A DNA stretch of 64,000 nucleotides from IMG/VR virus record IMGVR_UViG_3300032287_001394. One strand, given 5' to 3'. This stretch comes from a virus. Positions 1 through 64,000 of the stretch are shown piece after piece. Under the pieces are notes generated by a model. The model made no database searches, was not told the origin of the DNA, and saw only the letters and a program-made list of their open reading frames with translations. Made by a program: the position numbers and the translations under genes. Position 1 is the first letter of the stretch; each line of letters opens with the position of its first letter.

Positions 1-2
1 TT

Positions 3-500
3 AGTAATATTACTACTATAAAACTACATCGAGAAGTAGACGTACAGTACAATACTAATGCTAACTATACAATTAATTTAGGAAATCCGATTTATGGATC
101 TGGAGTTGCAGCACAATCCATCTTATCTACTGGATTTTATATAGCTGGTAATGATAATATAGTTTATATAGAAGACCTCCCTACTGATGAACTTACAGGT
201 CAGTTGCGCTTATGGTATTACAATAATGATATCAAGACTTACTTAAGAACTTTTGGTTCAGTAGACTATCCTAATGGTATAATTAGACTAACAGAACTTG
301 AAATCGTAGGTATCGATTTAACAGATGGCCCAATATTAGAGTTGATGATTAAGCCACAATCAAATGATGTAGTTTCTATTAGAAACCAGCTCGTCACCAT
401 CCCAGATAATAATATTACAGTTAACGTAGTATTAGATAAAGTTTCTGTAGGTGATCCTGGAGGCGGAACTAATTATATATTCACTTCAAGTAGAAATTAA
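3..500 (+). CDS. gp6: Baseplate wedge subunit gp6, C-terminal part (5' truncated by window)
   Basis: The frame is open from position 3 (SNITTIKLHREV...) into the 204..500 ORF. C-terminal GSVDYPNGIIRL...PQSNDVVSIRNQLV is typical of T4-like gp6, and the gene lies directly upstream of gp7. Confidence 0.8.
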   Translation, partial: SNITTIKLHREVDVQYNTNANYTINLGNPIYGSGVAAQSILSTGFYIAGNDNIVYIEDLPTDELTGQLRLWYYNNDIKTYLRTFGSVDYPNGIIRLTELEIVGIDLTDGPILELMIKPQSNDVVSIRNQLVTIPDNNITVNVVLDKVSVGDPGGGTNYIFTSSRN

Positions 501-2332
501 TGACCGTTAGTTTAAAGAGCGTAGTATCTAAACAGATACCTGAATTTATCAGGTCTGACTATCCCCTTTTTGTTGAGTTCATAGAAGCATATTATGAATA
601 CCTAAATGTTAGATCTTTTACTAGCGCATCAAAAACATATCAAGGTGGGTATCAGCAAAGAAACCTAGAAGAACTGCGCGATCTAGATACTACTCTAGAT
701 GAGTTCATCCAGTATTTTAAGAATGAACTAGATATATTTGGAGATAATTATGAATTTATTGATAGAGCTTTCTTCCTAAGAAAAGCTAAACAAGTATTCA
801 CTGCAAAAGGTACTGAAGCATCTTATAAGCTTTTATTCAAGTTACTATATAATAAACCTGCTGAGATTGCTTATCCATGGGATCAAGTATTAAAAGCTTC
901 TGATGGTAAATGGCAACAAGAGATGTCTATATTTGTTGACATAGCTACGGGTAACGCCTTTAATCTGGTTGGTAATAGGATTAATTTAAATGGTACAAAC
1001 CTTGCTATCAAGGTATTCGTTACTCGAGTAGAACTCTACAGCGGGACCATCTATCAACTATTCATAGACAAGAGTTATTATGGTACCATCCAAACTGGTT
1101 ATACTATTAGTGATGATGGAGTTACGGGTACTATTATACCTACTACAGTAAAGTATGAAATACTTAATAAAGGTATAGGTTTTAGAATTGGAACGTTTTT
1201 TGAGTCGACGACTATCTCTAATGGTCAAACTATCACTCAAAAATTAAAAGTTACTAGTGTTGATGCTAACGGAGGTATAACAGGATTAACCACTATCCAG
1301 TTTGGTGCAGGATATGCTCTTGACTTCTTTTCAACTAAAAACAACTCTGATGTAATATCAGATTCTAGTTTAACCATCGATAAGGATAGTACTAGACAGT
1401 TTTCTATCCCAAATGACACATTAATTGATAAGTATGTAGACTATGGTTACCTAATATCACCTATCTATTCCGATTTAGATTATTCTGATAACACGTATGC
1501 TGGTGTACTACTTAATCAATGGTATCAAGAGACAGATGCAGGTTTAAATGAGGTAGCTGATTTTGCTATCATTAAGTTTACCATAGGAGCTGTAGCAAAG
1601 TATCAAGGACAATTCATCAATAATGATGGGTTCTTAGATGATGAGATCTATATCCAGGATAGTAGATACTATCAAAAGTATTCATATGTTATAACTATCA
1701 ATGAGAGTTTAACTAAATATAAATCTCTAATTAAATCATACATACATCCAGCTGGTACGGCTATATTCTCTAATTATCAGATTCAGAATACTTTTGCGCC
1801 TACTGTTACTGCAACGTTTGAATTAGGAGAATGGATCTCCGGAGCTTCTGTAACTAACATAAATAGATCTATTAGGGATATGTTTGTATATCCTGCTGAT
1901 GCCGGTGGTGTAATTAGGATGGATGCCTATGATGTAGATTACTCTACTGCTGATCAATTCTATAATCCTCCAAGAGCGTATAGATTCTTTGGAGATGCTA
2001 GAAATGTCTTAAGAACAACTGTTACTGTAGATGATTCTGGATCTGCTGCAGTTTCAATGATATTTAATGCTGCTACCGCTGTTGATGATGCCCTTGAAAC
2101 TATTACGTATGTAAATCATGGATTTGCTACTCAAGATGCTGTAGTATATAGAACAAATGGTGGAACAGTAGTTGGTGGATTATCTGACCTAAATACGTAT
2201 TATGTATATAAAGTAGATAATGATACTATTAAATTAGCAACTTCAGCATCAAATGCATTAGGCGCAATAACAATTAATTTAACAGACGGTGTAGGAGCTA
2301 ATCATACACTAACAAAAACAGAGATTTTTTAA
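500..2332 (+). CDS. gp7: Baseplate wedge initiator gp7-like
   Basis: QIPEFIRSDYPLFVEFIEAYYEYL, KGTEASYKLLFKLLY and IQDSRYYQKYSYVI...HPAG motifs; position between gp6 and gp8. Confidence 0.8.
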   Translation: MTVSLKSVVSKQIPEFIRSDYPLFVEFIEAYYEYLNVRSFTSASKTYQGGYQQRNLEELRDLDTTLDEFIQYFKNELDIFGDNYEFIDRAFFLRKAKQVFTAKGTEASYKLLFKLLYNKPAEIAYPWDQVLKASDGKWQQEMSIFVDIATGNAFNLVGNRINLNGTNLAIKVFVTRVELYSGTIYQLFIDKSYYGTIQTGYTISDDGVTGTIIPTTVKYEILNKGIGFRIGTFFESTTISNGQTITQKLKVTSVDANGGITGLTTIQFGAGYALDFFSTKNNSDVISDSSLTIDKDSTRQFSIPNDTLIDKYVDYGYLISPIYSDLDYSDNTYAGVLLNQWYQETDAGLNEVADFAIIKFTIGAVAKYQGQFINNDGFLDDEIYIQDSRYYQKYSYVITINESLTKYKSLIKSYIHPAGTAIFSNYQIQNTFAPTVTATFELGEWISGASVTNINRSIRDMFVYPADAGGVIRMDAYDVDYSTADQFYNPPRAYRFFGDARNVLRTTVTVDDSGSAAVSMIFNAATAVDDALETITYVNHGFATQDAVVYRTNGGTVVGGLSDLNTYYVYKVDNDTIKLATSASNALGAITINLTDGVGANHTLTKTEIF

Positions 2333-2342
2333 GGAGTAGTAT

Positions 2343-3050
2343 ATGTTACATTCAAGCGTAAAACTTACAGGTAAGCTAGTCATCAAAAAGTTTGATGACG
2401 CTAATAAACTTGTATATGAGACAGAAGTAAAAAACTTAGTAGTAACCTCGGGTAAACAATTCATTGCATCTAGGATAGTAGAAAGCTCTGCTAATGTCAT
2501 GGGTTTTATGGCTATCGGAGACGACGCTTCATCAGCTTCTACCATACAAACTACACTAGTCAACGAACTAGCTCGTGTAGCTGTAGACTCTAAGACTGCT
2601 TCTGGAGTTAACTCAACATTCGTAGCTACATTCCCGGCTGGTACAGGTACCGGCAATATCGTTGAAGCTTCTATCACTAATACATCTGGAGCTTCTGTTA
2701 TATCATTTGATGGAGACACCGCAGTAGATGATGCTGGTGACACTATCACTTACGTTGCTCATGGATTTGTTACTGGCGACTTAGTTACTTATACTGATGG
2801 TGGTAATACAGCTATAACTAACTTAACAGACGGCGCACAATACTATATCATTAAAAGCACAAACGACGTAGTTAAGCTTGCATCATCTTCAGCTAATGCA
2901 AGTGCTGGTACTGCAATAAATATTACAGGAACATCTGGTGCTGGACATAAACTTTCAAAAGGTACTATGTTATGCAGAACAACGTTCCCAGTAATCGCTA
3001 AGTCATCATCTGAAACTTTAGCTATTTCATGGGTAATTACTGTAGGATAA
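2343..3050 (+). CDS. Virion structural protein (baseplate/tail associated) with an inserted ~80-aa repeated module
   Basis: AGGAG RBS; NLVVTSGKQFIASRI...MAIG N-terminus as in phage tail proteins; carries the FDGDTAVDD...HGF module shared with gp7 and gp8. Confidence 0.6.
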   Translation: MLHSSVKLTGKLVIKKFDDANKLVYETEVKNLVVTSGKQFIASRIVESSANVMGFMAIGDDASSASTIQTTLVNELARVAVDSKTASGVNSTFVATFPAGTGTGNIVEASITNTSGASVISFDGDTAVDDAGDTITYVAHGFVTGDLVTYTDGGNTAITNLTDGAQYYIIKSTNDVVKLASSSANASAGTAINITGTSGAGHKLSKGTMLCRTTFPVIAKSSSETLAISWVITVG

Positions 3051-3056
3051 TAAAAT

Positions 3057-6011
3057 ATGGCAACATCGTACGAAATATTCACGTCTAGGTTTAGCAAGAC
3101 GATCATTGATTCAGTATATCAAGAGATCGTCTCTAAGACTGCTACGTACTATCATTGGTTTGGTAAAGAAAACTTATGGACTGACTTCTTAAGTCCGTTT
3201 ATTCCATCTGGCGCTGTTGACAGCCCAGGTGCACCATCTTACAATTTTAGATATGAGTTGCATGTTCGACGTGATATATTAACTGCGAAAAAAATTAAAC
3301 CATCTGACGTATCTTATGTTATAAGACGGATAGATTGGGAACCTGATACAGTATATGATATGTATGATGATGCTATTGAGTCAGTTACTGGTGTAGGCTA
3401 TGCTCCAGCACCATCTGGTGCTACTAAATTAGAAGATGCAAATTTCTACGTATTATCATCGCAATACAATGTGTATAAGTGTATATGGAATAACGGTGCG
3501 GCGGCATCAACAGTGATGCCTACTGGTACTACACATCAGATCTTTACTACATCCGACGGTTATAAATGGAAGTTTATGTATTCTCTTCCTATATCATTAA
3601 GGACTAAGTTTTTATCTACAGCATATATGCCAGTAACTACAGCTCTTAAAGCGCCATATTATTCTGGTGGATCTATCACATCAATTAATATTACTGCTGG
3701 AGGTATAGGCTATAATGCAACTACTACTACAGCATCCATTGTCGGCAATGGATATAAAGAAGAAAATCCTTATGTTATTAATTCTATAACTATAAACGAT
3801 GCCGGGGATTCATATTCCACCACTCCTACTATTACTATAGATGAACCATATTTTGCCAATGATTGGGCGTCTGCTGCTAGTATTAGAGTAGGATCTTACA
3901 TTAAATATTTTAACTCGGCTACTCAAGATACTAATTACTATTATATTATTTCAGGTACACTATTAGGTACATCCGGCCCAACACATACGTCAGGTACTGT
4001 GACTAATGGTAGCGCACAATTAGAATACGTTGGCACACGAGCTAAGGCTTCTTGTGTATTAAGTGGAGCAACAATATCTACTGTAACGTTAGACAGTGCA
4101 GGCTTTGGATACACTAGTACTCCATTAGTGACTACATCGGCTGGTAAAACTAAAGATGCTGATTATTCTACAAATAATGCGTTTAGTACTGGTCAAATTA
4201 TAAAATCTGGATTAAGATACTACACAGTGACTACTGGTGGTACTACTGGAACTACAGCTCCTACACATACTTCTGGTGCTGTATCAAATGGAACTGCAAT
4301 ATTAACATATTTAGCTAGAGATGCAAATCTAACAACAGTTACGACAAAGACCGAAGCTGAGATAACATTAGAAATTAGTCCAGGAACTGATGCTGTATTT
4401 AGAGTAGATGTGACATCAGCTGGAACTAAATACAGTGAAGCTCCTACAATAACATTTACGGCTCCATCAACTGCAGGTGGTGTTACTGCAACTGGTACAG
4501 TTGTCATTGGTGCTTCTGGTGCAGTATCATACGTCACTATAAATGACCCAGGTAATGGATATACTAGTACTCCTACATGTACTATAACTGCTCCAAATAT
4601 TACATTCAATGGTGCTACTGCGGTTGATGATACTGCAGAAACCATTACATATAATACACATAAATTTGTTACTGGTGACTCTGTAACTTATAGTAATGGT
4701 GGAGGAACATCTATCACTGGATTAACTTCTGGTGCTACTACAGCAGGTTCATTTGTGACTGCCGGAAGATATATCATTAGGACTTTAACTGGTACTACGC
4801 AAGCACAATGGAATACAGCTGCTGGTACTAGTGGACTAACCTATATAGTAGGTGATATATTCACTGCAGCCGCGGCTGGAGCTGGAACCGGTACTGCTCA
4901 AAGAGTATACTATGTTATTCGCACAGACGCAAATACATTCAAGCTTGCTATTAATTCAGCTAATGCAACTGCTGGAACTGCAATTAACTTAACAGATGGT
5001 GTTGGCGCAGCACATACATTAACTCTCACAAATGGTGCAGCATTGGGTACAGTATACTTAGGTACGGGCGGTGAAGTGGTTGGTTATACTATAACTAATC
5101 CAGGCATAGGTTACACTACAGCAGACATTACAATAACTGATAGCTCTGGATCTGGATCAGGTGCTGCATTATCAGTCGATTTTGATATCGGTAATGTTAA
5201 TACTTTACAATCAAACGTAGAACTCTTAGCAGTACCTGGATCTATAGAAACTGTAAAAGTTGAAGATGGTGGGACTGGATATGGTGCTGCTACAGTATCT
5301 ATTTTAGGAGACGGCCAAGGAGCTACAGCTACAGCTACAGTTAGTGGCGGTAAAGTAACAGCAGTCAACATTGTGAATGCCGGTTCTGGATATACCTGGA
5401 CAGAGGTAGTTGTCTCAGGCGGAGCTGGTACTGGATGCTTAGCGCGGGCTATCATGTCACCATTAGGTGGTCATGGATTCAATGCAGTTGAAGAGCTATT
5501 TGCAAGATCGTTACAATTTTATACCGCTATGTCTAGAGATTTAAATCAAGGTATAGAAATCACCAATGATTATCGTAAAGCTGGATTAATTAGAAACCTT
5601 AAGAAGTTTGGCACTAATCAAAGATTCTCAGATGAAATTGGTTCTGGATGTGTGTTAATTACTGGTCAGTTTGATAAGTTAAAATTATTTCAAGATATGT
5701 TATTGCTTAAGCAAGAAACTACTGGAATTAATTATAAGAAGTATCGTATAGTTGACTTTAATGATACCCAAATCTTATTATCAGTATTCAATAACTTTAC
5801 CATCAATGTTGGGGACATTATAGTAACTGATCCTACAAACGGAGGATTAGAAGCTAACCCAACAGTTCCAGTATCAACTATCACTGTAGAAAGTGTCTCA
5901 GAAAGAACTATTGATCAATTTTCTGGAGACTTTGTATTCTTTAGTGTTAGAGAACCATATGCACCATCAGATGATCAAATTATTACCATAAGAACAACTT
6001 TAGCCTTATAA
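3057..6011 (+). CDS. gp8: Baseplate wedge subunit gp8-like, expanded with accessory modules
   Basis: RRIDW...YDMY...NFYVL...YNVYKCIWN...DGYKWKFMY gp8 core; long Gly/Thr-rich inserts (GxGYT repeats). Confidence 0.8.
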   Translation: MATSYEIFTSRFSKTIIDSVYQEIVSKTATYYHWFGKENLWTDFLSPFIPSGAVDSPGAPSYNFRYELHVRRDILTAKKIKPSDVSYVIRRIDWEPDTVYDMYDDAIESVTGVGYAPAPSGATKLEDANFYVLSSQYNVYKCIWNNGAAASTVMPTGTTHQIFTTSDGYKWKFMYSLPISLRTKFLSTAYMPVTTALKAPYYSGGSITSINITAGGIGYNATTTTASIVGNGYKEENPYVINSITINDAGDSYSTTPTITIDEPYFANDWASAASIRVGSYIKYFNSATQDTNYYYIISGTLLGTSGPTHTSGTVTNGSAQLEYVGTRAKASCVLSGATISTVTLDSAGFGYTSTPLVTTSAGKTKDADYSTNNAFSTGQIIKSGLRYYTVTTGGTTGTTAPTHTSGAVSNGTAILTYLARDANLTTVTTKTEAEITLEISPGTDAVFRVDVTSAGTKYSEAPTITFTAPSTAGGVTATGTVVIGASGAVSYVTINDPGNGYTSTPTCTITAPNITFNGATAVDDTAETITYNTHKFVTGDSVTYSNGGGTSITGLTSGATTAGSFVTAGRYIIRTLTGTTQAQWNTAAGTSGLTYIVGDIFTAAAAGAGTGTAQRVYYVIRTDANTFKLAINSANATAGTAINLTDGVGAAHTLTLTNGAALGTVYLGTGGEVVGYTITNPGIGYTTADITITDSSGSGSGAALSVDFDIGNVNTLQSNVELLAVPGSIETVKVEDGGTGYGAATVSILGDGQGATATATVSGGKVTAVNIVNAGSGYTWTEVVVSGGAGTGCLARAIMSPLGGHGFNAVEELFARSLQFYTAMSRDLNQGIEITNDYRKAGLIRNLKKFGTNQRFSDEIGSGCVLITGQFDKLKLFQDMLLLKQETTGINYKKYRIVDFNDTQILLSVFNNFTINVGDIIVTDPTNGGLEANPTVPVSTITVESVSERTIDQFSGDFVFFSVREPYAPSDDQIITIRTTLAL

Positions 6012-6014
6012 ATA
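6007..6014 (+). promoter_or_regulatory. T4-type late promoter TATAAATA
   Basis: Exact TATAAATA overlapping the gp8 stop, 28 nt upstream of the 6042 ATG; gp55 is encoded in the window. Confidence 0.75.
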
Positions 6015-6041
6015 TATAAAACATTGAAAGAGTAACCAGAT

Positions 6042-9000
6042 ATGTCACTTAATTTTAATATCAATCCATACTATGATGACTTTGATGATACCAAAAACTA
6101 TCATCGAATCCTTTTTAGACCAGGATATGCTGTCCAAGCTAGAGAATTAACTCAGCTCCAAACACAACTCCAAGACCAAATTAATAAGTTTGGTAAACAT
6201 GTATTTGTTAATGGATCTGTAATACTAGATGGAGGTCGATCATTTGAGAATGATATCCTTTCTATTAAGTTAGACTCATCATTTTCTGGAGCTGGTGTAG
6301 ATTATACAAAATTTACAGATACAATTATTACTGGTGCAACATCGGGAACAAAAGCAGTTGTTAAATTAGCTGTAGCTGCTACAGGTACAGATCCAATTAC
6401 TCTATTAGTTAAAGTTACATCTGGTTCAGCATTTACTGCCTCAGAAACTATTACTACTAATTCAACCGTAGCTTTCTCAGCTAAAGTACAAACTACTAAT
6501 CCATTCAATGATGCCATTATATTTTCAACTGATAGCGGTATATATTTTATTGATGGAAAATTTGTATACGTTGAAGCACAAAAAATCGCAGTAGATAAGT
6601 ACACAAATACATCATCAAAGAATATAGGTTTCTTAGTAACAGAGAGTGAAGTGGATTCAGATGATGATGCCACATTATTAGATGGTTCACAAGGTACTTC
6701 AAACTATGCAGCCCCTGGTGCTAATAGATATGGCGTTACATTAACATTAAGAGCAAAAGATTTAGGTACTGTATTAGATAATTTCGTTGAGATTGCTAGA
6801 GTCGTAGACGGAGATCTTGTACTTAATAAAGATAAGACTATCTATTCAGAGATTGGTAAAGAACTTGCTCGTAGAACGTTCGATGAATCAGGCGATTATA
6901 CAGTTAAGAAATGGCCAATACAAATATTAGATCATCAAGTTTCAGGAGCTACTGGCCCAAATCCAGCTAAGTTTACTGTTGCGTTAGATCCAGGAAAAGG
7001 TTATGTTAAAGGCTATGAGTATGAAACTATCAATCAAGAGTTCTTAACATTAGATAGAGCTAGAGACACAGCTACTGCTACTGGTGTTAATGTCAGTCTT
7101 AACTATGGTAATTACTTAAATGTTACCGGGGTATTTGGCGTATTCACTACAAACGCTGCATCGAGCCCATATACAAGTATTGAATTGCATGGCACGACTA
7201 GAACATCATCTGTAACTGGATCAATTTCAGGTACTACTCTTACCGTAACTGCCGTTTCATCTGGGGTTTTAGGCGTTGGCACAATTCTTTCTGGTACAAG
7301 CGTTACTGGAGGTTCATACATTACGGCATTAGGTACAGGTACAGGTGGAGTTGGTACATATACTGTATCTGCTTCATCTTCAGCAGGTAGTACAACTATC
7401 TCTGGCGTTGTAGGTGCTAATTCAAAACTTGGTACAGCTAGAGTTAGATTTATGAGATGGTTCTCTGGCACTGGTGCTAAGATAGATGATGTATATAGAA
7501 TGTATCTATTTAATATTACTATGGATTCAGGAAAATTATTTAAAGATGTAGAATCTATTATTATTAATTCAGCTTCTCCAACATCTGCAGCTAACATAGA
7601 TGTATCATCAAAGATTGGTGGTTCAACACTTGGAGATGTATCCTTATCAGGTCAAGACGTTCCAGGTTTAGTATTCCCGCTTTCTAATCAATATATCGAT
7701 TCTATAAGTTCTGTAGAATACAGGATTCAAAGAACATTATCACTAACATTTACTGCTGGAGTTGCTTATTCCACATTAAGTGCCAATGAACAATGGGTAG
7801 GTGCAGCTACTGTTAGCACACTTGATAAAGATACTCATTATCACATCGTATTCAACACTGTATCAGCGGCAGGTGGTACTGGAATGGCTGTAGGTTCTAT
7901 CTTAGATATGACAGCTGCAGGAAGATCAATTACTATTAGTGGTACAGCTAATGTAAACCAACAAATTACTGTCAATCTAAACGATGCTGCATTCGCTGGT
8001 ACAGCAACACTTATTGCAAGTATTGATTTAAGTGCACAATCTTCTTCTACTAGAACTAAGACATTATCTGGCTATTCTATCAAAATATTAGGCACTGGTT
8101 CTGCTGGAGGTTTAAATGTTACTACCGGTGGCAGAGATTCATTAGGTATATCGGATATCTATGATGTAGCAGCAATCTATAATACTACTACAACTAATCC
8201 AACTGCAGTTACAATTAATTCAACTACTGGCGTTCTTACATGGGGCGCTGTAGCTCGTACAGATGTTACTGCAAACTATAGTATCGATGATGGTCAACGA
8301 GCAGAGTTTTATGATCATGGTAATATCGTACTTACTGGAACTGCTCCAACTGCTACACACTATCTATTAGTAGTATATAGAAACTTCTCTCATACTGGTT
8401 CTGGATTCTTATCAAGAGATTCTTATTCTATCGATTATGAAGACATCCCAACATTTACTGACCCATCAACTGGATCTGAAATTGAATTAAGAGATGCTAT
8501 CGACTTTAGGCCGAGACGTGATAATGGTGCAACTACACTATCAAACGGTGAAGTTCCTGATCCTATTGCGACTATGGAAGCAACATATGATTATTACTTA
8601 GGTCGGTTTGATAAAATTATAGCTACATCAGATAAACAATTCATTATTAAAGAAGGTGTTCCTGCAGTATATCCACTAGTCCCAGCTGATGAGACAAATG
8701 GTATGACATTGTATATCTTAGCTATCCCTCCATATACATCATATATTGAAGATGTCCAAATTAAATACATCGATAATAAACGTTATACGATGAGAGACAT
8801 TGGTCGTTTAGAAAAACGTATTAATAATCTTGAGTACTATACACAACTTTCTTTATTAGAAAAACAAGCTAAAGATACATCAATCCCAGACTCTACTAAT
8901 CAAGAGAAGTTTAAAAATGGTTTTGCTGTAGATCCATTTACGTCACAAGACATATTCTATAACTCTGCTGCAGCATGGTCTGAAAGGCGATGGGGATGGT

Positions 9001-11612
9001 GGAATTCATGGTTTAATGGATCAAGCACATGGTCAGCAGGTGCAACTAACTATAATGAAAACTCATTAGCTCAAGCAGCTAACGTAGACTTTAATGCAGC
9101 CATCGATCCGGTTAATCAAGAATTAAGAGCTCCATTTACCATAACATTTAATGAATTTGAAACTAGTACTTTAACAACTACTGAAAAGAGTGGAGACTTA
9201 GTAACACTAGAATACACTGAGTCGACAGCTATTAGTCAACTAGTTGCTACGACTTATATCAATATCAACCCATTTAATGTTATTAGATTCAATGGTTCTA
9301 TTCTGCTTGAACCAGCATTTGATCAATGGGTAGATACACAATATTTACCAGCGGTTAATAAGATAGTTGATGTTCAAGTCCCAGATGCGGCTGACTCAGT
9401 AATTCAAAATATTAGTGGTAGCGGTAACAGAGTATCTATTACTAGTTCAACCACTACTATTCAAACAAACATTATTAGCCAAAATACTTCTTCATTAGGA
9501 ACTAATGTAGTTGATGTTCAATACATTCCATTCATTAGAGCTAATACTATTAGAGGTACAGCTAAAACATTTAAACCTAATGCAAGACTATATCCATTTG
9601 TTGAGAATACCAGTGTTACTTCATATTGCCGTCCATTAACATTGATAGAAGTACAGAATCATATTGGAACTCTATTTGATCCTACACAAGGCGTATACGA
9701 ATCTTTATCAATTAGATCTACTAGCTCTACTGGCACAGAATGCGGTACAGCTAAGACTGCTATCTATACTCAACCATTAACTACAGATAGCACTAAAAGA
9801 TATCTAACTGTATTTGATGAAGATGTAAGAGCAACTTCTACAACTAATAGCGCTTCTTCTGGATCAACTGCATTGACTGCGACAACAGCTACTGGTACAA
9901 TTAGAGTTGGTATGGTGGTCTCTGGTTCAGCAAATATCCCAGCTAATACAACAGTATCAGCTGTTGTTGGCACTGCGGTTACATTAAGTGCTGCAACTAC
10001 AGGTGCAGTTTCTAATGCATCATTAATATTTAATGGTTTAGTTGTTGGCAAGTATGTGTTTGGTTTAACTGGCAGCGGTTCAGGTGTAATTACTGCTGTT
10101 ACAACATACACTTTAGGTAATGCATTAATACCTGATGAATATGGTAACATTGGCTTTGAATTCCAATTACCAGCTAACACATTTAAGACTGGCGAAAGAA
10201 CATTTAGATTGATTGATAATTCAACTAATGATACTGAAGCACAAGAGTCTATAGGTGAATCTAAATACACCGCAATCGGTATGTTACAAACTAAACAAGA
10301 AACTCTATTAACCACACGAGCTGTACAAAATCAACGAGTAACAGTACAAACTGGTAATAGATTTTGGCATGATCCATTGGCAGAATCATTCTTAGTTGAT
10401 GATCTTGCATATCCGCAAGGTATGTACGTATCATCAGTTGACATCTGGTTTAGAACCAAATCTTCTACAGTACCAGTTACTTTAGAAATTAGACGTACTG
10501 TTAATGGTTATCCAGAATCCACAAGATCAATACCATTTGCAGAAGCTATATTACAGCCCGAACAAGTAAGTATTTCAACTAATGGTACTACAGCTACTAC
10601 ATTTAACTTTGCAAATCCAATCCATTTAAGTCCTGGAGAATATGCTTTAGTCTTAACATCAAACTCACAAGATTATCAAGTATTCATCTGTGAAGTTGGA
10701 CAAACTGAATTAAATGGTACACAAAAAGTTAATAAACAACCATACATTGGTTCATTGTTTAAATCACAAAATGCATCTACATGGGAAGCAAACCAAAATC
10801 AAGACTTGAAGTTCTTAATTCGAAGAGCATCTTTTGTAACATCAGGTACTGCAGAGTTTAATATCATTGATCCTGATGCAGTATCTAGTTATCAAACACT
10901 ATTTGTTAAGACTTCTAATATATTACCGACTGGCACTAATATTAATTGGGCGGCGAAAGCATGGTATGGATCAAGTTCATTTGATACAAACTGGATCCCT
11001 ATTAATATTAATCAAGATCTTAATTATGGCGAACTTAGACAAATTGCTGCTGCTGCAAGTACAGGTACAGGAGTTCCTAGTTTAAGATTACAAGCTACAT
11101 TAACTACAGACAATACTGCTATATCTCCAGCGATTGACGTATCGGCCATGGCCGCAGTTACTGCTTTAAATAGTATTAATAACGACACTACTAATGAAGC
11201 TGGTTCAAAATCTGGAGGAAATGCTACTGCTAAGTATATCAGTAAACCGATTAGTCTAGCTGACGGTTTTGATGCATCTAATATATGCGTTACTGTAGAT
11301 ATTAATATGCCATCAGGAACTAATGTTTATGTGTACTATAAAACATTGGCTACAGAGAAACAAACGCCGATTGATGACGAAAGTTGGGTAGCCATGACTC
11401 AAGAGAAAGCTGTGCCTGTATCGACATCGGCTTTTGACTTTAAAGAATATAGATTCTTCCCGTCCGGTGCGTTTAATGCTTTTGGAGTACCGCAAGATAG
11501 TCCTATTACTACTAGATTTAATGCATTCCAAATTAAAATAGTCATGACATCTTCTAGTCAAACAGCTACACCTAGATTACGTGATCTTAGGATCATAGCT
11601 TTGGATAGTTAA
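6042..11612 (+). CDS. Large virion structural protein, VrlC/DUF4815-like
   Basis: N-terminal [31 protein letters not shown], plus [13 protein letters not shown] and [24 protein letters not shown]; C-terminal [11 protein letters not shown]. Confidence 0.8.
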
Positions 11613-11613
11613 T

Positions 11614-11820
11614 ATGAAGATTAAAGTAGAAAATGAATCTTTAGTTAGGGATACTACTACTAATGCTATATTAGAAGTAGATACAACTAAGTTAAATAAG
11701 TATAGAGCTATCAGACAAAGTATTAAAGATAGAGAACATAAGATAGATTATTTAGCTGAAAGAATAAATAAATTAGAATTAATCATAGAACGGATGAACA
11801 ATGGCGACAATATTACTTAG
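11614..11820 (+). CDS. Small hypothetical coiled-coil protein
   Basis: 68-aa ORF tightly packed between structural genes; LVRDTTTNAIL start and heptad-like C-terminus. Confidence 0.6.
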   Translation: MKIKVENESLVRDTTTNAILEVDTTKLNKYRAIRQSIKDREHKIDYLAERINKLELIIERMNNGDNIT

Positions 11821-12979
11821 ACTAGGCGCAACAGGTGCAACGGGAGTTAAAAATTCTCCTCTAACTAATGCAGAAATAGATACTAACTTTAGTAATCTTA
11901 ATACTGACATAGGTACTAGATTATTATCTAGTGATTATACGGCATCTGATGTTTTAACAAAGATTAAGACTGTAGACGGTACAGGTTCAGGATTAGACGC
12001 AGATCTATTAGATGGTCTAAACGCAGTATCAGGTGCTACTGGTGCTAGCATAGTATCTCGCGATGCTTCTGGTAACTTTTCAGCTGGTACTATTACTGCA
12101 ACGTTTACTGGTAACGTAACAGGTAATACTAATGGCGTACATACTGGTGCAGTGACTGGTAATGTTACTGGTAATACTAATGGCGTACATACTGGTGCAG
12201 TAACAGGTAATGTTACAGGTAATTTAACAGGTGATGTAACTGGTAATACCACTGGAAATCATAATGGTGCAGTAGGTAATGCTACTCCAAGCAGCGGAGC
12301 ATTTACTACACTTAGCGCAGCAGGAATACTATCAGCAGGTGCCGCAGTTGTGTTAGGTGGAACATTAAGTGCAAATGGTTCTAATGGTAATTCTGGACAA
12401 TATTTAAAATCAAGAGGTTTAAGTTTAACTCCAATTTGGGATACCGTATCAATTGACTTAGTAACACAAGTTTCAAGTACACTACTAGCTGGAAATGGCG
12501 GCACGGGTTTAGCTTCAGTAGGTGCTAGCGGAAACGTATTAATATCTGATGGTACTTATTGGATAAGTGACCGTCTTACTGTAGTCGCTAATGATTTAAA
12601 TGGAGATGCAACTGGGTCATTTCCAGCAGATGAACAAACTGGAACAGCTCCTATATTTGCTGCTCGGGCATGGGCACGTTTTGATGGAACTAAAGACACT
12701 ACTAATGCTACATCTACATCAAATACAAATAGATTAATTAAAGCTAGTGGAAATGTTACATCTATATTAAGAAATTCTATTGGTAATTATACATTAACAT
12801 TTAGAACTGCTCTACCTAGTGCAAATTATGCAGCAATAGCATCTGGGTTCTTAAGCTCTGGTAATGCAGCTATAGTTACTACTGATAATTATACAACAAC
12901 TACATTAACATTAAATTGTGTAGATTCTAGTAATGCTGAAGCAGACTTTTTAAATGTAAACGTTGCGATATTTGGATAA
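11801..12979 (+). CDS. Tail fibre-like protein
   Basis: SPLTNAEIDTNF N-terminus, GSGLDADLLDG motif, TGNVTG repeats, C-terminal ARAWARFDG...GNYTLTF domain. Confidence 0.7.
   Translation: MATILLRLGATGATGVKNSPLTNAEIDTNFSNLNTDIGTRLLSSDYTASDVLTKIKTVDGTGSGLDADLLDGLNAVSGATGASIVSRDASGNFSAGTITATFTGNVTGNTNGVHTGAVTGNVTGNTNGVHTGAVTGNVTGNLTGDVTGNTTGNHNGAVGNATPSSGAFTTLSAAGILSAGAAVVLGGTLSANGSNGNSGQYLKSRGLSLTPIWDTVSIDLVTQVSSTLLAGNGGTGLASVGASGNVLISDGTYWISDRLTVVANDLNGDATGSFPADEQTGTAPIFAARAWARFDGTKDTTNATSTSNTNRLIKASGNVTSILRNSIGNYTLTFRTALPSANYAAIASGFLSSGNAAIVTTDNYTTTTLTLNCVDSSNAEADFLNVNVAIFG
12108..12225 (+). repeat. 48-bp tandem repeat encoding TGNVTGNTNGVHTGAV
   Basis: GGTAATACTAATGGCGTACATACTGGTGCAGT occurs twice at 48-nt spacing. 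Confidence 0.8.
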
Positions 12980-12988
12980 GGATATTAA

Positions 12989-14089
12989 ATGGCAAGCTTA
13001 ACACTACGAAGCATTAAAGGATCTCCTCTAACACTGGCAGAGGTAGATGCAAATTTTACTGCATTAAACACTGAACTTGGAGAAAAAGTAGCTACTACAT
13101 CATACACCGCAGCAGATGTGCTTTCAAAACTATTAACTGTTGATGGAGCAAGTTCCGGTTTAGATGCGGACTTTGTTGACGGTTTAAGTCCATCTGCAAC
13201 AAATGCTGGTAATAGTTTAGTATCTAGGAATTCTTCAGGTAACTTTGCAGCAGGTACTATTACTGCAACACTAACTGGAAATGTAACAGGTAACTTAACT
13301 GGCAACGTAACAGGAAACTTAACTGGTAATGTAACAGGCAATACTAGTGGTTCAGCTGGTACTCTTGCTAATACAAGAACTATTAGTATAACTGGTGATG
13401 GTTCATGGACTACATCATTTGATGGATCAGCAAATGTAACCGGTGCTTTTACACTAACAACTAGCGGTGTAGCTGCTGGAACATATACTAAGATTACTGT
13501 CGATGCTAAAGGCAGAGCTACTGTTGGTGCATCATTGAGCGGAACAGATGTTACTACAGCTTTAGGTTATACTCCATGGCATTCAGGTAATGATGGATCT
13601 GGATCTGGATTAGATGCAGACTTATTAGACGGATATAACTCAGCTACTGCTGCTACGGTATCTACTGTAGCTGTGCGAGATGGTTTTGGCGACTTAACGG
13701 CAAATGTATTTAAAGGCACAGCAACTTCTGCAAGATATGCAGACTTAGCAGAAAAATATACTACAGATAAAGAATACTCGGTTGGTACTGTCATTGTCAT
13801 CTCTGATAAAGAAGATTCTGAATGCACAGCATCAGACTATATAGGACAACATGCTATAGGAGTTATATCAGAGAATCCAGCATTCTTAATGAATTCAGAA
13901 TCATCTGGTCAAGCAGTTGCTATCAAAGGAAGAGTGCCTGTTAGAGTAATTGGTCCAATCAGAAAAGGTGAATCTGTTTGTGCAGCTACTAATGGTCAAG
14001 CTATATTAGGTCAAGTTAATGCAATTGCTGTCGCATTAAAGACAGATTTAACACATGAAGAAAAATTAGTGGAGTGCTTTATATTATAA
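12989..14089 (+). CDS. Tail fibre-like protein with C-terminal peptidase-G2/IMC-like chaperone domain
   Basis: N-terminus paralogous to the 11801 ORF; GSGLDADLLDG; C-terminal ADLAEKY...GVIS.NPAFLMN...GRVPVRVIGPIRKG. Confidence 0.7.
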   Translation: MASLTLRSIKGSPLTLAEVDANFTALNTELGEKVATTSYTAADVLSKLLTVDGASSGLDADFVDGLSPSATNAGNSLVSRNSSGNFAAGTITATLTGNVTGNLTGNVTGNLTGNVTGNTSGSAGTLANTRTISITGDGSWTTSFDGSANVTGAFTLTTSGVAAGTYTKITVDAKGRATVGASLSGTDVTTALGYTPWHSGNDGSGSGLDADLLDGYNSATAATVSTVAVRDGFGDLTANVFKGTATSARYADLAEKYTTDKEYSVGTVIVISDKEDSECTASDYIGQHAIGVISENPAFLMNSESSGQAVAIKGRVPVRVIGPIRKGESVCAATNGQAILGQVNAIAVALKTDLTHEEKLVECFIL

Positions 14090-14589
14090 CACTTAATGAA
14101 GTTGTTGAATTTATTCACAACCCTTTGTCATATAAGCAACATTTAGTTTCAATAATAAATGACAGGGGGATACAAATCCCCCTTAATCATTCTAGCGAGC
14201 TGTATGAGGATAAGCCTAAGACTATTAAGGTCGAAGGGATGGAACGATATTCTAAAGTAATTTGGGATAAGTGCTGTGAATTTGCAGATGAATATAATCA
14301 TCATGGTCCTGTGACATGTCATGCATTTATAGCTCAAGCAAACTCCCCATCTTTTGATATGCATACTGATCCAGATGATGTCATCATAGTATGCTGTGAA
14401 GGTAAGAAAACCATGATGGTGAATGGCACATATATAGTATTAGAGGCTGGAGAACATGTTTATATCCCAGTTAATACTCCACACCAAGCATTAAATGAAT
14501 ATGCAGCACTAACGTTAAGCTTTGGTTTAGAAAACTATTTGAAGGATAAATCTCGTAATGAATTGGATGTTTTACCTAAAGACGACTGA
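14074..14589 (+). CDS. JmjC/cupin-fold 2-oxoglutarate/Fe(II) oxygenase (RoxA/YcfD-like catalytic domain)
   Basis: SFDMHTDPDDVIIVCCEGKK...LEAGEHVYIPVNTPHQA gives an HxD...H facial triad and the GxK motif; GTG start overlaps the fibre gene stop. Confidence 0.75.
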   Translation: MLYIITLNEVVEFIHNPLSYKQHLVSIINDRGIQIPLNHSSELYEDKPKTIKVEGMERYSKVIWDKCCEFADEYNHHGPVTCHAFIAQANSPSFDMHTDPDDVIIVCCEGKKTMMVNGTYIVLEAGEHVYIPVNTPHQALNEYAALTLSFGLENYLKDKSRNELDVLPKDD

Positions 14590-15598
14590 GACATGTAACT
14601 TAAATTGTCGCCATTGTTTTACTAATGGTATAAATGGTGCAAAGGTATATTGGGATCATAATAAAGTAATAGATTGGATTCATAGATTTTCCAATTATGC
14701 ATCTAAAAGTGATACATTACATTGTGAATTTCATGGAGGTGAACCATTCTTAGTGCCAGTATCCCAGATGTATGAGGTATGGGATAAGTGCAAGGCTTTG
14801 TTTACTAATTCCAGTTGGGGTGCAACAACCAATTTGGTATTTAAATTATATCAAGAACATATAGATTTAATAAAAGGTCCATTTAACGGTAGAATTGGAA
14901 CTTCATGGGATCCAAAGATAAGGTTTGATAATAAGAAACAAATAGATCTTTGGCGCAATAATGTAAAGACACTGTTGTCTGAAGGCATAACAGTAAGATT
15001 GTTTATAAGTGTCACAAAAGATACTATAGCTATAGACCCAATAGTTTTATTAAGATGGATAAGAAGATTGGGAGTTCAAGAGGTATCATTTGAACGATTG
15101 ACTAATAACGGAAGCGCTAAGAAGTTTCCAGAGATATTTCCATTTAATAAAGATCAAGATGCATGGTTTTTAAAAATGCACCAACAATCTGAAAAATATG
15201 GTGCCAGACATTGGTTTGAGAATGATTTTTTAGAAACAATTTATTCTAAGTTTGAAACTGGTTTTACTAAAGGTGGTACATTTTGTAGGGATTGTGAAGA
15301 AAAGATTTTCACATTAAATGCTGATGGAACCATTTCAGGTTGTCCAAATTCAGCACCAGAATTTCAATTTGGCCACATAGATGACGATATAAATAACCTT
15401 ATAAATAGTCCTATACGCCTAGAAAATATGGCGTGTGAGAGGTCTAGAAACCCATTATGTTATTCTTGTGATGTGTTTCAATATTGCGGTGGTGATTGTC
15501 ACCAGTTATCTTGGCAAGATGAGATATGCGGGGCTCCCAAAAGTTTAATGAGAGAGCTTTCTAAGAAAAAGAAGATATTTTCTATAATACATGTATAG
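14558..15598 (+). CDS. Radical SAM/SPASM enzyme 1
   Basis: CNLNCRHC (CxxxCxxC) and FHGGEPF; C-terminal CRDC...GCP...CYSCDVFQYCGGDC...C SPASM-type Cys array. Confidence 0.9.
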   Translation: MNWMFYLKTTETCNLNCRHCFTNGINGAKVYWDHNKVIDWIHRFSNYASKSDTLHCEFHGGEPFLVPVSQMYEVWDKCKALFTNSSWGATTNLVFKLYQEHIDLIKGPFNGRIGTSWDPKIRFDNKKQIDLWRNNVKTLLSEGITVRLFISVTKDTIAIDPIVLLRWIRRLGVQEVSFERLTNNGSAKKFPEIFPFNKDQDAWFLKMHQQSEKYGARHWFENDFLETIYSKFETGFTKGGTFCRDCEEKIFTLNADGTISGCPNSAPEFQFGHIDDDINNLINSPIRLENMACERSRNPLCYSCDVFQYCGGDCHQLSWQDEICGAPKSLMRELSKKKKIFSIIHV

Positions 15599-15616
15599 AT
15601 AGATAAAGAGGATTTT

Positions 15617-16144
15617 ATGGCAACAGTTGGCACCGTAGTAACAAAACAGAATATCATTGATGATTTTGTTAGTGCTGTAATGGTCCCAGAACAAACTAGG
15701 ACCAGATGGCACGCAACTAATAGACCTACGTATATTGCAGACGTATTAGTTGACGCGAGTGTTGGTATGGCCAATCCTATCGCATCAAACTTTACAGAAG
15801 CAATTACAGCAAGTAACATTGTGTCAGTGCTTAGAGACTATGCTTATGGTACTACGAGAGTAAGATTAGTTAGAGCTGGAATTTACTACGAATTTCCGGC
15901 TGGTCCTGGTACAATAGATGAACAAGTTGCTTACGCTCACTTAAATGATACCTATTTAAGAACAAATCCATTAAGTGTTTCAGGTCCAGTTGTTAATGAT
16001 ATCATTACTGCAGATCCATTAAATACCTTTTATACTTCATTAAGATTAGCATCTAACACAGATACTTACGGAGATATCATAGATCTTCGAATTTGCCACT
16101 CATCATGTCATTCAGCATGTCATAGTTCTAGAGGAAGAAGATAA
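15617..16144 (+). CDS. 175-aa protein with C-terminal (CHSx)3-RGRR motif; candidate substrate/precursor of the radical-SAM cluster
   Basis: Ends ICHSSCHSACHSSRGRR*; strong GAGGA RBS; embedded among radical SAM genes. The substrate role is inference. Confidence 0.7.
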   Translation: MATVGTVVTKQNIIDDFVSAVMVPEQTRTRWHATNRPTYIADVLVDASVGMANPIASNFTEAITASNIVSVLRDYAYGTTRVRLVRAGIYYEFPAGPGTIDEQVAYAHLNDTYLRTNPLSVSGPVVNDIITADPLNTFYTSLRLASNTDTYGDIIDLRICHSSCHSACHSSRGRR

Positions 16145-17190
16145 TGTTTCATTTATTTAACTCAGTTTATTTACATTTTGATTTTAATTTTGAACCGGCT
16201 GGAAAAGACTTTATATTAGCATCAGATATTTATGGCAACAAGCCAATGATAACGGTGCAAAATAATGAAGTTTATCAATCTCAACCATCATTTGAAGATT
16301 TAATTAAGTATCCATTTAACGGTGACGAAGAAAATTTCTGGACTAATTTAATTGCTCGTAATAAGAAAGTTGTGGTATATGTTAATCCATCTCAACTTTA
16401 TAAGTTGCAAACTAAGTATTTAAAGAGCATCTTTAAACATGCATCTATTCAAGATTTACATAGAATTCATGTCTCATTTGTTGAAAGTACTAGATTAAGA
16501 TCTTACTTTGAAGCTTCCACTGGGCCAGATATACGTAAACATAAAACACTTACTACTATTAATCCATTATCATTAGAACAATTTGAAGAATTATATAATT
16601 CAACAGAAGTTTCTAAAGCCTTACAGAGCTTAGATAAAACCACATTATCATTCGAATATCTTTTAGCTGATTATGTTTATAACAAAAATAGCCAATATAA
16701 ATCAGCCCTATTAGCTAAAAGTGAGGTAATGATTTGGGATAATTGGTTCAATGAACTTGAATATTTACGTTATGAAACTATATTTGGTTCATTAGATCTT
16801 AATAAATTAGACCCTAATATTGAATTAGGTATTGGTACAATTGAAGAAGCACTTGCACAAAGTGAATTACTAAAGTGGATTGTTGATCCAGACTTTGCAT
16901 ATAACAGAGAATATATTAAAACTAATTATGATTATAAAACATTTAGTTCACTGTGGGATAAAATTTATAGTTTATATGGCGTGTCTGAAGATATGTCAGA
17001 GACAAATGAATTAATTAATACCGACATGTATGAAGAATTATTAAATCGTGATATTAATCGCGGATTTGGTTGCACTTATACAGGTGAAATGTTTAAAGAA
17101 AAAGCCAATCACGTGTTTGCATCATATTGCTATAATATTGCACGCACAAATGATACATCATCGCTAGCTCCATATAGATTGACTTCTTAA
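16144..17190 (+). CDS. Hypothetical protein of the radical-SAM cluster
   Basis: 348-aa ORF coupled (TAATG) to the CHSx gene; no motif recognised. Confidence 0.7.
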   Translation: MFHLFNSVYLHFDFNFEPAGKDFILASDIYGNKPMITVQNNEVYQSQPSFEDLIKYPFNGDEENFWTNLIARNKKVVVYVNPSQLYKLQTKYLKSIFKHASIQDLHRIHVSFVESTRLRSYFEASTGPDIRKHKTLTTINPLSLEQFEELYNSTEVSKALQSLDKTTLSFEYLLADYVYNKNSQYKSALLAKSEVMIWDNWFNELEYLRYETIFGSLDLNKLDPNIELGIGTIEEALAQSELLKWIVDPDFAYNREYIKTNYDYKTFSSLWDKIYSLYGVSEDMSETNELINTDMYEELLNRDINRGFGCTYTGEMFKEKANHVFASYCYNIARTNDTSSLAPYRLTS

Positions 17191-17218
17191 TATTATTAGG
17201 TGAAGTGTTTATTATACT

Positions 17219-18343
17219 ATGAATATATTTAGTAATGAATTTAATGTTATTTATTTAAGAGTCGTACAAGGGTGCAATTTAAACTGCACTCATTGTTTTA
17301 CTCTTGGTAATAAAGATCCTTATATGGTTACTGACCTTAACTATATTGAGGATTTTTTGTCATCTATAAAAGATAACGTCGACCCTCAAAAAGCTACATT
17401 TTATATACATGGTGGAGAAACTTTTCTTGCGCCATATTCACATTTAGCTGACGTTAATAAAATAATCAGATCTAAGTTTGGTACTAAGAGGATAGACATA
17501 ATTCCTCAAACAAATCTATTGTATACTATAGATGATGAGTTTATTAATTTTGTAAAGACCGAGTACCGATCAACCATTGGTGTTTCTTGGGATGCTGACA
17601 TTAGGTTTGGATCTATTGCAATTAATAAGAAGACTGATCAAGAAAACCTATTCTTTAGCAATTTAAAACAACTTCTTGCCAATGATATAAAAGTTCATAT
17701 AGCAATTACTGCTCAAAAGCATTTGTTAAACTACGATCCTCTTGAGATTGTAAAAATGTTTGATGGAGTTGATTCAATTGACTTTGAATTATTAACTACA
17801 TTTGATGAGAAAACTAGAAACTTAAAACCTAATAATAAAAAATGGGCTATATGGTTAGAGAAGTTAGTAGATTATTATCAGTATAATAAAACTACTTGGT
17901 GCTTACCACAAATAGATCTTTTTACAAAGGCGTTAATTACAGGTAATTTATTCGACTGTAAGTGTAATTGTTGTGATAAACGCACTTTTACTTTAAATCC
18001 AAATGGTACTGTTGGGTTATGTCCAGATAAAACTTATGTTGAACCATTTTCAACTACTACTGAAATGAAACAAGATTGGGCTACATTCCAAAATAAATCA
18101 CTCGATGTAATAATGAAAAAGTTAGTTGAAATGGATCAACATACTATGTGTTTTGAATGTGAACATTATGACATATGTGGCGGTAATTGTGATGCAAGTT
18201 TGTTTGATGATTCCGATGAATGTCCATTATCTAAAAGTGTTATAAGTAAGATTAGAAATAATAAAGAAGTTTTTATAAAACTGTATGAAGATAAAGCTAA
18301 AAACAATTTAACTGAATTAAGGAATGATTATGACATACATTGA
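17219..18343 (+). CDS. Radical SAM/SPASM enzyme 2
   Basis: CNLNCTHC and IHGGETF; CKCNCC...GLCP...CFECEHYDICGGNC...ECP. Clear paralogue of enzyme 1 (shared IGxSWD..IRF and FTLNxxGT motifs). Confidence 0.9.
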   Translation: MNIFSNEFNVIYLRVVQGCNLNCTHCFTLGNKDPYMVTDLNYIEDFLSSIKDNVDPQKATFYIHGGETFLAPYSHLADVNKIIRSKFGTKRIDIIPQTNLLYTIDDEFINFVKTEYRSTIGVSWDADIRFGSIAINKKTDQENLFFSNLKQLLANDIKVHIAITAQKHLLNYDPLEIVKMFDGVDSIDFELLTTFDEKTRNLKPNNKKWAIWLEKLVDYYQYNKTTWCLPQIDLFTKALITGNLFDCKCNCCDKRTFTLNPNGTVGLCPDKTYVEPFSTTTEMKQDWATFQNKSLDVIMKKLVEMDQHTMCFECEHYDICGGNCDASLFDDSDECPLSKSVISKIRNNKEVFIKLYEDKAKNNLTELRNDYDIH

Positions 18344-19046
18344 TACAATTGCCCCTATTCCAATTGACTGTATTAAAGAATATTTTAAAGATAAAAATAT
18401 AATGTTTTTAATTGACTATGAAAATAGTAAACTTGAAAACAAAGTCTTTTTGACGTATTTGTCAAACCTTGACGTTCCTTGTGACATTAAATTAGATTCT
18501 TTAAGCACAGAAAAGAAGTTGGCTTTATTAGAAGCATATTTAAATATTAAAAATATTACCAATGTTCCTGCTTTGAACATCATGATGGCGCAAATCATTT
18601 TACATATGATTGGATCAGATCCATCAATGTTGTTTAAAACACTATCTCTTACACCTGAAGAGTGCGATACATTCATAGAAAAAAATAAATTAGAGATTGA
18701 AAGATGGTTGATCTTCTTAGATTCAACTATGGTTTTCTTAATCTATTCTTATAAAGATTTAAATGAGAAAATTAAAGTAGAAGAAACTTTCCCTATCATT
18801 GACGATGAAAACTTTGTTGGTTTAAACGTTATTAATCTATTAAAGATTCCTGCATTCTTAGAACTTTACTTTGCCGCAGATAAACCAGTAGCACTATACT
18901 ACTTTAAACGTCACTTTGAAGTATACATGTTTAAGGGCAAATCATTCTTTGAGTATTATAATAACGAGTGTAATGCATTCATTCCATTACTTAAACAATT
19001 AATTTCAAAAGAATTACCATTAACTCCTCCAAATTTCGAGGTTTAA
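18324..19046 (+). CDS. Hypothetical protein of the radical-SAM cluster
   Basis: 240-aa ORF overlapping the rSAM2 end; probable start at 18330 after AAGGA; no motif recognised. Confidence 0.7.
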   Translation: MIMTYIDTIAPIPIDCIKEYFKDKNIMFLIDYENSKLENKVFLTYLSNLDVPCDIKLDSLSTEKKLALLEAYLNIKNITNVPALNIMMAQIILHMIGSDPSMLFKTLSLTPEECDTFIEKNKLEIERWLIFLDSTMVFLIYSYKDLNEKIKVEETFPIIDDENFVGLNVINLLKIPAFLELYFAADKPVALYYFKRHFEVYMFKGKSFFEYYNNECNAFIPLLKQLISKELPLTPPNFEV

Positions 19047-19047
19047 T

Positions 19048-20151
19048 ATGGATGCATATTTAACTTCAGGTAATCTGAACGAATCTAATTCTTATTATTT
19101 CAACCTTAATTTTGAATTTTTAAATGGATGTCAATTTAGTTGTAAAGGTTGTCATGTAAACAAGAATGGTTCTGCGCCTATTAATGATGAAAGTTATCTT
19201 CAGCTTATGAAGATTATGAATTCATTTACACCTGAAAATTCATATAAACCATTCATTGCCTTTATTGCTCCAACAGATTTTCTATCTGCAACTAATACGT
19301 ATTCAGTTTTAACAGATAAACGTATTATTGAAATCCTTAATAAGTTTAAAAGAATATCTCTCCAAACTACGTATCTTAATATGGATAAGGCGAGTCTTAT
19401 TGCTGATGTATTAAAAGAACACTATAGTAATATGGAATTAGAAATCAATGTTATCATAGAACCAGAAAAGATTGAGAATGAAAAGTATTTAAGCATTCTT
19501 AAAAAACATCAAGATAAAATGATTGATCTTTTAGATTGGCCTATACCAGTAAGATCATTTGGTATTATGAATGTATTTGATTATGATTCTACTAAACTTG
19601 CAGAGATATTAAAAGATTACGACCATTTACATAAGAAAGTTCAACATCTATTTCAAACTACTATTGATTTTAATTTTTCTTTAGGTAGAAAAGACGAAAA
19701 CTTAACACACGAAGAATTTAAAAGTGCGACCAATAGAATTAAAACTATGTTCAATAGTTCTGTTGTTTCTGGTGAGAAAAGCGGCTACCTTAGATTTTCA
19801 TTTGGTAAACTAAATGATTCTCTAATTGAACGACAATATAACTGGAAGAACGGCGAGTTTTATTATTCACCTCTCCTTTATGAACGATATGTTTCTTTTA
19901 TTGATGGATTAAAAATGAACATAGAAGACTATAGTGCAAAAGAATTTGAAAAGTTTGAAGAAGACGTTCAATTACAGCAATACCTGAATGTATCGAATAA
20001 AACTGAATGTGAAGATTGCATTATGTTAGGATCTTGTGTTGATCGTGGTATCTTACATCTAATGGATGTTCATGGAGTTAAAGATTGTTTAGTTGCTAAA
20101 GATGCAATGCTAACAGTCAATAATCTAAAAATTTCAGGCCATCCTGCATGA
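19048..20151 (+). CDS. Radical SAM-like protein 3 (atypical, lacks GGE motif)
   Basis: CQFSCKGC (CxxxCxxC); FIAPTDF at the usual GGE position; C-terminal CEDCIMLGSC...C. Confidence 0.75.
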   Translation: MDAYLTSGNLNESNSYYFNLNFEFLNGCQFSCKGCHVNKNGSAPINDESYLQLMKIMNSFTPENSYKPFIAFIAPTDFLSATNTYSVLTDKRIIEILNKFKRISLQTTYLNMDKASLIADVLKEHYSNMELEINVIIEPEKIENEKYLSILKKHQDKMIDLLDWPIPVRSFGIMNVFDYDSTKLAEILKDYDHLHKKVQHLFQTTIDFNFSLGRKDENLTHEEFKSATNRIKTMFNSSVVSGEKSGYLRFSFGKLNDSLIERQYNWKNGEFYYSPLLYERYVSFIDGLKMNIEDYSAKEFEKFEEDVQLQQYLNVSNKTECEDCIMLGSCVDRGILHLMDVHGVKDCLVAKDAMLTVNNLKISGHPA

Positions 20152-21209
20152 GTGAATTCTTAAGACATGTTTTAAAAGATAAAATGCCAGACTCAACTGA
20201 GATTGAGCTGCATCTATTTGAGTTCTGTAACTTAAGCTGTGCTTTCTGTGGACAAGATCACGACTCTACAGAAGGTATGAACACTATTGAGGAAAAAGCT
20301 TTACAAGTTACAGACTTTATGAAAAAGTCTAATATGAATAGCCATATCGTTAATATTATGGGTGGGGAAATATTCAATGATTTAGTACCAGACGATACGT
20401 TTGAAAGCTATATAAAATTTTATAACATTATCAATTCTTGGTGTGACGACAATAATCATACAGTAAGATTTAATTGGGTTACTAACTTAATATTCTTAAA
20501 AATACAACGTATAAAAGACTTCATTAATACATTAAGAGCTATTAAACCTAATTCATATATTTCAACTTCATATGACTTTGCTGGTCGCGGATTGAATTTA
20601 AATCGAACGTTACAATTTGAACACAACATTAAAAGCTTTAAAGATATTATTACAGTAGTTGGATTTGTATTAACTAAACAAGCAATTAAAAGGATACTAA
20701 CTAAGACTGACAAATTCTTTAAAGATTATCTTTATGAGAACTATACCCTATACTTTGATTATTATGTTCCAGAAGCAAATGCAGAAAAAATGATGCCAAC
20801 TGAGCACGAAATGTTGGATTGCATGTTATTCATTGCTAAGAATTACCCTGAGATTTATCCAATAAAAGATCTTATTGTTAATGAACGAAATAAGATGACT
20901 TGTTATTCCATGAATAAGACGACAATCCTTCCAAGCGGAAGAGAAGTCACATGTCGTTACATGGATTATGATCCTATCACTTTCATAAATAAGATTGACT
21001 ATAAATCAAACAGTAATATTATCCAATCGCATTTAGATAGAAACCAATGTTTATCATGTAAATGGTTTGATCGTTGTCAGTTTAGATGTTTTGTTCAAGC
21101 CGATTGGGCAAAACTAGAAAGAACACACGACTGTCTATTTAGAGAGTTCTTCAATAGAATGGAAAGTGAGAATCTATTACAATATGGATCTAATAATAAA
21201 ACCGACTGA
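20148..21209 (+). CDS. Radical SAM/SPASM enzyme 4
   Basis: CNLSCAFC and IMGGEIF; C...C...CLSCKWFDRCQFRC...C. Confidence 0.88.
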   Translation: MSEFLRHVLKDKMPDSTEIELHLFEFCNLSCAFCGQDHDSTEGMNTIEEKALQVTDFMKKSNMNSHIVNIMGGEIFNDLVPDDTFESYIKFYNIINSWCDDNNHTVRFNWVTNLIFLKIQRIKDFINTLRAIKPNSYISTSYDFAGRGLNLNRTLQFEHNIKSFKDIITVVGFVLTKQAIKRILTKTDKFFKDYLYENYTLYFDYYVPEANAEKMMPTEHEMLDCMLFIAKNYPEIYPIKDLIVNERNKMTCYSMNKTTILPSGREVTCRYMDYDPITFINKIDYKSNSNIIQSHLDRNQCLSCKWFDRCQFRCFVQADWAKLERTHDCLFREFFNRMESENLLQYGSNNKTD

Positions 21210-22257
21210 GAAGTGCAACTTTAAATGCACATTCTGTTCTAGTACATATATCACTGAAGATAAAACTGCCGAGTTAGATCATCAGTATATCTTTGACTTC
21301 TTAAAGAGGTTCCCGGAAACTAAGACAATTATAGTCAATGGTGGCGATCCATTGATGATGGAACCTGAATACTATTGGAAGATTATAGAACATTTAGATG
21401 AAATAGGTTCTGATGCTACCATATCATTTACTACTAACTTATGGCCGTTCTATAAGAATCCTAATAGATGGAAAGAGCTCTTTAATCATTCAAGATTAGG
21501 TATAACTACATCATTCCAATATGGAGGAGGTAGGCTTAAAGGCGACTTGACAGAGTTTAGTGAAGAAGACTTTTGGAAGTGTTCAGATGCTATGTTAGAG
21601 CATTGTGGATATAGACCAGACTTTATTGCAGTTATTACTGAAGAGAATGAGCATGACGCTATAAAAAACGTCGAATTAGCTAAGAAGATGGGTGTAGAGT
21701 GTAAACTTAATTATGCATTCTCATCAGGACCGCCAGTCAAGTTTAAGAATATAATCATGGGTCAAGAAGGTAAGCCATACTTGTTAGCGGACATATATGA
21801 GATATATGTTGAGATATGGAAAAGAGGTTTGACTGAATGGGAATATAATACTAAACAAATGGTTAAACGTCTAAAGGGTGAAGGTACTACATGTCCACAG
21901 AATAGGGATTGTGATAGCGGCATTAGGACTTTACAACCATCTGGAGACTACTACTCTTGTGGTGCATTTGGAGATGATAGACAGTATCCAATAGACTTTA
22001 ACAAAGAAATGACTGGTGAAAAGATACATCCTATTAAGTTTCAATCTGAACTGCAGAGTTTAAAACAATCATGCTATATTTGTCCTATGTTTGAAATATG
22101 TAATGGATGTAAGAAGACTATAACAGACCTTAAGAATTATAACTTAGTTGAAGAGCATTGTTATAAGATGAAGCAACTTGCTCCTGATATAATCAAAGCC
22201 AATGGATTAAATTTAGAACCCACTCCGTATGAGAGGGAATATGATTATATCAATTAA
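21184..22257 (+). CDS. Radical SAM/SPASM enzyme 5
   Basis: IIKPTEKCNFKCTFC and NGGDPL; CPQNRDC...YSCG...CYICPMFEICNGC. ATG at 21184 preferred over the GTG at 21166. Confidence 0.9.
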   Translation: MDLIIKPTEKCNFKCTFCSSTYITEDKTAELDHQYIFDFLKRFPETKTIIVNGGDPLMMEPEYYWKIIEHLDEIGSDATISFTTNLWPFYKNPNRWKELFNHSRLGITTSFQYGGGRLKGDLTEFSEEDFWKCSDAMLEHCGYRPDFIAVITEENEHDAIKNVELAKKMGVECKLNYAFSSGPPVKFKNIIMGQEGKPYLLADIYEIYVEIWKRGLTEWEYNTKQMVKRLKGEGTTCPQNRDCDSGIRTLQPSGDYYSCGAFGDDRQYPIDFNKEMTGEKIHPIKFQSELQSLKQSCYICPMFEICNGCKKTITDLKNYNLVEEHCYKMKQLAPDIIKANGLNLEPTPYEREYDYIN

Positions 22258-23179
22258 TCCATGGTATTATTGTAACTTTAAGTGTGACTTCTGTTACTTA
22301 ACTAAAGAACAATTAGACGACAAGACTCTATTAGATTTAAGAGTATTAGAAAAAAGACTTGATGAAGTCATGTCTATTGATGAGATTGGTGGGATAGATT
22401 TATATGGCGGTGAAATAGGATTACTACCTGAAGATTATGTAGAAGAATTATGTGCTATAGTTAAATCGCGAGGCATTGATGATATAAACATAATCACTAA
22501 TCTAAGTATGGTCAATAGAGTTATAACCAACCCAGATTTATATGTATCTGTTAGCTATGACTTTGAATGTAGAGAACAACATGATCGTGTATGGGACAAT
22601 ATGTTTGCTCTTAATAATCCATTTTCTATATTAATCTTAGCCAGTAAAGATCTAATAAATAAAGATGTAGGTGAGATGATATCTCAGTTAAACCTATTAA
22701 GTAACTTAAGTTCTGTAGAGATTAAACCGTATAGCATAAATCAAGCAAATTGCCACTCGGTCAGCCATAAAGACTTTGAGTTATTTGTACAAAAATGGTT
22801 GGATAATGATATACAAATGAGGTTTGAGTTTGTCAATGAAAACAATATTCAAGCGACTTTGGATGGGTCTCGTAATGCATTCAGTAATGACCATGTGTAT
22901 ATTACTCCAACTGGACAATTTGCAGTCCTTGAGTTTGACCTAAATGATAAAGAATACTTTAAGACTTTGGACTCAATACAAGATTATAAAGATTGGGCAT
23001 TAAATGAACCTAATAAGAACGTAAGTGATATATGTAAGTCATGTGACTATTATGGTAGATGTTTAACAGAGCATTATCGATATGTTAAAGATTTGGATAA
23101 TGGATGTAATGGATATAAAGGACTAATTGATTGGTATAAACATGGAAGATTGGAAGATAAGACAAGAGCTCTATCATAG
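22241..23179 (+). CDS. Radical SAM enzyme 6 with shortened SPASM-like tail
   Basis: CNFKCDFC and LYGGEIG; CKSCDYYGRC...GC. ATG at 22241 follows a GAGGG RBS (ORF track starts at 22229). Confidence 0.88.
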   Translation: MIISINPWYYCNFKCDFCYLTKEQLDDKTLLDLRVLEKRLDEVMSIDEIGGIDLYGGEIGLLPEDYVEELCAIVKSRGIDDINIITNLSMVNRVITNPDLYVSVSYDFECREQHDRVWDNMFALNNPFSILILASKDLINKDVGEMISQLNLLSNLSSVEIKPYSINQANCHSVSHKDFELFVQKWLDNDIQMRFEFVNENNIQATLDGSRNAFSNDHVYITPTGQFAVLEFDLNDKEYFKTLDSIQDYKDWALNEPNKNVSDICKSCDYYGRCLTEHYRYVKDLDNGCNGYKGLIDWYKHGRLEDKTRALS

Positions 23180-23546
23180 ACTAAACACTGTCCATGATGA
23201 TGACTTAAATGATAAGAATATAGAGATCACTGACAATATAGTGGCGGATGCTGTTAGGTATTTTACCGAAAAAGACATAGGATGGATCTATCCATCTAAA
23301 AGTTATATGGTTGCTATATGTTATGCTAAATGGCTTTCTGAAGAGTTTGGCGGCAATCCTATAGACTATTTAAATGATATAGATTTACTATTTGGCAATG
23401 ACCCATATTTCATAATATATGATGAAGATGCTGTTACATATAACCAGATATTAGACCGTATAGGCGAATGGAAGTTTGATCAAACTAAAGGAATGGTTCC
23501 TGATGTTAAGAAGTATTTTATAGAGGAATTTATGATAGATGTTTAA
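23142..23546 (+). CDS. Hypothetical acidic protein ending the radical-SAM cluster
   Basis: ORF overlapping the rSAM6 end; ATG at 23142 (track start TTG 23127); no motif recognised. Confidence 0.65.
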   Translation: MEDWKIRQELYHRLNTVHDDDLNDKNIEITDNIVADAVRYFTEKDIGWIYPSKSYMVAICYAKWLSEEFGGNPIDYLNDIDLLFGNDPYFIIYDEDAVTYNQILDRIGEWKFDQTKGMVPDVKKYFIEEFMIDV

Positions 23547-23587
23547 GACTTTTACACCCCGGTCTATAGAACCTAACTCAATCCTAT

Positions 23588-23595
23588 TATAAATA
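23588..23595 (+). promoter_or_regulatory. T4-type late promoter TATAAATA
   Basis: Exact motif 6 nt before the ATG at 23602. Confidence 0.65.
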
Positions 23596-23601
23596 ATAGA
23601 T

Positions 23602-23742
23602 ATGGCAGCTATAACAAATTTCTACATAGACACTGGATCCACTTTTGGGGCAGTAATTACAGTCAAAGGATCTGACGGTCTACCGTTAAACTTGACTGGA
23701 TTCACAGTAACATCATATATGGACTTTAATTATTATAAATAG
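23602..23742 (+). pseudogene. Truncated 46-aa paralogue of the downstream 111-aa gene
   Basis: Translates MAAITNFYIDTGSTFGAVITVKGSDGLPLNLTGFTVTSYMDFNYYK*, versus MAAITNLYVDAGSTFSAIISCKGSDGVPLNLTGYTVAAQIRK... at 23746. Not in the ORF track. Confidence 0.8.
23734..23741 (+). promoter_or_regulatory. T4-type late promoter TATAAATA
   Basis: Exact motif immediately before the 23746 ATG. Confidence 0.65.
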
Positions 23743-23745
23743 TAA

Positions 23746-24081
23746 ATGGCTGCGATAACAAATTTATATGTAGACGCTGGATCAACTTTTAGCGCTATTA
23801 TTTCGTGTAAAGGATCAGATGGGGTTCCATTAAACCTTACAGGATATACAGTTGCAGCACAGATTAGAAAATCTTATGCGTCAACAACAGCTTATAGTTT
23901 GAATGCTACCATATATTCAACTACAGCAGGTAAAATAAGAATAGCACTTTCACACACCGAGTCATCAGCTATAAAAGCTGGAAGATATATGTATGATATT
24001 GAGATAACTTCTGGATCAGGAGAGAGAAAAAGGGTGTCTGAAGGTATAGTAATAGTAACACCAGAGATTACAAAGATTTAA
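23746..24081 (+). CDS. Conserved small virion protein of T4-like phages
   Basis: NLYVDAGSTF...LNLTGYTVAAQIRKSY...GRYMYDIEI...RVSEGIVIVTPEIT pattern, common before fibre genes. Confidence 0.7.
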   Translation: MAAITNLYVDAGSTFSAIISCKGSDGVPLNLTGYTVAAQIRKSYASTTAYSLNATIYSTTAGKIRIALSHTESSAIKAGRYMYDIEITSGSGERKRVSEGIVIVTPEITKI

Positions 24082-24082
24082 T

Positions 24083-24307
24083 ATGGCAGATGATATTTAC
24101 GTAACCGTCGAAACTGAACAATTAGCAGAAGTCACTGCAGTTGGCATTCAAGGCCTTTCTGCGACTTCAAATAATTTGGCAGACATCAATGATGTCGATT
24201 TATCTATATTAACCAACGGTTCTTTATTGATTTATGATACTACAAACCTTAAATGGAAATCATCAATATTTTTAGAACAGCAAGACATAACCGGGGGACA
24301 GTATTAA
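24083..24307 (+). CDS. Small fibre-associated protein
   Basis: LADINDVD...NGSLLIYD...W motif; ends ITGGQY. Confidence 0.6.
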   Translation: MADDIYVTVETEQLAEVTAVGIQGLSATSNNLADINDVDLSILTNGSLLIYDTTNLKWKSSIFLEQQDITGGQY

Positions 24308-26638
24308 ATGGCAGCAATAATTAGAATAAAAAGATCAGCGACAGCAGGAAACCCTACAGTACTGGCGGCCGGTGAGTTAGCGTACTCGGCACTTGGTAAT
24401 AACGACTCTAATGGTGGTGATCGTTTATACATTGGTATCGGTACAGAAACCGCAGGCGACGCGGCCAATCATATAGTTGTTGGTGGTAAGTACTTCACTG
24501 ATCTACTTGATCATACTCGTGGTACACTAACAGCTAGTTCTGCACTAATCACAGATTCTAGTAGCAAGTTAGATAACCTTAAAGTTGATAACCTCGACTT
24601 AAACGGTAACACAATCTCTTCTACCGACACCAACGGTAATATTACTCTTACACCAAATGGTACTGGTAAATTAGTTCTTAATAATGTTTACATTAACGGA
24701 ACTTCTGATACTCTTGCTGAGTATATCTACGATACAGTTGGTGGTGCAGTAACTGGTGGTACTGGCATTACTATTACTAATGATGATGGTGGTAATACTT
24801 CTACTGTTTCTATTACTAATACAACAGTAACTGGTGCAGGAACTCCTGTTGGTTCTTCTACAGCTATTCCAGTTATTACGTACAATGCACAAGGTCAATT
24901 AACTGCTGTATCAACTGCATCTATCAGTACTACTCTTGGTATTGCAGGCGACACTGGCACAGACTCTATTGCTCTTGCAACTGATACTCTAACATTTGCT
25001 GGTGGCGAAGGTATTGATACTGCTGTCAATTCTTCTACAAATACTGTAACCATTTCTGCAGAAGATGCTTCTACATCTAATAAGGGTGTTGCTTCTTTTG
25101 CTGATGCAGACTTTAATGTAGCATCTGGAGCGGTTGAATTAAAAGACACAGTTGTTAAAACTGTTACTACAGACTCTGGCGCTTTAACTCCTGCTACTCA
25201 TGGATTCTCTATCCTTGGTGGAGAAGGTATTGATGTAACTCACGCTAGCTCAACTATTACTGTTGCTGGTGAAGATGCTTCTACAACTAATAAAGGTGTT
25301 GCTTCTTTCGCTGATGCGAACTTTACAGTTACTTCTGGTGCTGTCTCTACAAAGAATATTACTCTTGGTTCTTCAACTTTAACTAATGGTTCTACCACAA
25401 CTGCTATTGCTGGTATTACTGAATTTACTGTTGACAATTTAAACTTTAATGGTAATACAATTACCTCAACAGATACTAATGGCGATATTATTTTATCTCC
25501 AAATGGTACTGGTAAAGTTGATGTTTCTGGTTCTATTATCACTGGATTAAATGAACCTGTAAATCCTACTGACGCCGCAACAAAGAACTATGTTGATACT
25601 GTTGCTGAAGGATTACATGTTCACGAAGCTGCACACGCTGCAACTACAAATACTCTTGCAGTATTATCTGGTGGCACAGTAACATATAATAATGGTACGT
25701 TAGGCGTTGGCGCAACACTTACTCTTTCTGCCGGTTTATCTGCGATCGATGGACACACACTAACTAATGGTGATCGCATCCTTGTTAAAAATCAAGCAAA
25801 CCAAGCACATAACGGTATGTATGTTCGTACCAGTGCGACTGTTCTCACTCGTGCTTCTGACTTCGACACTGCTGCAGAAATCGGTGGTGGTGACTTTACT
25901 TTTGTTGAAAATGGTACTTTATATGGAAACACTGGTTGGGTTCAGACAGTTGAAGTATTAACTGTTGGTACAGATAATGTTATCTGGCAACAGTTCTCTG
26001 GTACTGGTACATTTACAGCTGGTAATGGTTTAACGATCACTGGCACAGAGTTTAATGTTGTAGGTACTGCTGATAGAATTACAGTAAACCCAGATAGTAT
26101 TGACATCGCATCAACATATGTTGGTCAATCAACTATCACTACTCTTGGCACAATCGGTACTGGTGCTTGGCAAGGCAGTGTTATTGCTGGTGAATATGGT
26201 GGCACTGGTGTAGCGAATACTGGCAAGACTATCACTATTGGTGGTAACTTTACACATAGTGGCGCTCATACCTTAACACTAACCACTACTGCAAACACTG
26301 GCGTAACACTTCCAACTACTGGAACTTTAGCTACTTTAGCAGGTTCTGAGACATTCACCAATAAGACTATTACTGGTGCGACTATCACTACTGGTAGTAT
26401 TAACAATACTCCAATTGGTGCTTCAACTGCTAATAGTGGTGCATTTACAACTCTTGCAGCTTCTGGAGCCGTAACATTTACTTCTACTACTGATGCTTCT
26501 AATTTAACCACTGCAGCTGTTATTCTTTCTGGTGGTTTATCAGTTACCAAAGCAATGTATGTTGGTACTAATATTACTGGGTCAGGTGCAGCAACTTCTA
26601 CTCTCGATGGATTTAACATCGATGGTGGTACTTATTAA
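24308..26638 (+). CDS. Long fibre protein
   Basis: IRIKRS...P..LAAGELAY N-terminus; internal duplications (NLxxNGNTIxSTDTNGxIxLxPNGTGK x2; EDASTxNKGVASFADA x2); DAATKNYVD; GDRILVKNQ...NGMY; ends IDGGTY. Confidence 0.75.
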   Translation: MAAIIRIKRSATAGNPTVLAAGELAYSALGNNDSNGGDRLYIGIGTETAGDAANHIVVGGKYFTDLLDHTRGTLTASSALITDSSSKLDNLKVDNLDLNGNTISSTDTNGNITLTPNGTGKLVLNNVYINGTSDTLAEYIYDTVGGAVTGGTGITITNDDGGNTSTVSITNTTVTGAGTPVGSSTAIPVITYNAQGQLTAVSTASISTTLGIAGDTGTDSIALATDTLTFAGGEGIDTAVNSSTNTVTISAEDASTSNKGVASFADADFNVASGAVELKDTVVKTVTTDSGALTPATHGFSILGGEGIDVTHASSTITVAGEDASTTNKGVASFADANFTVTSGAVSTKNITLGSSTLTNGSTTTAIAGITEFTVDNLNFNGNTITSTDTNGDIILSPNGTGKVDVSGSIITGLNEPVNPTDAATKNYVDTVAEGLHVHEAAHAATTNTLAVLSGGTVTYNNGTLGVGATLTLSAGLSAIDGHTLTNGDRILVKNQANQAHNGMYVRTSATVLTRASDFDTAAEIGGGDFTFVENGTLYGNTGWVQTVEVLTVGTDNVIWQQFSGTGTFTAGNGLTITGTEFNVVGTADRITVNPDSIDIASTYVGQSTITTLGTIGTGAWQGSVIAGEYGGTGVANTGKTITIGGNFTHSGAHTLTLTTTANTGVTLPTTGTLATLAGSETFTNKTITGATITTGSINNTPIGASTANSGAFTTLAASGAVTFTSTTDASNLTTAAVILSGGLSVTKAMYVGTNITGSGAATSTLDGFNIDGGTY

Positions 26639-26654
26639 TTTGAACTAAATATCT

Positions 26655-26695
26655 GGTGGGTGAAATTCCCACCCCAGTATATACTGGTTTGTTTT
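26655..26695 (+). terminator. Intergenic hairpin(s): GGTGGG/CCCACC stem plus 14-bp palindrome CCAGTATATACTGG followed by T-tract
   Basis: Inverted repeats read directly from the sequence; TTTGTTTT follows. Confidence 0.5.
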
Positions 26696-26718
26696 AATTC
26701 TACATAGAATAGGTTATA

Positions 26719-28113
26719 ATGGCTAATAAAGTCGTTCTCAAACGAAGTGCCGTACCAGGCAGAAATCCGGGTGCAAGCGATCTTGCGCTTGGAGAGTTGG
26801 CACTCAACACATACGATGGTAACCTATTCTTTAAAAAAGACAGTGGAACTGCTTCCATTGTTGCAGTTACTACATTAGATGGCACACAAACCCTTACAAA
26901 TAAGACTTTAACAAGTCCAGCAATAAGTAATCTTACAGTTACTGGCACAATAACTGCTGGTGGTGGTGTTGGAACAAATGGACAAGTTCTTGCTTCTACT
27001 GGAACAGGTGTTCAGTGGATATCTGTTGGCTTAGGATCTGGTGCTACAGGTGCCACAGGTGCTGCAGGTGTAAATGGTGCTACAGGTGCTAACGGTGATG
27101 CAGGTATAAATGGTGCCACTGGTGCTGCAGGTATAAATGGTGCCACTGGTGCTGCAGGTATAAATGGTGCCACTGGTCCTCAGGGTGCATCTGGTGTAGG
27201 TGCTACTGGTCCTCAGGGTCCTGCTGGTGCATCTGGTGTAGGAGGTAGTGGAGATGGTGCTACCGGTGCTACCGGTCCTACCGGAGCAAGCGGCGTTGCG
27301 GGTGCATCAGGTTATATAGGTTCTGACGGCGCTACTGGTCCTAGTGGAGCTGCTGGTGCGACAGGTATTCAAGGTCCTGCTGGTGCATCTGGTGTAGGAG
27401 GTAGTGGAGACGGTGCTACTGGTCCTCAAGGTCCTGCTGGTGCATCAGGTTCACAGGGTGCATCTGGTGTAAGTGGAGGATTAAGCCCATGGGCGATCAT
27501 ATCATCTAATACAACAGCTGCAGCTGGAAACCAATATTTAGTTGACACCTCTGATGGCGGGTTTATCATAACACTGCCAGCTTCTCCATCTGTTGGAGAT
27601 CAAATCACTATTGCTGACAATGCAGATTTTAGTGTTAATAACTTAACGATAAGTGGTAATGGTCAAACGATCGGTGGTGGTTCTACAACATTAATAGTTA
27701 ATGAAGCTGAAGTAATACTTAATTTAGTATACAATTCAGTTACATGGAAATTATGGAAAAATAACTTCATAGTAGCAGCTTGGGATTATGAAGGTGATTT
27801 ACAAACATTAACCGGATCAGAAGATCTAGATACTGGAACTGGAACGGTAGATTTAAATCTTGATATTGGATCAGAAGATCTAGATACTGGAACTGGAACG
27901 GTAGATCTAAATACTGGAACTGGTACAGAAGATTTGAATCAACTCACAGGATTAGAGGGAGATTTATTTTCATTGACTGGAGCAGAAGATTTGAATCTTG
28001 GCACAGGAATATTGGATCTAAATGAATTCCCAGGGTTAGTAGGAGATTTATTATCATTGGCTGGAACAGAAGATTTGAATTCTGGAAGCGGCTCAAGTGA
28101 CTTATCAAATTAA
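26719..28113 (+). CDS. Collagen-like fibre protein with acidic nonapeptide-repeat C-terminus
   Basis: VLKRSAVPG...GELALNTYDG N-terminus; (Gly-X-Y)n rich in GAT/GAS; YLVDTS.G...ITLPASP..GD domain; EDLxxGTGT repeats. Confidence 0.75.
   Translation: MANKVVLKRSAVPGRNPGASDLALGELALNTYDGNLFFKKDSGTASIVAVTTLDGTQTLTNKTLTSPAISNLTVTGTITAGGGVGTNGQVLASTGTGVQWISVGLGSGATGATGAAGVNGATGANGDAGINGATGAAGINGATGAAGINGATGPQGASGVGATGPQGPAGASGVGGSGDGATGATGPTGASGVAGASGYIGSDGATGPSGAAGATGIQGPAGASGVGGSGDGATGPQGPAGASGSQGASGVSGGLSPWAIISSNTTAAAGNQYLVDTSDGGFIITLPASPSVGDQITIADNADFSVNNLTISGNGQTIGGGSTTLIVNEAEVILNLVYNSVTWKLWKNNFIVAAWDYEGDLQTLTGSEDLDTGTGTVDLNLDIGSEDLDTGTGTVDLNTGTGTEDLNQLTGLEGDLFSLTGAEDLNLGTGILDLNEFPGLVGDLLSLAGTEDLNSGSGSSDLSN
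27100..27177 (+). repeat. 27-bp tandem repeat x3 (GINGATGAA)
   Basis: GCAGGTATAAATGGTGCCACTGGT repeated three times at 27-nt spacing. Confidence 0.85.
27814..27906 (+). repeat. 39-bp direct repeat within the nonapeptide array
   Basis: GGATCAGAAGATCTAGATACTGGAACTGGAACGGTAGAT at 27814 and 27868. Confidence 0.85.
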
Positions 28114-28154
28114 AAAAAATTAATTTACAGTATGAATATCGAGCATTAATTTTG

Positions 28155-28162
28155 TATAAATA
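28155..28162 (+). promoter_or_regulatory. T4-type late promoter TATAAATA
   Basis: Exact motif in the intergenic region before the 28205 gene. Confidence 0.75.
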
Positions 28163-28204
28163 ATAATAAACAGTACTGTGTATATTTAACAGAGGAAAAT
28201 AAAA

Positions 28205-31200
28205 ATGCCAAAAACGCTACAACACAGAAGAGACACCACAGCAAATCTAGCATCGGTTACAGGTGCAGCTGGTGAGATTTTTTACGATACAACTAAAGAT
28301 ACTCTTGTTGTCATGGATGGAACGACTGCCGGTGGATTCCCACTAGAAAAAGAAGGTGCTGGTACAGGTGCAACAGGTATTCGTGGAGCTTCTGGTGTGC
28401 AAGGTGCTTCTGGTGTGCAAGGTGCTTCTGGTTCAACAGGATTAACAGGATCCACTGGTGCACAAGGTCCTCAAGGTAACTTTGGTGGTGCAACGTTTGA
28501 TTACACATTTGATTCATCTACTACAGCATCAGATCCTGGTACTGGTAAGATACGCTTTAATGCGGCAGTGTCATCTGCAACAGCTATGTATATCGATGCT
28601 GCTAATGATGCAGCTACAAACATATCCTCATTCTTAAGTACTATTGACGACTCAACTTCAACTATCAAAGGTCATTTTAGAATATCTAAGAAGACTGATG
28701 AATCGGCATTTGCATTATACACAATAACATCATTAACAGACAATACAGGTTGGTTCACTGTTAATTGTTCATACGTTTCAGGTAACTCAACCTTTTCAAA
28801 CTCAGATGACATCATCGTCACATTCCAACGTACTGGTGACAAAGGTGATACAGGTTTAACAGGTGCAACAGGTTCTGCTGGCACAAATGGTGCTACAGGT
28901 TCTGCTGGCACAAATGGTGCTACAGGTTCTGCTGGAGCTAACGGTGCTACTGGTGTAACTGGTGCTTCTGGTGTTGGTGCAACTGGCGTTGCTGGTGCAT
29001 CTGGTGCAGACTCAACGGTTGCTGGTGCAACTGGTCCTGCAGGTGCTAACGGTGCGACTGGCGCTGCCGGTGCTTCAGGTGCTGGTGCAGCTGCAATATT
29101 TAATCAATGTGGCACACGTAATATAATTTCATGTTTGAGTCGCAGTACTACTGGTAACGACAACTTCTTCTCTGGTCGTTGTGCTGGTGGGGCAAGTGCC
29201 ACTGGCAATTACAACAATCTAATGGGCACTTACGCTGGTACTAATTTAACCAGCGGCGCGGGAAATAACTTCTTTGGTCGAAGAGCTGGTCAATCCGATA
29301 CCACCGGCGGTTGCAATAACTTCCTTGGAGTAAGTGCTGGATTTTCCAGTACCACCGGCTCTGAAAACAACTTCTTTGGTCGATTATCTGGTTACTATAA
29401 CAGTAGTGGTAGTTATAACAACTTCTTTGGCCTATATGCAGGACACTGTAACACTGCTGGATGCCATAACAACTACTTTGGTAAAATGGCTGGACGTTGC
29501 TCTAGAAACTCTAGTCATAATGTCTTCATTGGTATGTGTGCAGGTTACTACAATACCAGTGCTTGCAATAACATCTTTATGGGTTATTATGCTGGTAAGG
29601 GTACTACTGCTATCACAGGTAGCAACAATATCGCTCTAGGCTGCTACGCTGGGTGTGCTTTATCTACTGGATTCAGTAACGTTATATTTGGTTATGCAGC
29701 TGCTATGGGGTTAACCTCTGGCTCCAATAACTTCATTTCAGGTAATTCAGCAGCTCAATTAATGACCACTGGTTGTTATAACACTATAATCGGTAATAAT
29801 GCTGGACGCAACACAACTACTGCTAGCCATAACATCTTCATTGGTATGTGTGCGGGTAATAAAACTACCTCAGCAGTAAATAACATCTTCTTAGGTCGAG
29901 TGGCTGGTTTCTGTAATACCACTGGTGCTTGTAACTTCTTTGCTGGACACTATGCTGCTTATAAAAATACCACTGGTAGTAATAACGTCTACATTGGTTA
30001 CTTAACTGGTGGATGTAATACTTCTGGTAACTATAATACTGGGCTTACATCTAATGCTCTTTTCTCTAACACCACTGGTAACTATAATACAGCCATTGGT
30101 CAAAAAGCTGGTTACTGTAATACCACTGGTAGTAACAACGCCTTCTTTGGAATGTGTGCTGGTTACGCTAATACTACTGGCACTAATAACATATTTATAG
30201 GTTGCACTGCTGGTCTATGCAATACCATTGGCACTCAAAACATTTTCTTAGGTGATGATGTTGGTTTCCGCAATACCACTGGCAACAACAATATCTTCAT
30301 TGGTCAATGTGCTGGTTGTTGTAACGTAACAGGTAGCAGTAACTTAATCATCGGAGCATACACAGCTGGTGGTAATATAAACAACACTATCTTCTTGAAA
30401 GCAGGCACTAACAACCTACAAGTATGTGGCAGTGGCTGCTTGTTAGTCAACGGTTCTGCCGTAGGTGGTGGTGGCAGTTCAGTATTCGTACAATGTGGCA
30501 CAGCTAACATCACCAGTTGCCTAAGTGGCACCGGTGCATCTGGCACAGATAACATCTTGATTGGATGTTCTGCTGGTTTCTGCAATACCACTGGTAGTTG
30601 CAACTTCTTCGCTGGTTTCTGTGCTGGCTTCAAGAATACCACTGGCAGAAATAATACCTTTATTGGCTCTCAAACTGGGTGCAGTAATACTGTTGGTAGG
30701 GATAATTTCTTCGTTGGCTCAAATGCTGGTAGATCAAATACTTCTGGTGGATACAACAATTTCTTTGGTGTAGAAAGTGGAAATTGTAATACCTCTGGCA
30801 GCCATAACAATTTCTTTGGTCGTGGATCTGGACGATGCAATACTAGTGGCGGCTGTAACTTCTTCTCTGGTTACTATGCTGGCTTCAATAATACCACTGG
30901 CGACAACAACATCTTCCTTGGTTGTTATGCTGGTAAATCCAATACTGGTGGTTATGCTAATATAGCAATTGGCGGGTGCAGTGGGTGCGGATTAACCACT
31001 GGTTGCTTTAACACCGTAATTGGATGTAAGGCAGGTCAACGTCTACAGACTGGCAGTCATAACTTTTTAAGTGGATTTGCTGTCGGTGTATACGGACAAA
31101 CTCAATCTCATACTATTGCTATAGGTTTTTGCTCCGGCGCATATACTGGCCAGTCAGGAACTCCACAGGATAATATATTCCTTGGAAGATGTAGTGGTTA

Positions 31201-33115
31201 TAAAACTACATCAAGTTGTCATAACATATTTGTTGGTAGCTGTGCTGGTTTCTGCAACGTTGATGGCGCTAATAATATATTTTTAGGACAGAATGCTGGT
31301 ATAGATCTTTCTGCATCATGTTCAAATCAAATTGTATTGAAAGCAGGTACTAATGAACTTAAAGTAGATTCAGGTGGTTGCTTAACACTTAATGGCTCAG
31401 CTGTAGGTGGTGGTGGTAGTAGTGTATTCCTCCAATGTGGTACCCGTAACATCTCTAGTTGCCTAAGTGGCACCGGTGCATCTGGCACAGATAACATCTT
31501 CATTGGTTTCTGTGCTGGTTTGAACAATACCACTGGCAGCAACAACAACTTCTTTGGAAAATGTGCTGGTGGTTTCTGTGCTGGCAGCGACAACAACTTC
31601 TTTGGTTGCTATGCTGGTAAAGGCAACTATGGCAATAACAACACTTTCATCGGTGCGCGTGCTGGCATGTCCAATACCACTGGCGCTGACAACTTCTTCG
31701 TTGGTAAATATGCTGGTTACCTCAATAACATTGGTAGGAGGAATACCTTCATTGGTTATCAGGCTGGCTACAGTAATACCACTGGCTGCAGTAACACCTT
31801 CATTGGTTATCAGGCTGGCTACACTAATACCACTGGAAATAACAACACATTCATTGGTTGTGCTGCTGGTAAGTACAATACCACTGGCAGCCGCAATAAC
31901 TTCTTTGGTAACTATACTGGTCGCAGCAATACCACTGGTAACCAGAATAACTTCTTTGGCGGTTCTGCTGGCTTCAGTAATACCACTGGCAGTGACAACT
32001 TCTTCGGTGGAGATGCTGCAGGTTATAACAATACCACTGGCAGCAACAACAACTTCATTGGTTTTCAAGCTGGTTTCTGTAATACCACTGGCAGCCATAA
32101 CACCTTCATTGGTTGCTATGCTGGTCGCAGAAATACCACTGGTAGCGACAATATCTTCATAGGTCAATTTGCTGGTCGCTGTAGCACCTATCAATCTGGT
32201 AATATCTTTATTGGTAAGTATGCTGGATGTGCTTCGACAGGCGGTTACTGTAACATTGCTATAGGTGAGCGAGCTGGTGTTAGTCTTGTAGCTGGAGCAA
32301 ATGCATATAATATCCTATTCGGTCATTGTGGTGGGGGTGGTATTACCACCGGTCGCCATAACATCGTAGGTGGTTATCAGGCAGCTGCTACATCAGGTAC
32401 AGGCGCAAATAATGTTATTTTTGGTCAAACAGCTGGTAAACTTCTTGGAGCTGGTAGTCATAATGTCATGATGGGTCAAGCTGCCGGCAGGTATATAAAT
32501 GGCGGAAGCTACAACAACTTCTTTGGTTTGACTGCAGGATATAATACCACTGCCAACCACAACAACTTCTTTGGTCATGAAGCGGGTTTCGAGAATACCA
32601 CTGGCGCTAGTAACATATTCCTTGGCCAATGTGCTGGTCGCTGTAATACCACTGGCTCCAACAACATCTTGATAGGATGTGGAGCTGGATCAGGAGCTGC
32701 TGGATTGTGCAATATTACTGCTCAGTCTAACTTCATCATTATGGGTAACTCATGCCATACCTGTGCATTGATCCAAACTGCTTGGACAGCAGTATCTGAC
32801 ATCCGTGATAAATGCATATTTGGAACAGTTCCACATGGTCGTGGGTTCTTACAAGGAATTAATCCAATTGCCTTTGCATTTAAAGATAGACAAACTGGTT
32901 GCTTGACAGATCCTGAAGGTACACGTCGTTATGGTTTCTCAGCGCAAGAGATAGCTGAATTAGAAGGAGATTCTAAAGTTATTGCTTCAACAGAAGATCC
33001 TGAAAAACTCAAGATCACCAGCGATTATCTCGTACCAGTCTTGGTGAATGCTGTCAAAGAGCTTTCAGCAGAACTAGACGCATTAAAAGCAAGGGTTGAA
33101 GCTTTAGAAGCATAA
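28205..33115 (+). CDS. Giant Cys-rich tail fibre/adhesin: collagen-like segment, 14-aa beta-helix repeats, C-terminal peptidase-S74-type chaperone
   Basis: QHRR...GAAGEIFYD N-terminus; GAT/GAS collagen; dozens of NTTGxxNxFxGxxAG repeats; SDIRDK...YGFSAQE...LVNAVKEL..ELDALKARVEALE C-terminus. Confidence 0.8.
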   Translation: MPKTLQHRRDTTANLASVTGAAGEIFYDTTKDTLVVMDGTTAGGFPLEKEGAGTGATGIRGASGVQGASGVQGASGSTGLTGSTGAQGPQGNFGGATFDYTFDSSTTASDPGTGKIRFNAAVSSATAMYIDAANDAATNISSFLSTIDDSTSTIKGHFRISKKTDESAFALYTITSLTDNTGWFTVNCSYVSGNSTFSNSDDIIVTFQRTGDKGDTGLTGATGSAGTNGATGSAGTNGATGSAGANGATGVTGASGVGATGVAGASGADSTVAGATGPAGANGATGAAGASGAGAAAIFNQCGTRNIISCLSRSTTGNDNFFSGRCAGGASATGNYNNLMGTYAGTNLTSGAGNNFFGRRAGQSDTTGGCNNFLGVSAGFSSTTGSENNFFGRLSGYYNSSGSYNNFFGLYAGHCNTAGCHNNYFGKMAGRCSRNSSHNVFIGMCAGYYNTSACNNIFMGYYAGKGTTAITGSNNIALGCYAGCALSTGFSNVIFGYAAAMGLTSGSNNFISGNSAAQLMTTGCYNTIIGNNAGRNTTTASHNIFIGMCAGNKTTSAVNNIFLGRVAGFCNTTGACNFFAGHYAAYKNTTGSNNVYIGYLTGGCNTSGNYNTGLTSNALFSNTTGNYNTAIGQKAGYCNTTGSNNAFFGMCAGYANTTGTNNIFIGCTAGLCNTIGTQNIFLGDDVGFRNTTGNNNIFIGQCAGCCNVTGSSNLIIGAYTAGGNINNTIFLKAGTNNLQVCGSGCLLVNGSAVGGGGSSVFVQCGTANITSCLSGTGASGTDNILIGCSAGFCNTTGSCNFFAGFCAGFKNTTGRNNTFIGSQTGCSNTVGRDNFFVGSNAGRSNTSGGYNNFFGVESGNCNTSGSHNNFFGRGSGRCNTSGGCNFFSGYYAGFNNTTGDNNIFLGCYAGKSNTGGYANIAIGGCSGCGLTTGCFNTVIGCKAGQRLQTGSHNFLSGFAVGVYGQTQSHTIAIGFCSGAYTGQSGTPQDNIFLGRCSGYKTTSSCHNIFVGSCAGFCNVDGANNIFLGQNAGIDLSASCSNQIVLKAGTNELKVDSGGCLTLNGSAVGGGGSSVFLQCGTRNISSCLSGTGASGTDNIFIGFCAGLNNTTGSNNNFFGKCAGGFCAGSDNNFFGCYAGKGNYGNNNTFIGARAGMSNTTGADNFFVGKYAGYLNNIGRRNTFIGYQAGYSNTTGCSNTFIGYQAGYTNTTGNNNTFIGCAAGKYNTTGSRNNFFGNYTGRSNTTGNQNNFFGGSAGFSNTTGSDNFFGGDAAGYNNTTGSNNNFIGFQAGFCNTTGSHNTFIGCYAGRRNTTGSDNIFIGQFAGRCSTYQSGNIFIGKYAGCASTGGYCNIAIGERAGVSLVAGANAYNILFGHCGGGGITTGRHNIVGGYQAAATSGTGANNVIFGQTAGKLLGAGSHNVMMGQAAGRYINGGSYNNFFGLTAGYNTTANHNNFFGHEAGFENTTGASNIFLGQCAGRCNTTGSNNILIGCGAGSGAAGLCNITAQSNFIIMGNSCHTCALIQTAWTAVSDIRDKCIFGTVPHGRGFLQGINPIAFAFKDRQTGCLTDPEGTRRYGFSAQEIAELEGDSKVIASTEDPEKLKITSDYLVPVLVNAVKELSAELDALKARVEALEA

Positions 33116-33119
33116 TAAT

Positions 33120-33148
33120 TGTACTTAAATTAGGGGATCATATATAAT
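33120..33148 (+). promoter_or_regulatory. Sigma70-like phage promoter TGTACT-N17-TATAAT
   Basis: TGTACT 33120-25, exactly 17 nt, TATAAT 33143-48; preceded by AATAAT as in the other copies. Confidence 0.65.
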
Positions 33149-33169
33149 AGTATATGATCTCCTTTTTTT
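33132..33169 (+). terminator. Rho-independent terminator after the giant fibre gene
   Basis: AGGGGATCATATA-TAATAG-TATATGATCTCCT stem-loop running into a T7 tract. Confidence 0.8.
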
Positions 33170-33189
33170 ATGCTTTGTTGTAAAATAAT

Positions 33190-33218
33190 TGTACTATAAA
33201 TAAAAAGTGATGTATAAT
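33190..33218 (+). promoter_or_regulatory. Sigma70-like promoter TGTACT-N17-TATAAT with overlapping late promoter TATAAATA (33195-33202)
   Basis: Both motifs exact; directly upstream of the glycosylation locus. Confidence 0.7.
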
Positions 33219-33251
33219 CATATCATAAACCAAATTATCTTTGAGTATATT

Positions 33252-33896
33252 ATGAAAAAAATATTAATCGCTACACCATGTTTAGATCAAAAAGTCGATG
33301 CTTATTTCGTTCACAGTCTTTGTGAATCTATCAAATTAGGTCTGAAAAACGACCTAGATATCCGTTGTGTATTCCTAGCTAATGAAAGCATGCTGCCTAT
33401 AGCTAGAAATGAACTATTTTCCCTCTCCTACAAATCAAATGATGATGCTATGGTGTTTATCGATGATGATGAATACTGGGATGCATCTGCCCTGATTAAT
33501 ATATTGCTGTCTAAAAAAGACGTAATATCAGTTCCAGTTGTTAATAAGGGTGATAAAAAGATAGAATATAATGTTTTTTTAGATGAGGATGCCGAAATTG
33601 ATCCATTAGATGGTTATATTAAGCTTAATAAAACTGGCACTGGATTTTTAAAAATGTCAAGGCAGGTTATTGCTGATCTATGGGAATCAAATATAGAATT
33701 GGAATTTAGAAATAAAAAATTAAAAAATATCTGTGAATATACCTATGAAAATGGATTATTTATCGGCGAAGATATCACTCTCAGTAAAAAAATCATAGAA
33801 CTAGGTTATACTATTTGGTGTGATCCTAGTCATACTGTATCACATATCGGCAATAAGATGTATCAGGGTGATTTCAAGAAAAGCAGAAATCTATGA
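33252..33896 (+). CDS. GT-A fold glycosyltransferase-like protein
   Basis: KILIATP, ARNEL, FIDDD (DxD), GTGFLKM, GEDI, H-I-G. ATG at 33252 preferred over the track start 33207. Confidence 0.7.
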   Translation: MKKILIATPCLDQKVDAYFVHSLCESIKLGLKNDLDIRCVFLANESMLPIARNELFSLSYKSNDDAMVFIDDDEYWDASALINILLSKKDVISVPVVNKGDKKIEYNVFLDEDAEIDPLDGYIKLNKTGTGFLKMSRQVIADLWESNIELEFRNKKLKNICEYTYENGLFIGEDITLSKKIIELGYTIWCDPSHTVSHIGNKMYQGDFKKSRNL

Positions 33897-35185
33897 TTGA
33901 TTTAGTTATTCCTACCATGTGGGTTGTAGAAGGTGTTATCGATAAACTACAAAAATATGTACAAAATCCTTTAATTAAAAAGATTATCCTAATTGATAAC
34001 AATCCAAAAAAACGTCCAGCAGACGCAATATTGAGCAATAGCAAAATCGAATTAGTTTGCTATGGATATAATATATTTGTTAATCCAGCTTGGAACGAAG
34101 GATATTTGAGGTCAACGACAGATGTTGTGGCATTTGTCAATGATGATATATTTATCGATGATGATGTTTTTAACACCGTTGATAACTTTAATTTAAAACC
34201 TGGAGAAATGATCGGAGTAAATCTTAGAGGGTATAAAGATAACTATAAGATAGACGACTACATTGACACTAAAGAAGAAATAGTTGATTTGAACTATGAT
34301 CGAAAGTTTCCCATAGGTGGTCAAGCTTGGGCATTTGGCATCTGTATGTTTATACATAGAAAAACTTATAAATTAATTCCTAGCTTATACAAAGTATGGT
34401 ATGGTGATGATTATCTGGCACAACACGCAGATAAAGTTTATGCGCTTAACAGCAATAAAATTAAAGGTGAAATATCAGGAACACTTAAAACTTTCGAAGA
34501 TCCTAACAGTGAAATATCTAAGCGCATAGAATTAGATTCTATAAATCTTGTTAAACATGCTGATTTTTTTAATGATGAAAATTGGGATATATCTAAAAAA
34601 ATAGTTAAACAATTTCAAGACTCACGTGAGTCAAAAAATAAGTATATAAATATCTTAGCTAATGAGTACCAAAGAGCCAAGACCCAGCCTAGTGATATAT
34701 ACGAAAATGTACATATATTATATGATCTAGCCCAAGAGTGTCAACATGTAACAGAGATGGGAGTACGCACAGGAGTCAGTACTAGAGCACTGTTAAATTC
34801 TAATGTAGAATTGGTGTCTTATGATATTGAGTTGAACAAAACGGTTTCTGATTTATTTAATGTTGCTAAAATAGCTGGTAAGAATGCAAAATATATAAAA
34901 GCTAACGTTTTAACAGTTGAAATTGATGAAACAGATATGTTGTTTATTGATACACTACATACTTATACTCAATTAGAACAAGAATTAAATCTTCATGCTG
35001 GGAAAGTGAAAAAGTATATTGCTTTTCATGATACTCATACATTTGGATTACGTGGTGAAGTTGGTATAGATAATAAAGGATTGTTGTCGGCTATAATAGA
35101 ATTTTTAGTTGATCATCCTGAATGGCGATTTAAAATTTATAAAACAAATAATAACGGGTTTACCGTTTTAGAAAGAGTGAATTAA
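33893..35185 (+). CDS. GT2 glycosyltransferase fused to class I SAM methyltransferase
   Basis: DLVIPTM...VNPAWNEG...VNDD...WYGDD (GT2); EMGVRTGVST...DMLFIDTLHTY...FHDT (Methyltransf_24-like). Confidence 0.75.
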   Translation: MIDLVIPTMWVVEGVIDKLQKYVQNPLIKKIILIDNNPKKRPADAILSNSKIELVCYGYNIFVNPAWNEGYLRSTTDVVAFVNDDIFIDDDVFNTVDNFNLKPGEMIGVNLRGYKDNYKIDDYIDTKEEIVDLNYDRKFPIGGQAWAFGICMFIHRKTYKLIPSLYKVWYGDDYLAQHADKVYALNSNKIKGEISGTLKTFEDPNSEISKRIELDSINLVKHADFFNDENWDISKKIVKQFQDSRESKNKYINILANEYQRAKTQPSDIYENVHILYDLAQECQHVTEMGVRTGVSTRALLNSNVELVSYDIELNKTVSDLFNVAKIAGKNAKYIKANVLTVEIDETDMLFIDTLHTYTQLEQELNLHAGKVKKYIAFHDTHTFGLRGEVGIDNKGLLSAIIEFLVDHPEWRFKIYKTNNNGFTVLERVN

Positions 35186-36082
35186 ATGAAATATAGCATT
35201 TTTCATATACAAGGTGGATTAGGTAAACATGTTGCCGCTACTGCAGTAGCACAAGCAATCAAAAAAAATCATCCAGATCGTCAACTAATAGTTGTATGTG
35301 CGTATCCAGACGTATTTTTAAACCTAGATTTTGTTGATCGTGTATACATGATTGGCGGAACCCAATATTTTTATCAAGAATATGTGCACGAGAAAGATTC
35401 TATAATTTTTCATAATGAACCTTATTATACAACCAATCATGTCCATAAGAAAAAACGATTAATAGAAAATTGGTGTGATATGTATGGGTTAAAATATGAT
35501 GGAGAGTTGCCCAAAGTTAAGTTCAATACTTTACAATTTAATCTTTCTAAGAGTTTTTGGACTAAAAAGAAACCTATCATGGTTATACACACTAATGGTG
35601 GATTGATGTCTTTAGATGCTAAACCTTATGCATGGACTCGAGATATGCCATTTGATATAGCTCAACAATTAGTAGATCATTACAAAAAAGATTATCATAT
35701 ATATCAAGTAACAAAAATAAACTCTAAAAAATTGGAAGGTGCAGATCACATTTTTGCAGCAAATAACCAAGTGCTGTCTACCCTTGAATTTTTTAGTTTA
35801 ATGCTTCATACTAAAAAGCGTATACTGATTGACTCATCTTTACAACACGTAGCTGCAGCGATGAAATTAAAATCAACTGTGCTTTGGAATGGAACCAGTC
35901 CTAAAGTATTTGGATATGATATTCATGATAATATATCTACTGATGTGCCATATGATTTTAAATTGCCAGGAAGTTATCTATTCGATTTTGACTTTAATGG
36001 TAATGAATTAGAATATCCATTTTCAGAAGATGTTAAACTATTTGATATTAATAAGATTATCGAATCAGTGGATAAACAATAA
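35186..36082 (+). CDS. Putative GT-B glycosyltransferase (GT9/heptosyltransferase-like)
   Basis: GGLGKHV N-terminus and IDSSLQHVAAAM...STVLW, resembling the GT9 DSG..H.A.A motif. Confidence 0.55.
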   Translation: MKYSIFHIQGGLGKHVAATAVAQAIKKNHPDRQLIVVCAYPDVFLNLDFVDRVYMIGGTQYFYQEYVHEKDSIIFHNEPYYTTNHVHKKKRLIENWCDMYGLKYDGELPKVKFNTLQFNLSKSFWTKKKPIMVIHTNGGLMSLDAKPYAWTRDMPFDIAQQLVDHYKKDYHIYQVTKINSKKLEGADHIFAANNQVLSTLEFFSLMLHTKKRILIDSSLQHVAAAMKLKSTVLWNGTSPKVFGYDIHDNISTDVPYDFKLPGSYLFDFDFNGNELEYPFSEDVKLFDINKIIESVDKQ

Positions 36083-36093
36083 GGGAGAATATA

Positions 36094-37011
36094 ATGTCAG
36101 ATGAATTAAATAAAAAAACTTATTATTTTATGGCAGGTTTACCAAGATCTGGTAGTACCATGCTTTCAGCAATCTTAAATCAAAATCCAAGATTTTACTC
36201 AGGACCAAGTTCACCAGTGACTGGTTTAATGGTTGCATTAGAAAATGTATTAAGTTCGGATGAATTATTCCTAGCTTATCCAAAAATTGATCAGGCAAAA
36301 GAAATAATTTCAAATGTACTCCATCACTACTATACTGATGTTAATAAACCTGTGATTTTTGATAAAAATCGTTCTTGGGTCAACAGACTGCACTATATTC
36401 CAGGATATTTTGGTTTCCAACCTAAAGTATTATGTCCTGTACGTAATATAGATGAGATACTTACTTCTTTTATCAATATGCATAAACGCAATCCTTATGA
36501 AACAAATGGTAAAATTAATTTTATGGATGACATGCTTGTTAAGAGTAACTTACCATTGACTGATGATAATAGATGTGAATTTTTAGCTAGTCCAAATGGT
36601 ATACTAGGACAGAGTTATAATGCTATCAAACAAGTATTGATGGAAGGTCGTGAAAATCAATTACACTTTGTTGAGTATGATGAGTTGACAACCAATCCTA
36701 AAGAAACTATGAAAAAGATCTATGAGTTTTTAGAAGAACCATACTTTGAACATGACTTTTCTAACTTAGTCAATCAACATCAAGAAAATGATGCTCAGGT
36801 GTATGGATTGGCTGATATGCATGTTGTTAGGAATGAACTCAAGAAGACATCATCAAATCCTGAAGAAGTACTATCTCAAAAGATCTTACAACAATGTGAG
36901 GGTGCAGAATTCTGGAGAGATCTTGGAGAATACAATCCAGATACACAAATTGAAGATATAAATAATACATCGGATAACAGATCTGATGACACTAAACTTA
37001 TAGGAGAATAA
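36094..37011 (+). CDS. Sulfotransferase
   Basis: GLPRSGSTMLSAILNQNP (5'-PSB loop), VR...EILTS (3'-PB), VEYDEL..NP. Confidence 0.85.
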   Translation: MSDELNKKTYYFMAGLPRSGSTMLSAILNQNPRFYSGPSSPVTGLMVALENVLSSDELFLAYPKIDQAKEIISNVLHHYYTDVNKPVIFDKNRSWVNRLHYIPGYFGFQPKVLCPVRNIDEILTSFINMHKRNPYETNGKINFMDDMLVKSNLPLTDDNRCEFLASPNGILGQSYNAIKQVLMEGRENQLHFVEYDELTTNPKETMKKIYEFLEEPYFEHDFSNLVNQHQENDAQVYGLADMHVVRNELKKTSSNPEEVLSQKILQQCEGAEFWRDLGEYNPDTQIEDINNTSDNRSDDTKLIGE

Positions 37012-37012
37012 C

Positions 37013-37294
37013 ATGTCAGAAACCATTGAACAACGTACTATTGAACAAATTCGTGAAACTATCAAAGCAGCTAAAGACAGTGTTTGGGTAATTAATGACT
37101 CTATTGAAAAATTAACTAATGGACAAGAACCATCAAACGAATTAAAGAATAACATTCAAAGTAATGTTGATCATCTAAAGTTAGTTGTTGCTGATGTAGA
37201 AATTACAGCTTCTGGTGAAGATATCTCAGAATTAACTGCAGGTATATCAGCTGGTGAAGATAAACTTTCATCAACTACTTGGCCAACAGAATAA
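37013..37294 (+). CDS. Hypothetical protein
   Basis: 93-aa ORF with AGGAG RBS. Confidence 0.6.
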   Translation: MSETIEQRTIEQIRETIKAAKDSVWVINDSIEKLTNGQEPSNELKNNIQSNVDHLKLVVADVEITASGEDISELTAGISAGEDKLSSTTWPTE

Positions 37295-37310
37295 TAAAAA
37301 TTGATTAGAT

Positions 37311-37331
37311 CCTCGGCTAAACCGAGGTTTT
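37311..37331 (+). terminator. Rho-independent terminator
   Basis: CCTCGG-CTAAA-CCGAGG followed by TTTT. Confidence 0.6.
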
Positions 37332-37341
37332 AATTATAATC

Positions 37342-38121
37342 ATGGAACATATTATGGATAACAATGACATTGTAGTAATTACTGGAGGGTTTGATCCTCT
37401 GCATTCTGGTCATATCGACTACATCAACTCTGCAGCAGAACTTGGTCGTGTCTTTATTGGAGTTAACTCTGATGAATGGTTAACTCGTAAAAAGGGTAAA
37501 GCATTCCTTCCATTGGAAGAAAGGTTGAACATCTTAAGTAATCTTAAGAGAGTCATGATGGCAGTTCCTCTTGATGATTCAGATGGCACAGCAAAAGATG
37601 CTATTCGTCAAGCTAGAAAATGGTTCCCTAAAAATAAGATTATATTTGCAAATGGCGGAGATAGGACACAGGATAACATTCCTGAGATGGACATCGATGA
37701 TGATAATATCGAGTTTAGGTTTGGAGTAGGCGGGGAAGATAAGAAGAACTCAAGCTCATGGATACTATCAGAATGGAAAGCTCCAAAGACAGAACGTCCA
37801 TGGGGATACTATAGAGTATTGCATACAGAAGGCCATGAAGTAAAAGTCAAAGAGCTTACTGTAAACCCAAGCCAAGCTTTAAGTATGCAAAAGCATGCTA
37901 ACAGAAATGAATATTGGTTGGTGTCTGAAGGTCAAGCTACTGTTCATGATGGTCATGAAGAAGTTGTGATCAATAAACATTCTAACTTTAATATCCCATT
38001 TAATCAATGGCATCAATTATTTAATAAAACAGATGAGCCTCTTAAGATAATAGAAATCCAATACGGTACACTTTGCGATGAGGAAGATATTGAAAGATTG
38101 CCAAATCCCGTTCAAGTTTAA
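37342..38121 (+). CDS. Cytidylyltransferase-like nucleotidyltransferase fused to mannose-6-phosphate-isomerase-type cupin
   Basis: TGGFDPLHSGH (HxGH), NSDEWL.RKKG, FANGGDR, KKNSSS; then RPWGYY...SMQKH..RNEYW...EIQYG..C.EEDIER. Confidence 0.85.
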   Translation: MEHIMDNNDIVVITGGFDPLHSGHIDYINSAAELGRVFIGVNSDEWLTRKKGKAFLPLEERLNILSNLKRVMMAVPLDDSDGTAKDAIRQARKWFPKNKIIFANGGDRTQDNIPEMDIDDDNIEFRFGVGGEDKKNSSSWILSEWKAPKTERPWGYYRVLHTEGHEVKVKELTVNPSQALSMQKHANRNEYWLVSEGQATVHDGHEEVVINKHSNFNIPFNQWHQLFNKTDEPLKIIEIQYGTLCDEEDIERLPNPVQV

Positions 38122-38452
38122 GTCTGAACATCCAAAGACATGGTTCTTTGATCTTGATGGCACCATCTTAGAATACAACCTGATATTCTCAGCTGTAGGA
38201 AAAGATAAGCTACTACCAGGAGTCAAAGAATTATGGGTTGCTATCCCTAAGAAAGACTTCATAGTCCTAGTTACAGCTAGACCCATGTATCTTAAGGATG
38301 TTACTCTTAAGTTCTTAGAAAAGAATGGTATCAGGTTCGATCATGTCATATTCGATTTACCAAGAGGTGAACGTATATTAGTCAATGACGAGAAGCCTGG
38401 TAATATCACTACAGCATATGCATGGAACGTTGAAAGGAATAAAGGATTTTGA
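38078..38452 (+). CDS. HAD-superfamily phosphatase-like protein
   Basis: FFDLDGTI (DxDGT), VTAR, VNDE. Confidence 0.7.
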   Translation: MRKILKDCQIPFKFKSEHPKTWFFDLDGTILEYNLIFSAVGKDKLLPGVKELWVAIPKKDFIVLVTARPMYLKDVTLKFLEKNGIRFDHVIFDLPRGERILVNDEKPGNITTAYAWNVERNKGF

Positions 38453-38895
38453 AGATATTAATCATGGGTCTTCCAGGTTCTGGTAAGACGACTCTAGCAG
38501 AAGAGTTAAAGAGAGTATTATTAGAAGATGGTAAGTCAGTCTTATGGCTTAACGCTGATAATATTCGTAAGATCCATGATGACTGGGACTTTAGTGCTGA
38601 AGGTAGACTAAGACAAGCTACACGAATGGTTAGCTACGCTGATGTATCTGATGATGACTATGTCATAGCAGATTTTGTCTGTCCTCTTCCAGAGATGAGA
38701 GAGATATTTGGCGCTGATTTTACTATATGGGTAGACACTATAGGTTCGGGTAGGTTTGAAGATACAAATAAAGCATTTCAAAAGCCTGACACGTTCAATA
38801 TCAGGGTCACAGAGCAAGACTGTAAAAAGTGGGCACAGATCATAATAGATAAACTGAGGAATAACTATGTCACAAGTGAAGTTTCATACAGTTGA
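38449..38895 (+). CDS. cysC: Adenylyl-sulfate (APS) kinase-like
   Basis: ILIMGLPGSGKTTLA P-loop, LNADNIR, DFSAEGRLRQA, ADFVCP, FQKP. Confidence 0.7.
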   Translation: MKILIMGLPGSGKTTLAEELKRVLLEDGKSVLWLNADNIRKIHDDWDFSAEGRLRQATRMVSYADVSDDDYVIADFVCPLPEMREIFGADFTIWVDTIGSGRFEDTNKAFQKPDTFNIRVTEQDCKKWAQIIIDKLRNNYVTSEVSYS

Positions 38896-40468
38896 CCAAC
38901 CGAATTCGGATACAACAACATTTGTACTATCTTGTAATAGACTTGACGTCTTAGCCAAGACACTTCAATCATTTTTTGATACACAAGACTACGTTACCAA
39001 GATGGTCATCGTGGATGACTCAGCCGAGCCTGGTGTATTTGAGAAGCTTGTAGAAGAGTATGGAGATATATGCGACGTCATATGTTTCCCACGTAATCGT
39101 TCACAATGGTGGGCCATGGACTTCATGGTATCTTACTGTGATTCAGAATACATCTTTTACCTTGAGGATGACTGGGAATTCGTTCAATCAGGTTATCTTA
39201 ACAAATCAAAACAAATCTTACAAAAATACAGGGATGTCGGCGTAGTCGATACATCATGGCGTACGTTTGAATTCCAAGGTATAGACCCATATCACAAAGG
39301 TCTGGTCGATGATATGTTTTATTGGAAGAAACCATGGAAAATTACAGACGGTCACCTAGCTTGGCATGCATGGGTTGGATCTCCAAATTTAAGACGCAGA
39401 GACGATCTTATCATGTTAGGTCGTGTAGAGAAGTGGCATAATGAATGGAACATCGATCGTAAGTTTACTGCACTAGGATTTAAAGGTGTATTCCTCAATG
39501 GAGAATACTCAAGACATTTAGGTGATAAATGCTCAAAGATGAAAGATAAACGTCCAGATGATTCAAAAATCCCATATGACTTCTATCCAAAAGAAGTATT
39601 AGCGAATCGTCGAGCACCTTATATCAACTACAAAGAGATGGATCATATCTATGAGTATCCTGCAGACGTAACATTAGTTACTATGGCAGTAGACATATCT
39701 CGTGGAGATCGTTCTTTCGAAGAACACTACATCAAAGGTCTAGATCACCTACTAGCTGTGCGTAACCCACTAGTCGTCTATGCAGATCCAAAGCATCATG
39801 ACTATATTAAACAAAGACGTAAACAACTAAACATAGCTACATCTAATAATAGGATTGAAGTAAGAAGCATCACATTACAAGATATCGAACACAGGACTCC
39901 ATTTAAAAAGATCCAAGATATCATAAAGAATCCAGAATGGATAAGTCAATCTCATTGGATCAAAGGTTCTGCTCTAACTAATCCTTACTACATACCACTA
40001 ACTCTTATAAAGAACGAGTTACTTGCACAAGTTGCTAACTCAAATCCTATGGGATCTAAACGATTCTATTGGGTAGATTCAGGTATGTCAAGTAGTTTTA
40101 AGTTAGACGAACCTATCATGACGTGGAACTTCTTATTCTTACCAAAAGATAAGTTCTTCTTAACTTCATATCCATATCAGACTAATTCTGAAATCCATGG
40201 GTGTAATATAAATACGATGACAGATATAGTTGGTAAAAAACCAGAATATGTTTGTCGTGCAACATTATTTGGTGGATCTAAAGAACAGATCGCCGAGTTC
40301 AATCATAAATATTTTGATCTGATTAAGACTACCCTCGATAAAGGCAGTATCGGTACAGAAGAGGCTATGTTTACAATGGTTGAGATGAAGTATCCTCAAT
40401 TAGTCAATAGATTTCCTATGCCTAATGGAGATATAAAGAATTACCTAAATACTATAAGGAATAGATAG
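38867..40468 (+). CDS. GT2-like glycosyltransferase fused to HtrL/YibB-like domain
   Basis: LSCNR..L..TL.SF, IVDDS, FYLEDDW; second domain TLVTMAVDI.R...YWVDSG...TLFGG...GTEE. Confidence 0.65.
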   Translation: MSQVKFHTVDQPNSDTTTFVLSCNRLDVLAKTLQSFFDTQDYVTKMVIVDDSAEPGVFEKLVEEYGDICDVICFPRNRSQWWAMDFMVSYCDSEYIFYLEDDWEFVQSGYLNKSKQILQKYRDVGVVDTSWRTFEFQGIDPYHKGLVDDMFYWKKPWKITDGHLAWHAWVGSPNLRRRDDLIMLGRVEKWHNEWNIDRKFTALGFKGVFLNGEYSRHLGDKCSKMKDKRPDDSKIPYDFYPKEVLANRRAPYINYKEMDHIYEYPADVTLVTMAVDISRGDRSFEEHYIKGLDHLLAVRNPLVVYADPKHHDYIKQRRKQLNIATSNNRIEVRSITLQDIEHRTPFKKIQDIIKNPEWISQSHWIKGSALTNPYYIPLTLIKNELLAQVANSNPMGSKRFYWVDSGMSSSFKLDEPIMTWNFLFLPKDKFFLTSYPYQTNSEIHGCNINTMTDIVGKKPEYVCRATLFGGSKEQIAEFNHKYFDLIKTTLDKGSIGTEEAMFTMVEMKYPQLVNRFPMPNGDIKNYLNTIRNR

Positions 40469-40532
40469 TGAAGCTTCCATATGGATATGTATTTAAAACA
40501 ATTAATTTATTTTTTATTTAAAGGAATGTGAG

Positions 40533-41180
40533 ATGGCAAAAACACAGATATTAACTGCTCCCAATTTTACCCCTAGTTTTTTTGGTCATACTGGGCCAGT
40601 CGGTCCTAAAGTTGAGCATCATCACCATGATGACTATGAATTTGAGAAGGATTATTGGGGAGATTGTTGTAACACATTCGATGAAGATCAAAAGCATTAC
40701 GTCTATGCTAAACTCATGGGTCTAGAAAGAGATCATTATTCATTCAATGTTCATGGTGCAAGGATCCTTGATATTGGTGGAGGTCCAAGTTCAATGCTTT
40801 TGCAAACAAAAAATCTTAAGGCTGGTAAAGTAGTAGATCCTATTGCTTATCCTAAATGGACAGCTGATAGATATAAGATAAAGAATATTGAGGTTCAAGT
40901 AGGTCCTGGTGAAGAGATTGATGAAAAAGATTGGGATGAAGTATGGATCTATAATTGTTTACAACATGCAATTGATCCAGAAAAGATCATCAACCTTGCT
41001 AAGAAGTCTGCAAAGGTATTACGATTCTTTGAATGGATTGATATACCAGCGCATGATGGCCATCCACATGAATTAACAGAAGCCAACCTTGATAAGTGGA
41101 TTGGTCATAAAGGTTTTGTCACACAGCTAGCCGAACAGGGATGTTACGGTAAAGCATATTATGGAGCATTTATACTATGA
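40533..41180 (+). CDS. Class I SAM-dependent methyltransferase
   Basis: ILDIGGGP motif I; DEVWIYNCLQH..DP. Confidence 0.75.
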   Translation: MAKTQILTAPNFTPSFFGHTGPVGPKVEHHHHDDYEFEKDYWGDCCNTFDEDQKHYVYAKLMGLERDHYSFNVHGARILDIGGGPSSMLLQTKNLKAGKVVDPIAYPKWTADRYKIKNIEVQVGPGEEIDEKDWDEVWIYNCLQHAIDPEKIINLAKKSAKVLRFFEWIDIPAHDGHPHELTEANLDKWIGHKGFVTQLAEQGCYGKAYYGAFIL

Positions 41181-42322
41181 GATTTCACATCTTAGGTTTA
41201 CCGCATACCGTAACTTCTAAGGAGTATGTAGCATGTGCTTATACTCAGAAAGTTTGGAAGTTTGGTAAGATGATGACTGAACGTGGCCATGAAGTTATTC
41301 ATTATGGACATGAAGAGTCAGATGTTATTTGTACAGAGCATGTACCGGTAACTACTAATGAAGATTTAAAGATAGCTTATGGATCATATGACTGGCGTAA
41401 GAACTTCTTTAAATTTGATACAGGCGATCATGCATATCAAACATTCTATAAGAATGCTATCCGTGAAGTAGGTAAACGTAAGCAAAAGAACGACTTCATC
41501 CTACCATTCTGGGGATCTGGGACAAGGCCAGTATGCGATGCGCATCCAGACTTAATCACAGTTGAACCTGGTATTGGTTATGCCGGTGGTCATTGGGCAA
41601 AATACAAGATATTTGAATCGTATGCGATATATCATGCATATTATGGTCTTGGAGCTGTAGGTACTTGTAAACAAAATTTCTATGATGTAGTTATCCCTAA
41701 CTATTTTGATCCAGATGACTTTACGTTTTCTCCAGAAACCAAAGAAGACTACTGCTTATTCTTAGGTCGAGTCTATGAAGGCAAAGGTATCCACATCGCT
41801 ATTCAAGCCACTGCAGCTGCAGGTATGAAGCTTAAAGTTGCAGGTCAAAATAATTTAGAAGCATGTGGCTATAAAGAAATTCCGGCTCATGTTGAGTTTA
41901 TTGGTTATGCTGATGTAGAGAAGCGTAGAGAACTTATGTCAAAAGCTAAAGTATCATTCGTAGCATCTATGTACGTTGAACCATTTGGTGGAGTACAAGT
42001 TGAAAACTTGTTCTCTGGCACTCCTACAATCACTACTGATTGGGGTTCATTCACAGAGAACAATATTCATGGTGTTACAGGTTATCGCTGCCGTACATTT
42101 GAAGAATTTACTTGGGCTTTAAAAAACATAGATAAGATCAAACCTCAAGATTGTAGAGATTGGGCTATAAATAACTTCTCATTAGATAAAGTAGCTAAGA
42201 TGTATGAAGAATACTTCCAAGCGGTGCTTAATATCCATGGCGGTAAAGGTTGGTATGAAGAGAATAATATTCGTAACGACTTAGATTATAATTATAAGGC
42301 ATATCCTGGGCACACACGATAG
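41177..42322 (+). CDS. GT4-family (GT-B) glycosyltransferase
   Basis: VIPNYFD, LFLGRV..GKG, EPFGGVQVE (Ex7E), GTPTITTDWG.F.E..IHGVTG. Confidence 0.85.
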   Translation: MRFHILGLPHTVTSKEYVACAYTQKVWKFGKMMTERGHEVIHYGHEESDVICTEHVPVTTNEDLKIAYGSYDWRKNFFKFDTGDHAYQTFYKNAIREVGKRKQKNDFILPFWGSGTRPVCDAHPDLITVEPGIGYAGGHWAKYKIFESYAIYHAYYGLGAVGTCKQNFYDVVIPNYFDPDDFTFSPETKEDYCLFLGRVYEGKGIHIAIQATAAAGMKLKVAGQNNLEACGYKEIPAHVEFIGYADVEKRRELMSKAKVSFVASMYVEPFGGVQVENLFSGTPTITTDWGSFTENNIHGVTGYRCRTFEEFTWALKNIDKIKPQDCRDWAINNFSLDKVAKMYEEYFQAVLNIHGGKGWYEENNIRNDLDYNYKAYPGHTR

Positions 42323-42334
42323 ACGTTTATTTTA

Positions 42335-42342
42335 TATAAATA
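42335..42342 (+). promoter_or_regulatory. T4-type late promoter TATAAATA
   Basis: Exact motif before gp13. Confidence 0.8.
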
Positions 42343-42367
42343 ATAGAATAAACACTAGGAAATCGTC

Positions 42368-43381
42368 ATGGCCGTTACAAGCAGAGCAACCCTAACAGAA
42401 TACGCTTTAAGAGCCCTTGGTGAACCAGTAGTAGAGATCAACGTTGATGACTCCCAATTAGAGGAACGTATTGACGAAGCGCTTGATTACTGGAACCAAT
42501 ACCACTTTGATGGTGCAGAACGTATGTACCTCAAACAAAAGATCACAGCTTCAACCATCAGGATCGTTGGAACAAACTCAGAAGCATTCCCAGTAGGGAC
42601 TACTATAACTGGTGCTACTTCAGGAGCTACAGCTTCTGTGTGCACAGAATATGGTAGGACTGCCGCTAATAATATCATCATATGTAAAAACGTCACAATT
42701 GCTAATCTAGACACAAAACAACATAATGTCTTTAATGCTACTACGACGGGTGCATTTATTGCTGGCGAGACTATTACTGGTAGCAATGGAGCTACTGCAG
42801 TAGTACATGCAGACAAAGCTACTTTAGGTACATATGACCTTAAGTACTTCCCTATTCCTGACTACATCTATGGCATAACAAGAGTCATGCCGTTTAGTGC
42901 AGCATCAAGCTCAAAGAACTTATTCGACTTACAATACCAATTAAGACTTAACGACTTATATGACTTGACTTCAACGTCATTGATCTACTATAAGACGGTT
43001 ATGTCACACATATCATTACTTAACCTTGAGCTAAACGGATATCCTCTATATAGGTTTAACCGTATGATGGGTCGACTATCGCTCGATGTTAATTTAGATG
43101 CAGCGTTAGCCATGGGTGACTTCATCCTTGTAGAGTGCTACAGAGCATTAGATCCAACAGTATTCAGTAAAGTATGGAACGAACCATGGTTTAGACGCTA
43201 TGTAACAGCATTGTTTAAACGTCAATGGGCTACAAACATCAAAAAATTCCAAGGCATCCAACTACCAGGCGGTGTGACCATCGATGGTGATAAGTTATAT
43301 GCGGAAGCTATATCAGAGATCAAAGAGTTAGAAGACGAGATGCTTAATAAGTCAGCACCATTGGAGTTCTTCCTTGGCTAG
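42368..43381 (+). CDS. gp13: Neck protein gp13
   Basis: YALRALGEPVVEINVDDSQLEERIDEAL; KRQWATNIKKFQGIQLPGGVTIDG. Confidence 0.9.
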   Translation: MAVTSRATLTEYALRALGEPVVEINVDDSQLEERIDEALDYWNQYHFDGAERMYLKQKITASTIRIVGTNSEAFPVGTTITGATSGATASVCTEYGRTAANNIIICKNVTIANLDTKQHNVFNATTTGAFIAGETITGSNGATAVVHADKATLGTYDLKYFPIPDYIYGITRVMPFSAASSSKNLFDLQYQLRLNDLYDLTSTSLIYYKTVMSHISLLNLELNGYPLYRFNRMMGRLSLDVNLDAALAMGDFILVECYRALDPTVFSKVWNEPWFRRYVTALFKRQWATNIKKFQGIQLPGGVTIDGDKLYAEAISEIKELEDEMLNKSAPLEFFLG

Positions 43382-44510
43382 ATCAGTATACTTCTCTAAC
43401 GGGATTCGTTCAGAACAATTATTATACGAGGACATCATAGTTGAGTCAGTATCAGTATATGGACAAACATTCTACTATATTCCTAGAACTTTAGTAGGTA
43501 AAGACGAGATCCTCGGTGAAGACCGTTTATCTCAGTTTAAGTACGCATACGGCATCGAGATGTATCTTGAAACAGTGAATGGTTTTGAGGGTCAAGGCGC
43601 ATTCATACAGAAGTTTGGTTTGATGATGGAACAAAGCGCTACACTAACTGTAGCGCGTAGAAAATGGGAACAGCTTGTAGGACAACAAGGTCTATCAGTA
43701 TTGCCTAATAGACCAGCTGAGGGAGATTTATTATTCTTCCCTCTAACTGGTGGATTGTTTGAAATTAAGTTTGTTACTCATCAAGATCCATTCTATCAAG
43801 CTGGCAAATTATACGTATATAAATTACAAGTTGAGTTGTTCCAATACTCATCCGAACATATACAGACTGGCACTGCTTCTATAGATGTGTTTGAGACTCT
43901 TAAATCGTTTGACGACACTAAAGTTCCTAATGGAACCGTTACTGAAATTAAAGTAACTAACAGAGGATTTTCATATGAATCAGCTCCTACTATTGCTATA
44001 GGTACAGATTGGCAAGCAAGCACGGCTATAAACGTTGGTGACGAAGTATGTTATGCCGGTAGAAGATATATTTGTACTATTGCAGGTACTACAGCGGCGT
44101 CAGGACCAATACATGTAGCAAGTGAAGTTGATAATGGTACTGCAAGATTAGCGTTCTTTGGTTATAGAGCTACAGCAACAGCATATCTTGGAAATGGAGC
44201 AACTGCTAATGAAATAGTGAAGATATTAGTAACTGACGCAGGTTCAGGATATACATCTGCTCCACCAGTTATAATATCTGGAGGTGGAGGAGATCTTGCA
44301 GAAGCCGTAGCTATCATTGGCAACCTAGATAAACAAGATTCATACGGTGATAATAATAAATTTAAAGAAGAAGCACATGGTATCGTCTTTAATGAAGAGA
44401 ACCCATTTGGTGAACTATCAACATATTATGTAGCACCAACAGTAGGTGTATATTCAGACTCAACTACAACGACAGTAGACACAACAACAATAACAGCGGA
44501 CGAAATTTAA
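43374..44510 (+). CDS. gp14: Neck protein gp14 with accessory insertion
   Basis: [12 protein letters not shown]...YYIPR...ILGED...KFGL...RPAEGDL.FFP...FEIKFV...PFYQ...FNEENPFGE; TTG start with GGAG RBS. Confidence 0.88.
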
Positions 44511-44511
44511 A

Positions 44512-45717
44512 ATGGCTAAACAAACAATTAATGTAGGAGCAACCGGTAATGATCGTACAGGTGATACTCTAAGAGTTGCTTTTACTAAAGTAAACGAAAA
44601 CTTTACTGAACTCTATACATCTTCTGCAAGAGGAGCGACTGGTCCTGTTGGAGCGTCTGGTCCAGGAAGCGGATCCACTGGTGCACAAGGTGCATCTGGT
44701 TCTACTGGATTAACAGGTTCAACTGGTGCATCAGGTATACGCGGAGCTTCTGGTTCTACAGGATTACCTGGTGCAACTGGTACTAGTACACAAGGCGCTA
44801 CAGGTGTTCAAGGAGTTGGTGGCGCGACAGGTACAGCAGGAAATAATGGATATGCTGGTGCGACGGGCACCACAGGCACAGCAGGAGCTAGTGGTATTCG
44901 TGGAGCTTCAGGTATTCAAGGTGCTTCAGGTTCAACAGGATTAACAGGTGCTACCGGTACAGGTTTAACCGGTGCTTCTGGAGTACAAGGTGCTTCAGGT
45001 TCAACAGGATTAACAGGTGCAACTGGTTCTGCTGGGGCAAGTGGAGTTGGTGCTACAGGTGCTGGTGTTCAAGGTGCTTCAGGTTCAACAGGATTAACAG
45101 GCGCAAGTGGAGTTGGTGCTTCTGGAGTTAACGGCGCTTCAGGTGTTGGTGCTACGGGTGCAACTGGTATACGCGGGGCTTCTGGTATACAAGGTGAAAC
45201 AGGAAATAGTGGAATCGCTGGGGCTACAGGTATAGCTGGTTCAACAGGTGCTACCGGTATTCGCGGTGCTAGTGGAATTGCAGGCAACGATGGAGCATTC
45301 GGTGCAACAGGTGCAACTGGTGTTCGCGGTGCTTCAGGTTCAACGGGTATTCAAGGTGCAAGTGGAGCTACAGGAATAGGTGCGACAGGTATTGGTGCTA
45401 CAGGTTTACAGGGTGCAAGTGGTTCTACAGGTTTACAAGGTGCGAGTGGTTCTACAGGGATTGGTGCTACAGGAATAACTGGTGCATCAGGTGCTACTGG
45501 CCCATCTGGTGGTCCTACTGGTGCAACAGGAATTCAAGGTGCATCAGGTGCTACAGGTGTTAGAGGAGCTTCTGGTGTAGGAGCAACTGGAGCTCAAGGA
45601 GCTTCTGGTATAGGCGCGACTGGACCTGCAGCTGAATTAAGTCTTGCAACATTTAAATCAACAGTTGCTGCATCTACAAGTTTTAATGACTTCAAAGCTA
45701 GAGTAGCTCTTCTATAA
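44512..45717 (+). CDS. Collagen-like virion fibre with gp9/gp10-type N-terminal anchor
   Basis: [31 protein letters not shown] followed by ~330 aa of Gly-X-Y dominated by GAT/GAS/GST. Confidence 0.75.
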
Positions 45718-46445
45718 TGTTAAACGGACAAACCTATTATCATGGTGCAATTAGAAAGACGATCGTAGCATTTGGTCGTCTATTCTCTGACATCAAGATC
45801 GCAAGACAAGGCAATGATGGTAATGTTGCTCAGACGATTCAAGTGCCTCTTGCATATGCACCTAAGGAAAAATGGTTAGTACGTATCGATTCAGATCCAA
45901 ATCTTACTAATAATGTATATACAACGTTACCACGATTATCTTTCGAGATTACCGGGTATCATTATGATGCATCACGTAAGACGAATAAGATGAATAAGAT
46001 CGTATGTAAGGATCTGACTAACTCTGCAAATCCAATAGCTAAGACAGTATTCTCTCCAGCTCCATACAATATTGATATCAACTTATATATCTTGACTAAA
46101 ACTCAAGAAGATTCTATGCAGATCCTTGAACAGATTTTACCTGTATTCAACCCAGAATATACATTATCAATCAATGCATTGCCCGCTTTGGAGATAGTAC
46201 AAGATGTGCCGGTCATATTAAATAGTATCGCAGCAGAAGATAACTATGATGGCTCTTTCCAAGAAAGACGATTCGTTACACATACATTGTCATTTACTAT
46301 TAAAACAAACATCTACGGTCCAGTCACTGATAATGGTGTGATACTTACTACTACAGCAAACCTATCACAACCAGGTAGAAAATATACCGCTGTTGCTCCT
46401 TCAGTGGATGGTACTGTTACAGAAAACTGGGAAGCACAGTTTTAA
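45717..46445 (+). CDS. gp15: Tail terminator / sheath stabiliser gp15
   Basis: YHGAIRKTIVAFGRLFSDI...VPLAYAPKEKW...LPRLSFE...QILEQILPVFNP. Confidence 0.9.
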   Translation: MLNGQTYYHGAIRKTIVAFGRLFSDIKIARQGNDGNVAQTIQVPLAYAPKEKWLVRIDSDPNLTNNVYTTLPRLSFEITGYHYDASRKTNKMNKIVCKDLTNSANPIAKTVFSPAPYNIDINLYILTKTQEDSMQILEQILPVFNPEYTLSINALPALEIVQDVPVILNSIAAEDNYDGSFQERRFVTHTLSFTIKTNIYGPVTDNGVILTTTANLSQPGRKYTAVAPSVDGTVTENWEAQF

Positions 46446-48034
46446 TGTCAAAGAATTATAATGCCAATAGTCAGTTAAAAGCGGCTGGTGTTAATATCCC
46501 CTTTACTGAAGATCAAGTCAAAGAGTACATGAAGTGTGCTGCTGACCCGATCTACTTTATTGAAACGTATTGCAAGATCATATCACTTGATCATGGTCTT
46601 ATTGATTTTAAACTATATGAATGCCAAAAGGAAAAGGTGAAGGTAATACATGAGAATAGAAAAGTTATCCTTATGGAAGGTCGTCAACAAGGTAAGACGA
46701 CAACTAGTGCAGCATATATCCTTTGGTATACATTATTTCAAGAATCGAAACAAGTCGCGATCATGGCAAACAAAGCCACCGCCGCCCGTGAGGTCTTATA
46801 CAGGTATCAGTTGATGTATGAGAACCTTCCAATGTGGTTACAACAAGGTGTTACTACATGGAACAAGGGAGATATAGAACTTGAGAACAATTCAAAGGTG
46901 TTCACTGCAGCAACGACATCTTCTGGTATCCGCGGTAAATCTGTTAACATGCTATATGTCGACGAAGCTGCGATCATACCTAATAACGTAGCTGACGACT
47001 TCTTCACTTCTGTATATCCTACGATATCTGCGGGTGAAACGACAAAGATCTTATTAAGTTCTACTCCACTAGGTTATAATCACTTCTGGAAGTTTTGGAA
47101 CGATGCTGAGAATAAACGCAATGACTTCGTACCTCTATTCATACCATATACACGGATCCCAGGTAGGGATGAAAAATGGGCAGAAGCACAAAGGAGACAG
47201 CTTGGTGAGCTTAAATATAACCAAGAAGTGTTATGTACCTTCTTAGGTTCTGCACTCACTCTGGTGCGCTCAGATGTGATCGGGAGACTATCGCCGGCCA
47301 GAATCATATATAGTAAGGATGGTTTGGATGTGTATGATAAACCAATTAAAGATCATAGCTATTGTTTAGTAGCTGATACTGCAAAAGGTGTGGGTGGAGA
47401 TTACTCAACGTTCTCTATCGTAGACATCACAGAGTCGCCATATAAACAAGTGGCAAAGTATAGAGACAATAATATTAGTCCTATGCTATTCCCATCAGTG
47501 ATATATAAAGTAGCAACAGAATATAATCAGGCATACGTATTACTAGAAGTTAACTCTTCTGAACAAGTAGGAGCTATCCTTTACTCTGAGATGGAATATG
47601 AAAATATCCTATTTGTGAACAGGAATACAGACGGACAAGTAGTATCAGGCGGCTTCGGTGGTGGTAAAGCACAGCTAGGAGTTAATACTGATAGGAAAGT
47701 AAAAAGAATCGGTTGTATGAACTTCAAGGCCTTGGTCGAAGAGAATAGACTCTTAGTTCAAGACATTGATACTATACAAGAGATATCGACCTTCATCGAG
47801 AACAATAAAGGCTCTTACGAGGCTGATGAGGGTTATCATGATGACTTAGTTATGACATTAGTATTATTTGGGTGGTTGACCACAAATCCATACTTTAAAG
47901 ACCTAAACAACGTAAACATTAGGCAGATAATGTATGAAAACCGTATCAAGCAAATAGAGGATGAGCTAACCCCATTTGGATTCATGGATGATGGCAGGGG
48001 TAGCCAGGACGAACAGGTCCTATTGAATTTTTAA
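46445..48034 (+). CDS. gp17: Terminase large subunit gp17
   Basis: GRQQGKTT Walker A, YVDEAAI Walker B, SSTPLGYNHF, ADTAKGVGGDYS, HDDLVM nuclease motifs. Confidence 0.95.
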   Translation: MSKNYNANSQLKAAGVNIPFTEDQVKEYMKCAADPIYFIETYCKIISLDHGLIDFKLYECQKEKVKVIHENRKVILMEGRQQGKTTTSAAYILWYTLFQESKQVAIMANKATAAREVLYRYQLMYENLPMWLQQGVTTWNKGDIELENNSKVFTAATTSSGIRGKSVNMLYVDEAAIIPNNVADDFFTSVYPTISAGETTKILLSSTPLGYNHFWKFWNDAENKRNDFVPLFIPYTRIPGRDEKWAEAQRRQLGELKYNQEVLCTFLGSALTLVRSDVIGRLSPARIIYSKDGLDVYDKPIKDHSYCLVADTAKGVGGDYSTFSIVDITESPYKQVAKYRDNNISPMLFPSVIYKVATEYNQAYVLLEVNSSEQVGAILYSEMEYENILFVNRNTDGQVVSGGFGGGKAQLGVNTDRKVKRIGCMNFKALVEENRLLVQDIDTIQEISTFIENNKGSYEADEGYHDDLVMTLVLFGWLTTNPYFKDLNNVNIRQIMYENRIKQIEDELTPFGFMDDGRGSQDEQVLLNF

Positions 48035-48038
48035 TAGT

Positions 48039-48046
48039 TATAAATA
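48039..48046 (+). promoter_or_regulatory. T4-type late promoter TATAAATA
   Basis: Exact motif before gp18. Confidence 0.8.
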
Positions 48047-48106
48047 TATGTATAGAGGTGACTCTAGCTTATATCATAAAAAACCTAATTTAAGGAGAAA
48101 CAAAAA

Positions 48107-49843
48107 ATGCCGTTTCAATTATCTCCAGGAGTTGCGGTAGTCGAGAAAGACTTTTCTGCAATCGTTCCCGCAGTAGCTACTTCTGCTGGCGCTTTTGCTG
48201 GTGTGTTTGCATGGGGTCCAGTTCTTGATCCTGTAACAATTACATCTGAAAACGTTTTAGTTCAAAGATTTGGTAAACCAACAGATTCTAACTTTGACTC
48301 TTTCTTTACAGCAGCAAATTTCCTAGCATATACAAACAATTTGTTAGTGGTTCGTGTTGATACCGCTGACGCAAAAAACGCTGTTGCAACAGGTACTGCA
48401 GTTAAGATCAAAAACTTTGACCAATATTCAACTAGCTATTCTAATGGACAAGGTACGGTAGGCGAATGGGCTGCTAAATACCCAGGTGCTTTAGGTAATT
48501 CACTTAAAGTTTCTATGGCTGACTCACAAACATTTACTGGTTGGACATATGCAGATGAATTTGATTCTGCTCCTAGCACTTCTGCATTTGCTACATTAGT
48601 AGGTAGCACAAACGATGAGATACACGTTATCGTTATCGACGAAGATGGTCTATGGACAGGCGAACGTGGTGCAATTTTAGAAAAATTCTCTTATGTTTCT
48701 AAAGCTTCTAATGCTGTAAAATCAGATGGTACAAATAACTACTATAAAAACGTAATTAATAGTCAATCTAAATACATTTGGTGGATGGACCACACGACTG
48801 CTGTTACAACAACAGTAGCTGGTGCAGGTACTTCAGGTGTTAATTGGGGAACAGACGCATTAAATAATGGATTTAAAGATCTTACTGGCGTTGTAACTAA
48901 ATCATTAGCTGGCGGAGTAGATGACTTATCAGCTACAGACGGTGAATTACAAGCTGGATTTGCCATATTTGCTAACGCAGAACAATATGACATCTCTTTA
49001 ATCCCAGTTGGTAAGGTTTCAGAAACTGTTGCAGAATATGTAATTAATAATGTTGCTGAAGTACGTTTAGACTGTGTAGCATTTATTTCTCCACAATACA
49101 TCGTTGGTAATGCTTCAGGTGGTACTGATCGTGATGTTATTCAAGGTGGTACACTCAGTGATATGGTTGATGCATTGAATGAATATAGAAATGAATTACC
49201 AAGTTCATCATACGCAGTATTAGATTCTGGTTCTAAATATCAATATGACCGTTATAATGACAAATATAGATTTGTTCCATTAAATGGCGATATCGCTGGT
49301 TTATCTGCACGTACAGATTATACTAATGATCCATGGTATTCACCCGCTGGTTTAAATCGTGGTCAAGTTAAGAACGTTGTTAAACTTGCGGTAAATCCAG
49401 GTAAAACTGAGAGAGATAACCTTTACAAAAATGGCGTTAACCCAGTGGTTAACTTCCCTGGTCAAGGTACAGTACTCTTCGGTGACAAGACTCTTCTAGC
49501 TAAACCAAGTGCATTTGACCGTATCAACGTACGTCGTTTATTCATCGTACTTGAAAAAGCTATTGCTACAGCTGCTAAATATCAATTATTTGAATTCAAT
49601 GACAGCTTCACAAGAGCACAATTTAAGAACCTCATTGAGCCATTCTTAAGAGATGTTCAAGGTCGTAGAGGTGTTACTGACTTTAGAGTTAAATGTGATG
49701 ATACAAATAATACAGGAGAAGTTATCGATCGCAATGAATTTATTGCTGATATCTTTATCAAACCTAACCGTTCGATCAACTTCATTACGCTTAACTTCAT
49801 TGCTGCAAGATCAGCGGTTTCTTTCAGTGAAATCGGTGCATAG
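48107..49843 (+). CDS. gp18: Tail sheath protein gp18
   Basis: LSPGVAVVEKD, FAWGP, PWYSPAGLNRG, FDRINVRRLFI, IKPNRSINFITLNF. Confidence 0.95.
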   Translation: MPFQLSPGVAVVEKDFSAIVPAVATSAGAFAGVFAWGPVLDPVTITSENVLVQRFGKPTDSNFDSFFTAANFLAYTNNLLVVRVDTADAKNAVATGTAVKIKNFDQYSTSYSNGQGTVGEWAAKYPGALGNSLKVSMADSQTFTGWTYADEFDSAPSTSAFATLVGSTNDEIHVIVIDEDGLWTGERGAILEKFSYVSKASNAVKSDGTNNYYKNVINSQSKYIWWMDHTTAVTTTVAGAGTSGVNWGTDALNNGFKDLTGVVTKSLAGGVDDLSATDGELQAGFAIFANAEQYDISLIPVGKVSETVAEYVINNVAEVRLDCVAFISPQYIVGNASGGTDRDVIQGGTLSDMVDALNEYRNELPSSSYAVLDSGSKYQYDRYNDKYRFVPLNGDIAGLSARTDYTNDPWYSPAGLNRGQVKNVVKLAVNPGKTERDNLYKNGVNPVVNFPGQGTVLFGDKTLLAKPSAFDRINVRRLFIVLEKAIATAAKYQLFEFNDSFTRAQFKNLIEPFLRDVQGRRGVTDFRVKCDDTNNTGEVIDRNEFIADIFIKPNRSINFITLNFIAARSAVSFSEIGA

Positions 49844-49845
49844 CA

Positions 49846-49853
49846 TATAAATA
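49846..49853 (+). promoter_or_regulatory. T4-type late promoter TATAAATA
   Basis: Exact motif between gp18 and gp19. Confidence 0.8.
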
Positions 49854-49879
49854 ATAAAGAGAAAATTAAAGGATAAACT

Positions 49880-50476
49880 ATGGCAAATATTAGCGATTTT
49901 AAAGCACAACTGATTGGTGGCGGAGCACGTGCCAATCAGTTTAGTGTCGAGTTAACATTCCCTGCATATGTTGTCGGTGGACCTGCTGTTGGATTACAAT
50001 CACAGTTCTTATGTAAAGCTGCTCAATTACCAGCTTCAAACGTAGAGAATATGCCGATTCAATATCGTGGTCGTGCTGTTAACTTTGCTGGCGAAAGAGT
50101 ATTCCAACCATGGACAGTAGCCATCTATAATGACACATCATTTAACATCCGTAATGCGATGGAAAAATGGTCAGATGGAGTACAAAATCATAGCCAAACA
50201 AATGGTAGAACAAACCCAAGAGACTATCAAGTGGACTTAAGAGTTCATCAGTTAGATCGTAATGGTGCTATCGTTAAGAGCTATAAGTTCCATGACGCGT
50301 ATCCAACAACTATCGGTGCGATAGCAGTTGACTATGATACAGTTAATCAAATGGAAATCTTTGATGTTGAATTTACTTACAACTATTGGACATCTGATAC
50401 AAGTACAGCTGGTTCGAACTTCGGTGTTAAGGTTGCTGTTAACACACCGATTGGTACGTTCCCTATCAACATTTAG
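49880..50476 (+). CDS. gp19: Tail tube protein gp19
   Basis: GGGARANQFSV, FLCKAAQLP, RGRAVNFAGER.F.PWTV.IYND. Confidence 0.95.
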   Translation: MANISDFKAQLIGGGARANQFSVELTFPAYVVGGPAVGLQSQFLCKAAQLPASNVENMPIQYRGRAVNFAGERVFQPWTVAIYNDTSFNIRNAMEKWSDGVQNHSQTNGRTNPRDYQVDLRVHQLDRNGAIVKSYKFHDAYPTTIGAIAVDYDTVNQMEIFDVEFTYNYWTSDTSTAGSNFGVKVAVNTPIGTFPINI

Positions 50477-50506
50477 TTGGTAATTTATAATTAAGTAAGG
50501 TATATT

Positions 50507-52084
50507 ATGGAAATCTTTGGATTCGAGATAGCAAAGAAAAAAGTCAAACGTGCGCAGGGCACAGAAGTTGTAACCCCTGCGCCGGATGACGGCTCAACGG
50601 TAATATCTACACTTGGAGCTGCAGCTGCCTATTATGGCATGACTGTCGACCTTGAAGGTGTTATCAAGAATGAGAATGATTTAATCCGCCGATATAGAGA
50701 GATATCTCAGTACGGTGATTGTGACAATGCTGTAGAAGACATCGTTAACGAAGCTATCGTTGCTAATAATGATGAGCAGATCGTTGAAGTAGTATTAGAC
50801 GACGTTAAGTTGTCTGCTTCAGTTAAGAGGATGATAGCAGACGAGTTTGCCGAGATCCTTAAACTTTATAAGTTCAGCAACAGAGGTCATGATATATTTA
50901 GGTCATGGTATGTAGATGGTAGATTATACTATCACATTCTTATTGACAACGAGAACATTAAGAACGGTATTCAAGAACTAAGATATATCGATCCGCGTAA
51001 GATCAGACGTATCAAGAATATCAAAAAAGGTAAGAACGATAAAGGTATCGATGTCGTTATTGGTATAGAAGAGTTCTATATCTACAACGATAAAGGTATC
51101 AACGAGAATACAAGTCAGGGCGTTAAGTTATCGATTGATTCGGTGATCTATTGTCCTTCAGGCCTGATCGATCAGAACTCTAACACTATGTTAGGGTATC
51201 TACATAAAGCGATCAAACCTGTAAACCAATTGAAGATGATCGAAGATGCATTGGTAATCTACCGTGTATCGCGAGCACCTGAAAGAAGAATATTTTACAT
51301 TGACGTAGGTAACTTGCCTAAGCTTAAAGCTGAGCAATACGTTAATGATATCATGAATAAGTATAGAAATAAAGTTGTCTACGATGCAGCCACTGGCGAA
51401 ATCAGAGATGACCGTAAACACCTCTCTATGATGGAAGACTTTTGGATGCCTCGACGAGAAGGTGGAAAAGGTACTGAAATCACTACCTTGAACGGCGGTC
51501 AGAACCTCGGTCAAATCGAAGACATCAATTATTTCCAAAACAAGTTGTACCAATGCTTAAATGTACCTGTATCAAGAATGAAACCTGATCAAGGCTTCAG
51601 TATTGGCAGATCAAACGAGATAACAAGAGACGAAGTTAAGTTTAATAAGTTCATTGAACGTATTAGACGCAAGTTCTCTACATTATTCTCAGAAGCATTA
51701 AGAGTACAGTTAGTTGCTAAACAGATTATTAGGCCTGACGAGTGGGATCAAATCTGTCAAGACATTAGATTTGACTTCCAAGAAGATAACCACTTCGCAG
51801 AGTTAAAAGATTCAGAGATCATTAGTAACAGGATCAGTGTATTAAACCAGATGCAGCCATATATTGGCACATATTATAGTATAGAGTATGTTAAGAGACA
51901 CGTTCTCAAGCAATCTGAAGAGGATATTGAAATTATACAAAAACAAATGGATGCAGAGCAAGAGCAGATGCAAGCCATGATGACGATGCAGGGCGGGATG
52001 CAAGTCGATGATGGAATGGGCGCAGGTCCAAATCCACCAGGATTGCCACCACCAGCTACTAATAAAAATAAAGGAGAAGTATAA
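50507..52084 (+). CDS. gp20: Portal protein gp20
   Basis: WYVDGRLYYH, YLHKAIKPVNQLKMIEDALVIYRVSRAPERRIFYIDVGNLP, MMEDFWMPRREGGKGTEITTL. Confidence 0.97.
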   Translation: MEIFGFEIAKKKVKRAQGTEVVTPAPDDGSTVISTLGAAAAYYGMTVDLEGVIKNENDLIRRYREISQYGDCDNAVEDIVNEAIVANNDEQIVEVVLDDVKLSASVKRMIADEFAEILKLYKFSNRGHDIFRSWYVDGRLYYHILIDNENIKNGIQELRYIDPRKIRRIKNIKKGKNDKGIDVVIGIEEFYIYNDKGINENTSQGVKLSIDSVIYCPSGLIDQNSNTMLGYLHKAIKPVNQLKMIEDALVIYRVSRAPERRIFYIDVGNLPKLKAEQYVNDIMNKYRNKVVYDAATGEIRDDRKHLSMMEDFWMPRREGGKGTEITTLNGGQNLGQIEDINYFQNKLYQCLNVPVSRMKPDQGFSIGRSNEITRDEVKFNKFIERIRRKFSTLFSEALRVQLVAKQIIRPDEWDQICQDIRFDFQEDNHFAELKDSEIISNRISVLNQMQPYIGTYYSIEYVKRHVLKQSEEDIEIIQKQMDAEQEQMQAMMTMQGGMQVDDGMGAGPNPPGLPPPATNKNKGEV

Positions 52085-52320
52085 TGACCCAAGGCGTACA
52101 AGACTTAATTAAAGCAATCAATTCTGGTGATTCAACGGACATTGATTCAGCATTCAATGCTGAGATGGCAAATCGTATCTCTACAAGATTAGAAGATATG
52201 AGAGTGTCTGTAGCTCGAGGCATGTTTGCTACAGAACAATCTGTAGAAGAGCCTCAAGTTGAAGTACAAGATACTGCTGATACTCCAGTTGAAGAAACAA
52301 CAGAAACTGAAGCTGAATAA
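52084..52320 (+). CDS. Small acidic prohead core protein (gp67-like position)
   Basis: 78 aa, Glu-rich C-terminus, immediately after portal. Confidence 0.6.
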   Translation: MTQGVQDLIKAINSGDSTDIDSAFNAEMANRISTRLEDMRVSVARGMFATEQSVEEPQVEVQDTADTPVEETTETEAE

Positions 52321-52586
52321 TGTTTAATCCATTAAGCAAGATGAATGTATCGACCTTAGGTCTTGATGCAGATCTATTAGAAGCGGCTATGAAAGTTAAA
52401 AAGGAGTCTGCTTATAATCCATCTTGCGCTATGGACGATCTTAAAGCAGAACCAAGCGGATCAACACCTGATGCTATGAAGGTTAATATCGCTTACGAAG
52501 CAAAGAAAAAGATTAAAAAAGAAGGTGTGTTTGGTGACCAAGAACCTGGTGGACCTAAAACGTATCATAAGGATAACCCAGTATAA
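52320..52586 (+). CDS. Hypothetical protein in the head cluster
   Basis: 88-aa ORF coupled by TAATG junctions on both sides. Confidence 0.55.
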   Translation: MFNPLSKMNVSTLGLDADLLEAAMKVKKESAYNPSCAMDDLKAEPSGSTPDAMKVNIAYEAKKKIKKEGVFGDQEPGGPKTYHKDNPV

Positions 52587-53125
52587 TGTACTATGGAGGT
52601 TTTCTTAAGGCCTTAAATGGCACTACTGCTCGCGTCCATTCATATGGTCATATCATTGAGCAGACTTCCAACGGTAAGATCCTTATCGATGGTGAGAAGA
52701 CTTCTTTTACAGATTTAGAGGAAGCAAGACAATACGTTAAAGCAAAGCAATACAATAAAACGATAGAAGAACAAGTTAAGACAGAATTATACGAAGATAT
52801 CCCAGATAATAAGATAGCGAATATAATTAAAGAGCATCACGATATTAAAGTTACAGATACATTAATAGAGTCATACATAGAACTTGCTTCCTCTAAACTT
52901 TTTACTGTAGACCCTGTTGTGTTAGATATTAGAAACCTTAATAAGTTAGATAAACTTATTGAAGGCAAGATTGATTATAAGTTAGCTGATGGTACTATCA
53001 TCGCTATCAATGAGTCGACTCAAGACAAGTTGGCAGAACTATTTAAAGACGAACAAGAAATCATTGAGCACATGAGAGAAAGTAAAGAAAACTTTATCGA
53101 TGTGCTTAAACAAATCGGAGAATAA
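52586..53125 (+). CDS. Hypothetical head-cluster protein
   Basis: 179-aa coupled ORF; no confident family. Confidence 0.6.
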   Translation: MYYGGFLKALNGTTARVHSYGHIIEQTSNGKILIDGEKTSFTDLEEARQYVKAKQYNKTIEEQVKTELYEDIPDNKIANIIKEHHDIKVTDTLIESYIELASSKLFTVDPVVLDIRNLNKLDKLIEGKIDYKLADGTIIAINESTQDKLAELFKDEQEIIEHMRESKENFIDVLKQIGE

Positions 53126-53127
53126 AC

Positions 53128-53601
53128 ATGGCTGTAATTGCATCAATAATTAAGAATTCATCAAAAGAAGTAGTTGTCAAAGTTGCTGGCGATGGCGCCG
53201 CTACAATTACTCTTGGTTCATTAGCTTCAGCTGATCAAGTAGCAGGCGCTACTGGATCCCATAATGTTACTATAGCTGCCGTTTCTTCATCTGGTGATTT
53301 AGGTTCAAATTTAAGAATTACTAGAGGAGCGACAGGTGCTACAGGACATTATACATTTGCTGCAGCTCCAGAAACTGCTCCAACTATTCAGTTTAATCAA
53401 TTAGGTTTTACTGATAATTTACAAAATACTCAAAACATTGTAGTAACTCATGGCGCTACTGGTGTTGCAGTTACATACTTAGTACTTCATAAACAAGCTG
53501 GTTATGCTGCTAAAGTTGAGTACGAACAATATGGTGCTTACGATGATGAATCTGCAGTTGGTGCGTTAGATATCGTTGGTAGCCCAGGTTATACACCTTA
53601 A
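53128..53601 (+). CDS. Hypothetical virion protein with several GATG motifs
   Basis: 157 aa, GGAG RBS, directly before gp21; GATG occurs at VAGATGS, RGATGATGH and HGATGV. Confidence 0.6.
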   Translation: MAVIASIIKNSSKEVVVKVAGDGAATITLGSLASADQVAGATGSHNVTIAAVSSSGDLGSNLRITRGATGATGHYTFAAAPETAPTIQFNQLGFTDNLQNTQNIVVTHGATGVAVTYLVLHKQAGYAAKVEYEQYGAYDDESAVGALDIVGSPGYTP

Positions 53602-53610
53602 GGATAACAA

Positions 53611-54261
53611 ATGAAACTAATTAAAGAACACACCGAGTCAGTAAAATACTTAGTTGAAGAGAAACTAGGTAAAGGTAAAGAATACTTCATTGAAGGCGTA
53701 TTCCTTCAATCGAACTTAAAGAATCGTAACGGCCGCATCTATCCAGTAGAGATACTCGATAATGAGGTAAAACGATATAACGATGAATATGTCAACAAGA
53801 ATCGTGCCTTTGGCGAATTAGGTCATCCTGATTCACCTACGATTAACCTTGACAGAGTATCTCATATGATCAAATCTCTACGTCGTGAAGGTGATAACTT
53901 CATTGGTAAAGCTAAGATCATGGATACTCCGTATGGCAAAATCGTTAAGTCGCTCATAGACGAAGGAGCTACACTTGGTGTATCTTCAAGAGGTATGGGT
54001 TCACTTGATAAAAAAGGTGATGTTTCATTTGTTGGTAAGGATTTTACTTTAGCGACAGCAGCAGATATCGTTGCTGACCCATCCGCCCCTAATGCTTTCG
54101 TAGAGGGTGTAATGGAGTCTAAAGAATGGGTTATGGTCGATGGAAAATTTGTGGAGAAAGACTTACGAGAAATGCAGGCGAATATCCGCCGTGCGTCTAG
54201 TAAAAATTTACAAGAGGCAAAGATTAGAGCATTCCAATCATTCCTTGCGAAAATAAAATAA
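53611..54261 (+). CDS. gp21: Prohead protease gp21
   Basis: IEGVFLQ...NRNGRIYP, GELGHP, LGVSSRGMGSL, DIVADPSAPNAFV. Confidence 0.95.
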   Translation: MKLIKEHTESVKYLVEEKLGKGKEYFIEGVFLQSNLKNRNGRIYPVEILDNEVKRYNDEYVNKNRAFGELGHPDSPTINLDRVSHMIKSLRREGDNFIGKAKIMDTPYGKIVKSLIDEGATLGVSSRGMGSLDKKGDVSFVGKDFTLATAADIVADPSAPNAFVEGVMESKEWVMVDGKFVEKDLREMQANIRRASSKNLQEAKIRAFQSFLAKIK

Positions 54262-54262
54262 C

Positions 54263-54270
54263 TATAAATA
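54263..54270 (+). promoter_or_regulatory. T4-type late promoter TATAAATA
   Basis: Exact motif before gp22. Confidence 0.8.
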
Positions 54271-54311
54271 ATAGTATATCGATAAAACGATACACAAATT
54301 AGGAGAAAGAA

Positions 54312-55340
54312 ATGTCAATCGAACAAAAAATTGCACAAATCTTAGCTGAATCAAAAACAGCTGATGATCAAGTGGAAGAAATTGTTGAAGAAAATACTGC
54401 AGCAGGCGACCAAGCAGTTATTCGTACAGCTACAAACTCTATTCCAGCTACAGCTGAAGTAGATAACGAAGCTAACGCTAAAAACAATGTAGAAGATGAA
54501 AAAGAAGCTGAAGTTGCTTCTAAGAAACCTAACGTTGCAACAGCAAAAGCTGCAGCAGGTGATCAAGCTATTATTCGTCAAGGTGACGCAATTCCAGCTA
54601 CAGCCGCAGGCGCAGCAGTTAATTTTAAAGAAGACGTTGAAGCTTTAATTAACGGAGAAGACCTCACAGAGGAATTCAAAGCTAAAGCAGCAACAATCTT
54701 CGAAGCAGCAATTATTACTCGTGTTAAACAAGAAGTAACACGTTTAGAAGAAGAATTCGAAGCGCGTCTTGAAGAAGAGGCAGCAAAGAATCAAGAGGGT
54801 CTTGTTGAAAAAGTTGATGGATACCTCAACTACATAGTTGAGCAGTGGTTTACACAAAATGAAATTGCCCTTGAAAGTGGTATGAAGTCTGAAATTCTTG
54901 AAGGTTTTGTTTCAGGTCTTAAAGGCTTATTCGAAGAGCATTATATCGACGTTCCAGAAGAGAAATTCGATGTATTAGGTGCTTTAGAAGAACAAAACTC
55001 AGAACTTCAAGCAAAGTTGGATGAACAAGTTGCAGCTAACGTTGAGCTTAACAAAGCTTTAAACGAATCAACTCGCGGCGAAATCGTTGACAGTGCTTTA
55101 GATGGTTTAACAGAAACTGATAAAGAAAAATTCCTTGGCTTAGCTGAAGAATTAGCTTTTGAAGATGCTGAATCATTTGCAAAGAAAGTTCAGACAATTC
55201 GTGAAAATTATTTCACAAACAAGGCATCAACAATCGTTGAGTCTGTAGTAACAGATACTCCAGTTGAAATGATCGCAGAAGAAAAAGCTGTTGATCCTTC
55301 AATTAAGAGATATATGTCTGCACTCAATAACATTAAATAA
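54312..55340 (+). CDS. gp22: Prohead core scaffold gp22
   Basis: LTEEFKAKAATIFEAA, VDGYLNYIVEQW, GLKGLFEEHYIDVPEEK, TIRENYF. Confidence 0.92.
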   Translation: MSIEQKIAQILAESKTADDQVEEIVEENTAAGDQAVIRTATNSIPATAEVDNEANAKNNVEDEKEAEVASKKPNVATAKAAAGDQAIIRQGDAIPATAAGAAVNFKEDVEALINGEDLTEEFKAKAATIFEAAIITRVKQEVTRLEEEFEARLEEEAAKNQEGLVEKVDGYLNYIVEQWFTQNEIALESGMKSEILEGFVSGLKGLFEEHYIDVPEEKFDVLGALEEQNSELQAKLDEQVAANVELNKALNESTRGEIVDSALDGLTETDKEKFLGLAEELAFEDAESFAKKVQTIRENYFTNKASTIVESVVTDTPVEMIAEEKAVDPSIKRYMSALNNIK

Positions 55341-55350
55341 GGAAAACAAA

Positions 55351-56667
55351 ATGACAATTCGTCAAGACTTAGTAAAAAAATGGAGCCCGATCTTAGAACA
55401 CGGTTCACTCCCAGAAATCAAAGATAACTACCGTAAGGAAGTTACTGCGATTCTTTTAGAAAATCAAGAACGTGAAATGCGCAAAGGCGCTGAAGCTCTT
55501 TTCGAAGCAGCTCCAGCTAACTCTGGTGGCATTGGTATTGGTTTAGGTGGTGCTGGTGATCCAACAGGTACAGTAGCTGGTTTCGATCCAGTTCTTATCG
55601 CGTTAGTTCGCCGTGCAATGCCACAAATGATCGCTTACGATATCGCTGGCGTTCAACCAATGACACAACCAACAGGTTTAATCTTCGCTATGAAGAGCAA
55701 ATATACAACACAAGATGGTACAGAAGCGTTATTTAACGAAGCTGATACTGAGTTTGCTGGCGCTACTGGTGCTAACCAAACTGGTACAACTCCGTTTAAC
55801 ATGAACGTTATTGGTGGTATGTCAACAGCAGTTGGTGAAGCATTAGGAGATACACCTGCTAACTTTGCTTCAATGGCTTTCTCAATCGAGAAAACATCTG
55901 TAACAGCGAAAACACGTGCTCTTAAAGCTGAATATTCAGTTGAATTAGCACAAGACTTGAAATCAGTTCATGGTTTAGATGCAGAAGGCGAATTAAGCAA
56001 CATCCTTTCTACAGAAATCTTAGCTGAAATCAACCGTGAAGTTATCCGTACAGTTTACTACGGTGCTAAAGTTGGTGCTCAATTCGGTACAGCTACTGCT
56101 GGTACATTCGACTTAGACGTTGACTCTAACGGTCGTTGGTCTGTTGAAAAATTCAAAGGCTTATTGTTCCAAATCGAACGTGAAGCTAATGCGATTGCTC
56201 AACAAACTCGTAGAGGTCGTGGTAATTTCATCATCTGTTCATCAGACACTGCTTCTGCATTGGCTATGGCGGGTGTATTAGATTACGCTCCAGCTCTTTC
56301 AACATCATTAAATGTTGACGAAGCATCTACAACTTTTGCTGGCGTTTTAAATGGTAAATACAAAGTTTATGTTGATCCATATGCAGGCGGTAACAATCCT
56401 AATGCTTCTGGTGCACAATTCTTTGTAGTTGGTTACAAAGGTACATCAGCATTTGATGCTGGTTTATTCTATTGCCCATACGTTCCTCTCCAATTGGTTA
56501 GAGCTGTTGATCCTAACACATTCCAACCAAAAATTGGCTTCAAGACCCGTTATGGTATCGTAGCTAACCCATTTGTTAACTTAGATGACAGCAATTCAGA
56601 TAACAACGTTATCGTACAAAACAAAAACTACTACTACAGAAAAGTAGCCGTAACCAATTTGATGTAA
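55351..56667 (+). CDS. gp23: Major capsid protein gp23
   Basis: KWSPIL, AILLENQ, LVRRAMP..IAYDIAGVQPMTQPTGLIFAM, RALKAEYSVELAQDLK, FQPKIGFKTRYG; ATG 55351 after AAGGA (track start 55291). Confidence 0.97.
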   Translation: MTIRQDLVKKWSPILEHGSLPEIKDNYRKEVTAILLENQEREMRKGAEALFEAAPANSGGIGIGLGGAGDPTGTVAGFDPVLIALVRRAMPQMIAYDIAGVQPMTQPTGLIFAMKSKYTTQDGTEALFNEADTEFAGATGANQTGTTPFNMNVIGGMSTAVGEALGDTPANFASMAFSIEKTSVTAKTRALKAEYSVELAQDLKSVHGLDAEGELSNILSTEILAEINREVIRTVYYGAKVGAQFGTATAGTFDLDVDSNGRWSVEKFKGLLFQIEREANAIAQQTRRGRGNFIICSSDTASALAMAGVLDYAPALSTSLNVDEASTTFAGVLNGKYKVYVDPYAGGNNPNASGAQFFVVGYKGTSAFDAGLFYCPYVPLQLVRAVDPNTFQPKIGFKTRYGIVANPFVNLDDSNSDNNVIVQNKNYYYRKVAVTNLM

Positions 56668-56705
56668 TAATAGCCGTAAGGCAACTATATCAAATAGTTA
56701 TTGAG

Positions 56706-56734
56706 AAGGGACCTGAAAGGGTCCCTTTTCTTTT
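56706..56734 (+). terminator. Rho-independent terminator after gp23
   Basis: AAGGGACCT-GAAA-GGGTCCCTT stem with GAAA tetraloop, then TTCTTTT. Confidence 0.9.
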
Positions 56735-56735
56735 G

Positions 56736-56743
56736 TATAAATA
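56736..56743 (+). promoter_or_regulatory. T4-type late promoter TATAAATA
   Basis: Exact motif right after the terminator, before gp3. Confidence 0.8.
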
Positions 56744-56767
56744 GAATATAACATTAAGGAATTAAAT

Positions 56768-57346
56768 ATGGCTAACGCAAACTGCCCTATACCAAGTAAT
56801 ATTAACCCTTTATCACCCACCGGATTTAAGCTTTCTATCTCTAAGTTACCAGATCTAGTATATTTCTGTCAAGAAGCAAACTTACCAGAGATAGAGTTAC
56901 CATCTATACAGATGCCCACTCCATTCTCAACTGTTGGTGTACCAGGAGATATGCTTCATTATGGAGACTTAGTTGTACAGTTCTTGGTTGATGAGAACCT
57001 TGCAAACTATAAAGGCATATATGAGTGGTTAATTGGCTTAGGTTTCCCGGAAAATCATTTACAATATCAATCTTTAGCTAATAGTGAACCTTTAACTGGA
57101 AATAATAGATTTGGTGGTATGATTGGTAATTATTCAGATGGTACATTAGAAATATTAGGTAGCCAAAATACAGCAACGCAAAGTATCTTATTTAGAGATA
57201 TTCATCCTGTGGCATTGTCATCATTACCTTTTACAGCTACTGTTACTGATGTAAACTATTTGATTGGCACATGTACATTTAGGTATAATTACTACGACTT
57301 TGTAGACTTTAATTCTACTTCAAGCGCGGTGGGAGCAGCAAACTAA
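56768..57346 (+). CDS. gp3: Tail completion / tube terminator gp3-like
   Basis: NPLSPTGFKL...YFCQEANLP...PGD...YGDL.VQFLVDENLANY..IYEWL; position between gp23 and uvsY. Confidence 0.85.
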   Translation: MANANCPIPSNINPLSPTGFKLSISKLPDLVYFCQEANLPEIELPSIQMPTPFSTVGVPGDMLHYGDLVVQFLVDENLANYKGIYEWLIGLGFPENHLQYQSLANSEPLTGNNRFGGMIGNYSDGTLEILGSQNTATQSILFRDIHPVALSSLPFTATVTDVNYLIGTCTFRYNYYDFVDFNSTSSAVGAAN

Positions 57347-57350
57347 AGCA

Positions 57351-57379
57351 TGTACTTTAATTAATTATTGTGTTATAAT
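57351..57379 (+). promoter_or_regulatory. Sigma70-like phage promoter TGTACT-N17-TATAAT
   Basis: Exact spacing; upstream of uvsY. Confidence 0.7.
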
Positions 57380-57405
57380 GTAATTTTAAATGGTGTGGGT
57401 ATATT

Positions 57406-57843
57406 ATGAATATTGAAGAGATTCAACAAATGTGGGAGCAAGACAGTATCATCGATGATAATCATTTAGGTGAAGCATCGACTGAAACTGCCAAGGTCCA
57501 CTCTAAGTATATCAAACTTATGGTAGGAGTCAAGCTCAAGCTTACAAAAGCTAGAGGCGACTATAATATCTTACGCAAGAATAAGTTTAGGTATTATCGT
57601 GGAGAACTATCAAGAGAAGAGTTAGCTGAATTAGGTTGGCAACAATATCAACTTATCAAGCCGCTTAAGAATGAGATGGACGAGTTCCTTCAAGGTGATC
57701 AAGATTTAATAACTCTAAATACTAGGATCGAATACCTTGAAACTATGGGTTATCTGCTCGAAGGTATCTTAGGTCAAATCAAAGCTAGAGATTGGCAACT
57801 TAAAAACGGTATTGAATGGAAGAAGTTCCTAGCTGGAATGTAA
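57406..57843 (+). CDS. uvsY: Recombination mediator UvsY
   Basis: W..DS.ID...L...S......HSKY, YYRGE, R.WQLKNGIEWKKFLAG. Confidence 0.9.
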   Translation: MNIEEIQQMWEQDSIIDDNHLGEASTETAKVHSKYIKLMVGVKLKLTKARGDYNILRKNKFRYYRGELSREELAELGWQQYQLIKPLKNEMDEFLQGDQDLITLNTRIEYLETMGYLLEGILGQIKARDWQLKNGIEWKKFLAGM

Positions 57844-59336
57844 TGAAGTTAACCATTGAAAAACTTAATGAAGTAAACATTCGTGTTTACGGAGATGCTG
57901 GTTGCGAACAAGAACTTGAGAACTTCTTTACGTATGAGGTACCTGGTGCACGATTCACTCCTAAGTTTAAAGCTAGATTATGGGATGGCAAAGTTCGTCT
58001 ATATTCATTAATTAAGAAGACTCTATACGCAGGACTATATCAATATGTCCTTGAATTTGCGCAAAGAAACAACTATGAACTAACGTTTAATCCAACCGAC
58101 GATTATCCAAAGCCGTTAGATCTACAAAATTATACTACAGAACAAGTATCAAAATACATATACGACCTAGATCTATACGGTAGAGGTGAACCAATCGAAC
58201 CTCGCGATTATCAGATCGAAGCAGTTAAGACCGCACTCAATTTAAACAGAACTGTATTACTATCGCCTACTGCATCAGGTAAATCATTCATGATATATTG
58301 TTTGATGAGATGGCATCTTGAAGAAGACCGTAAGACTATCATCGTCGTACCTACTACATCATTAGTCGAGCAGATGTATTCAGACTTCGAAGACTACTCA
58401 TCACATAATGGTTGGTCGGTTGGTGATAATTGCCAAAAACTATATTCAGGATTTACAAGAGAGTTTACTAAGAACGTATTAATAACTACATGGCAATCGA
58501 TCTATACTCAGCCTAAACAATGGTTTGAAAACTTCGATGTCATAGTAGGAGACGAAGCCCACCAATTTAAAGCTACATCATTGATTACTATCATGGAACG
58601 TATGCAACATGTTAGGTATCGTATAGGTACGACAGGCACCATAGATAATAAAAAGATCAATCAACTTACTCTAGAAGGATTATTTGGGCCTGTCCATAGA
58701 GTAACGACCACACGAGAGTTGATGGATGATGGTAAGGTAGTAAACATCGATATTAATTGTGTATTGCTAAAGTATAAGGATGAGATCCGTAAAGCATGTA
58801 AAGAGCAAACTTATCAAGAAGAGATGGAGTTTCTTGTATTAAACGAAGCGCGAAACAAATTCATACGGAACCTTGCGTTATCATGTAAAGGTAATACATT
58901 AGTTTTATTCCAATTCGTAGAGAAACATGGTATACCGCTCTATGAAGATATTAAAACTAAAGCCCCAGACAAGAACGTATATATCGTGCACGGCGGAGTA
59001 GAAACATTAGATCGTGAAGACATACGTAAAAATACTGAACTAGATACGAATACAATCATAGTTGCCTCATATGCTACGTTCTCAACGGGTATAAATATAC
59101 CTAGTATAGAGAATATTGTATTTGCTTCTCCTACTAAGTCTAAGATCAGAAACCTTCAATCTATTGGTCGTGGTCTAAGACTTAAAGATGGTAAGACTCA
59201 TCTTAACCTATATGATATCGCAGATGATATACAATATAAATCGAGAAAGAACCATACACTGAATCATTTTGTTGAAAGAATTAAGATATACTCGGAAGAA
59301 AAGTTTGACTATAAAGTCCACGAGGTACAACTATGA
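57843..59336 (+). CDS. uvsW: DNA helicase UvsW
   Basis: WDGKVRLY, PRDYQ, SPTASGKS, DEAHQF, GTTGT, FSTGINIP, LQSIGRGLR; ATG 57843 overlaps the uvsY stop. Confidence 0.95.
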   Translation: MKLTIEKLNEVNIRVYGDAGCEQELENFFTYEVPGARFTPKFKARLWDGKVRLYSLIKKTLYAGLYQYVLEFAQRNNYELTFNPTDDYPKPLDLQNYTTEQVSKYIYDLDLYGRGEPIEPRDYQIEAVKTALNLNRTVLLSPTASGKSFMIYCLMRWHLEEDRKTIIVVPTTSLVEQMYSDFEDYSSHNGWSVGDNCQKLYSGFTREFTKNVLITTWQSIYTQPKQWFENFDVIVGDEAHQFKATSLITIMERMQHVRYRIGTTGTIDNKKINQLTLEGLFGPVHRVTTTRELMDDGKVVNIDINCVLLKYKDEIRKACKEQTYQEEMEFLVLNEARNKFIRNLALSCKGNTLVLFQFVEKHGIPLYEDIKTKAPDKNVYIVHGGVETLDREDIRKNTELDTNTIIVASYATFSTGINIPSIENIVFASPTKSKIRNLQSIGRGLRLKDGKTHLNLYDIADDIQYKSRKNHTLNHFVERIKIYSEEKFDYKVHEVQL

Positions 59337-59779
59337 CAGCTGACTTAGATCGTTACGTAGTAATAAAGTTAATCTCTGGCGAAGAGCTAATAGGAACTCT
59401 TGTCAAAGAAGACGACTACGATATTAAGATACAATTTCCTATGATGGTAAAAAAAGTAAATCGATTATTGGGTGATATGCCTGTAGAATCTATCGTCTTA
59501 GGTACATACAGCCATTTTTGTGCTGATGATGAGTTTACTTTTAACAAACAACATATCATAGTATTAAAAGAAATGGATCCTCGTTACATAGAAGAGTATC
59601 ATAGATCTGTAGATGATTTCATTGGAGCTAGTGCCCCAGACCCACAACCTTATAACCCGAACGAAGTACAACAACTGACGGACAAACTTAAGAACTTATT
59701 TAGAGATCAATTGAATGAAGACGAAGAGTATCCTGAAACATTCTCTTTAAACATCAATGGTAATAAAACATTACATTAA
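59333..59779 (+). CDS. Conserved hypothetical protein following uvsW
   Basis: VIKLISGEELIG N-terminus, C-terminal KTLH; position typical of T4-like phages. Confidence 0.65.
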   Translation: MTADLDRYVVIKLISGEELIGTLVKEDDYDIKIQFPMMVKKVNRLLGDMPVESIVLGTYSHFCADDEFTFNKQHIIVLKEMDPRYIEEYHRSVDDFIGASAPDPQPYNPNEVQQLTDKLKNLFRDQLNEDEEYPETFSLNINGNKTLH

Positions 59780-59803
59780 CCACTTGAAGAACCCCATACA
59801 GTC

Positions 59804-59832
59804 ATATTAACACGGAGTACAATTAAAGTACA
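59804..59832 (-). promoter_or_regulatory. Reverse-strand copy of the phage promoter (TGTACT-N17-TAATAT)
   Basis: Reverse complement reads AAAATAAT-TGTACT-ttaattgtactccgtgt-TAATAT. Confidence 0.5.
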
Positions 59833-59841
59833 ATTATTTTT

Positions 59842-60171
59842 ATGGATCAAATTACAATAGAAGAATCAGCATCAGATAAGATTAAATTACTACTAGCAGA
59901 AGAGAATACTCCCGAACTTAAGTTAAGGATATTTGTTTCAGGCGGTGGGTGTTCAGGCTTTCAGTACGGATTTACTTTTGACGAAAATCAAAATGAAGAT
60001 GACTTTGTTATAGAGCAAAATGGAATTAGTTTATTAGTTGATGCAATGAGCATGCAGTATTTAACAGGAGCAGTTATTGGATATAAAACATCTTTAATGG
60101 GAGAACAATTTGAGATAAAGAATCCAAACGCGCAAACAACATGCGGATGTGGTTCATCATTCTCAGCGTAA
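59842..60171 (+). CDS. erpA: A-type Fe-S carrier ErpA
   Basis: [51 protein letters not shown]. Confidence 0.9.
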
Positions 60172-60172
60172 T

Positions 60173-60550
60173 ATGGCATATTCAGAAAAAGTATTAGATC
60201 ACTACGAAAACCCAAGAAATGTGGGATCTTTAAATAAAGAATCATTAAACGTAGGTACTGGCATGGTAGGAGCACCCGCCTGCGGAGACGTGATGAAGTT
60301 GCAGATAGAAGTAGAAGGAGACATCATAATAGATGCTAAATTTAAGACGTATGGCTGTGGTTCTGCTATTGCTAGTTCTAGTCTTGTCACCGAGTGGCTC
60401 AAGGGCAAAACGCTGGATGAGGCACAAACAATCAAGAACTCCGATATCGCAGAAGAGTTAGCATTACCTCCAGTTAAAATCCACTGCTCAGTCCTTGCAG
60501 AAGATGCAATCAAGGCGGCAATTGCAGATTTAAGAAGCAAGCGTACATAA
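60173..60550 (+). CDS. iscU: Fe-S scaffold IscU
   Basis: MAYSEKVLDHYENPRNVGS, GAPACGDVMKLQI, FKTYGCGSAIASSS, LPPVKIHCSVLAEDAIKAA. Confidence 0.97.
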   Translation: MAYSEKVLDHYENPRNVGSLNKESLNVGTGMVGAPACGDVMKLQIEVEGDIIIDAKFKTYGCGSAIASSSLVTEWLKGKTLDEAQTIKNSDIAEELALPPVKIHCSVLAEDAIKAAIADLRSKRT

Positions 60551-60553
60551 GCT

Positions 60554-60877
60554 ATGGCAATCTCATTAACTGTTAAAGCTGCTGAACGCGTAGAAAAATA
60601 TCTTAACAATCGCGGTAAAGGCATTGGTGTGCGCTTAGGTGTTAAAACAACAGGATGTTCTGGCATGGCCTATACTCTTGAGTTTGTGGATCAAACTTTA
60701 CCTGATGATCAGATCTTTGAAAGTCATGGGATTAATATTATAATAGATCCAAAAAGTTTAGTCTATATTGATGGAACTGAACTTGACTTCGAAAAAGAAG
60801 GTTTGAACGAAGGATTTAAATTTAATAACCCTAACGTCAAAGCAGAATGTGGATGCGGCGAAAGTTTTACAGTATGA
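60554..60877 (+). CDS. iscA: A-type Fe-S carrier IscA
   Basis: [59 protein letters not shown]. Confidence 0.95.
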
Positions 60878-60892
60878 TACATATAAAATAAT

Positions 60893-60921
60893 TTTACTTT
60901 ATACCCATCGTGTAGTACAAT
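60893..60921 (+). promoter_or_regulatory. Phage promoter TTTACT-N17-TACAAT
   Basis: Near-identical to the 62571 copy, including the spacer. Confidence 0.65.
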
Positions 60922-60949
60922 TGGTTTTATTATAGTTTAAGGATTTAAG

Positions 60950-62569
60950 ATGAAATATTGGGTTTATATGCCATTATGGAATGACGCAGATCTAGTTCGC
61001 ATAATTTTAAAACATTATGAAACTGCCGATCGCATTATATTTTATGATGCTGGTTCTACAGATGATGGTCCAGATATTGCTATAGCGGCTAGAAGAGAAG
61101 TTCGATATTTCAAAGAAACAACTCGACTAAGCGACAAAACTAATATTGAGATGAAAAATCATGCATGGAAAGAAGCAGTTGGACATGCAGATTATGTTAT
61201 TGTTAGTGACACAGACGAACTAATTTTCTTTCCTGCATATCCCAACGATATAATCGGTGCTCTAAGCATGTGGAAGGAAAATCGAGTTACACACAGTGAC
61301 GTGATCAGTTTTGCTGTGATAATGAAAGACGAAGAGATTACAGACACTCTATCACGTCTGTCGATTAATCAACAACCAACACTTTCAATACATAAAGTCT
61401 CAAGAGAAGATCCAATACTTTTATATGCTCCTGTTTCGCACAACGTTCAAGTAAGTCCTTATCTGTATGACAAATCAATTATTTTTAATCCTAATGCTAT
61501 AGCTGAAACTAACTTTCAACTTGGGCAACACGATTGGGCTCCACATTTTAAACAAAATCCTATTCAACCGCCATGGAAACCGATCATGTTACATTATCGG
61601 TATCTCGGAGAAACCCGTGAGTTTACTAGGACACAGGCTACTCGAGAACGAATTAAACATCAGTTTCCACAAAAACAAGGACTGCATTACAAGGTTACTG
61701 ATCAACAGATTAGAGATCGCATAAAATTTATATATAGTCAAGGTACTACAGTTGATTTGTTTGCAGGATTTAAAAGAGTCATAGGTTTCAAAGGAGCCAA
61801 GGATTTTCTATGTTATTGTCACGAAGAACCAGATTATATCAGTAATCAAATCACCAAAGGTCTTACATGGGAACCCACAGTTTCTGCCGCCATAGCGGCT
61901 TTGTGTGGTCCTGGAACTCTATTTGTTGATATAGGTGCTAATATTGGATTACATTCGTTTACCGCGGCTATCCGTGGAGCCAAGGTAATAGCATTTGAAT
62001 CTCACCCAAAAACCTGTAGTCTACTTAGAAAATCTGTACATGCAAATGGTTGGGCTAACAGGATTTCTGTGAGAGAGGTAGCATGTTCAGATTCGGATGG
62101 ACAATTTTTAAATTTAACCGATGATCCCCATAACATGGGTGGATCCAGTGTTGAAATCAAAGGATCTGGATCTGTGCATAAAGTAATTACGACTAGAATT
62201 GATACTCAAGACATAATATCTTCAACAGCTACTAACGTAGTGATCAAGATAGATATCGAAGGACATGAAGAATTTGCAATAAAAGGAATGACTAAAACTT
62301 TACAAGATAATAGAGTATCTGCAATAATCGTAGAATTTAATTCAATGATAAAGTCTGCACAAACATTAATGAATAATGTTTATGACAAATTAATTAATTT
62401 AGGATTTTCTGATGTTAGAATATTGTTACAACATCCACCGGATAAATGGGAAGGTTCGCCGATTCATCCTAAATTGCCAGAACGTATTCCAAACACAAAA
62501 AATATTGTCTTAAGTGCACTATCTAAAGGAGCAGTAGTAGAATTACTTTTTTTACGCAATTACAAATAA
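60950..62569 (+). CDS. GT2-like glycosyltransferase fused to FkbM-family methyltransferase
   Basis: YDAGSTD, IVSDTDE (DxD), LHYRY; second domain FVDIGANIGLHS...IAFE...KIDIEGHEE..IKGM. Confidence 0.8.
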   Translation: MKYWVYMPLWNDADLVRIILKHYETADRIIFYDAGSTDDGPDIAIAARREVRYFKETTRLSDKTNIEMKNHAWKEAVGHADYVIVSDTDELIFFPAYPNDIIGALSMWKENRVTHSDVISFAVIMKDEEITDTLSRLSINQQPTLSIHKVSREDPILLYAPVSHNVQVSPYLYDKSIIFNPNAIAETNFQLGQHDWAPHFKQNPIQPPWKPIMLHYRYLGETREFTRTQATRERIKHQFPQKQGLHYKVTDQQIRDRIKFIYSQGTTVDLFAGFKRVIGFKGAKDFLCYCHEEPDYISNQITKGLTWEPTVSAAIAALCGPGTLFVDIGANIGLHSFTAAIRGAKVIAFESHPKTCSLLRKSVHANGWANRISVREVACSDSDGQFLNLTDDPHNMGGSSVEIKGSGSVHKVITTRIDTQDIISSTATNVVIKIDIEGHEEFAIKGMTKTLQDNRVSAIIVEFNSMIKSAQTLMNNVYDKLINLGFSDVRILLQHPPDKWEGSPIHPKLPERIPNTKNIVLSALSKGAVVELLFLRNYK

Positions 62570-62570
62570 T

Positions 62571-62599
62571 TGTACTTTATACCCACTATGTAGTACAAT
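62571..62599 (+). promoter_or_regulatory. Phage promoter TGTACT-N17-TACAAT upstream of gp55
   Basis: Exact spacing; AAATAAT upstream element. Confidence 0.7.
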
Positions 62600-62629
62600 G
62601 GTCTTAATTATTAAATAAAGGTGAATTAC

Positions 62630-63196
62630 ATGGCTGAGAAAAAACCAGTCCACTACGTAAATAATGTTGACTTCTTAGAAGCAGTTAAAAAATATAAGAA
62701 GCAGTGCACAGAAGCCGAGGCATGTGGAGATCCTAAACCTCAGCTATCAAATTATCTTGGTGAGTGTATCCTTAAGATCGCTACTAAGTTAGCTAATCGC
62801 CCAAACTTCATCAACTATTCCTATAAAGATGACATGATCCTCGACGGCATCGAGAACTGTATCATGTACTTTGATAACTTCGATCCTGCAAAATCATCTA
62901 ATCCATTCAGTTACTTTACACAGATCATCTACTATGCATTCCTTCGTCGTATAGAAAAAGAAAAGAAGCAATCATACATCCGCGGTAAACTAATCAGAGA
63001 CACCACGATAGAATCTTTTGAGACACAAGGTCATGATGATGGCGATGACTTCTACAATGGCTTCATTGGGTTTATGCAACAGCATGGAACTTTTGATGAT
63101 GGATTTGAAGAGCGCCAAAAGAATAAGAAGAAGAAAAAGAAAGTTGATCCAGACACTATAACATTAGATACATTTATTGAGAATCCAAATGAGTAA
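62630..63196 (+). CDS. gp55: Late-transcription sigma factor gp55
   Basis: HYVNNVDFL, YLGECILKIA..LANRPNFINYSYKDDMILDGIENC, NPFSYFTQIIYYAFLRRI.KEKKQ. Confidence 0.95.
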   Translation: MAEKKPVHYVNNVDFLEAVKKYKKQCTEAEACGDPKPQLSNYLGECILKIATKLANRPNFINYSYKDDMILDGIENCIMYFDNFDPAKSSNPFSYFTQIIYYAFLRRIEKEKKQSYIRGKLIRDTTIESFETQGHDDGDDFYNGFIGFMQQHGTFDDGFEERQKNKKKKKKVDPDTITLDTFIENPNE

Positions 63197-64000
63197 GATA
63201 GTTATTCTTGGTGATACACACTTTGGTGTTAGAGGCGACTCGTTAAAATTCCACAAATACTATGAGAGGTTTTATGAAGAATTTTTATTCCCGTATATGG
63301 AAGAGCATAACATCAAGGGTATCTATCAGCTTGGCGATTTATTTGATCGTCGTAAGTTTGTTAACTTCAATACGCTTGCTGAATGCAAACGATACTTCTT
63401 CGATCAACTCAAAGCAAGAGGCATCCAACTAATAACTCTGCTAGGTAATCATGATATCTTTTGGAAAGAGTCATTAGAAGTCAATGCTCAGTCATTAATA
63501 TTAGGTGAGTACGATAACATTATAGTAATTGACAAACCTACTCGCATGCACGAAGATAATACAACTATAGATCTTATACCATGGATTTGTAAAGAGAATG
63601 AGAGCGATGTATTTAGTTTTATTGATAGCAGTAAATCTGACTTATGTTTAGGTCATTTTGAAATAGCAGGATTCCCAATGTATCGTGGTATGGTAGCAGA
63701 AGATGGTCTATCACACGATATGTTTAGTAAGTATGAACGTGTATTGTCTGGTCATTACCATACACGGTCTAAGCAAGAAAACATCGAGTACATCGGCACT
63801 CCATATGAGATGACGTGGCAAGATGCATCTGATCCAAAAGGATTTAGTATATTTGATACAGAGACAAGACAACTTGAATTCATCCAAAACCCTTTCACTA
63901 TACATGAAAAGATCGAGTATAATGATAAGGACGTAGAGCCAATCGATCTTACAACAATTGAAATAAAGGATAAGTACATTAAGTTGGTGGTTATAAATAA
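63189..64000 (+). CDS. gp47: Recombination endonuclease subunit gp47 (SbcD/Mre11-like), 3' truncated by window
   Basis: Translated by hand from ATG 63189: MSKIVILGDTHFGVR...QLGDLFDRRK...LGNHD...GHFE...SGHYH...YIGTPYE; missing from the ORF track because there is no stop in the window. Confidence 0.92.
   Translation, partial: MSKIVILGDTHFGVRGDSLKFHKYYERFYEEFLFPYMEEHNIKGIYQLGDLFDRRKFVNFNTLAECKRYFFDQLKARGIQLITLLGNHDIFWKESLEVNAQSLILGEYDNIIVIDKPTRMHEDNTTIDLIPWICKENESDVFSFIDSSKSDLCLGHFEIAGFPMYRGMVAEDGLSHDMFSKYERVLSGHYHTRSKQENIEYIGTPYEMTWQDASDPKGFSIFDTETRQLEFIQNPFTIHEKIEYNDKDVEPIDLTTIEIKDKYIKLVVIN

Follow-up and report, generated by a model that had tools for sequence, protein, structure and literature searches.

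What does a virus do with six radical SAM (rSAM) enzymes encoded side by side among its tail-fibre genes? The window analyzed here, 64,000 nucleotides of an uncultured freshwater T4-like myovirus (IMG/VR record IMGVR_UViG_3300032287_001394), contains such a cassette, for which an original prediction from the letters alone had proposed a RiPP-like modification system that probably tailors a virion protein. We compared its genes with family models, predicted structures, homologous loci and published virion proteomics.

Organization of the cassette

The predicted gene block was confirmed at positions 14074-23546, where 11 co-oriented and coupled genes lie on the plus strand with overlaps or gaps of no more than 28 nt between neighbors. 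They encode a cupin, six rSAM enzymes, a 175-aa protein (CHS protein) and three unknowns. As had been proposed, the block is flanked by tail-fibre or baseplate genes, and searches with Pfam, NCBIfam and PHROGs revealed in it neither a peptidase or transporter nor a gene of any cofactor pathway. The features are as follows.

11801..14089, plus strand: two tail-fibre-like genes, 392 aa and 366 aa (PHROG tail-fibre families)
14074..14589, plus strand: cupin, 171 aa, probable Fe(II) oxygenase (PF08007, Cupin_2, triad)
14558..15598, plus strand: rSAM1, 346 aa, full SPASM domain (TIGR04085, 32.6 bits)
15388..15407, plus strand: tandem T4-type late-promoter motifs, TATAAATA twice (motif scan)
15617..16144, plus strand: CHS protein, 175 aa, proposed substrate and virion component (AF2, family, Atu_ph07 proteome)
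16094..16141, plus strand: tail of 16 residues, CHSS-CHSA-CHSS-RGRR, in which three C-H-small-S/N units are followed by R-G-R-R, ending exactly at the C-terminus
16144..17190, plus strand: u348, 348 aa, accessory (phrog_36207)
17219..18343, plus strand: rSAM2, 374 aa, rSAM/SPASM (best NCBIfam match YhhB, 56.6 bits)
18324..19046, plus strand: u240, 240 aa, core member (phrog_20767)
19048..20151, plus strand: rSAM3, 367 aa, accessory, a divergent rSAM whose C-terminal part has a single 4-Cys cluster site (conserved Cys, hhalign)
20148..21209, plus strand: rSAM4, 353 aa, seven conserved C-terminal Cys, core member
21166..22257, plus strand: rSAM5, 363 aa, rSAM/SPASM, core member (PF04055, 41.1 bits)
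22229..23179, plus strand: rSAM6, 316 aa, one 4-Cys C-terminal site, core member (PF04055, 31 bits)
23127..23546, plus strand: u139, 139 aa, core member (phrog_20737)
23588..24081, plus strand: right border, a 46-aa truncated, diverged gene copy and the next gene

Both fibre-like genes lie directly upstream of the cassette, the 366-aa one overlapping the start of the cupin gene by 16 nt, and the same fibre C-terminal domain was found ahead of the cupin in other loci.

Enzymes and accessory proteins

All six rSAM enzymes contain the predicted CxxxCxxC motif, which is conserved to at least 90% among each enzyme's orthologs, and C-terminal Cys arrays, which are also kept across orthologs (7-11 conserved Cys in rSAM1, 2, 4 and 5, and four in rSAM3 and 6). 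Five of the six matched PF04055 and/or NCBIfam SPASM-type models, the exception being rSAM3, and Pfam matches above the gathering score were obtained for two. For the SPASM model TIGR04085 (cut-off 27), rSAM1 scored above the cut-off (32.6 bits), and rSAM2 (26.2) and rSAM5 (23.3) just below it. The best NCBIfam models for rSAM1, which has invariant C13/C17/C20 and eight C-terminal Cys, were PapB, DynA and anSME, and its relatives in PDB were CteB and anSME, the latter aligned over the full length. The second enzyme, rSAM2, is a lineage-specific paralog or duplicate of rSAM1 (28% identity), with the cyclophane-forming YhhB as best match (56.6 bits versus a cut-off of 445). No Pfam match could be found for rSAM3; it keeps C28/C32/C35 and C321/C324/C330/C347 in 35 orthologs, and its profile relatives by hhalign were rSAM6 (90%) and rSAM2 (74%). 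The best-conserved enzyme was rSAM5, 60-63% identical across unrelated phage lineages. On the basis of these similarities and of their full SPASM Cys sets, the cassette enzymes look like peptide- or protein-modifying SPASM enzymes (PapB, DynA, YhhB, anSME and CteB), rather than members of small-molecule or nucleotide families. They form five anciently diverged orthogroups that are less than 25% identical to one another and 42-62% identical between phages; that these have been kept together fits a multi-step pathway. The rSAM sequences begin at the cluster motif, rSAM1 has no N-terminal RiPP recognition element (RRE, PqqD-like), and neither a fused nor a stand-alone one was matched by Pfam or NCBIfam in the cassette.

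The 171-aa protein had been predicted to be a JmjC oxygenase. It is solidly a cupin with a conserved H-x-D...H triad (H97-x-D99...H137, kept in 60 orthologs; RSF1 ORF069 and DT01 gp067 are orthologs), and probably an Fe(II) oxygenase. The JmjC label was overstated and is weak, because PF08007 (35.4 bits versus a cut-off of 22) covers only 33 residues, or 33 of the 127 profile positions, and Cupin_2 (29.7 bits) also passes its cut-off on the same protein.

With regard to the unknowns, u348 had no Pfam or NCBIfam match and is unrelated to the rSAM enzymes. The u240 gene directly follows the CHS gene in most loci, and its product was modeled by AF2 with a pLDDT of 93.7; a search for a convincing structural relative returned none, nor was a fold or family recognisable, and u240 is a candidate partner or chaperone. 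The true start of u139, also of no recognisable fold or family, is probably at 23142.

The CHS protein and its C-terminal tail

The original prediction had singled out the 175-aa protein as a candidate substrate. It ends in CHSSCHSACHSSRGRR and is the only open reading frame with such a motif in the 64-kb window. The AF2 model (pLDDT 88.5 overall, 52-59 in the tail) predicts a folded alpha/beta body (residues 1-158) followed by a flexible C-terminal tail. No known fold could be assigned to the body, including structural-protein, ferredoxin or scaffold folds. The family comprises 823 clusters, in which the body is fast-evolving, nearly Cys-free and 25-35% identical, and the 16-residue tail is nearly invariant at the exact C-terminus, its C, H and R positions being identical in all 214 full tails. 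The tail is encoded by 81 distinct DNA sequences, in which Ser and Arg are each specified from both of their codon boxes, so selection acts on the peptide.

The three H-x-S/N triplets and the Cx3Cx3C array of the tail are both known types of rSAM/SPASM substrates (PMC11499958; PMC13128918). At the sequence level these triplets match the Aromatic-X-X three-residue motif of triceptide substrates. In over 70 loci the conserved 16-mer is encoded just after rSAM1, the arrangement of a RiPP precursor beside its maturase. The CHS protein appears to be undescribed in the literature, in which the rSAM genes are mentioned in passing only.

Distribution and co-inheritance

The original prediction had suggested searching phage and metagenome data for co-occurrence of the enzymes with such tails. 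The core order cupin-rSAM1-CHS-u240-rSAM4-rSAM5-rSAM6-u139 was found in approximately 70 of 80 IMG/VR viral loci, in RSF1, DT01 and Atu_ph07, and in all seven MAG contigs. Among cultured viruses, 12 myoviruses from unrelated lineages had the core set, and no cultured cell genome had it. Co-inheritance was strict: rSAM1 and rSAM5 co-occurred in the identical 15 of 50,697 GenBank phage records, every homologous cluster examined has the tail protein beside the enzymes, and rSAM1 lies immediately upstream of it in nearly all loci. The predicted 'six rSAMs for one substrate' was overstated: the conserved core includes four, and the number per cassette ranges from about four to eight; rSAM3 and u348 are accessory members outside the core.

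The cassette lies among fibre or baseplate genes in T4-like, Chiangmaivirus, DT01-like and Rak2-like phages, and rSAM cassettes of pelagimyophages are located in a 'host recognition cluster' (PMC7029224). The best explanation of this distribution is a self-contained, horizontally mobile and virus-only module.

Virion association and proposed role

The Atu_ph07 homolog of the CHS protein, gp170 (31.89 kDa), has the tail CHSSCHASCHNSRSRR. It was detected by ESI-MS/MS of virions with eight unique peptides and 35% coverage, whereas the cassette enzymes gp165, 168, 169, 171 and 172 are missing from the same list (PMC6102473 Table S5). These published data support the idea of a RiPP-like phage system acting on a virion protein, and so do two outcomes that could have refuted the original prediction but did not, the SPASM-type similarity of the enzymes and the tail protein in every cluster examined. 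It should be noted that the virion association of the family comes from this one proteome, and that the preparation was PEG-purified rather than gradient-purified, with replication enzymes among the 131 proteins listed (PMC6102473). Despite its mass, gp170 was most abundant in the top gel band (band 1), alongside proteins of 76-139 kDa (PMC6102473). The loading buffer, as described, contained no reductant, and the high-mass species could thus be disulfide-linked rather than enzymatically cross-linked. Another protein, of 36 kDa, likewise peaked in band 1. In the RSF1 record, ORF071 is annotated only as 'hypothetical protein', whereas ORF067 is a 'virion structural protein'.

We favor, with slightly better than even confidence, an explanation in which enzymes that are not packaged cross-link or oxidize the CHS tail and the protein then joins the baseplate/fibre region. 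The newly made protein would consist of a folded body and a floppy tail of 16 residues, (C-H-small-S/N)x3-R-G-R-R, on which the metal-binding cupin oxygenase and four to eight rSAM enzymes with auxiliary Fe-S clusters would act in the infected cell. The likeliest chemistry would be C-C bonds from His to the C-beta of Ser/Asn (cyclophane-type) and/or thioether cross-links of Cys, plus hydroxylation. The matured protein would be built into the virion at the baseplate/tail-fibre (host-recognition) region and the enzymes would remain in the cell; the modified tail might form a tip that is rigid, cationic, resistant to proteases and possibly metal-binding, and that serves in host recognition or envelope crossing. 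If so, phages would tailor a protein of their particle by a RiPP-like pathway. We infer from co-occurrence and motif logic only that the tail is the substrate; the kind of chemistry, the protein's place in the phage tail and the role of the product are inferences too. Several points count against this explanation: the CHS body lacks a recognisable structural-protein fold, an RRE/PqqD-like domain was not found in the cassette, and a single pathway would have to combine oxygen-sensitive rSAM enzymes with a cupin that requires oxygen.

Another explanation, which we regard as unlikely, is that the CHS protein is a long-leader precursor whose modified tail, or a small molecule derived from it, is cleaved away and set free to serve as cofactor, metallophore or antibacterial peptide, similar to PQQ or mycofactocin. 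Such RiPP-like logic would agree with the SPASM maturases and with a protein whose C-terminal core is conserved while its N-terminal part varies; cofactor precursors such as PqqA and MftA typically have an invariant core. However, the approximately 90 loci examined, including the window cassette, contain no peptidase or exporter of the kind found in rSAM RiPP pathways, the N-terminal part is predicted to be a confidently folded domain of 160-280 aa rather than a leader, and the homolog recovered from Atu_ph07 particles was of full-length size.

It also seems improbable that the CHS protein is a helper rather than a substrate, its Cys/His tail binding a metal or Fe-S cluster and the protein serving the rSAM enzymes as cluster donor or electron carrier, with the neighboring fibre proteins or something else as true substrates. 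Three Cys and three His, regularly spaced, are classic metal ligands, the Fe-S demand of six enzymes that each carry up to three clusters would be large, and fibre genes do adjoin the cassette. Yet these fibre genes vary between lineages and the tail does not, metal binding leaves the invariant Ser/Asn and R-G-R-R positions without explanation, the CHS protein shows no ferredoxin or scaffold fold, and it is the CHS homolog, not the enzymes, that was found in particles.

Comparison with known systems

The nearest analogues of the cassette are the HXS defence effector, triceptides and ranthipeptides; judged by sequence comparison, it belongs to none of them. In the bacterial HXS antiphage system, the effector HxsA is matured by the rSAM enzymes HxsB/HxsC with HxsD (Li et al. 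2026, PMC13128918). Similar to what is proposed for the viral cassette, a whole protein rather than a short peptide bears tandem His-x-Ser units rich in basic residues, the maturation set combines more than one rSAM enzyme with a small partner protein, and the function is linked to the phage-envelope interface. In contrast, the phage motif has a Cys before each His, an exact C-terminal position and an RGRR end, and the cassette includes four to eight rSAM enzymes and a cupin. Searches with the HxsA-D models (TIGR03979/03978/03977/03976) gave no match for the CHS protein even at E<=5 and no HxsD; rSAM1 scored 24.9 bits against HxsB (cut-off 370) and rSAM5 30.8 bits against HxsC (cut-off 267.9).

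Since the rSAM-matured HxS repeats of bacterial HXS serve to bind DNA and block phage DNA entry (PMC13128918), a conflict module might be imagined by analogy, in which the matured cationic tail would act in the periplasm like HxsA, countering an HXS-like host defence or excluding superinfecting phages. The three HxS units followed by RGRR and the accessory, mobile nature of the cassette would fit this idea. We nevertheless consider it distinctly improbable, as NCBIfam shows no homology of the cassette proteins to HxsA-D, neither a signal peptide nor a peptidoglycan-binding domain was matched, and matches to defence libraries were limited to generic rSAM cores.

The triceptide maturases YhhB, XyeB, GrrM, HaaB and HtkB are rSAM/SPASM enzymes that join an aromatic residue, including His through C2, to the C-beta two positions on (PMC11499958). 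The three H-x-S/N triplets and the YhhB match of rSAM2 point in this direction, but the best score of the cassette against these maturases was 56.6 bits versus a family cut-off of 445 (YhhB/XyeB/GrrM), the putative phage substrate is a folded protein of the virion, 175 aa long, whose triplets are interleaved with Cys, and no leader/RRE logic, protease or exporter was recognised in the cassette. Ranthipeptides/SCIFF (PapB and CteB) share a Cys-rich C-terminal core with Cx3C spacing, and PapB was the best NCBIfam model for rSAM1, with 46.1 bits versus a cut-off of 340. However, SCIFF precursors are about 45 aa long and occur in Clostridia, whereas the putative phage precursor is folded and has 175 aa; the acceptor Asp/Glu/Thr is missing from its tail, and the cassette enzymes have no N-terminal RRE.

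Two further systems also modify proteins. Like rSAM1, with which it aligns over the full length, anSME combines rSAM and SPASM domains in about 350-370 aa and has no RRE, and it modifies Cys/Ser of a full-size protein; the cassette enzymes scored 34-48 bits versus 349 for its model (TIGR03942), and the target motif C/S-x-P-x-R is missing from the tail. The rSAM/SPASM enzyme QhpD installs several thioether cross-links in the gamma subunit of quinohemoprotein amine dehydrogenase. As proposed for the CHS protein, this modified small subunit stays in a larger assembly, but the system is a cellular redox enzyme with a single rSAM and other motifs (model TIGR03906, 21 bits versus a cut-off of 453).

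It is highly improbable that the rSAM enzymes perform nucleotide, DNA or small-molecule chemistry beside a mere neighboring structural gene, as the DNA repair or metabolism guessed in the DT01 paper and weak N-terminal matches to viperin, MoaA, QueE and NrdG models would suggest: these matches span only the generic rSAM core (approximately residues 7-100) far below cut-offs (viperin-type NF038283/PADLOC pVip, 23-38 bits versus 180, N-terminal core only), full-length similarity goes to SPASM peptide/protein modifiers, and the tail protein adjoins rSAM1 in more than 70 loci of unrelated lineages.

Promoter motifs and the right border

T4-type late-promoter motifs are spread through the structural region and occur just before the CHS gene. 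Among the 19 motifs, 18 were on the plus strand, and none of 100 shuffles reached 19. The tandem pair is located within the 3' end of the rSAM1 gene, some 220 nt ahead of the CHS start. Contigs from RNA libraries of four studies start at 15424-15430, which is a weak hint only. Finally, at the right border, the 46-aa copy (23602-23742) resembles the N-terminal ~36 residues encoded by the gene that follows (23746-24081), and TATAAATA precedes each of the two copies. Such a partial duplication would fit a scar of recombination bordering an inserted module.

Phage background and genomic surroundings of the cassette

The window (64 kb, ~35% G+C) consists of one long series of phage structural genes, all on the + strand, encoding baseplate wedge proteins, a 1,856-aa DUF4815 protein, fibre proteins, terminase, tail sheath, portal and a gp23-type major head protein; no tRNAs were found in it. 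The terminase-sheath-portal-head order is T4-like, the head protein is ~62% identical to those of its closest cultured relatives (cyanophage P-TIM40 and OM43 phage Melnitz), and near-identical DNA was found again in freshwater and lake metagenomes of several studies. Thus, the source is an uncultured T4-like myovirus from fresh water and not a jumbo phage. The features discussed below are as follows.

Features of the window
6042-11612: giant 1,856-aa protein (DUF4815, phrog_358), before the fibre genes
12989-14089: fibre gene overlapping the cupin start; its C-terminal domain has a weak Peptidase_G2/intramolecular-chaperone-like match (19.4 bits, under the cut-off)
14074-23546, + strand: cassette of 11 genes
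15388 and 15400: tandem pair of the T4 late-promoter motif TATAAATA, inside rSAM1 and before the tail-protein gene
15617-16144: 175-aa tail protein, whose C-terminal 16 residues (the tail) are encoded at 16094-16141
23602-23742: 46-aa ORF at the right border
23746-24081: following 111-aa gene (L-shaped tail fibre assembly-like, phrog_1084/3304)

The cassette is flanked on both sides by fibre genes. Of ten divergent loci, nine have a gene for a fibre, tail or virion structural protein as upstream neighbour, and in phages RSF1 and Atu_ph07 the cassette adjoins baseplate wedge and virion structural genes. A survey reported that pelagimyophages differ by the insertion or deletion of radical SAM (rSAM) gene cassettes in their 'host recognition cluster', on the downstream side of VrlC (PMC7029224). 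The cassette is set among genes for the tail's host-recognition part. By its position, the 1,856-aa DUF4815 protein is probably the VrlC of the pelagimyophage papers; ORFs of 1,745-2,060 aa hold the same upstream position in many IMG/VR loci. The C-terminal module of the 12989-14089 fibre gene (phrog_22593/19602) also ends the gene preceding the cupin in other loci. At the right border, the 46-aa ORF is a truncated, diverged duplicate of the first ~36 residues of the 111-aa gene, each copy being preceded by its own TATAAATA (at 23588 and 23734), and this duplicate looks like a recombination scar at the cassette edge.

Gene content of the cassette

The 11 co-oriented, coupled genes of the original prediction were all present, with overlaps or gaps of ≤28 nt, in the order cupin, rSAM1, tail protein, u348, rSAM2, u240, rSAM3, rSAM4, rSAM5, rSAM6 and u139 (u348, u240 and u139 being named by length). 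Five of the six proposed rSAM enzymes matched PF04055 and/or NCBIfam rSAM/SPASM models; the sixth, rSAM3, had no Pfam match but kept the Cys motifs. Its CxxxCxxC and four C-terminal Cys were retained in 35 orthologs, and its profile is related to those of rSAM6 and rSAM2. The number of conserved C-terminal Cys was 7-11 in rSAM1, 2, 4 and 5 (a full SPASM set) and four in rSAM3 and rSAM6. The first gene, previously read as a JmjC oxygenase, encodes a small cupin whose H97-x-D99...H137 triad is conserved; the JmjC label, which depends on a 33-residue match, is weak.

As had been noted, the cassette contains no detectable peptidase or exporter, nor was an RRE found. The three length-named proteins matched only PHROG families with no assigned function, and NCBIfam models gave no family assignment for them or for the tail protein. 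Fold searches with u240 returned nothing from the PDB with Foldseek, a best Z of 5.0 on 60 residues in VIA-align wide, and a best TM of 0.45, to a viral hypothetical protein, in the Atlas; ESM Atlas feature searches with u240 and u139 yielded nothing informative. PADLOC found generic viperin-core matches only.

A nearly invariant C-terminal tail

The 175-aa tail protein, picked out earlier for its CHSx repeats, indeed ends in CHSSCHSACHSSRGRR, and no other ORF of the window carries a motif of this type. A word-based search recovered 92 clusters of this protein, and an exhaustive profile search 823 cluster representatives at 50% identity (551 with E ≤ 1e-10). Their bodies share 25-35% identity and are nearly devoid of Cys. 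The tail follows the consensus C-H-[S/A/T]-S-C-H-x-[S/N]-C-H-[G/S]-S-R-G-R-R, every time at the exact C-terminus, and its C, H and R positions were all invariant in 214 of 214 full tails; deviations from the consensus comprised small changes (gain or loss of a single repeat, an added Gly, the variant RSRR) and truncated sequences. Selection on the tail is strong. Since the tail is encoded by 81 distinct DNA sequences that draw on both codon boxes of Ser and both of Arg, this selection acts on the peptide and not on a DNA repeat. A link between Tyr in the tail and the presence of rSAM3 (Fisher p=0.009) was rejected, all Tyr cases belonging to one lineage.

AlphaFold2 predicted with confidence a compact alpha/beta body (pLDDT 88.5, pTM 0.81), followed by a flexible tail (pLDDT 52-59). 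Against solved structures the body had no convincing match (Foldseek PDB; VIA-align wide, best Z 3.8), and searches of Foldseek PDB, BFVD and VIA-align wide returned family members only or nothing significant. Complex prediction for rSAM1 and the tail protein, run without controls, gave a score of 0.01, which counts neither for nor against binding.

Distribution and mobility of the cassette

Megablast of the whole cassette block against GenBank phages gave no match, nor did tblastn with the 175-aa protein, the latter probably due to the divergent body and the masking of the tail as low complexity. Homologous cassettes in phages were recovered with rSAM3, rSAM5 and rSAM1 as queries. Both rSAM1 and rSAM5 occurred in the same 15 of 50,697 GenBank phage records, representing 12 phages, which include the Chiangmaivirus RSF1, RSL2, RsoM3USA, FLC4-x, FLC6, FLC8 and SURPRISE13, as well as DT01 and the 470-490-kb phages Atu_ph07 and Phosso. 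Except for rSAM2, a duplicate of rSAM1, the rSAMs of the window have one-to-one orthologs in Ralstonia phage RSF1 and Pseudomonas phage DT01 (42-62% identity; rSAM3 only ~20% to its DT01 counterparts), and the paralogs are <25% identical to each other. The 60-63% identity of rSAM5 across unrelated carrier lineages and the T4-like window phage indicates horizontal transfer.

The proposed co-occurrence of rSAMs with the tail protein was borne out in metagenomes: the protein was found in 142 IMG/VR contigs, and in ~70 of the 80 loci fetched it lay beside rSAMs in the core order cupin, rSAM1, tail protein, u240, rSAM4, rSAM5, rSAM6 and u139. Accessory members are u348, rSAM2 and rSAM3, and a PF13759-type 2OG oxygenase, absent from the window, is a frequent addition in IMG/VR loci. 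Among 185,579 species genomes the tail protein was present in only seven, all of them MAG contigs with the cassette and none a cultured isolate. Habitats include freshwater, marine, soil-phage and gut-derived sources. The cassette is a conserved, mobile, virus-only unit.

A second architecture consists of two tandem tail proteins (124-127 aa in its typical form, 124-144 aa over all loci concerned), five rSAM3-like paralogs, rSAM4-6 and u139, without cupin, rSAM1 and u240. It was seen in eight loci (L064, L066, L070, L072, L073, L075, L078 and L087), with the paralogs, rSAM4-6 and u139 where the locus was long enough; rSAM5, rSAM6 and u139 sit on the opposite strand, and the tails in loci L064-L078 read CH-x-S-CH-Y-S-CH-x-S-RGRR. 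Locus L088, a 208-kb gut-derived contig binned with an uncultured Gemella MAG and probably from a jumbo phage, has a different enzyme set (rSAM5, three rSAM1-like genes and u240) and a shortened tail ending in CHSSCHSNCHHR, with no RGRR. In RSF1 (locus L001, 13639-14928) and its relatives, the orthologs of rSAM4 and rSAM5 are separated by an inserted HNH endonuclease gene together with two genes for dihydrofolate reductase.

Relationship to known radical SAM systems

Radical SAM/SPASM enzymes mature peptides (RiPPs) and a few enzymes. Since 2026, one effector of bacterial defence has also been known to be matured in this way (PMC13128918). The best models for the cassette rSAMs were PapB (Cys thioethers), DynA, YhhB (cyclophanes) and anSME, and their solved-structure relatives were CteB and anSME, the latter aligned over the full length; like anSME, they have no N-terminal recognition domain. 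They resemble peptide- and protein-modifying rSAM/SPASM enzymes. However, every family-specific score was far under the curated cut-off, for example 46 versus 340 for the ranthipeptide maturase PapB, 57 versus 445 for YhhB, 48 versus 349 for anSME, and 25 versus 370 and 31 versus 268 for HxsB and HxsC of the antiphage system HXS.

The tail itself combines two known substrate types. Triceptide synthases join His-C2 to C-beta at position +2 (PMC11499958), and in HXS defence an SHRSS unit of the effector HxsA gains +8 Da via HxsB/HxsC (PMC13128918); the tail has three His-x-Ser/Asn triplets of this kind together with the Cx3Cx3C array type of SCIFF/ranthipeptides. The cassette appears to work like an rSAM protein-maturation system, yet it is no member of any named one.

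In the literature on carrier phages we found no mention of the tail protein or its motif, and rSAM genes receive no more than brief remarks: the eight located in the structural cluster of Aeromonas phage 332-Vera are termed 'highly unusual' in the paper on that phage, and a role in DNA repair is the guess offered in the DT01 paper. Our literature search found no report of radical SAM/SPASM chemistry on a phage particle protein.

The tail protein in virions of Atu_ph07

In Atu_ph07, the tail-protein homolog is gp170 (296 aa, tail CHSSCHASCHNSRSRR), flanked by a cupin (gp172), an rSAM (gp171), a u240-like protein (gp169) and the rSAMs gp168 and gp165. Attai et al. (2018) detected gp170 (31.89 kDa) in virions with eight unique peptides and 35% coverage (PMC6102473, Table S5), and gp165, gp168, gp169, gp171 and gp172 are all missing from the same list. 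Computed masses equal those in Table S5 exactly, so the gene numbering is right. It should be noted that the preparation was PEG-purified only and that some of the 131 listed proteins are clearly non-structural (PMC6102473).

The abundance of gp170 peaks in gel band 1, as does that of 76-139-kDa proteins, whereas ~30-kDa proteins peak in band 7 (PMC6102473); gp170 therefore migrates as a high-mass species that withstands SDS and heat. Because the gel loading buffer is described without reductant (PMC6102473), disulfides via the three tail Cys could account for this shift. A second small protein, gp321 (36 kDa), likewise peaks in the top band (PMC6102473, Table S5). Usable virion proteomics for DT01, FLC6, SURPRISE13 and RP31 were not found in the literature.

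Proposed maturation of the tail

On the basis of the enzymes' resemblance to peptide and protein modifiers and of the two known substrate types in the tail, we propose that several rSAMs would each put one type of cross-link on the tail and that the cupin, plus 2OG oxygenases in other phages, would hydroxylate it. The proteins u240 and u139 would act as non-catalytic partners, and the matured tail protein would be built into the baseplate/fibre region. We tentatively suggest, as a possible but rather doubtful reading, that the cassette represents the first case in which radical SAM enzymes mature a structural protein of the virion: large myoviruses would carry a portable RiPP-like pathway of several enzymes, by which the invariant (CHxS)3-RGRR tail would become a cross-linked, cationic, possibly metal-binding baseplate/fibre tip acting at the envelope/DNA-entry step, mirroring on the phage side, and perhaps countering, the HxS effector that bacteria mature with rSAMs.

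Four to eight rSAM enzymes would be devoted to 16 residues by a common module (823 family clusters, 142 IMG/VR contigs) that is virus-restricted and passes from one unrelated myovirus lineage to another, entering their host-recognition regions. Should the proposed modification of the tail prove right, this would be new rSAM chemistry on a Cys/His/Ser scaffold and a new principle of virion assembly, with a possible phage-side counterpart of HXS defence. Direct testing is possible since cultured carriers exist (Atu_ph07, RSF1/RSL2, FLC6/FLC8, SURPRISE13, DT01 and Phosso).

Transcription signals

The TATAAATA motif is enriched and strand-biased in the window (18 of 19 on the + strand). A sigma-70 promoter scan gave fewer sites than in shuffles and is uninformative for a T4-like phage; terminator-like matches were of low quality. 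Contigs from independent metatranscriptome libraries of four lake studies covered most cassette genes, although such RNA-library contigs are no proof of transcription (DNA carry-over being possible), and uncovered stretches were left without interpretation. In all four libraries a contig starts at 15424-15430, 17-23 nt past the tandem TATAAATA pair, a weak hint that the tail-protein gene may have a late transcript of its own, with its 5' end at this point. All four RNA-library contigs also carry a 1-nt deletion in this gene followed 5 nt on by a 1-nt insertion (15737-15742), a compensated pair that alters two codons in a related strain.

What the first reader, a model, noticed from the sequence alone, without database searches (positions are those of the whole stretch)
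15617..16144. 175-aa protein ending ICHSSCHSACHSSRGRR: a hybrid His-Xaa-Ser / Cys-x3-Cys core on a virion-like body
Seen: the only three Cys of the protein form a 4-residue-period triple repeat at the extreme C-terminus (16094-16141). The codons differ between units (TGC CAC TCA TCA/TGT CAT TCA GCA/TGT CAT AGT TCT), so selection is at protein level rather than slippage. The body has two ITA(S/D) segments and a Thr/Val/Ala-rich composition like the structural genes. Known: His-Xaa-Ser repeats are rSAM substrates (Hxs systems, three-residue cyclophanes), Cys-x3 spacing is typical of rSAM thioether RiPPs, and CX3CH is a variant haem-c motif. Inference: a modified core giving three His cyclophanes, three thioethers, or a 3Cys/3His metal site, attached to a long leader or structural domain.
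Basis: partly seen in the sequence, partly recalled or inferred. Interest (0 to 1): 0.85.

Follow-up and report, generated by a model that had tools for sequence, protein, structure and literature searches.

The report
Phage protein with radical-SAM-linked Cys-His tail
A 175-residue protein of a T4-like phage ends in an almost invariant 16-residue tail, (Cys-His-x-Ser)x3-Arg-Gly-Arg-Arg, that is always encoded beside radical SAM enzymes in the tail-fibre region, so it is probably an enzyme-modified virion protein of a kind not yet described.

Summary
ORF 15617-16144 (+) encodes 175 aa ending ICHSSCHSACHSSRGRR, and these are its only three Cys. The motif is not chance. Among 313 distinct relatives, 302 have exactly three CHxx units. 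C, H and the final R-x-RR are invariant in the 278 tails of the commonest form, while the bodies share only 25-37% identity.

A second family, with a different N-terminal body, shares only the last ~56 residues and occurs as tandem pairs. It gave 402 hits.

In all 77 viral contigs with enough upstream DNA, a SPASM radical SAM gene ("rSAM1") lies upstream of the tail gene. The same holds in all 15 cultured-phage records that carry rSAM1 (RSL2 group, Atu_ph07, Phosso, DT01). The cassette always sits among tail-fibre genes.

Published proteomics found the Atu_ph07 homologue (gp170, 31.9 kDa) in virions. It peaked in the top gel slice, far above its mass.

The body folds confidently (pLDDT 92) but matches no solved structure.

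Best reading: a virion accessory protein whose C-terminal tail is matured by the cassette's radical SAM enzymes. The chemistry (thioether, His cyclophane or metal site) is undetermined. The closest precedent is HxsA of the HXS defence system, but this protein is not a member of it. I found no description of it in the literature. The scan's only earlier notes are first-reader notes on this same genome.

The parts
15606..15611 (+). AAGAGG ribosome-binding site, 5 nt upstream of the ATG
   Evidence: Read directly from the sequence.
15617..16144 (+). CDS of the 175-aa (CHxS)3-RGRR protein (P0001)
   Evidence: Translation. Relatives: 92 by word search and 155 among cluster representatives. It matches phrog_35144, of unknown function, over residues 126-175 only.
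15617..15973 (+). Variable N-terminal part of the folded body (residues 1-119)
   Evidence: AF2 pLDDT is about 89-98 over this part. Identity to relatives is 25-37%. This part is replaced by an unrelated body in the second family. No solved fold matches: Foldseek best E 0.08, VIA best Z 3.6.
15974..16093 (+). Conserved C-terminal module before the tail (residues ~120-159; helix 132-146 plus a strand)
   Evidence: This is the only part shared between the two body families (hhalign probability 98.9% over the last 56 columns). It is also the part matched by phrog_35144.
16094..16141 (+). C-terminal tail CHSS-CHSA-CHSS-RGRR (residues 160-175), the presumed modified core
   Evidence: Logo from 278 tails: [VI]-C-H-[SAT]-S-C-H-x-[SN]-C-H-[GS]-S-R-G-R-R. 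Low pLDDT (about 50-60) in the model.
16142..16144 (+). TAA stop, overlapping by one base the ATG of the next gene (translational coupling)
14558..15598 (+). rSAM1, a radical SAM/SPASM enzyme immediately upstream; the universal neighbour of the tail gene
   Evidence: It has C13x3C17x2C20, GGEP, and the seven-Cys SPASM pattern C246...G257x4C262...C301x2C304x5C310x3C314...C324, all invariant in 40 homologues. TIGR04085 SPASM scores 32.6 bits against a cut-off of 27. It lies upstream of the tail gene in 77/77 viral loci that have upstream DNA.
14074..14589 (+). Cupin/JmjC-type oxygenase at the head of the cassette
   Evidence: Pfam JmjC_2 8.9e-09 and Cupin_2 5.2e-07. Present in 30/40 complete loci with R-x-RR tails and 0/8 with CHGS[LI] tails.
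16144..17190 (+). Unknown 348-aa protein (phrog_36207), translationally coupled to the tail gene
   Evidence: Present only in the extended version of the cassette (9/40 loci).
17219..18343 (+). rSAM2, a radical SAM/SPASM paralogue
   Evidence: Best NCBIfam hit is YhhB at 56.6 bits against a cut-off of 445.
18324..19046 (+). Unknown 240-aa protein (phrog_20767), the second universal neighbour of the tail gene
   Evidence: Present in 40/40 and 8/8 complete loci. The AF2 model has pLDDT 93 and no known fold.
19048..20151 (+). rSAM3-like protein (CQFSCKGC; phrog_31457)
   Evidence: Five paralogues of it follow the small tandem tail proteins in L105.
20148..21209 (+). rSAM4
   Evidence: Present in 40/40 loci with R-x-RR tails and 0/8 with CHGS[LI] tails.
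21166..22257 (+). rSAM5, a radical SAM/SPASM enzyme and the third universal cassette gene
   Evidence: Pfam Radical_SAM 2.6e-10. Present in 39/40 and 8/8 complete loci.
22229..23179 (+). rSAM6
   Evidence: Pfam Radical_SAM 3.4e-07. Present in 39/40 loci with R-x-RR tails and 0/8 with CHGS[LI] tails.
23127..23546 (+). Unknown 139-aa protein at the end of the cassette
   Evidence: Present in 38/40 loci with R-x-RR tails and 0/8 with CHGS[LI] tails.
11801..14089 (+). Two tail-fibre genes directly upstream of the cassette; the second has an intramolecular-chaperone C-terminus
   Evidence: PHROG tail-fibre hits. Weak Pfam Peptidase_G2 IMC hit, 7.5e-4, below the cut-off. Fibre genes flank the cassette in related loci.

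Best explanation
P0001 is an accessory protein of the phage's tail-fibre (host-recognition) module. It is probably incorporated into the virion. It has three parts: a fast-evolving folded body, a conserved ~40-residue helix-strand element, and an invariant C-terminal tail, (C-H-x-S)3-R-G-R-R.

I propose that the tail is the substrate of the cassette's own enzymes. The SPASM radical SAM enzyme encoded immediately upstream (rSAM1) would act on the three CHxS units. It would work together with the universal partners, the 240-aa protein and rSAM5. The most likely products are one intramolecular cross-link per unit, either Cys thioethers or His-to-Ser carbon-carbon cyclophanes.

The enzymes that co-occur only with the R-x-RR ending (rSAM4, rSAM6, the 139-aa protein and the JmjC cupin) would act on or require the basic end.

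The matured, rigid and possibly metal-binding or covalently linked tail would then serve in the assembled particle, for fibre attachment, fibre stability or host contact.

Status of each step:
- Shown: the motif, its conservation, the gene linkage, the fold confidence, and the virion detection of one homologue.
- Inferred: that the tail is modified at all, which enzyme does it, the chemistry, and the role in the virion.
For: 1. Conservation. The tail is invariant across 313 members whose bodies are 25-37% identical. 302 of 313 have exactly three units. Synonymous codons vary freely.

2. The tail is portable. A second family (402 hits) has a different N-terminal body and shares only the last ~56 residues (hhalign 98.9%). 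118 of its 120 best hits end (CHxx)3RGRR. It occurs as tandem pairs, as RiPP precursors often do.

3. Gene linkage.
- An rSAM1 homologue lies upstream on the same strand in 77/77 IMG/VR loci with at least 1 kb of upstream DNA, usually directly abutting.
- The same radical SAM set surrounds 12 of 14 loci from prokaryote MAG contigs. The other two are a second-family locus with an rSAM3-like gene and a 5-kb fragment.
- All 15 cultured-phage records with an rSAM1 homologue carry the tail gene next to it.

4. rSAM1 has a complete radical SAM and seven-Cys SPASM signature, invariant in 40 homologues. It starts at the CxxxCxxC motif with no N-terminal recognition domain. From established knowledge, the same is true of the protein-modifying SPASM enzymes anSME and QhpD.

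5. Tail ending tracks enzyme content.
- R-x-RR tails: rSAM4 40/40, rSAM6 39/40, the 139-aa protein 38/40, cupin 30/40.
- CHGS[LI] tails: 0/8 for all four.
- rSAM1, the 240-aa protein and rSAM5 are present in both groups.

6. Relative rates. The enzymes are 46-82% identical between phages in which the tail protein's body is only 29-37% identical. This is the pattern expected for a conserved modification machine acting on a diversifying host-interaction protein.

7. Virion evidence. Atu_ph07 gp170 is this protein: its computed mass of 31.89 kDa equals the value in the paper's table. It was found in purified virions with 8 unique peptides and 35% coverage, and was most abundant in gel slice 1, where a 127-139 kDa protein would run. 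Other ~30-kDa proteins peaked in slices 7-8. The neighbouring radical SAM, cupin and 240-aa proteins were not detected (PMC6102473 Table S5).

8. Precedent. HxsA, a ~214-aa protein with His-x-Ser repeats, is matured by radical SAM enzymes on an SHRSS motif (PMC13128918).
Against: - No modification has been observed on any member.
- None of the six enzymes reaches the curated cut-off of any characterised maturase family, so the chemistry cannot be read from homology.
- The linkage shows functional association, not an enzyme-substrate relation. The enzymes could act on the neighbouring fibres.
- The Atu_ph07 virion preparation was only PEG-purified and also contained obvious non-structural proteins (SSB, topoisomerase, RNR).
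- The loading buffer as described lists no reductant. The high-mass migration could therefore be ordinary disulfides formed by the three tail Cys.
- The tail-type versus enzyme-set correlation rests on what is probably a single clade, so on one evolutionary event.
- Virion presence is shown for a 15%-identical homologue, not for this phage.
Confidence: 0.6

Rival explanations
1. The tail is an unmodified metal-binding site (Zn, Fe or Cu held by 3 Cys and 3 His, possibly shared between subunits of an oligomer) in a structural fibre-accessory protein. The radical SAM enzymes beside it modify something else, such as the fibres themselves.
For: Cys and His are the invariant residues. The tail is modelled partly as a helix (residues 162-168), which would place i/i+4 residues on one face. 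From established knowledge, phage fibres use His-metal sites (T4 gp37 and gp12). Fibre genes always flank the cassette. SDS-stable high-mass migration of gp170 is compatible with a tight oligomer or with disulfides.
Against: A metal site would not require strict adjacency to a SPASM enzyme in 77/77 loci. It does not explain the near-invariant Ser at the fourth position of each unit or the invariant R-x-RR ending. It does not explain why the tail ending co-varies with the enzyme set. It also does not explain why the same tail sits on two different bodies inside radical SAM cassettes.
Confidence: 0.2
2. The protein is a precursor. The modified tail is cut off and released as a small peptide or cofactor, as with PQQ or mycofactocin, and the body serves only as a scaffold or leader.
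For: The core is at the extreme C-terminus, as in MftA and PqqA (established knowledge). There are many tailoring enzymes (six radical SAM enzymes, a cupin, and 2OG oxygenases in relatives). The second family occurs as tandem precursor-like copies.
Against: No peptidase or transporter was recognised in the cassettes that were inspected. The body is a confidently folded 160-residue domain under diversifying change rather than a leader. The whole protein was recovered from virions with 35% coverage. The position among fibre genes does not fit a diffusible product.
Confidence: 0.08
3. The tail ligates an iron-sulfur cluster. The protein would act as a cluster donor or electron-transfer partner for the six radical SAM enzymes, not as their substrate.
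For: Cys and His are cluster ligands. Marine T4-like phages rich in radical SAM genes also carry Fe-S assembly genes (PMC5332604).
Against: Only three Cys are present, on a flexible tail at a regular 4-residue spacing unlike known cluster motifs. Ser and R-x-RR conservation is unexplained. The body evolves much faster than the enzymes it would serve. The protein was detected in virions whereas the enzymes were not.
Confidence: 0.07

Closest known systems
HxsA of the bacterial HXS anti-phage system (HxsA/B/C/D; Li et al. 2026, PMC13128918)
   Same: Both are full-length folded proteins (~200 aa) rather than short peptides. Both carry repeated His-x-Ser units and basic residues. In HXS the protein is matured by dedicated radical SAM enzymes on a Ser-His-x-Ser-Ser site, with a small partner protein.
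   Different: HXS is a host defence system with a periplasmic, peptidoglycan-binding effector. This protein is phage-encoded, sits in the fibre module, and has no signal-peptide-like N-terminus by eye. The repeats here are interleaved with invariant Cys (period 4) and lie at the extreme C-terminus, followed by R-G-R-R. No NCBIfam Hxs model is met: HxsB 24.9 bits against 370, HxsC 30.8 against 267.9, and no HxsA or HxsD hit even at E<=5.
Thioether-forming SPASM maturases and their Cys-repeat substrates (PapB/ranthipeptides, CteB/SCIFF, QhpD acting on QhpC, the CXXX-repeat target family TIGR04115)
   Same: All are SPASM radical SAM enzymes paired with a substrate that has regularly spaced Cys. 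PapB is rSAM1's best NCBIfam hit and CteB is among its best solved-structure hits. QhpD and anSME act on proteins and lack an N-terminal recognition domain, as rSAM1 does (established knowledge).
   Different: Scores are far below the family cut-offs: PapB 46.1 against 340, the CXXX-repeat maturase 19.7 against 350. The acceptor Asp/Glu of the PapB and QhpD motifs is absent. Invariant His follows every Cys.
Three-residue cyclophane (triceptide) systems, including His-containing motifs (for example HtkB, His-C2 to Lys-C-beta; PMC11499958)
   Same: Each unit contains aromatic-x-x3 (His-x-Ser), the spacing that cyclophane synthases cross-link. rSAM2's best NCBIfam hit is the cyclophane synthase YhhB.
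   Different: YhhB scores 56.6 bits against a cut-off of 445. XyeB, FxsB, GrrM and AmcB all score under 30 bits. Known triceptide precursors are short peptides without invariant Cys.
Radical SAM gene cassettes in the host-recognition cluster of pelagimyophages, and the 'accessory' radical SAM, cupin and 2OG genes listed for RSL2-like jumbo phages
   Same: These are the same genes in the same place. Papers note radical SAM cassettes in the host-recognition cluster (PMC7029224) and list a cupin, radical SAM proteins and 2OG oxygenases in FLC6 and S13.
   Different: None of these papers mentions the tail protein, its motif, or any substrate or function. The gene is annotated 'hypothetical protein' in all records seen.

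Membership tests
HXS system (HxsA substrate) | Match to the HxsA model (TIGR03979) or the HxsD model | tested here: not met
   P0001 and the three unknown cassette proteins have no NCBIfam hit at E<=5.
HXS system (HxsA substrate) | HxsB and HxsC equivalog radical SAM enzymes adjacent | tested here: not met
   rSAM1 against HxsB scores 24.9 bits (cut-off 370). rSAM5 against HxsC scores 30.8 bits (cut-off 267.9).
HXS system (HxsA substrate) | Tandem His-Xaa-Ser repeats | tested here: inconclusive
   Three H-x-S units are present, with Ser at 94%, 69% (plus 21% Asn) and 91%. Each is separated by an invariant Cys, giving a period of 4 rather than 3.
Radical SAM / SPASM subfamily (for rSAM1, the proposed maturase) | CxxxCxxC cluster motif plus the seven-Cys SPASM motif | tested here: met
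   C13/C17/C20 and C246, C262, C301, C304, C310, C314, C324 are invariant in 40 homologues. TIGR04085 scores 32.6 bits, at or above its cut-off of 27.
Ranthipeptide (PapB/PapA type) | PapB equivalog score; Cys-x3-Asp/Glu acceptor motif in the substrate | tested here: not met
   46.1 bits against a cut-off of 340. The tail contains no Asp or Glu.
CXXX-repeat peptide system (TIGR04115 maturase family) | Maturase equivalog score | tested here: not met
   19.7 bits against a cut-off of 350. The substrate does have a C-x-x-x period.
Triceptide / three-residue cyclophane systems | Maturase in the XyeB, FxsB, GrrM, YhhB or AmcB families | tested here: not met
   Best is YhhB at 56.6 bits against 445 (rSAM2). 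The others score under 30 bits.
Triceptide / three-residue cyclophane systems | Aromatic-x-x motif cross-linked to the C-beta of the third residue | not testable with these tools
   The His-x-Ser spacing is present. The cross-link itself needs MS or NMR.
c-type cytochrome variant (CX3CH) | Export signal and haem attachment at CXnCH | tested here: inconclusive
   Two overlapping C-x3-C-H strings exist. By eye the N-terminus MATVGTVVTKQNIIDDF has no hydrophobic signal region. No predictor was run and haem attachment cannot be tested here.
Phage virion structural protein | Detected in purified particles | tested here: inconclusive
   Met for the homologue Atu_ph07 gp170: 8 peptides, 35% coverage (PMC6102473 Table S5; identity confirmed by mass). 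Not tested for this phage, and that preparation contained contaminants.

The most novel reading that the evidence does not exclude
Large myophages of many lineages (marine T4-like, RSL2-like, Atu_ph07-like) use a dedicated multi-enzyme radical SAM pathway to cross-link a universal C-terminal tag, (CHxS)3-RGRR, on interchangeable host-recognition accessory proteins. This would be RiPP-type chemistry applied to a virion component. The modified tag might covalently anchor the protein to the fibre or form a metal-binding tip. If so, it would be the first radical-SAM-matured structural protein of a virus, and a phage-side counterpart of the host's radical-SAM-matured HxS-repeat defence effector.
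Probability: 0.4. Interest if true: 0.9.

Novelty: new variant of a known kind. Interest (0 to 1): 0.8.

Why it matters
Radical SAM gene cassettes in the host-recognition regions of abundant marine phages and of jumbo phages have been noted for years without any substrate or purpose. This protein family gives them a concrete candidate substrate with a short core that suits mass spectrometry.

Several cultured phages carry the cassette: RSL2, RSF1, FLC6/8, S13, RsoM3USA, DT01, Atu_ph07 and Phosso. The question can therefore be tested directly.

If confirmed, it would show that viruses use RiPP-like cross-linking chemistry on their own particle proteins. It would define a new Cys/His repeat substrate class for SPASM enzymes. 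It might also explain how these phages stabilise or diversify their receptor-binding apparatus.

Tried and rejected
- **Complex prediction, rSAM1 (A2) with the tail protein (A1):** no answer, score 0.01 against a mark of 0.32. It counts neither for nor against binding.
- **Fold searches of the body model.** None gave a usable match.
  - Foldseek against PDB: best E 0.08.
  - VIA-align against 48,161 chains: best Z 3.6, a tie of unrelated proteins that included a phage Milano baseplate chain and TssK.
  - ESM Atlas: TM at most 0.31.
  - BFVD: returned only family members, plus three 504-660-aa proteins of Myoviridae sp. ctijX18 that I could not fetch.
- **Fold searches of the 240-aa partner:** nothing above Z 4.6, and that match covers only residues 1-58.
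- **ESM Atlas feature search** of the 240-aa and 348-aa proteins: no usable hit.
- **Searches of INPHARED phages:**
  - Megablast of the cassette found nothing.
  - tblastn of P0001 and of P0070 found nothing. The cultured homologues were reached only through rSAM1.
- **Word search for longer, fused forms:** none found, which is weak evidence. One Gly-rich fusion (P0153) and one protein with an extended CH-rich tail (P0212) came from the exhaustive search.
- **Short 'peptide' forms of 59-106 aa:** these look like fragments or internal-Met calls, not true short precursors.
- **PADLOC:** only generic viperin-like radical SAM similarity.
- **Whole-genome search:** not possible, because no genome is held for this window.
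- **Literature searches** for a described function found none.
- **Haem-c reading:** rejected as unlikely, because there is no export signal by eye and the context is a cytoplasmic phage assembly pathway.
Full report
**What is there.** ORF 15617-16144 (+) encodes a 175-aa protein (P0001) ending ...DLRICHSSCHSACHSSRGRR. These are its only three Cys. An AAGAGG ribosome-binding site precedes the ATG, and the TAA stop overlaps the ATG of the next gene. The DNA pattern for two consecutive Cys-His-x-x units occurs nowhere else in the window, against 0.23 expected.

**The window.** It comes from a T4-like myophage.
- All genes are on one strand. It carries a baseplate wedge, tail fibres, terminase, sheath, portal and major head protein.
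- The sheath is about 54% identical to those of Methylophilales phage Melnitz and Pelagibacter phage Mosig.
- No host genome is held for it.

**The gene neighbourhood.** The ORF sits in an 11-gene block between fibre genes. In order:
- a JmjC/cupin oxygenase
- rSAM1 (SPASM)
- P0001
- an unknown 348-aa protein
- rSAM2 (SPASM)
- an unknown 240-aa protein
- an rSAM3-like protein
- rSAM4
- rSAM5 (SPASM)
- rSAM6
- an unknown 139-aa protein

**The motif is conserved far beyond chance.**
- Two protein searches returned 232 relatives of 59-842 aa.
- 185 of the 233 proteins in hand match CH..CH..CH.xRGRR at the C-terminus.
- Nearly all the others carry 2-6 CHxx units followed by R-x-RR, or end CHGS[LI].
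- In a 150-sequence alignment (21-83% identity to the query), C160, H161, C164, H165 and H169 are invariant. C168, S171, R172, R174 and R175 are at least 90% conserved. Mean column identity is 15%.
- Pooling proteins and locus ORFs gives 313 distinct members, of which 302 have exactly three units.
- The tail logo is [VI]-C-H-[SAT]-S-C-H-x-[SN]-C-H-[GS]-S-R-G-R-R. Each unit therefore contains a His-x-Ser triplet.
- Ser at the fourth position is encoded from both the AGY and TCN codon boxes. This shows selection on the protein.

**The tail is a portable module.**
- On contigs L095 and L097, two tandem genes of 134-140 aa follow directly after a fibre protein of about 2,000 aa (L095) or at least 2,400 aa (L097, cut by the contig end). 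These genes have a different N-terminal body (QLRTFDK...). They end CHSSCHGSCHSSRGRR and similar.
- Profile comparison aligns only the last ~56 columns of the two families: a helix, a strand and the tail (probability 98.9%).
- This second family is large, with 402 hits. Of its 120 best hits, 118 end (CHxx)3RGRR.
- It again lies between a giant fibre and a string of rSAM3-like paralogues.
- One relative (P0153) fuses a Gly-rich, fibre-like N-terminus to the body. Another (P0212) extends the Cys-His-rich tail.

**Linkage to radical SAM enzymes is essentially absolute.**
- Among 80 IMG/VR loci, all 77 with enough upstream DNA have an rSAM1 homologue upstream on the same strand, usually abutting. 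The 240-aa protein follows downstream wherever enough downstream DNA is present.
- In one genome per species of 185,579 prokaryotes, only 14 loci were found, all on MAG or bin contigs. Twelve carry the same radical SAM set. The other two are a second-family locus with an rSAM3-like gene and a 5-kb fragment.
- In the reverse direction, all 15 cultured-phage records with an rSAM1 homologue carry the tail gene next to it. They are the RSL2/RSF1/FLC/RsoM3USA/SURPRISE13 group, Atu_ph07, Phosso and pPa_SNUABM_DT01.
Both were tested and failed to refute.

**Structure of the cassette.** rSAM1 has C13x3C17x2C20, GGEP and the canonical seven-Cys SPASM pattern, invariant across 40 homologues. It passes the SPASM domain cut-off. 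It begins at the cluster motif, with no N-terminal recognition domain.

The minimal cassette is fibre, rSAM1, tail protein, 240-aa protein and rSAM5. The tail ending tracks the rest of the enzyme set:

| Gene | R-x-RR tails (40 complete loci) | CHGS[LI] tails (8 complete loci) |
|---|---|---|
| rSAM1 | 40/40 | 8/8 |
| 240-aa protein | 40/40 | 8/8 |
| rSAM5 | 39/40 | 8/8 |
| rSAM4 | 40/40 | 0/8 |
| rSAM6 | 39/40 | 0/8 |
| 139-aa protein | 38/40 | 0/8 |
| cupin | 30/40 | 0/8 |

This suggests a division of labour between the repeat units and the basic end. The CHGS[LI] group is probably one clade, so this may reflect a single evolutionary event. Enzymes are 46-82% identical between phages whose tail-protein bodies are only 29-37% identical.

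**The protein itself.**
- AlphaFold2 with the family alignment gives a confident alpha/beta domain for residues 1-159 (mean pLDDT 92, pTM 0.85). The tail is low-confidence.
- No solved structure matches. Only family members match among viral models, including the Atu_ph07 protein.
- The 240-aa partner also folds confidently (pLDDT 93) into no recognised fold.

**Experimental evidence from the literature.** Attai et al. 2018 (PMC6102473) analysed Atu_ph07 particles by gel-slice ESI-MS/MS.
- Their gp170 has a listed mass of 31.89 kDa. That equals the computed mass of the Atu_ph07 tail protein P0235. gp176 and gp177 also match, so the numbering is secure.
- gp170 was found with 8 unique peptides and 35% coverage in slices 1-9, and was most abundant in slice 1.
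- Slice 1 otherwise holds proteins of 76-139 kDa. Two exceptions (gp321, 36 kDa; gp616, 32 kDa) rest on only one or two peptides. Other ~30-kDa proteins peak in slices 7-8.
- The adjacent radical SAM, cupin and 240-aa proteins are not in the virion list.
- This makes the family virion-associated and hints at an SDS- and heat-stable high-mass form.
- Caveats: the stock was PEG-purified and contained some non-structural proteins. The loading buffer as described lists no reductant, so disulfides could explain the migration.

**What is known elsewhere.**
- Genome papers list the cupin, radical SAM and 2OG genes of RSL2-like phages as accessory genes.
- A pelagimyophage study notes radical SAM cassettes in the host-recognition cluster.
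- None of these mentions this protein or any substrate.
- The closest precedent is the HXS defence system (PMC13128918). There, HxsA is a ~214-aa protein with five His-x-Ser repeats. It is matured by the radical SAM enzymes HxsB and HxsC with HxsD, and acquires a +8 Da change on an SHRSS motif.
- The phage proteins do not meet any Hxs model, nor the PapB, DynA, YhhB, CXXX-repeat or other maturase cut-offs.
- So this system works like a radical-SAM-matured protein but belongs to no described family.

**Interpretation.** The most likely reading (about 0.6) is as follows. The protein is a fibre-module accessory protein. Its invariant tail is modified by rSAM1 and its partners, one event per CHxS unit. 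Further enzymes are tied to the R-x-RR end. The mature form is used in the particle.

The chemistry is open, and so is whether links are within one molecule or between molecules.

Rivals:
- an unmodified Cys3His3 metal site (0.2)
- a released tail-derived product (0.08)
- an Fe-S or electron carrier (0.07)
- haem attachment, which is unlikely

The complex prediction gave no answer and is not used as evidence.

**Verdict.** It is a new variant of a known kind. It is directly testable in several cultured phages, which is why it scores high. The scan's only earlier notes on this feature are first-reader notes on this same genome.

Noticed in passing
L095:6062-6879; L097:7644-8479; L105:10001-10833: A second, larger family (402 hits) of 125-140-aa proteins carries the same (CHxx)3RGRR tail on a different N-terminal body (QLRTFDK...). 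It is always seen as a tandem pair placed directly after a giant tail fibre of about 2,000-2,900 aa, and is followed by up to five rSAM3-like paralogues.
   Followed up: partly
IMG/VR loci L041, L062, L066, L075-L079, L084: A clade whose tails end CHGS[LI] instead of R-x-RR lacks rSAM4, rSAM6, the 139-aa protein and the cupin. In L062, the only one scanned, a B12-binding radical SAM (629 aa) and an Asp/Asn beta-hydroxylase-like protein are present instead, and the cassette is flanked by fibres with chaperone domains.
   Followed up: partly
P0212 (285 aa) and P0153 (453 aa), metagenomic relatives: P0212 continues past the three units into a long Cys/His-rich extension (…CHSYCHTNVDCHVDCH…). P0153 fuses a Gly-rich, fibre-like N-terminal region to the family body.
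   Followed up: no
window 18324-19046 and 16144-17190: The universal 240-aa partner folds with pLDDT 93 but matches no solved fold or named family. The 348-aa protein, translationally coupled to the tail gene, is likewise unassigned.
   Followed up: partly
L089-L094, L099 (MAG contigs labelled Bdellovibrio, Bacteriovoracia and relatives): Seven of the 14 hits in prokaryote genome bins are on contigs binned to Bdellovibrionota, all with the full radical SAM set. I did not examine whether these are phages of predatory bacteria or binning artefacts.
   Followed up: no
window 26719-28113 and 41177-42322: A collagen-repeat protein lies downstream of the cassette (Pfam Collagen 6.8e-12). A glycosyltransferase with a very strong PHROG match (1.6e-194) lies within the structural region.
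   Followed up: no
BFVD hits A0A8S5USJ7, A0A8S5USJ8, A0A8S5USV2 (Myoviridae sp. ctijX18): Three paralogous 504-660-aa proteins of one uncultured myophage match the body model (E 5e-5 to 2e-4). They may be fused forms, but I could not fetch them to check their tails.
   Followed up: no
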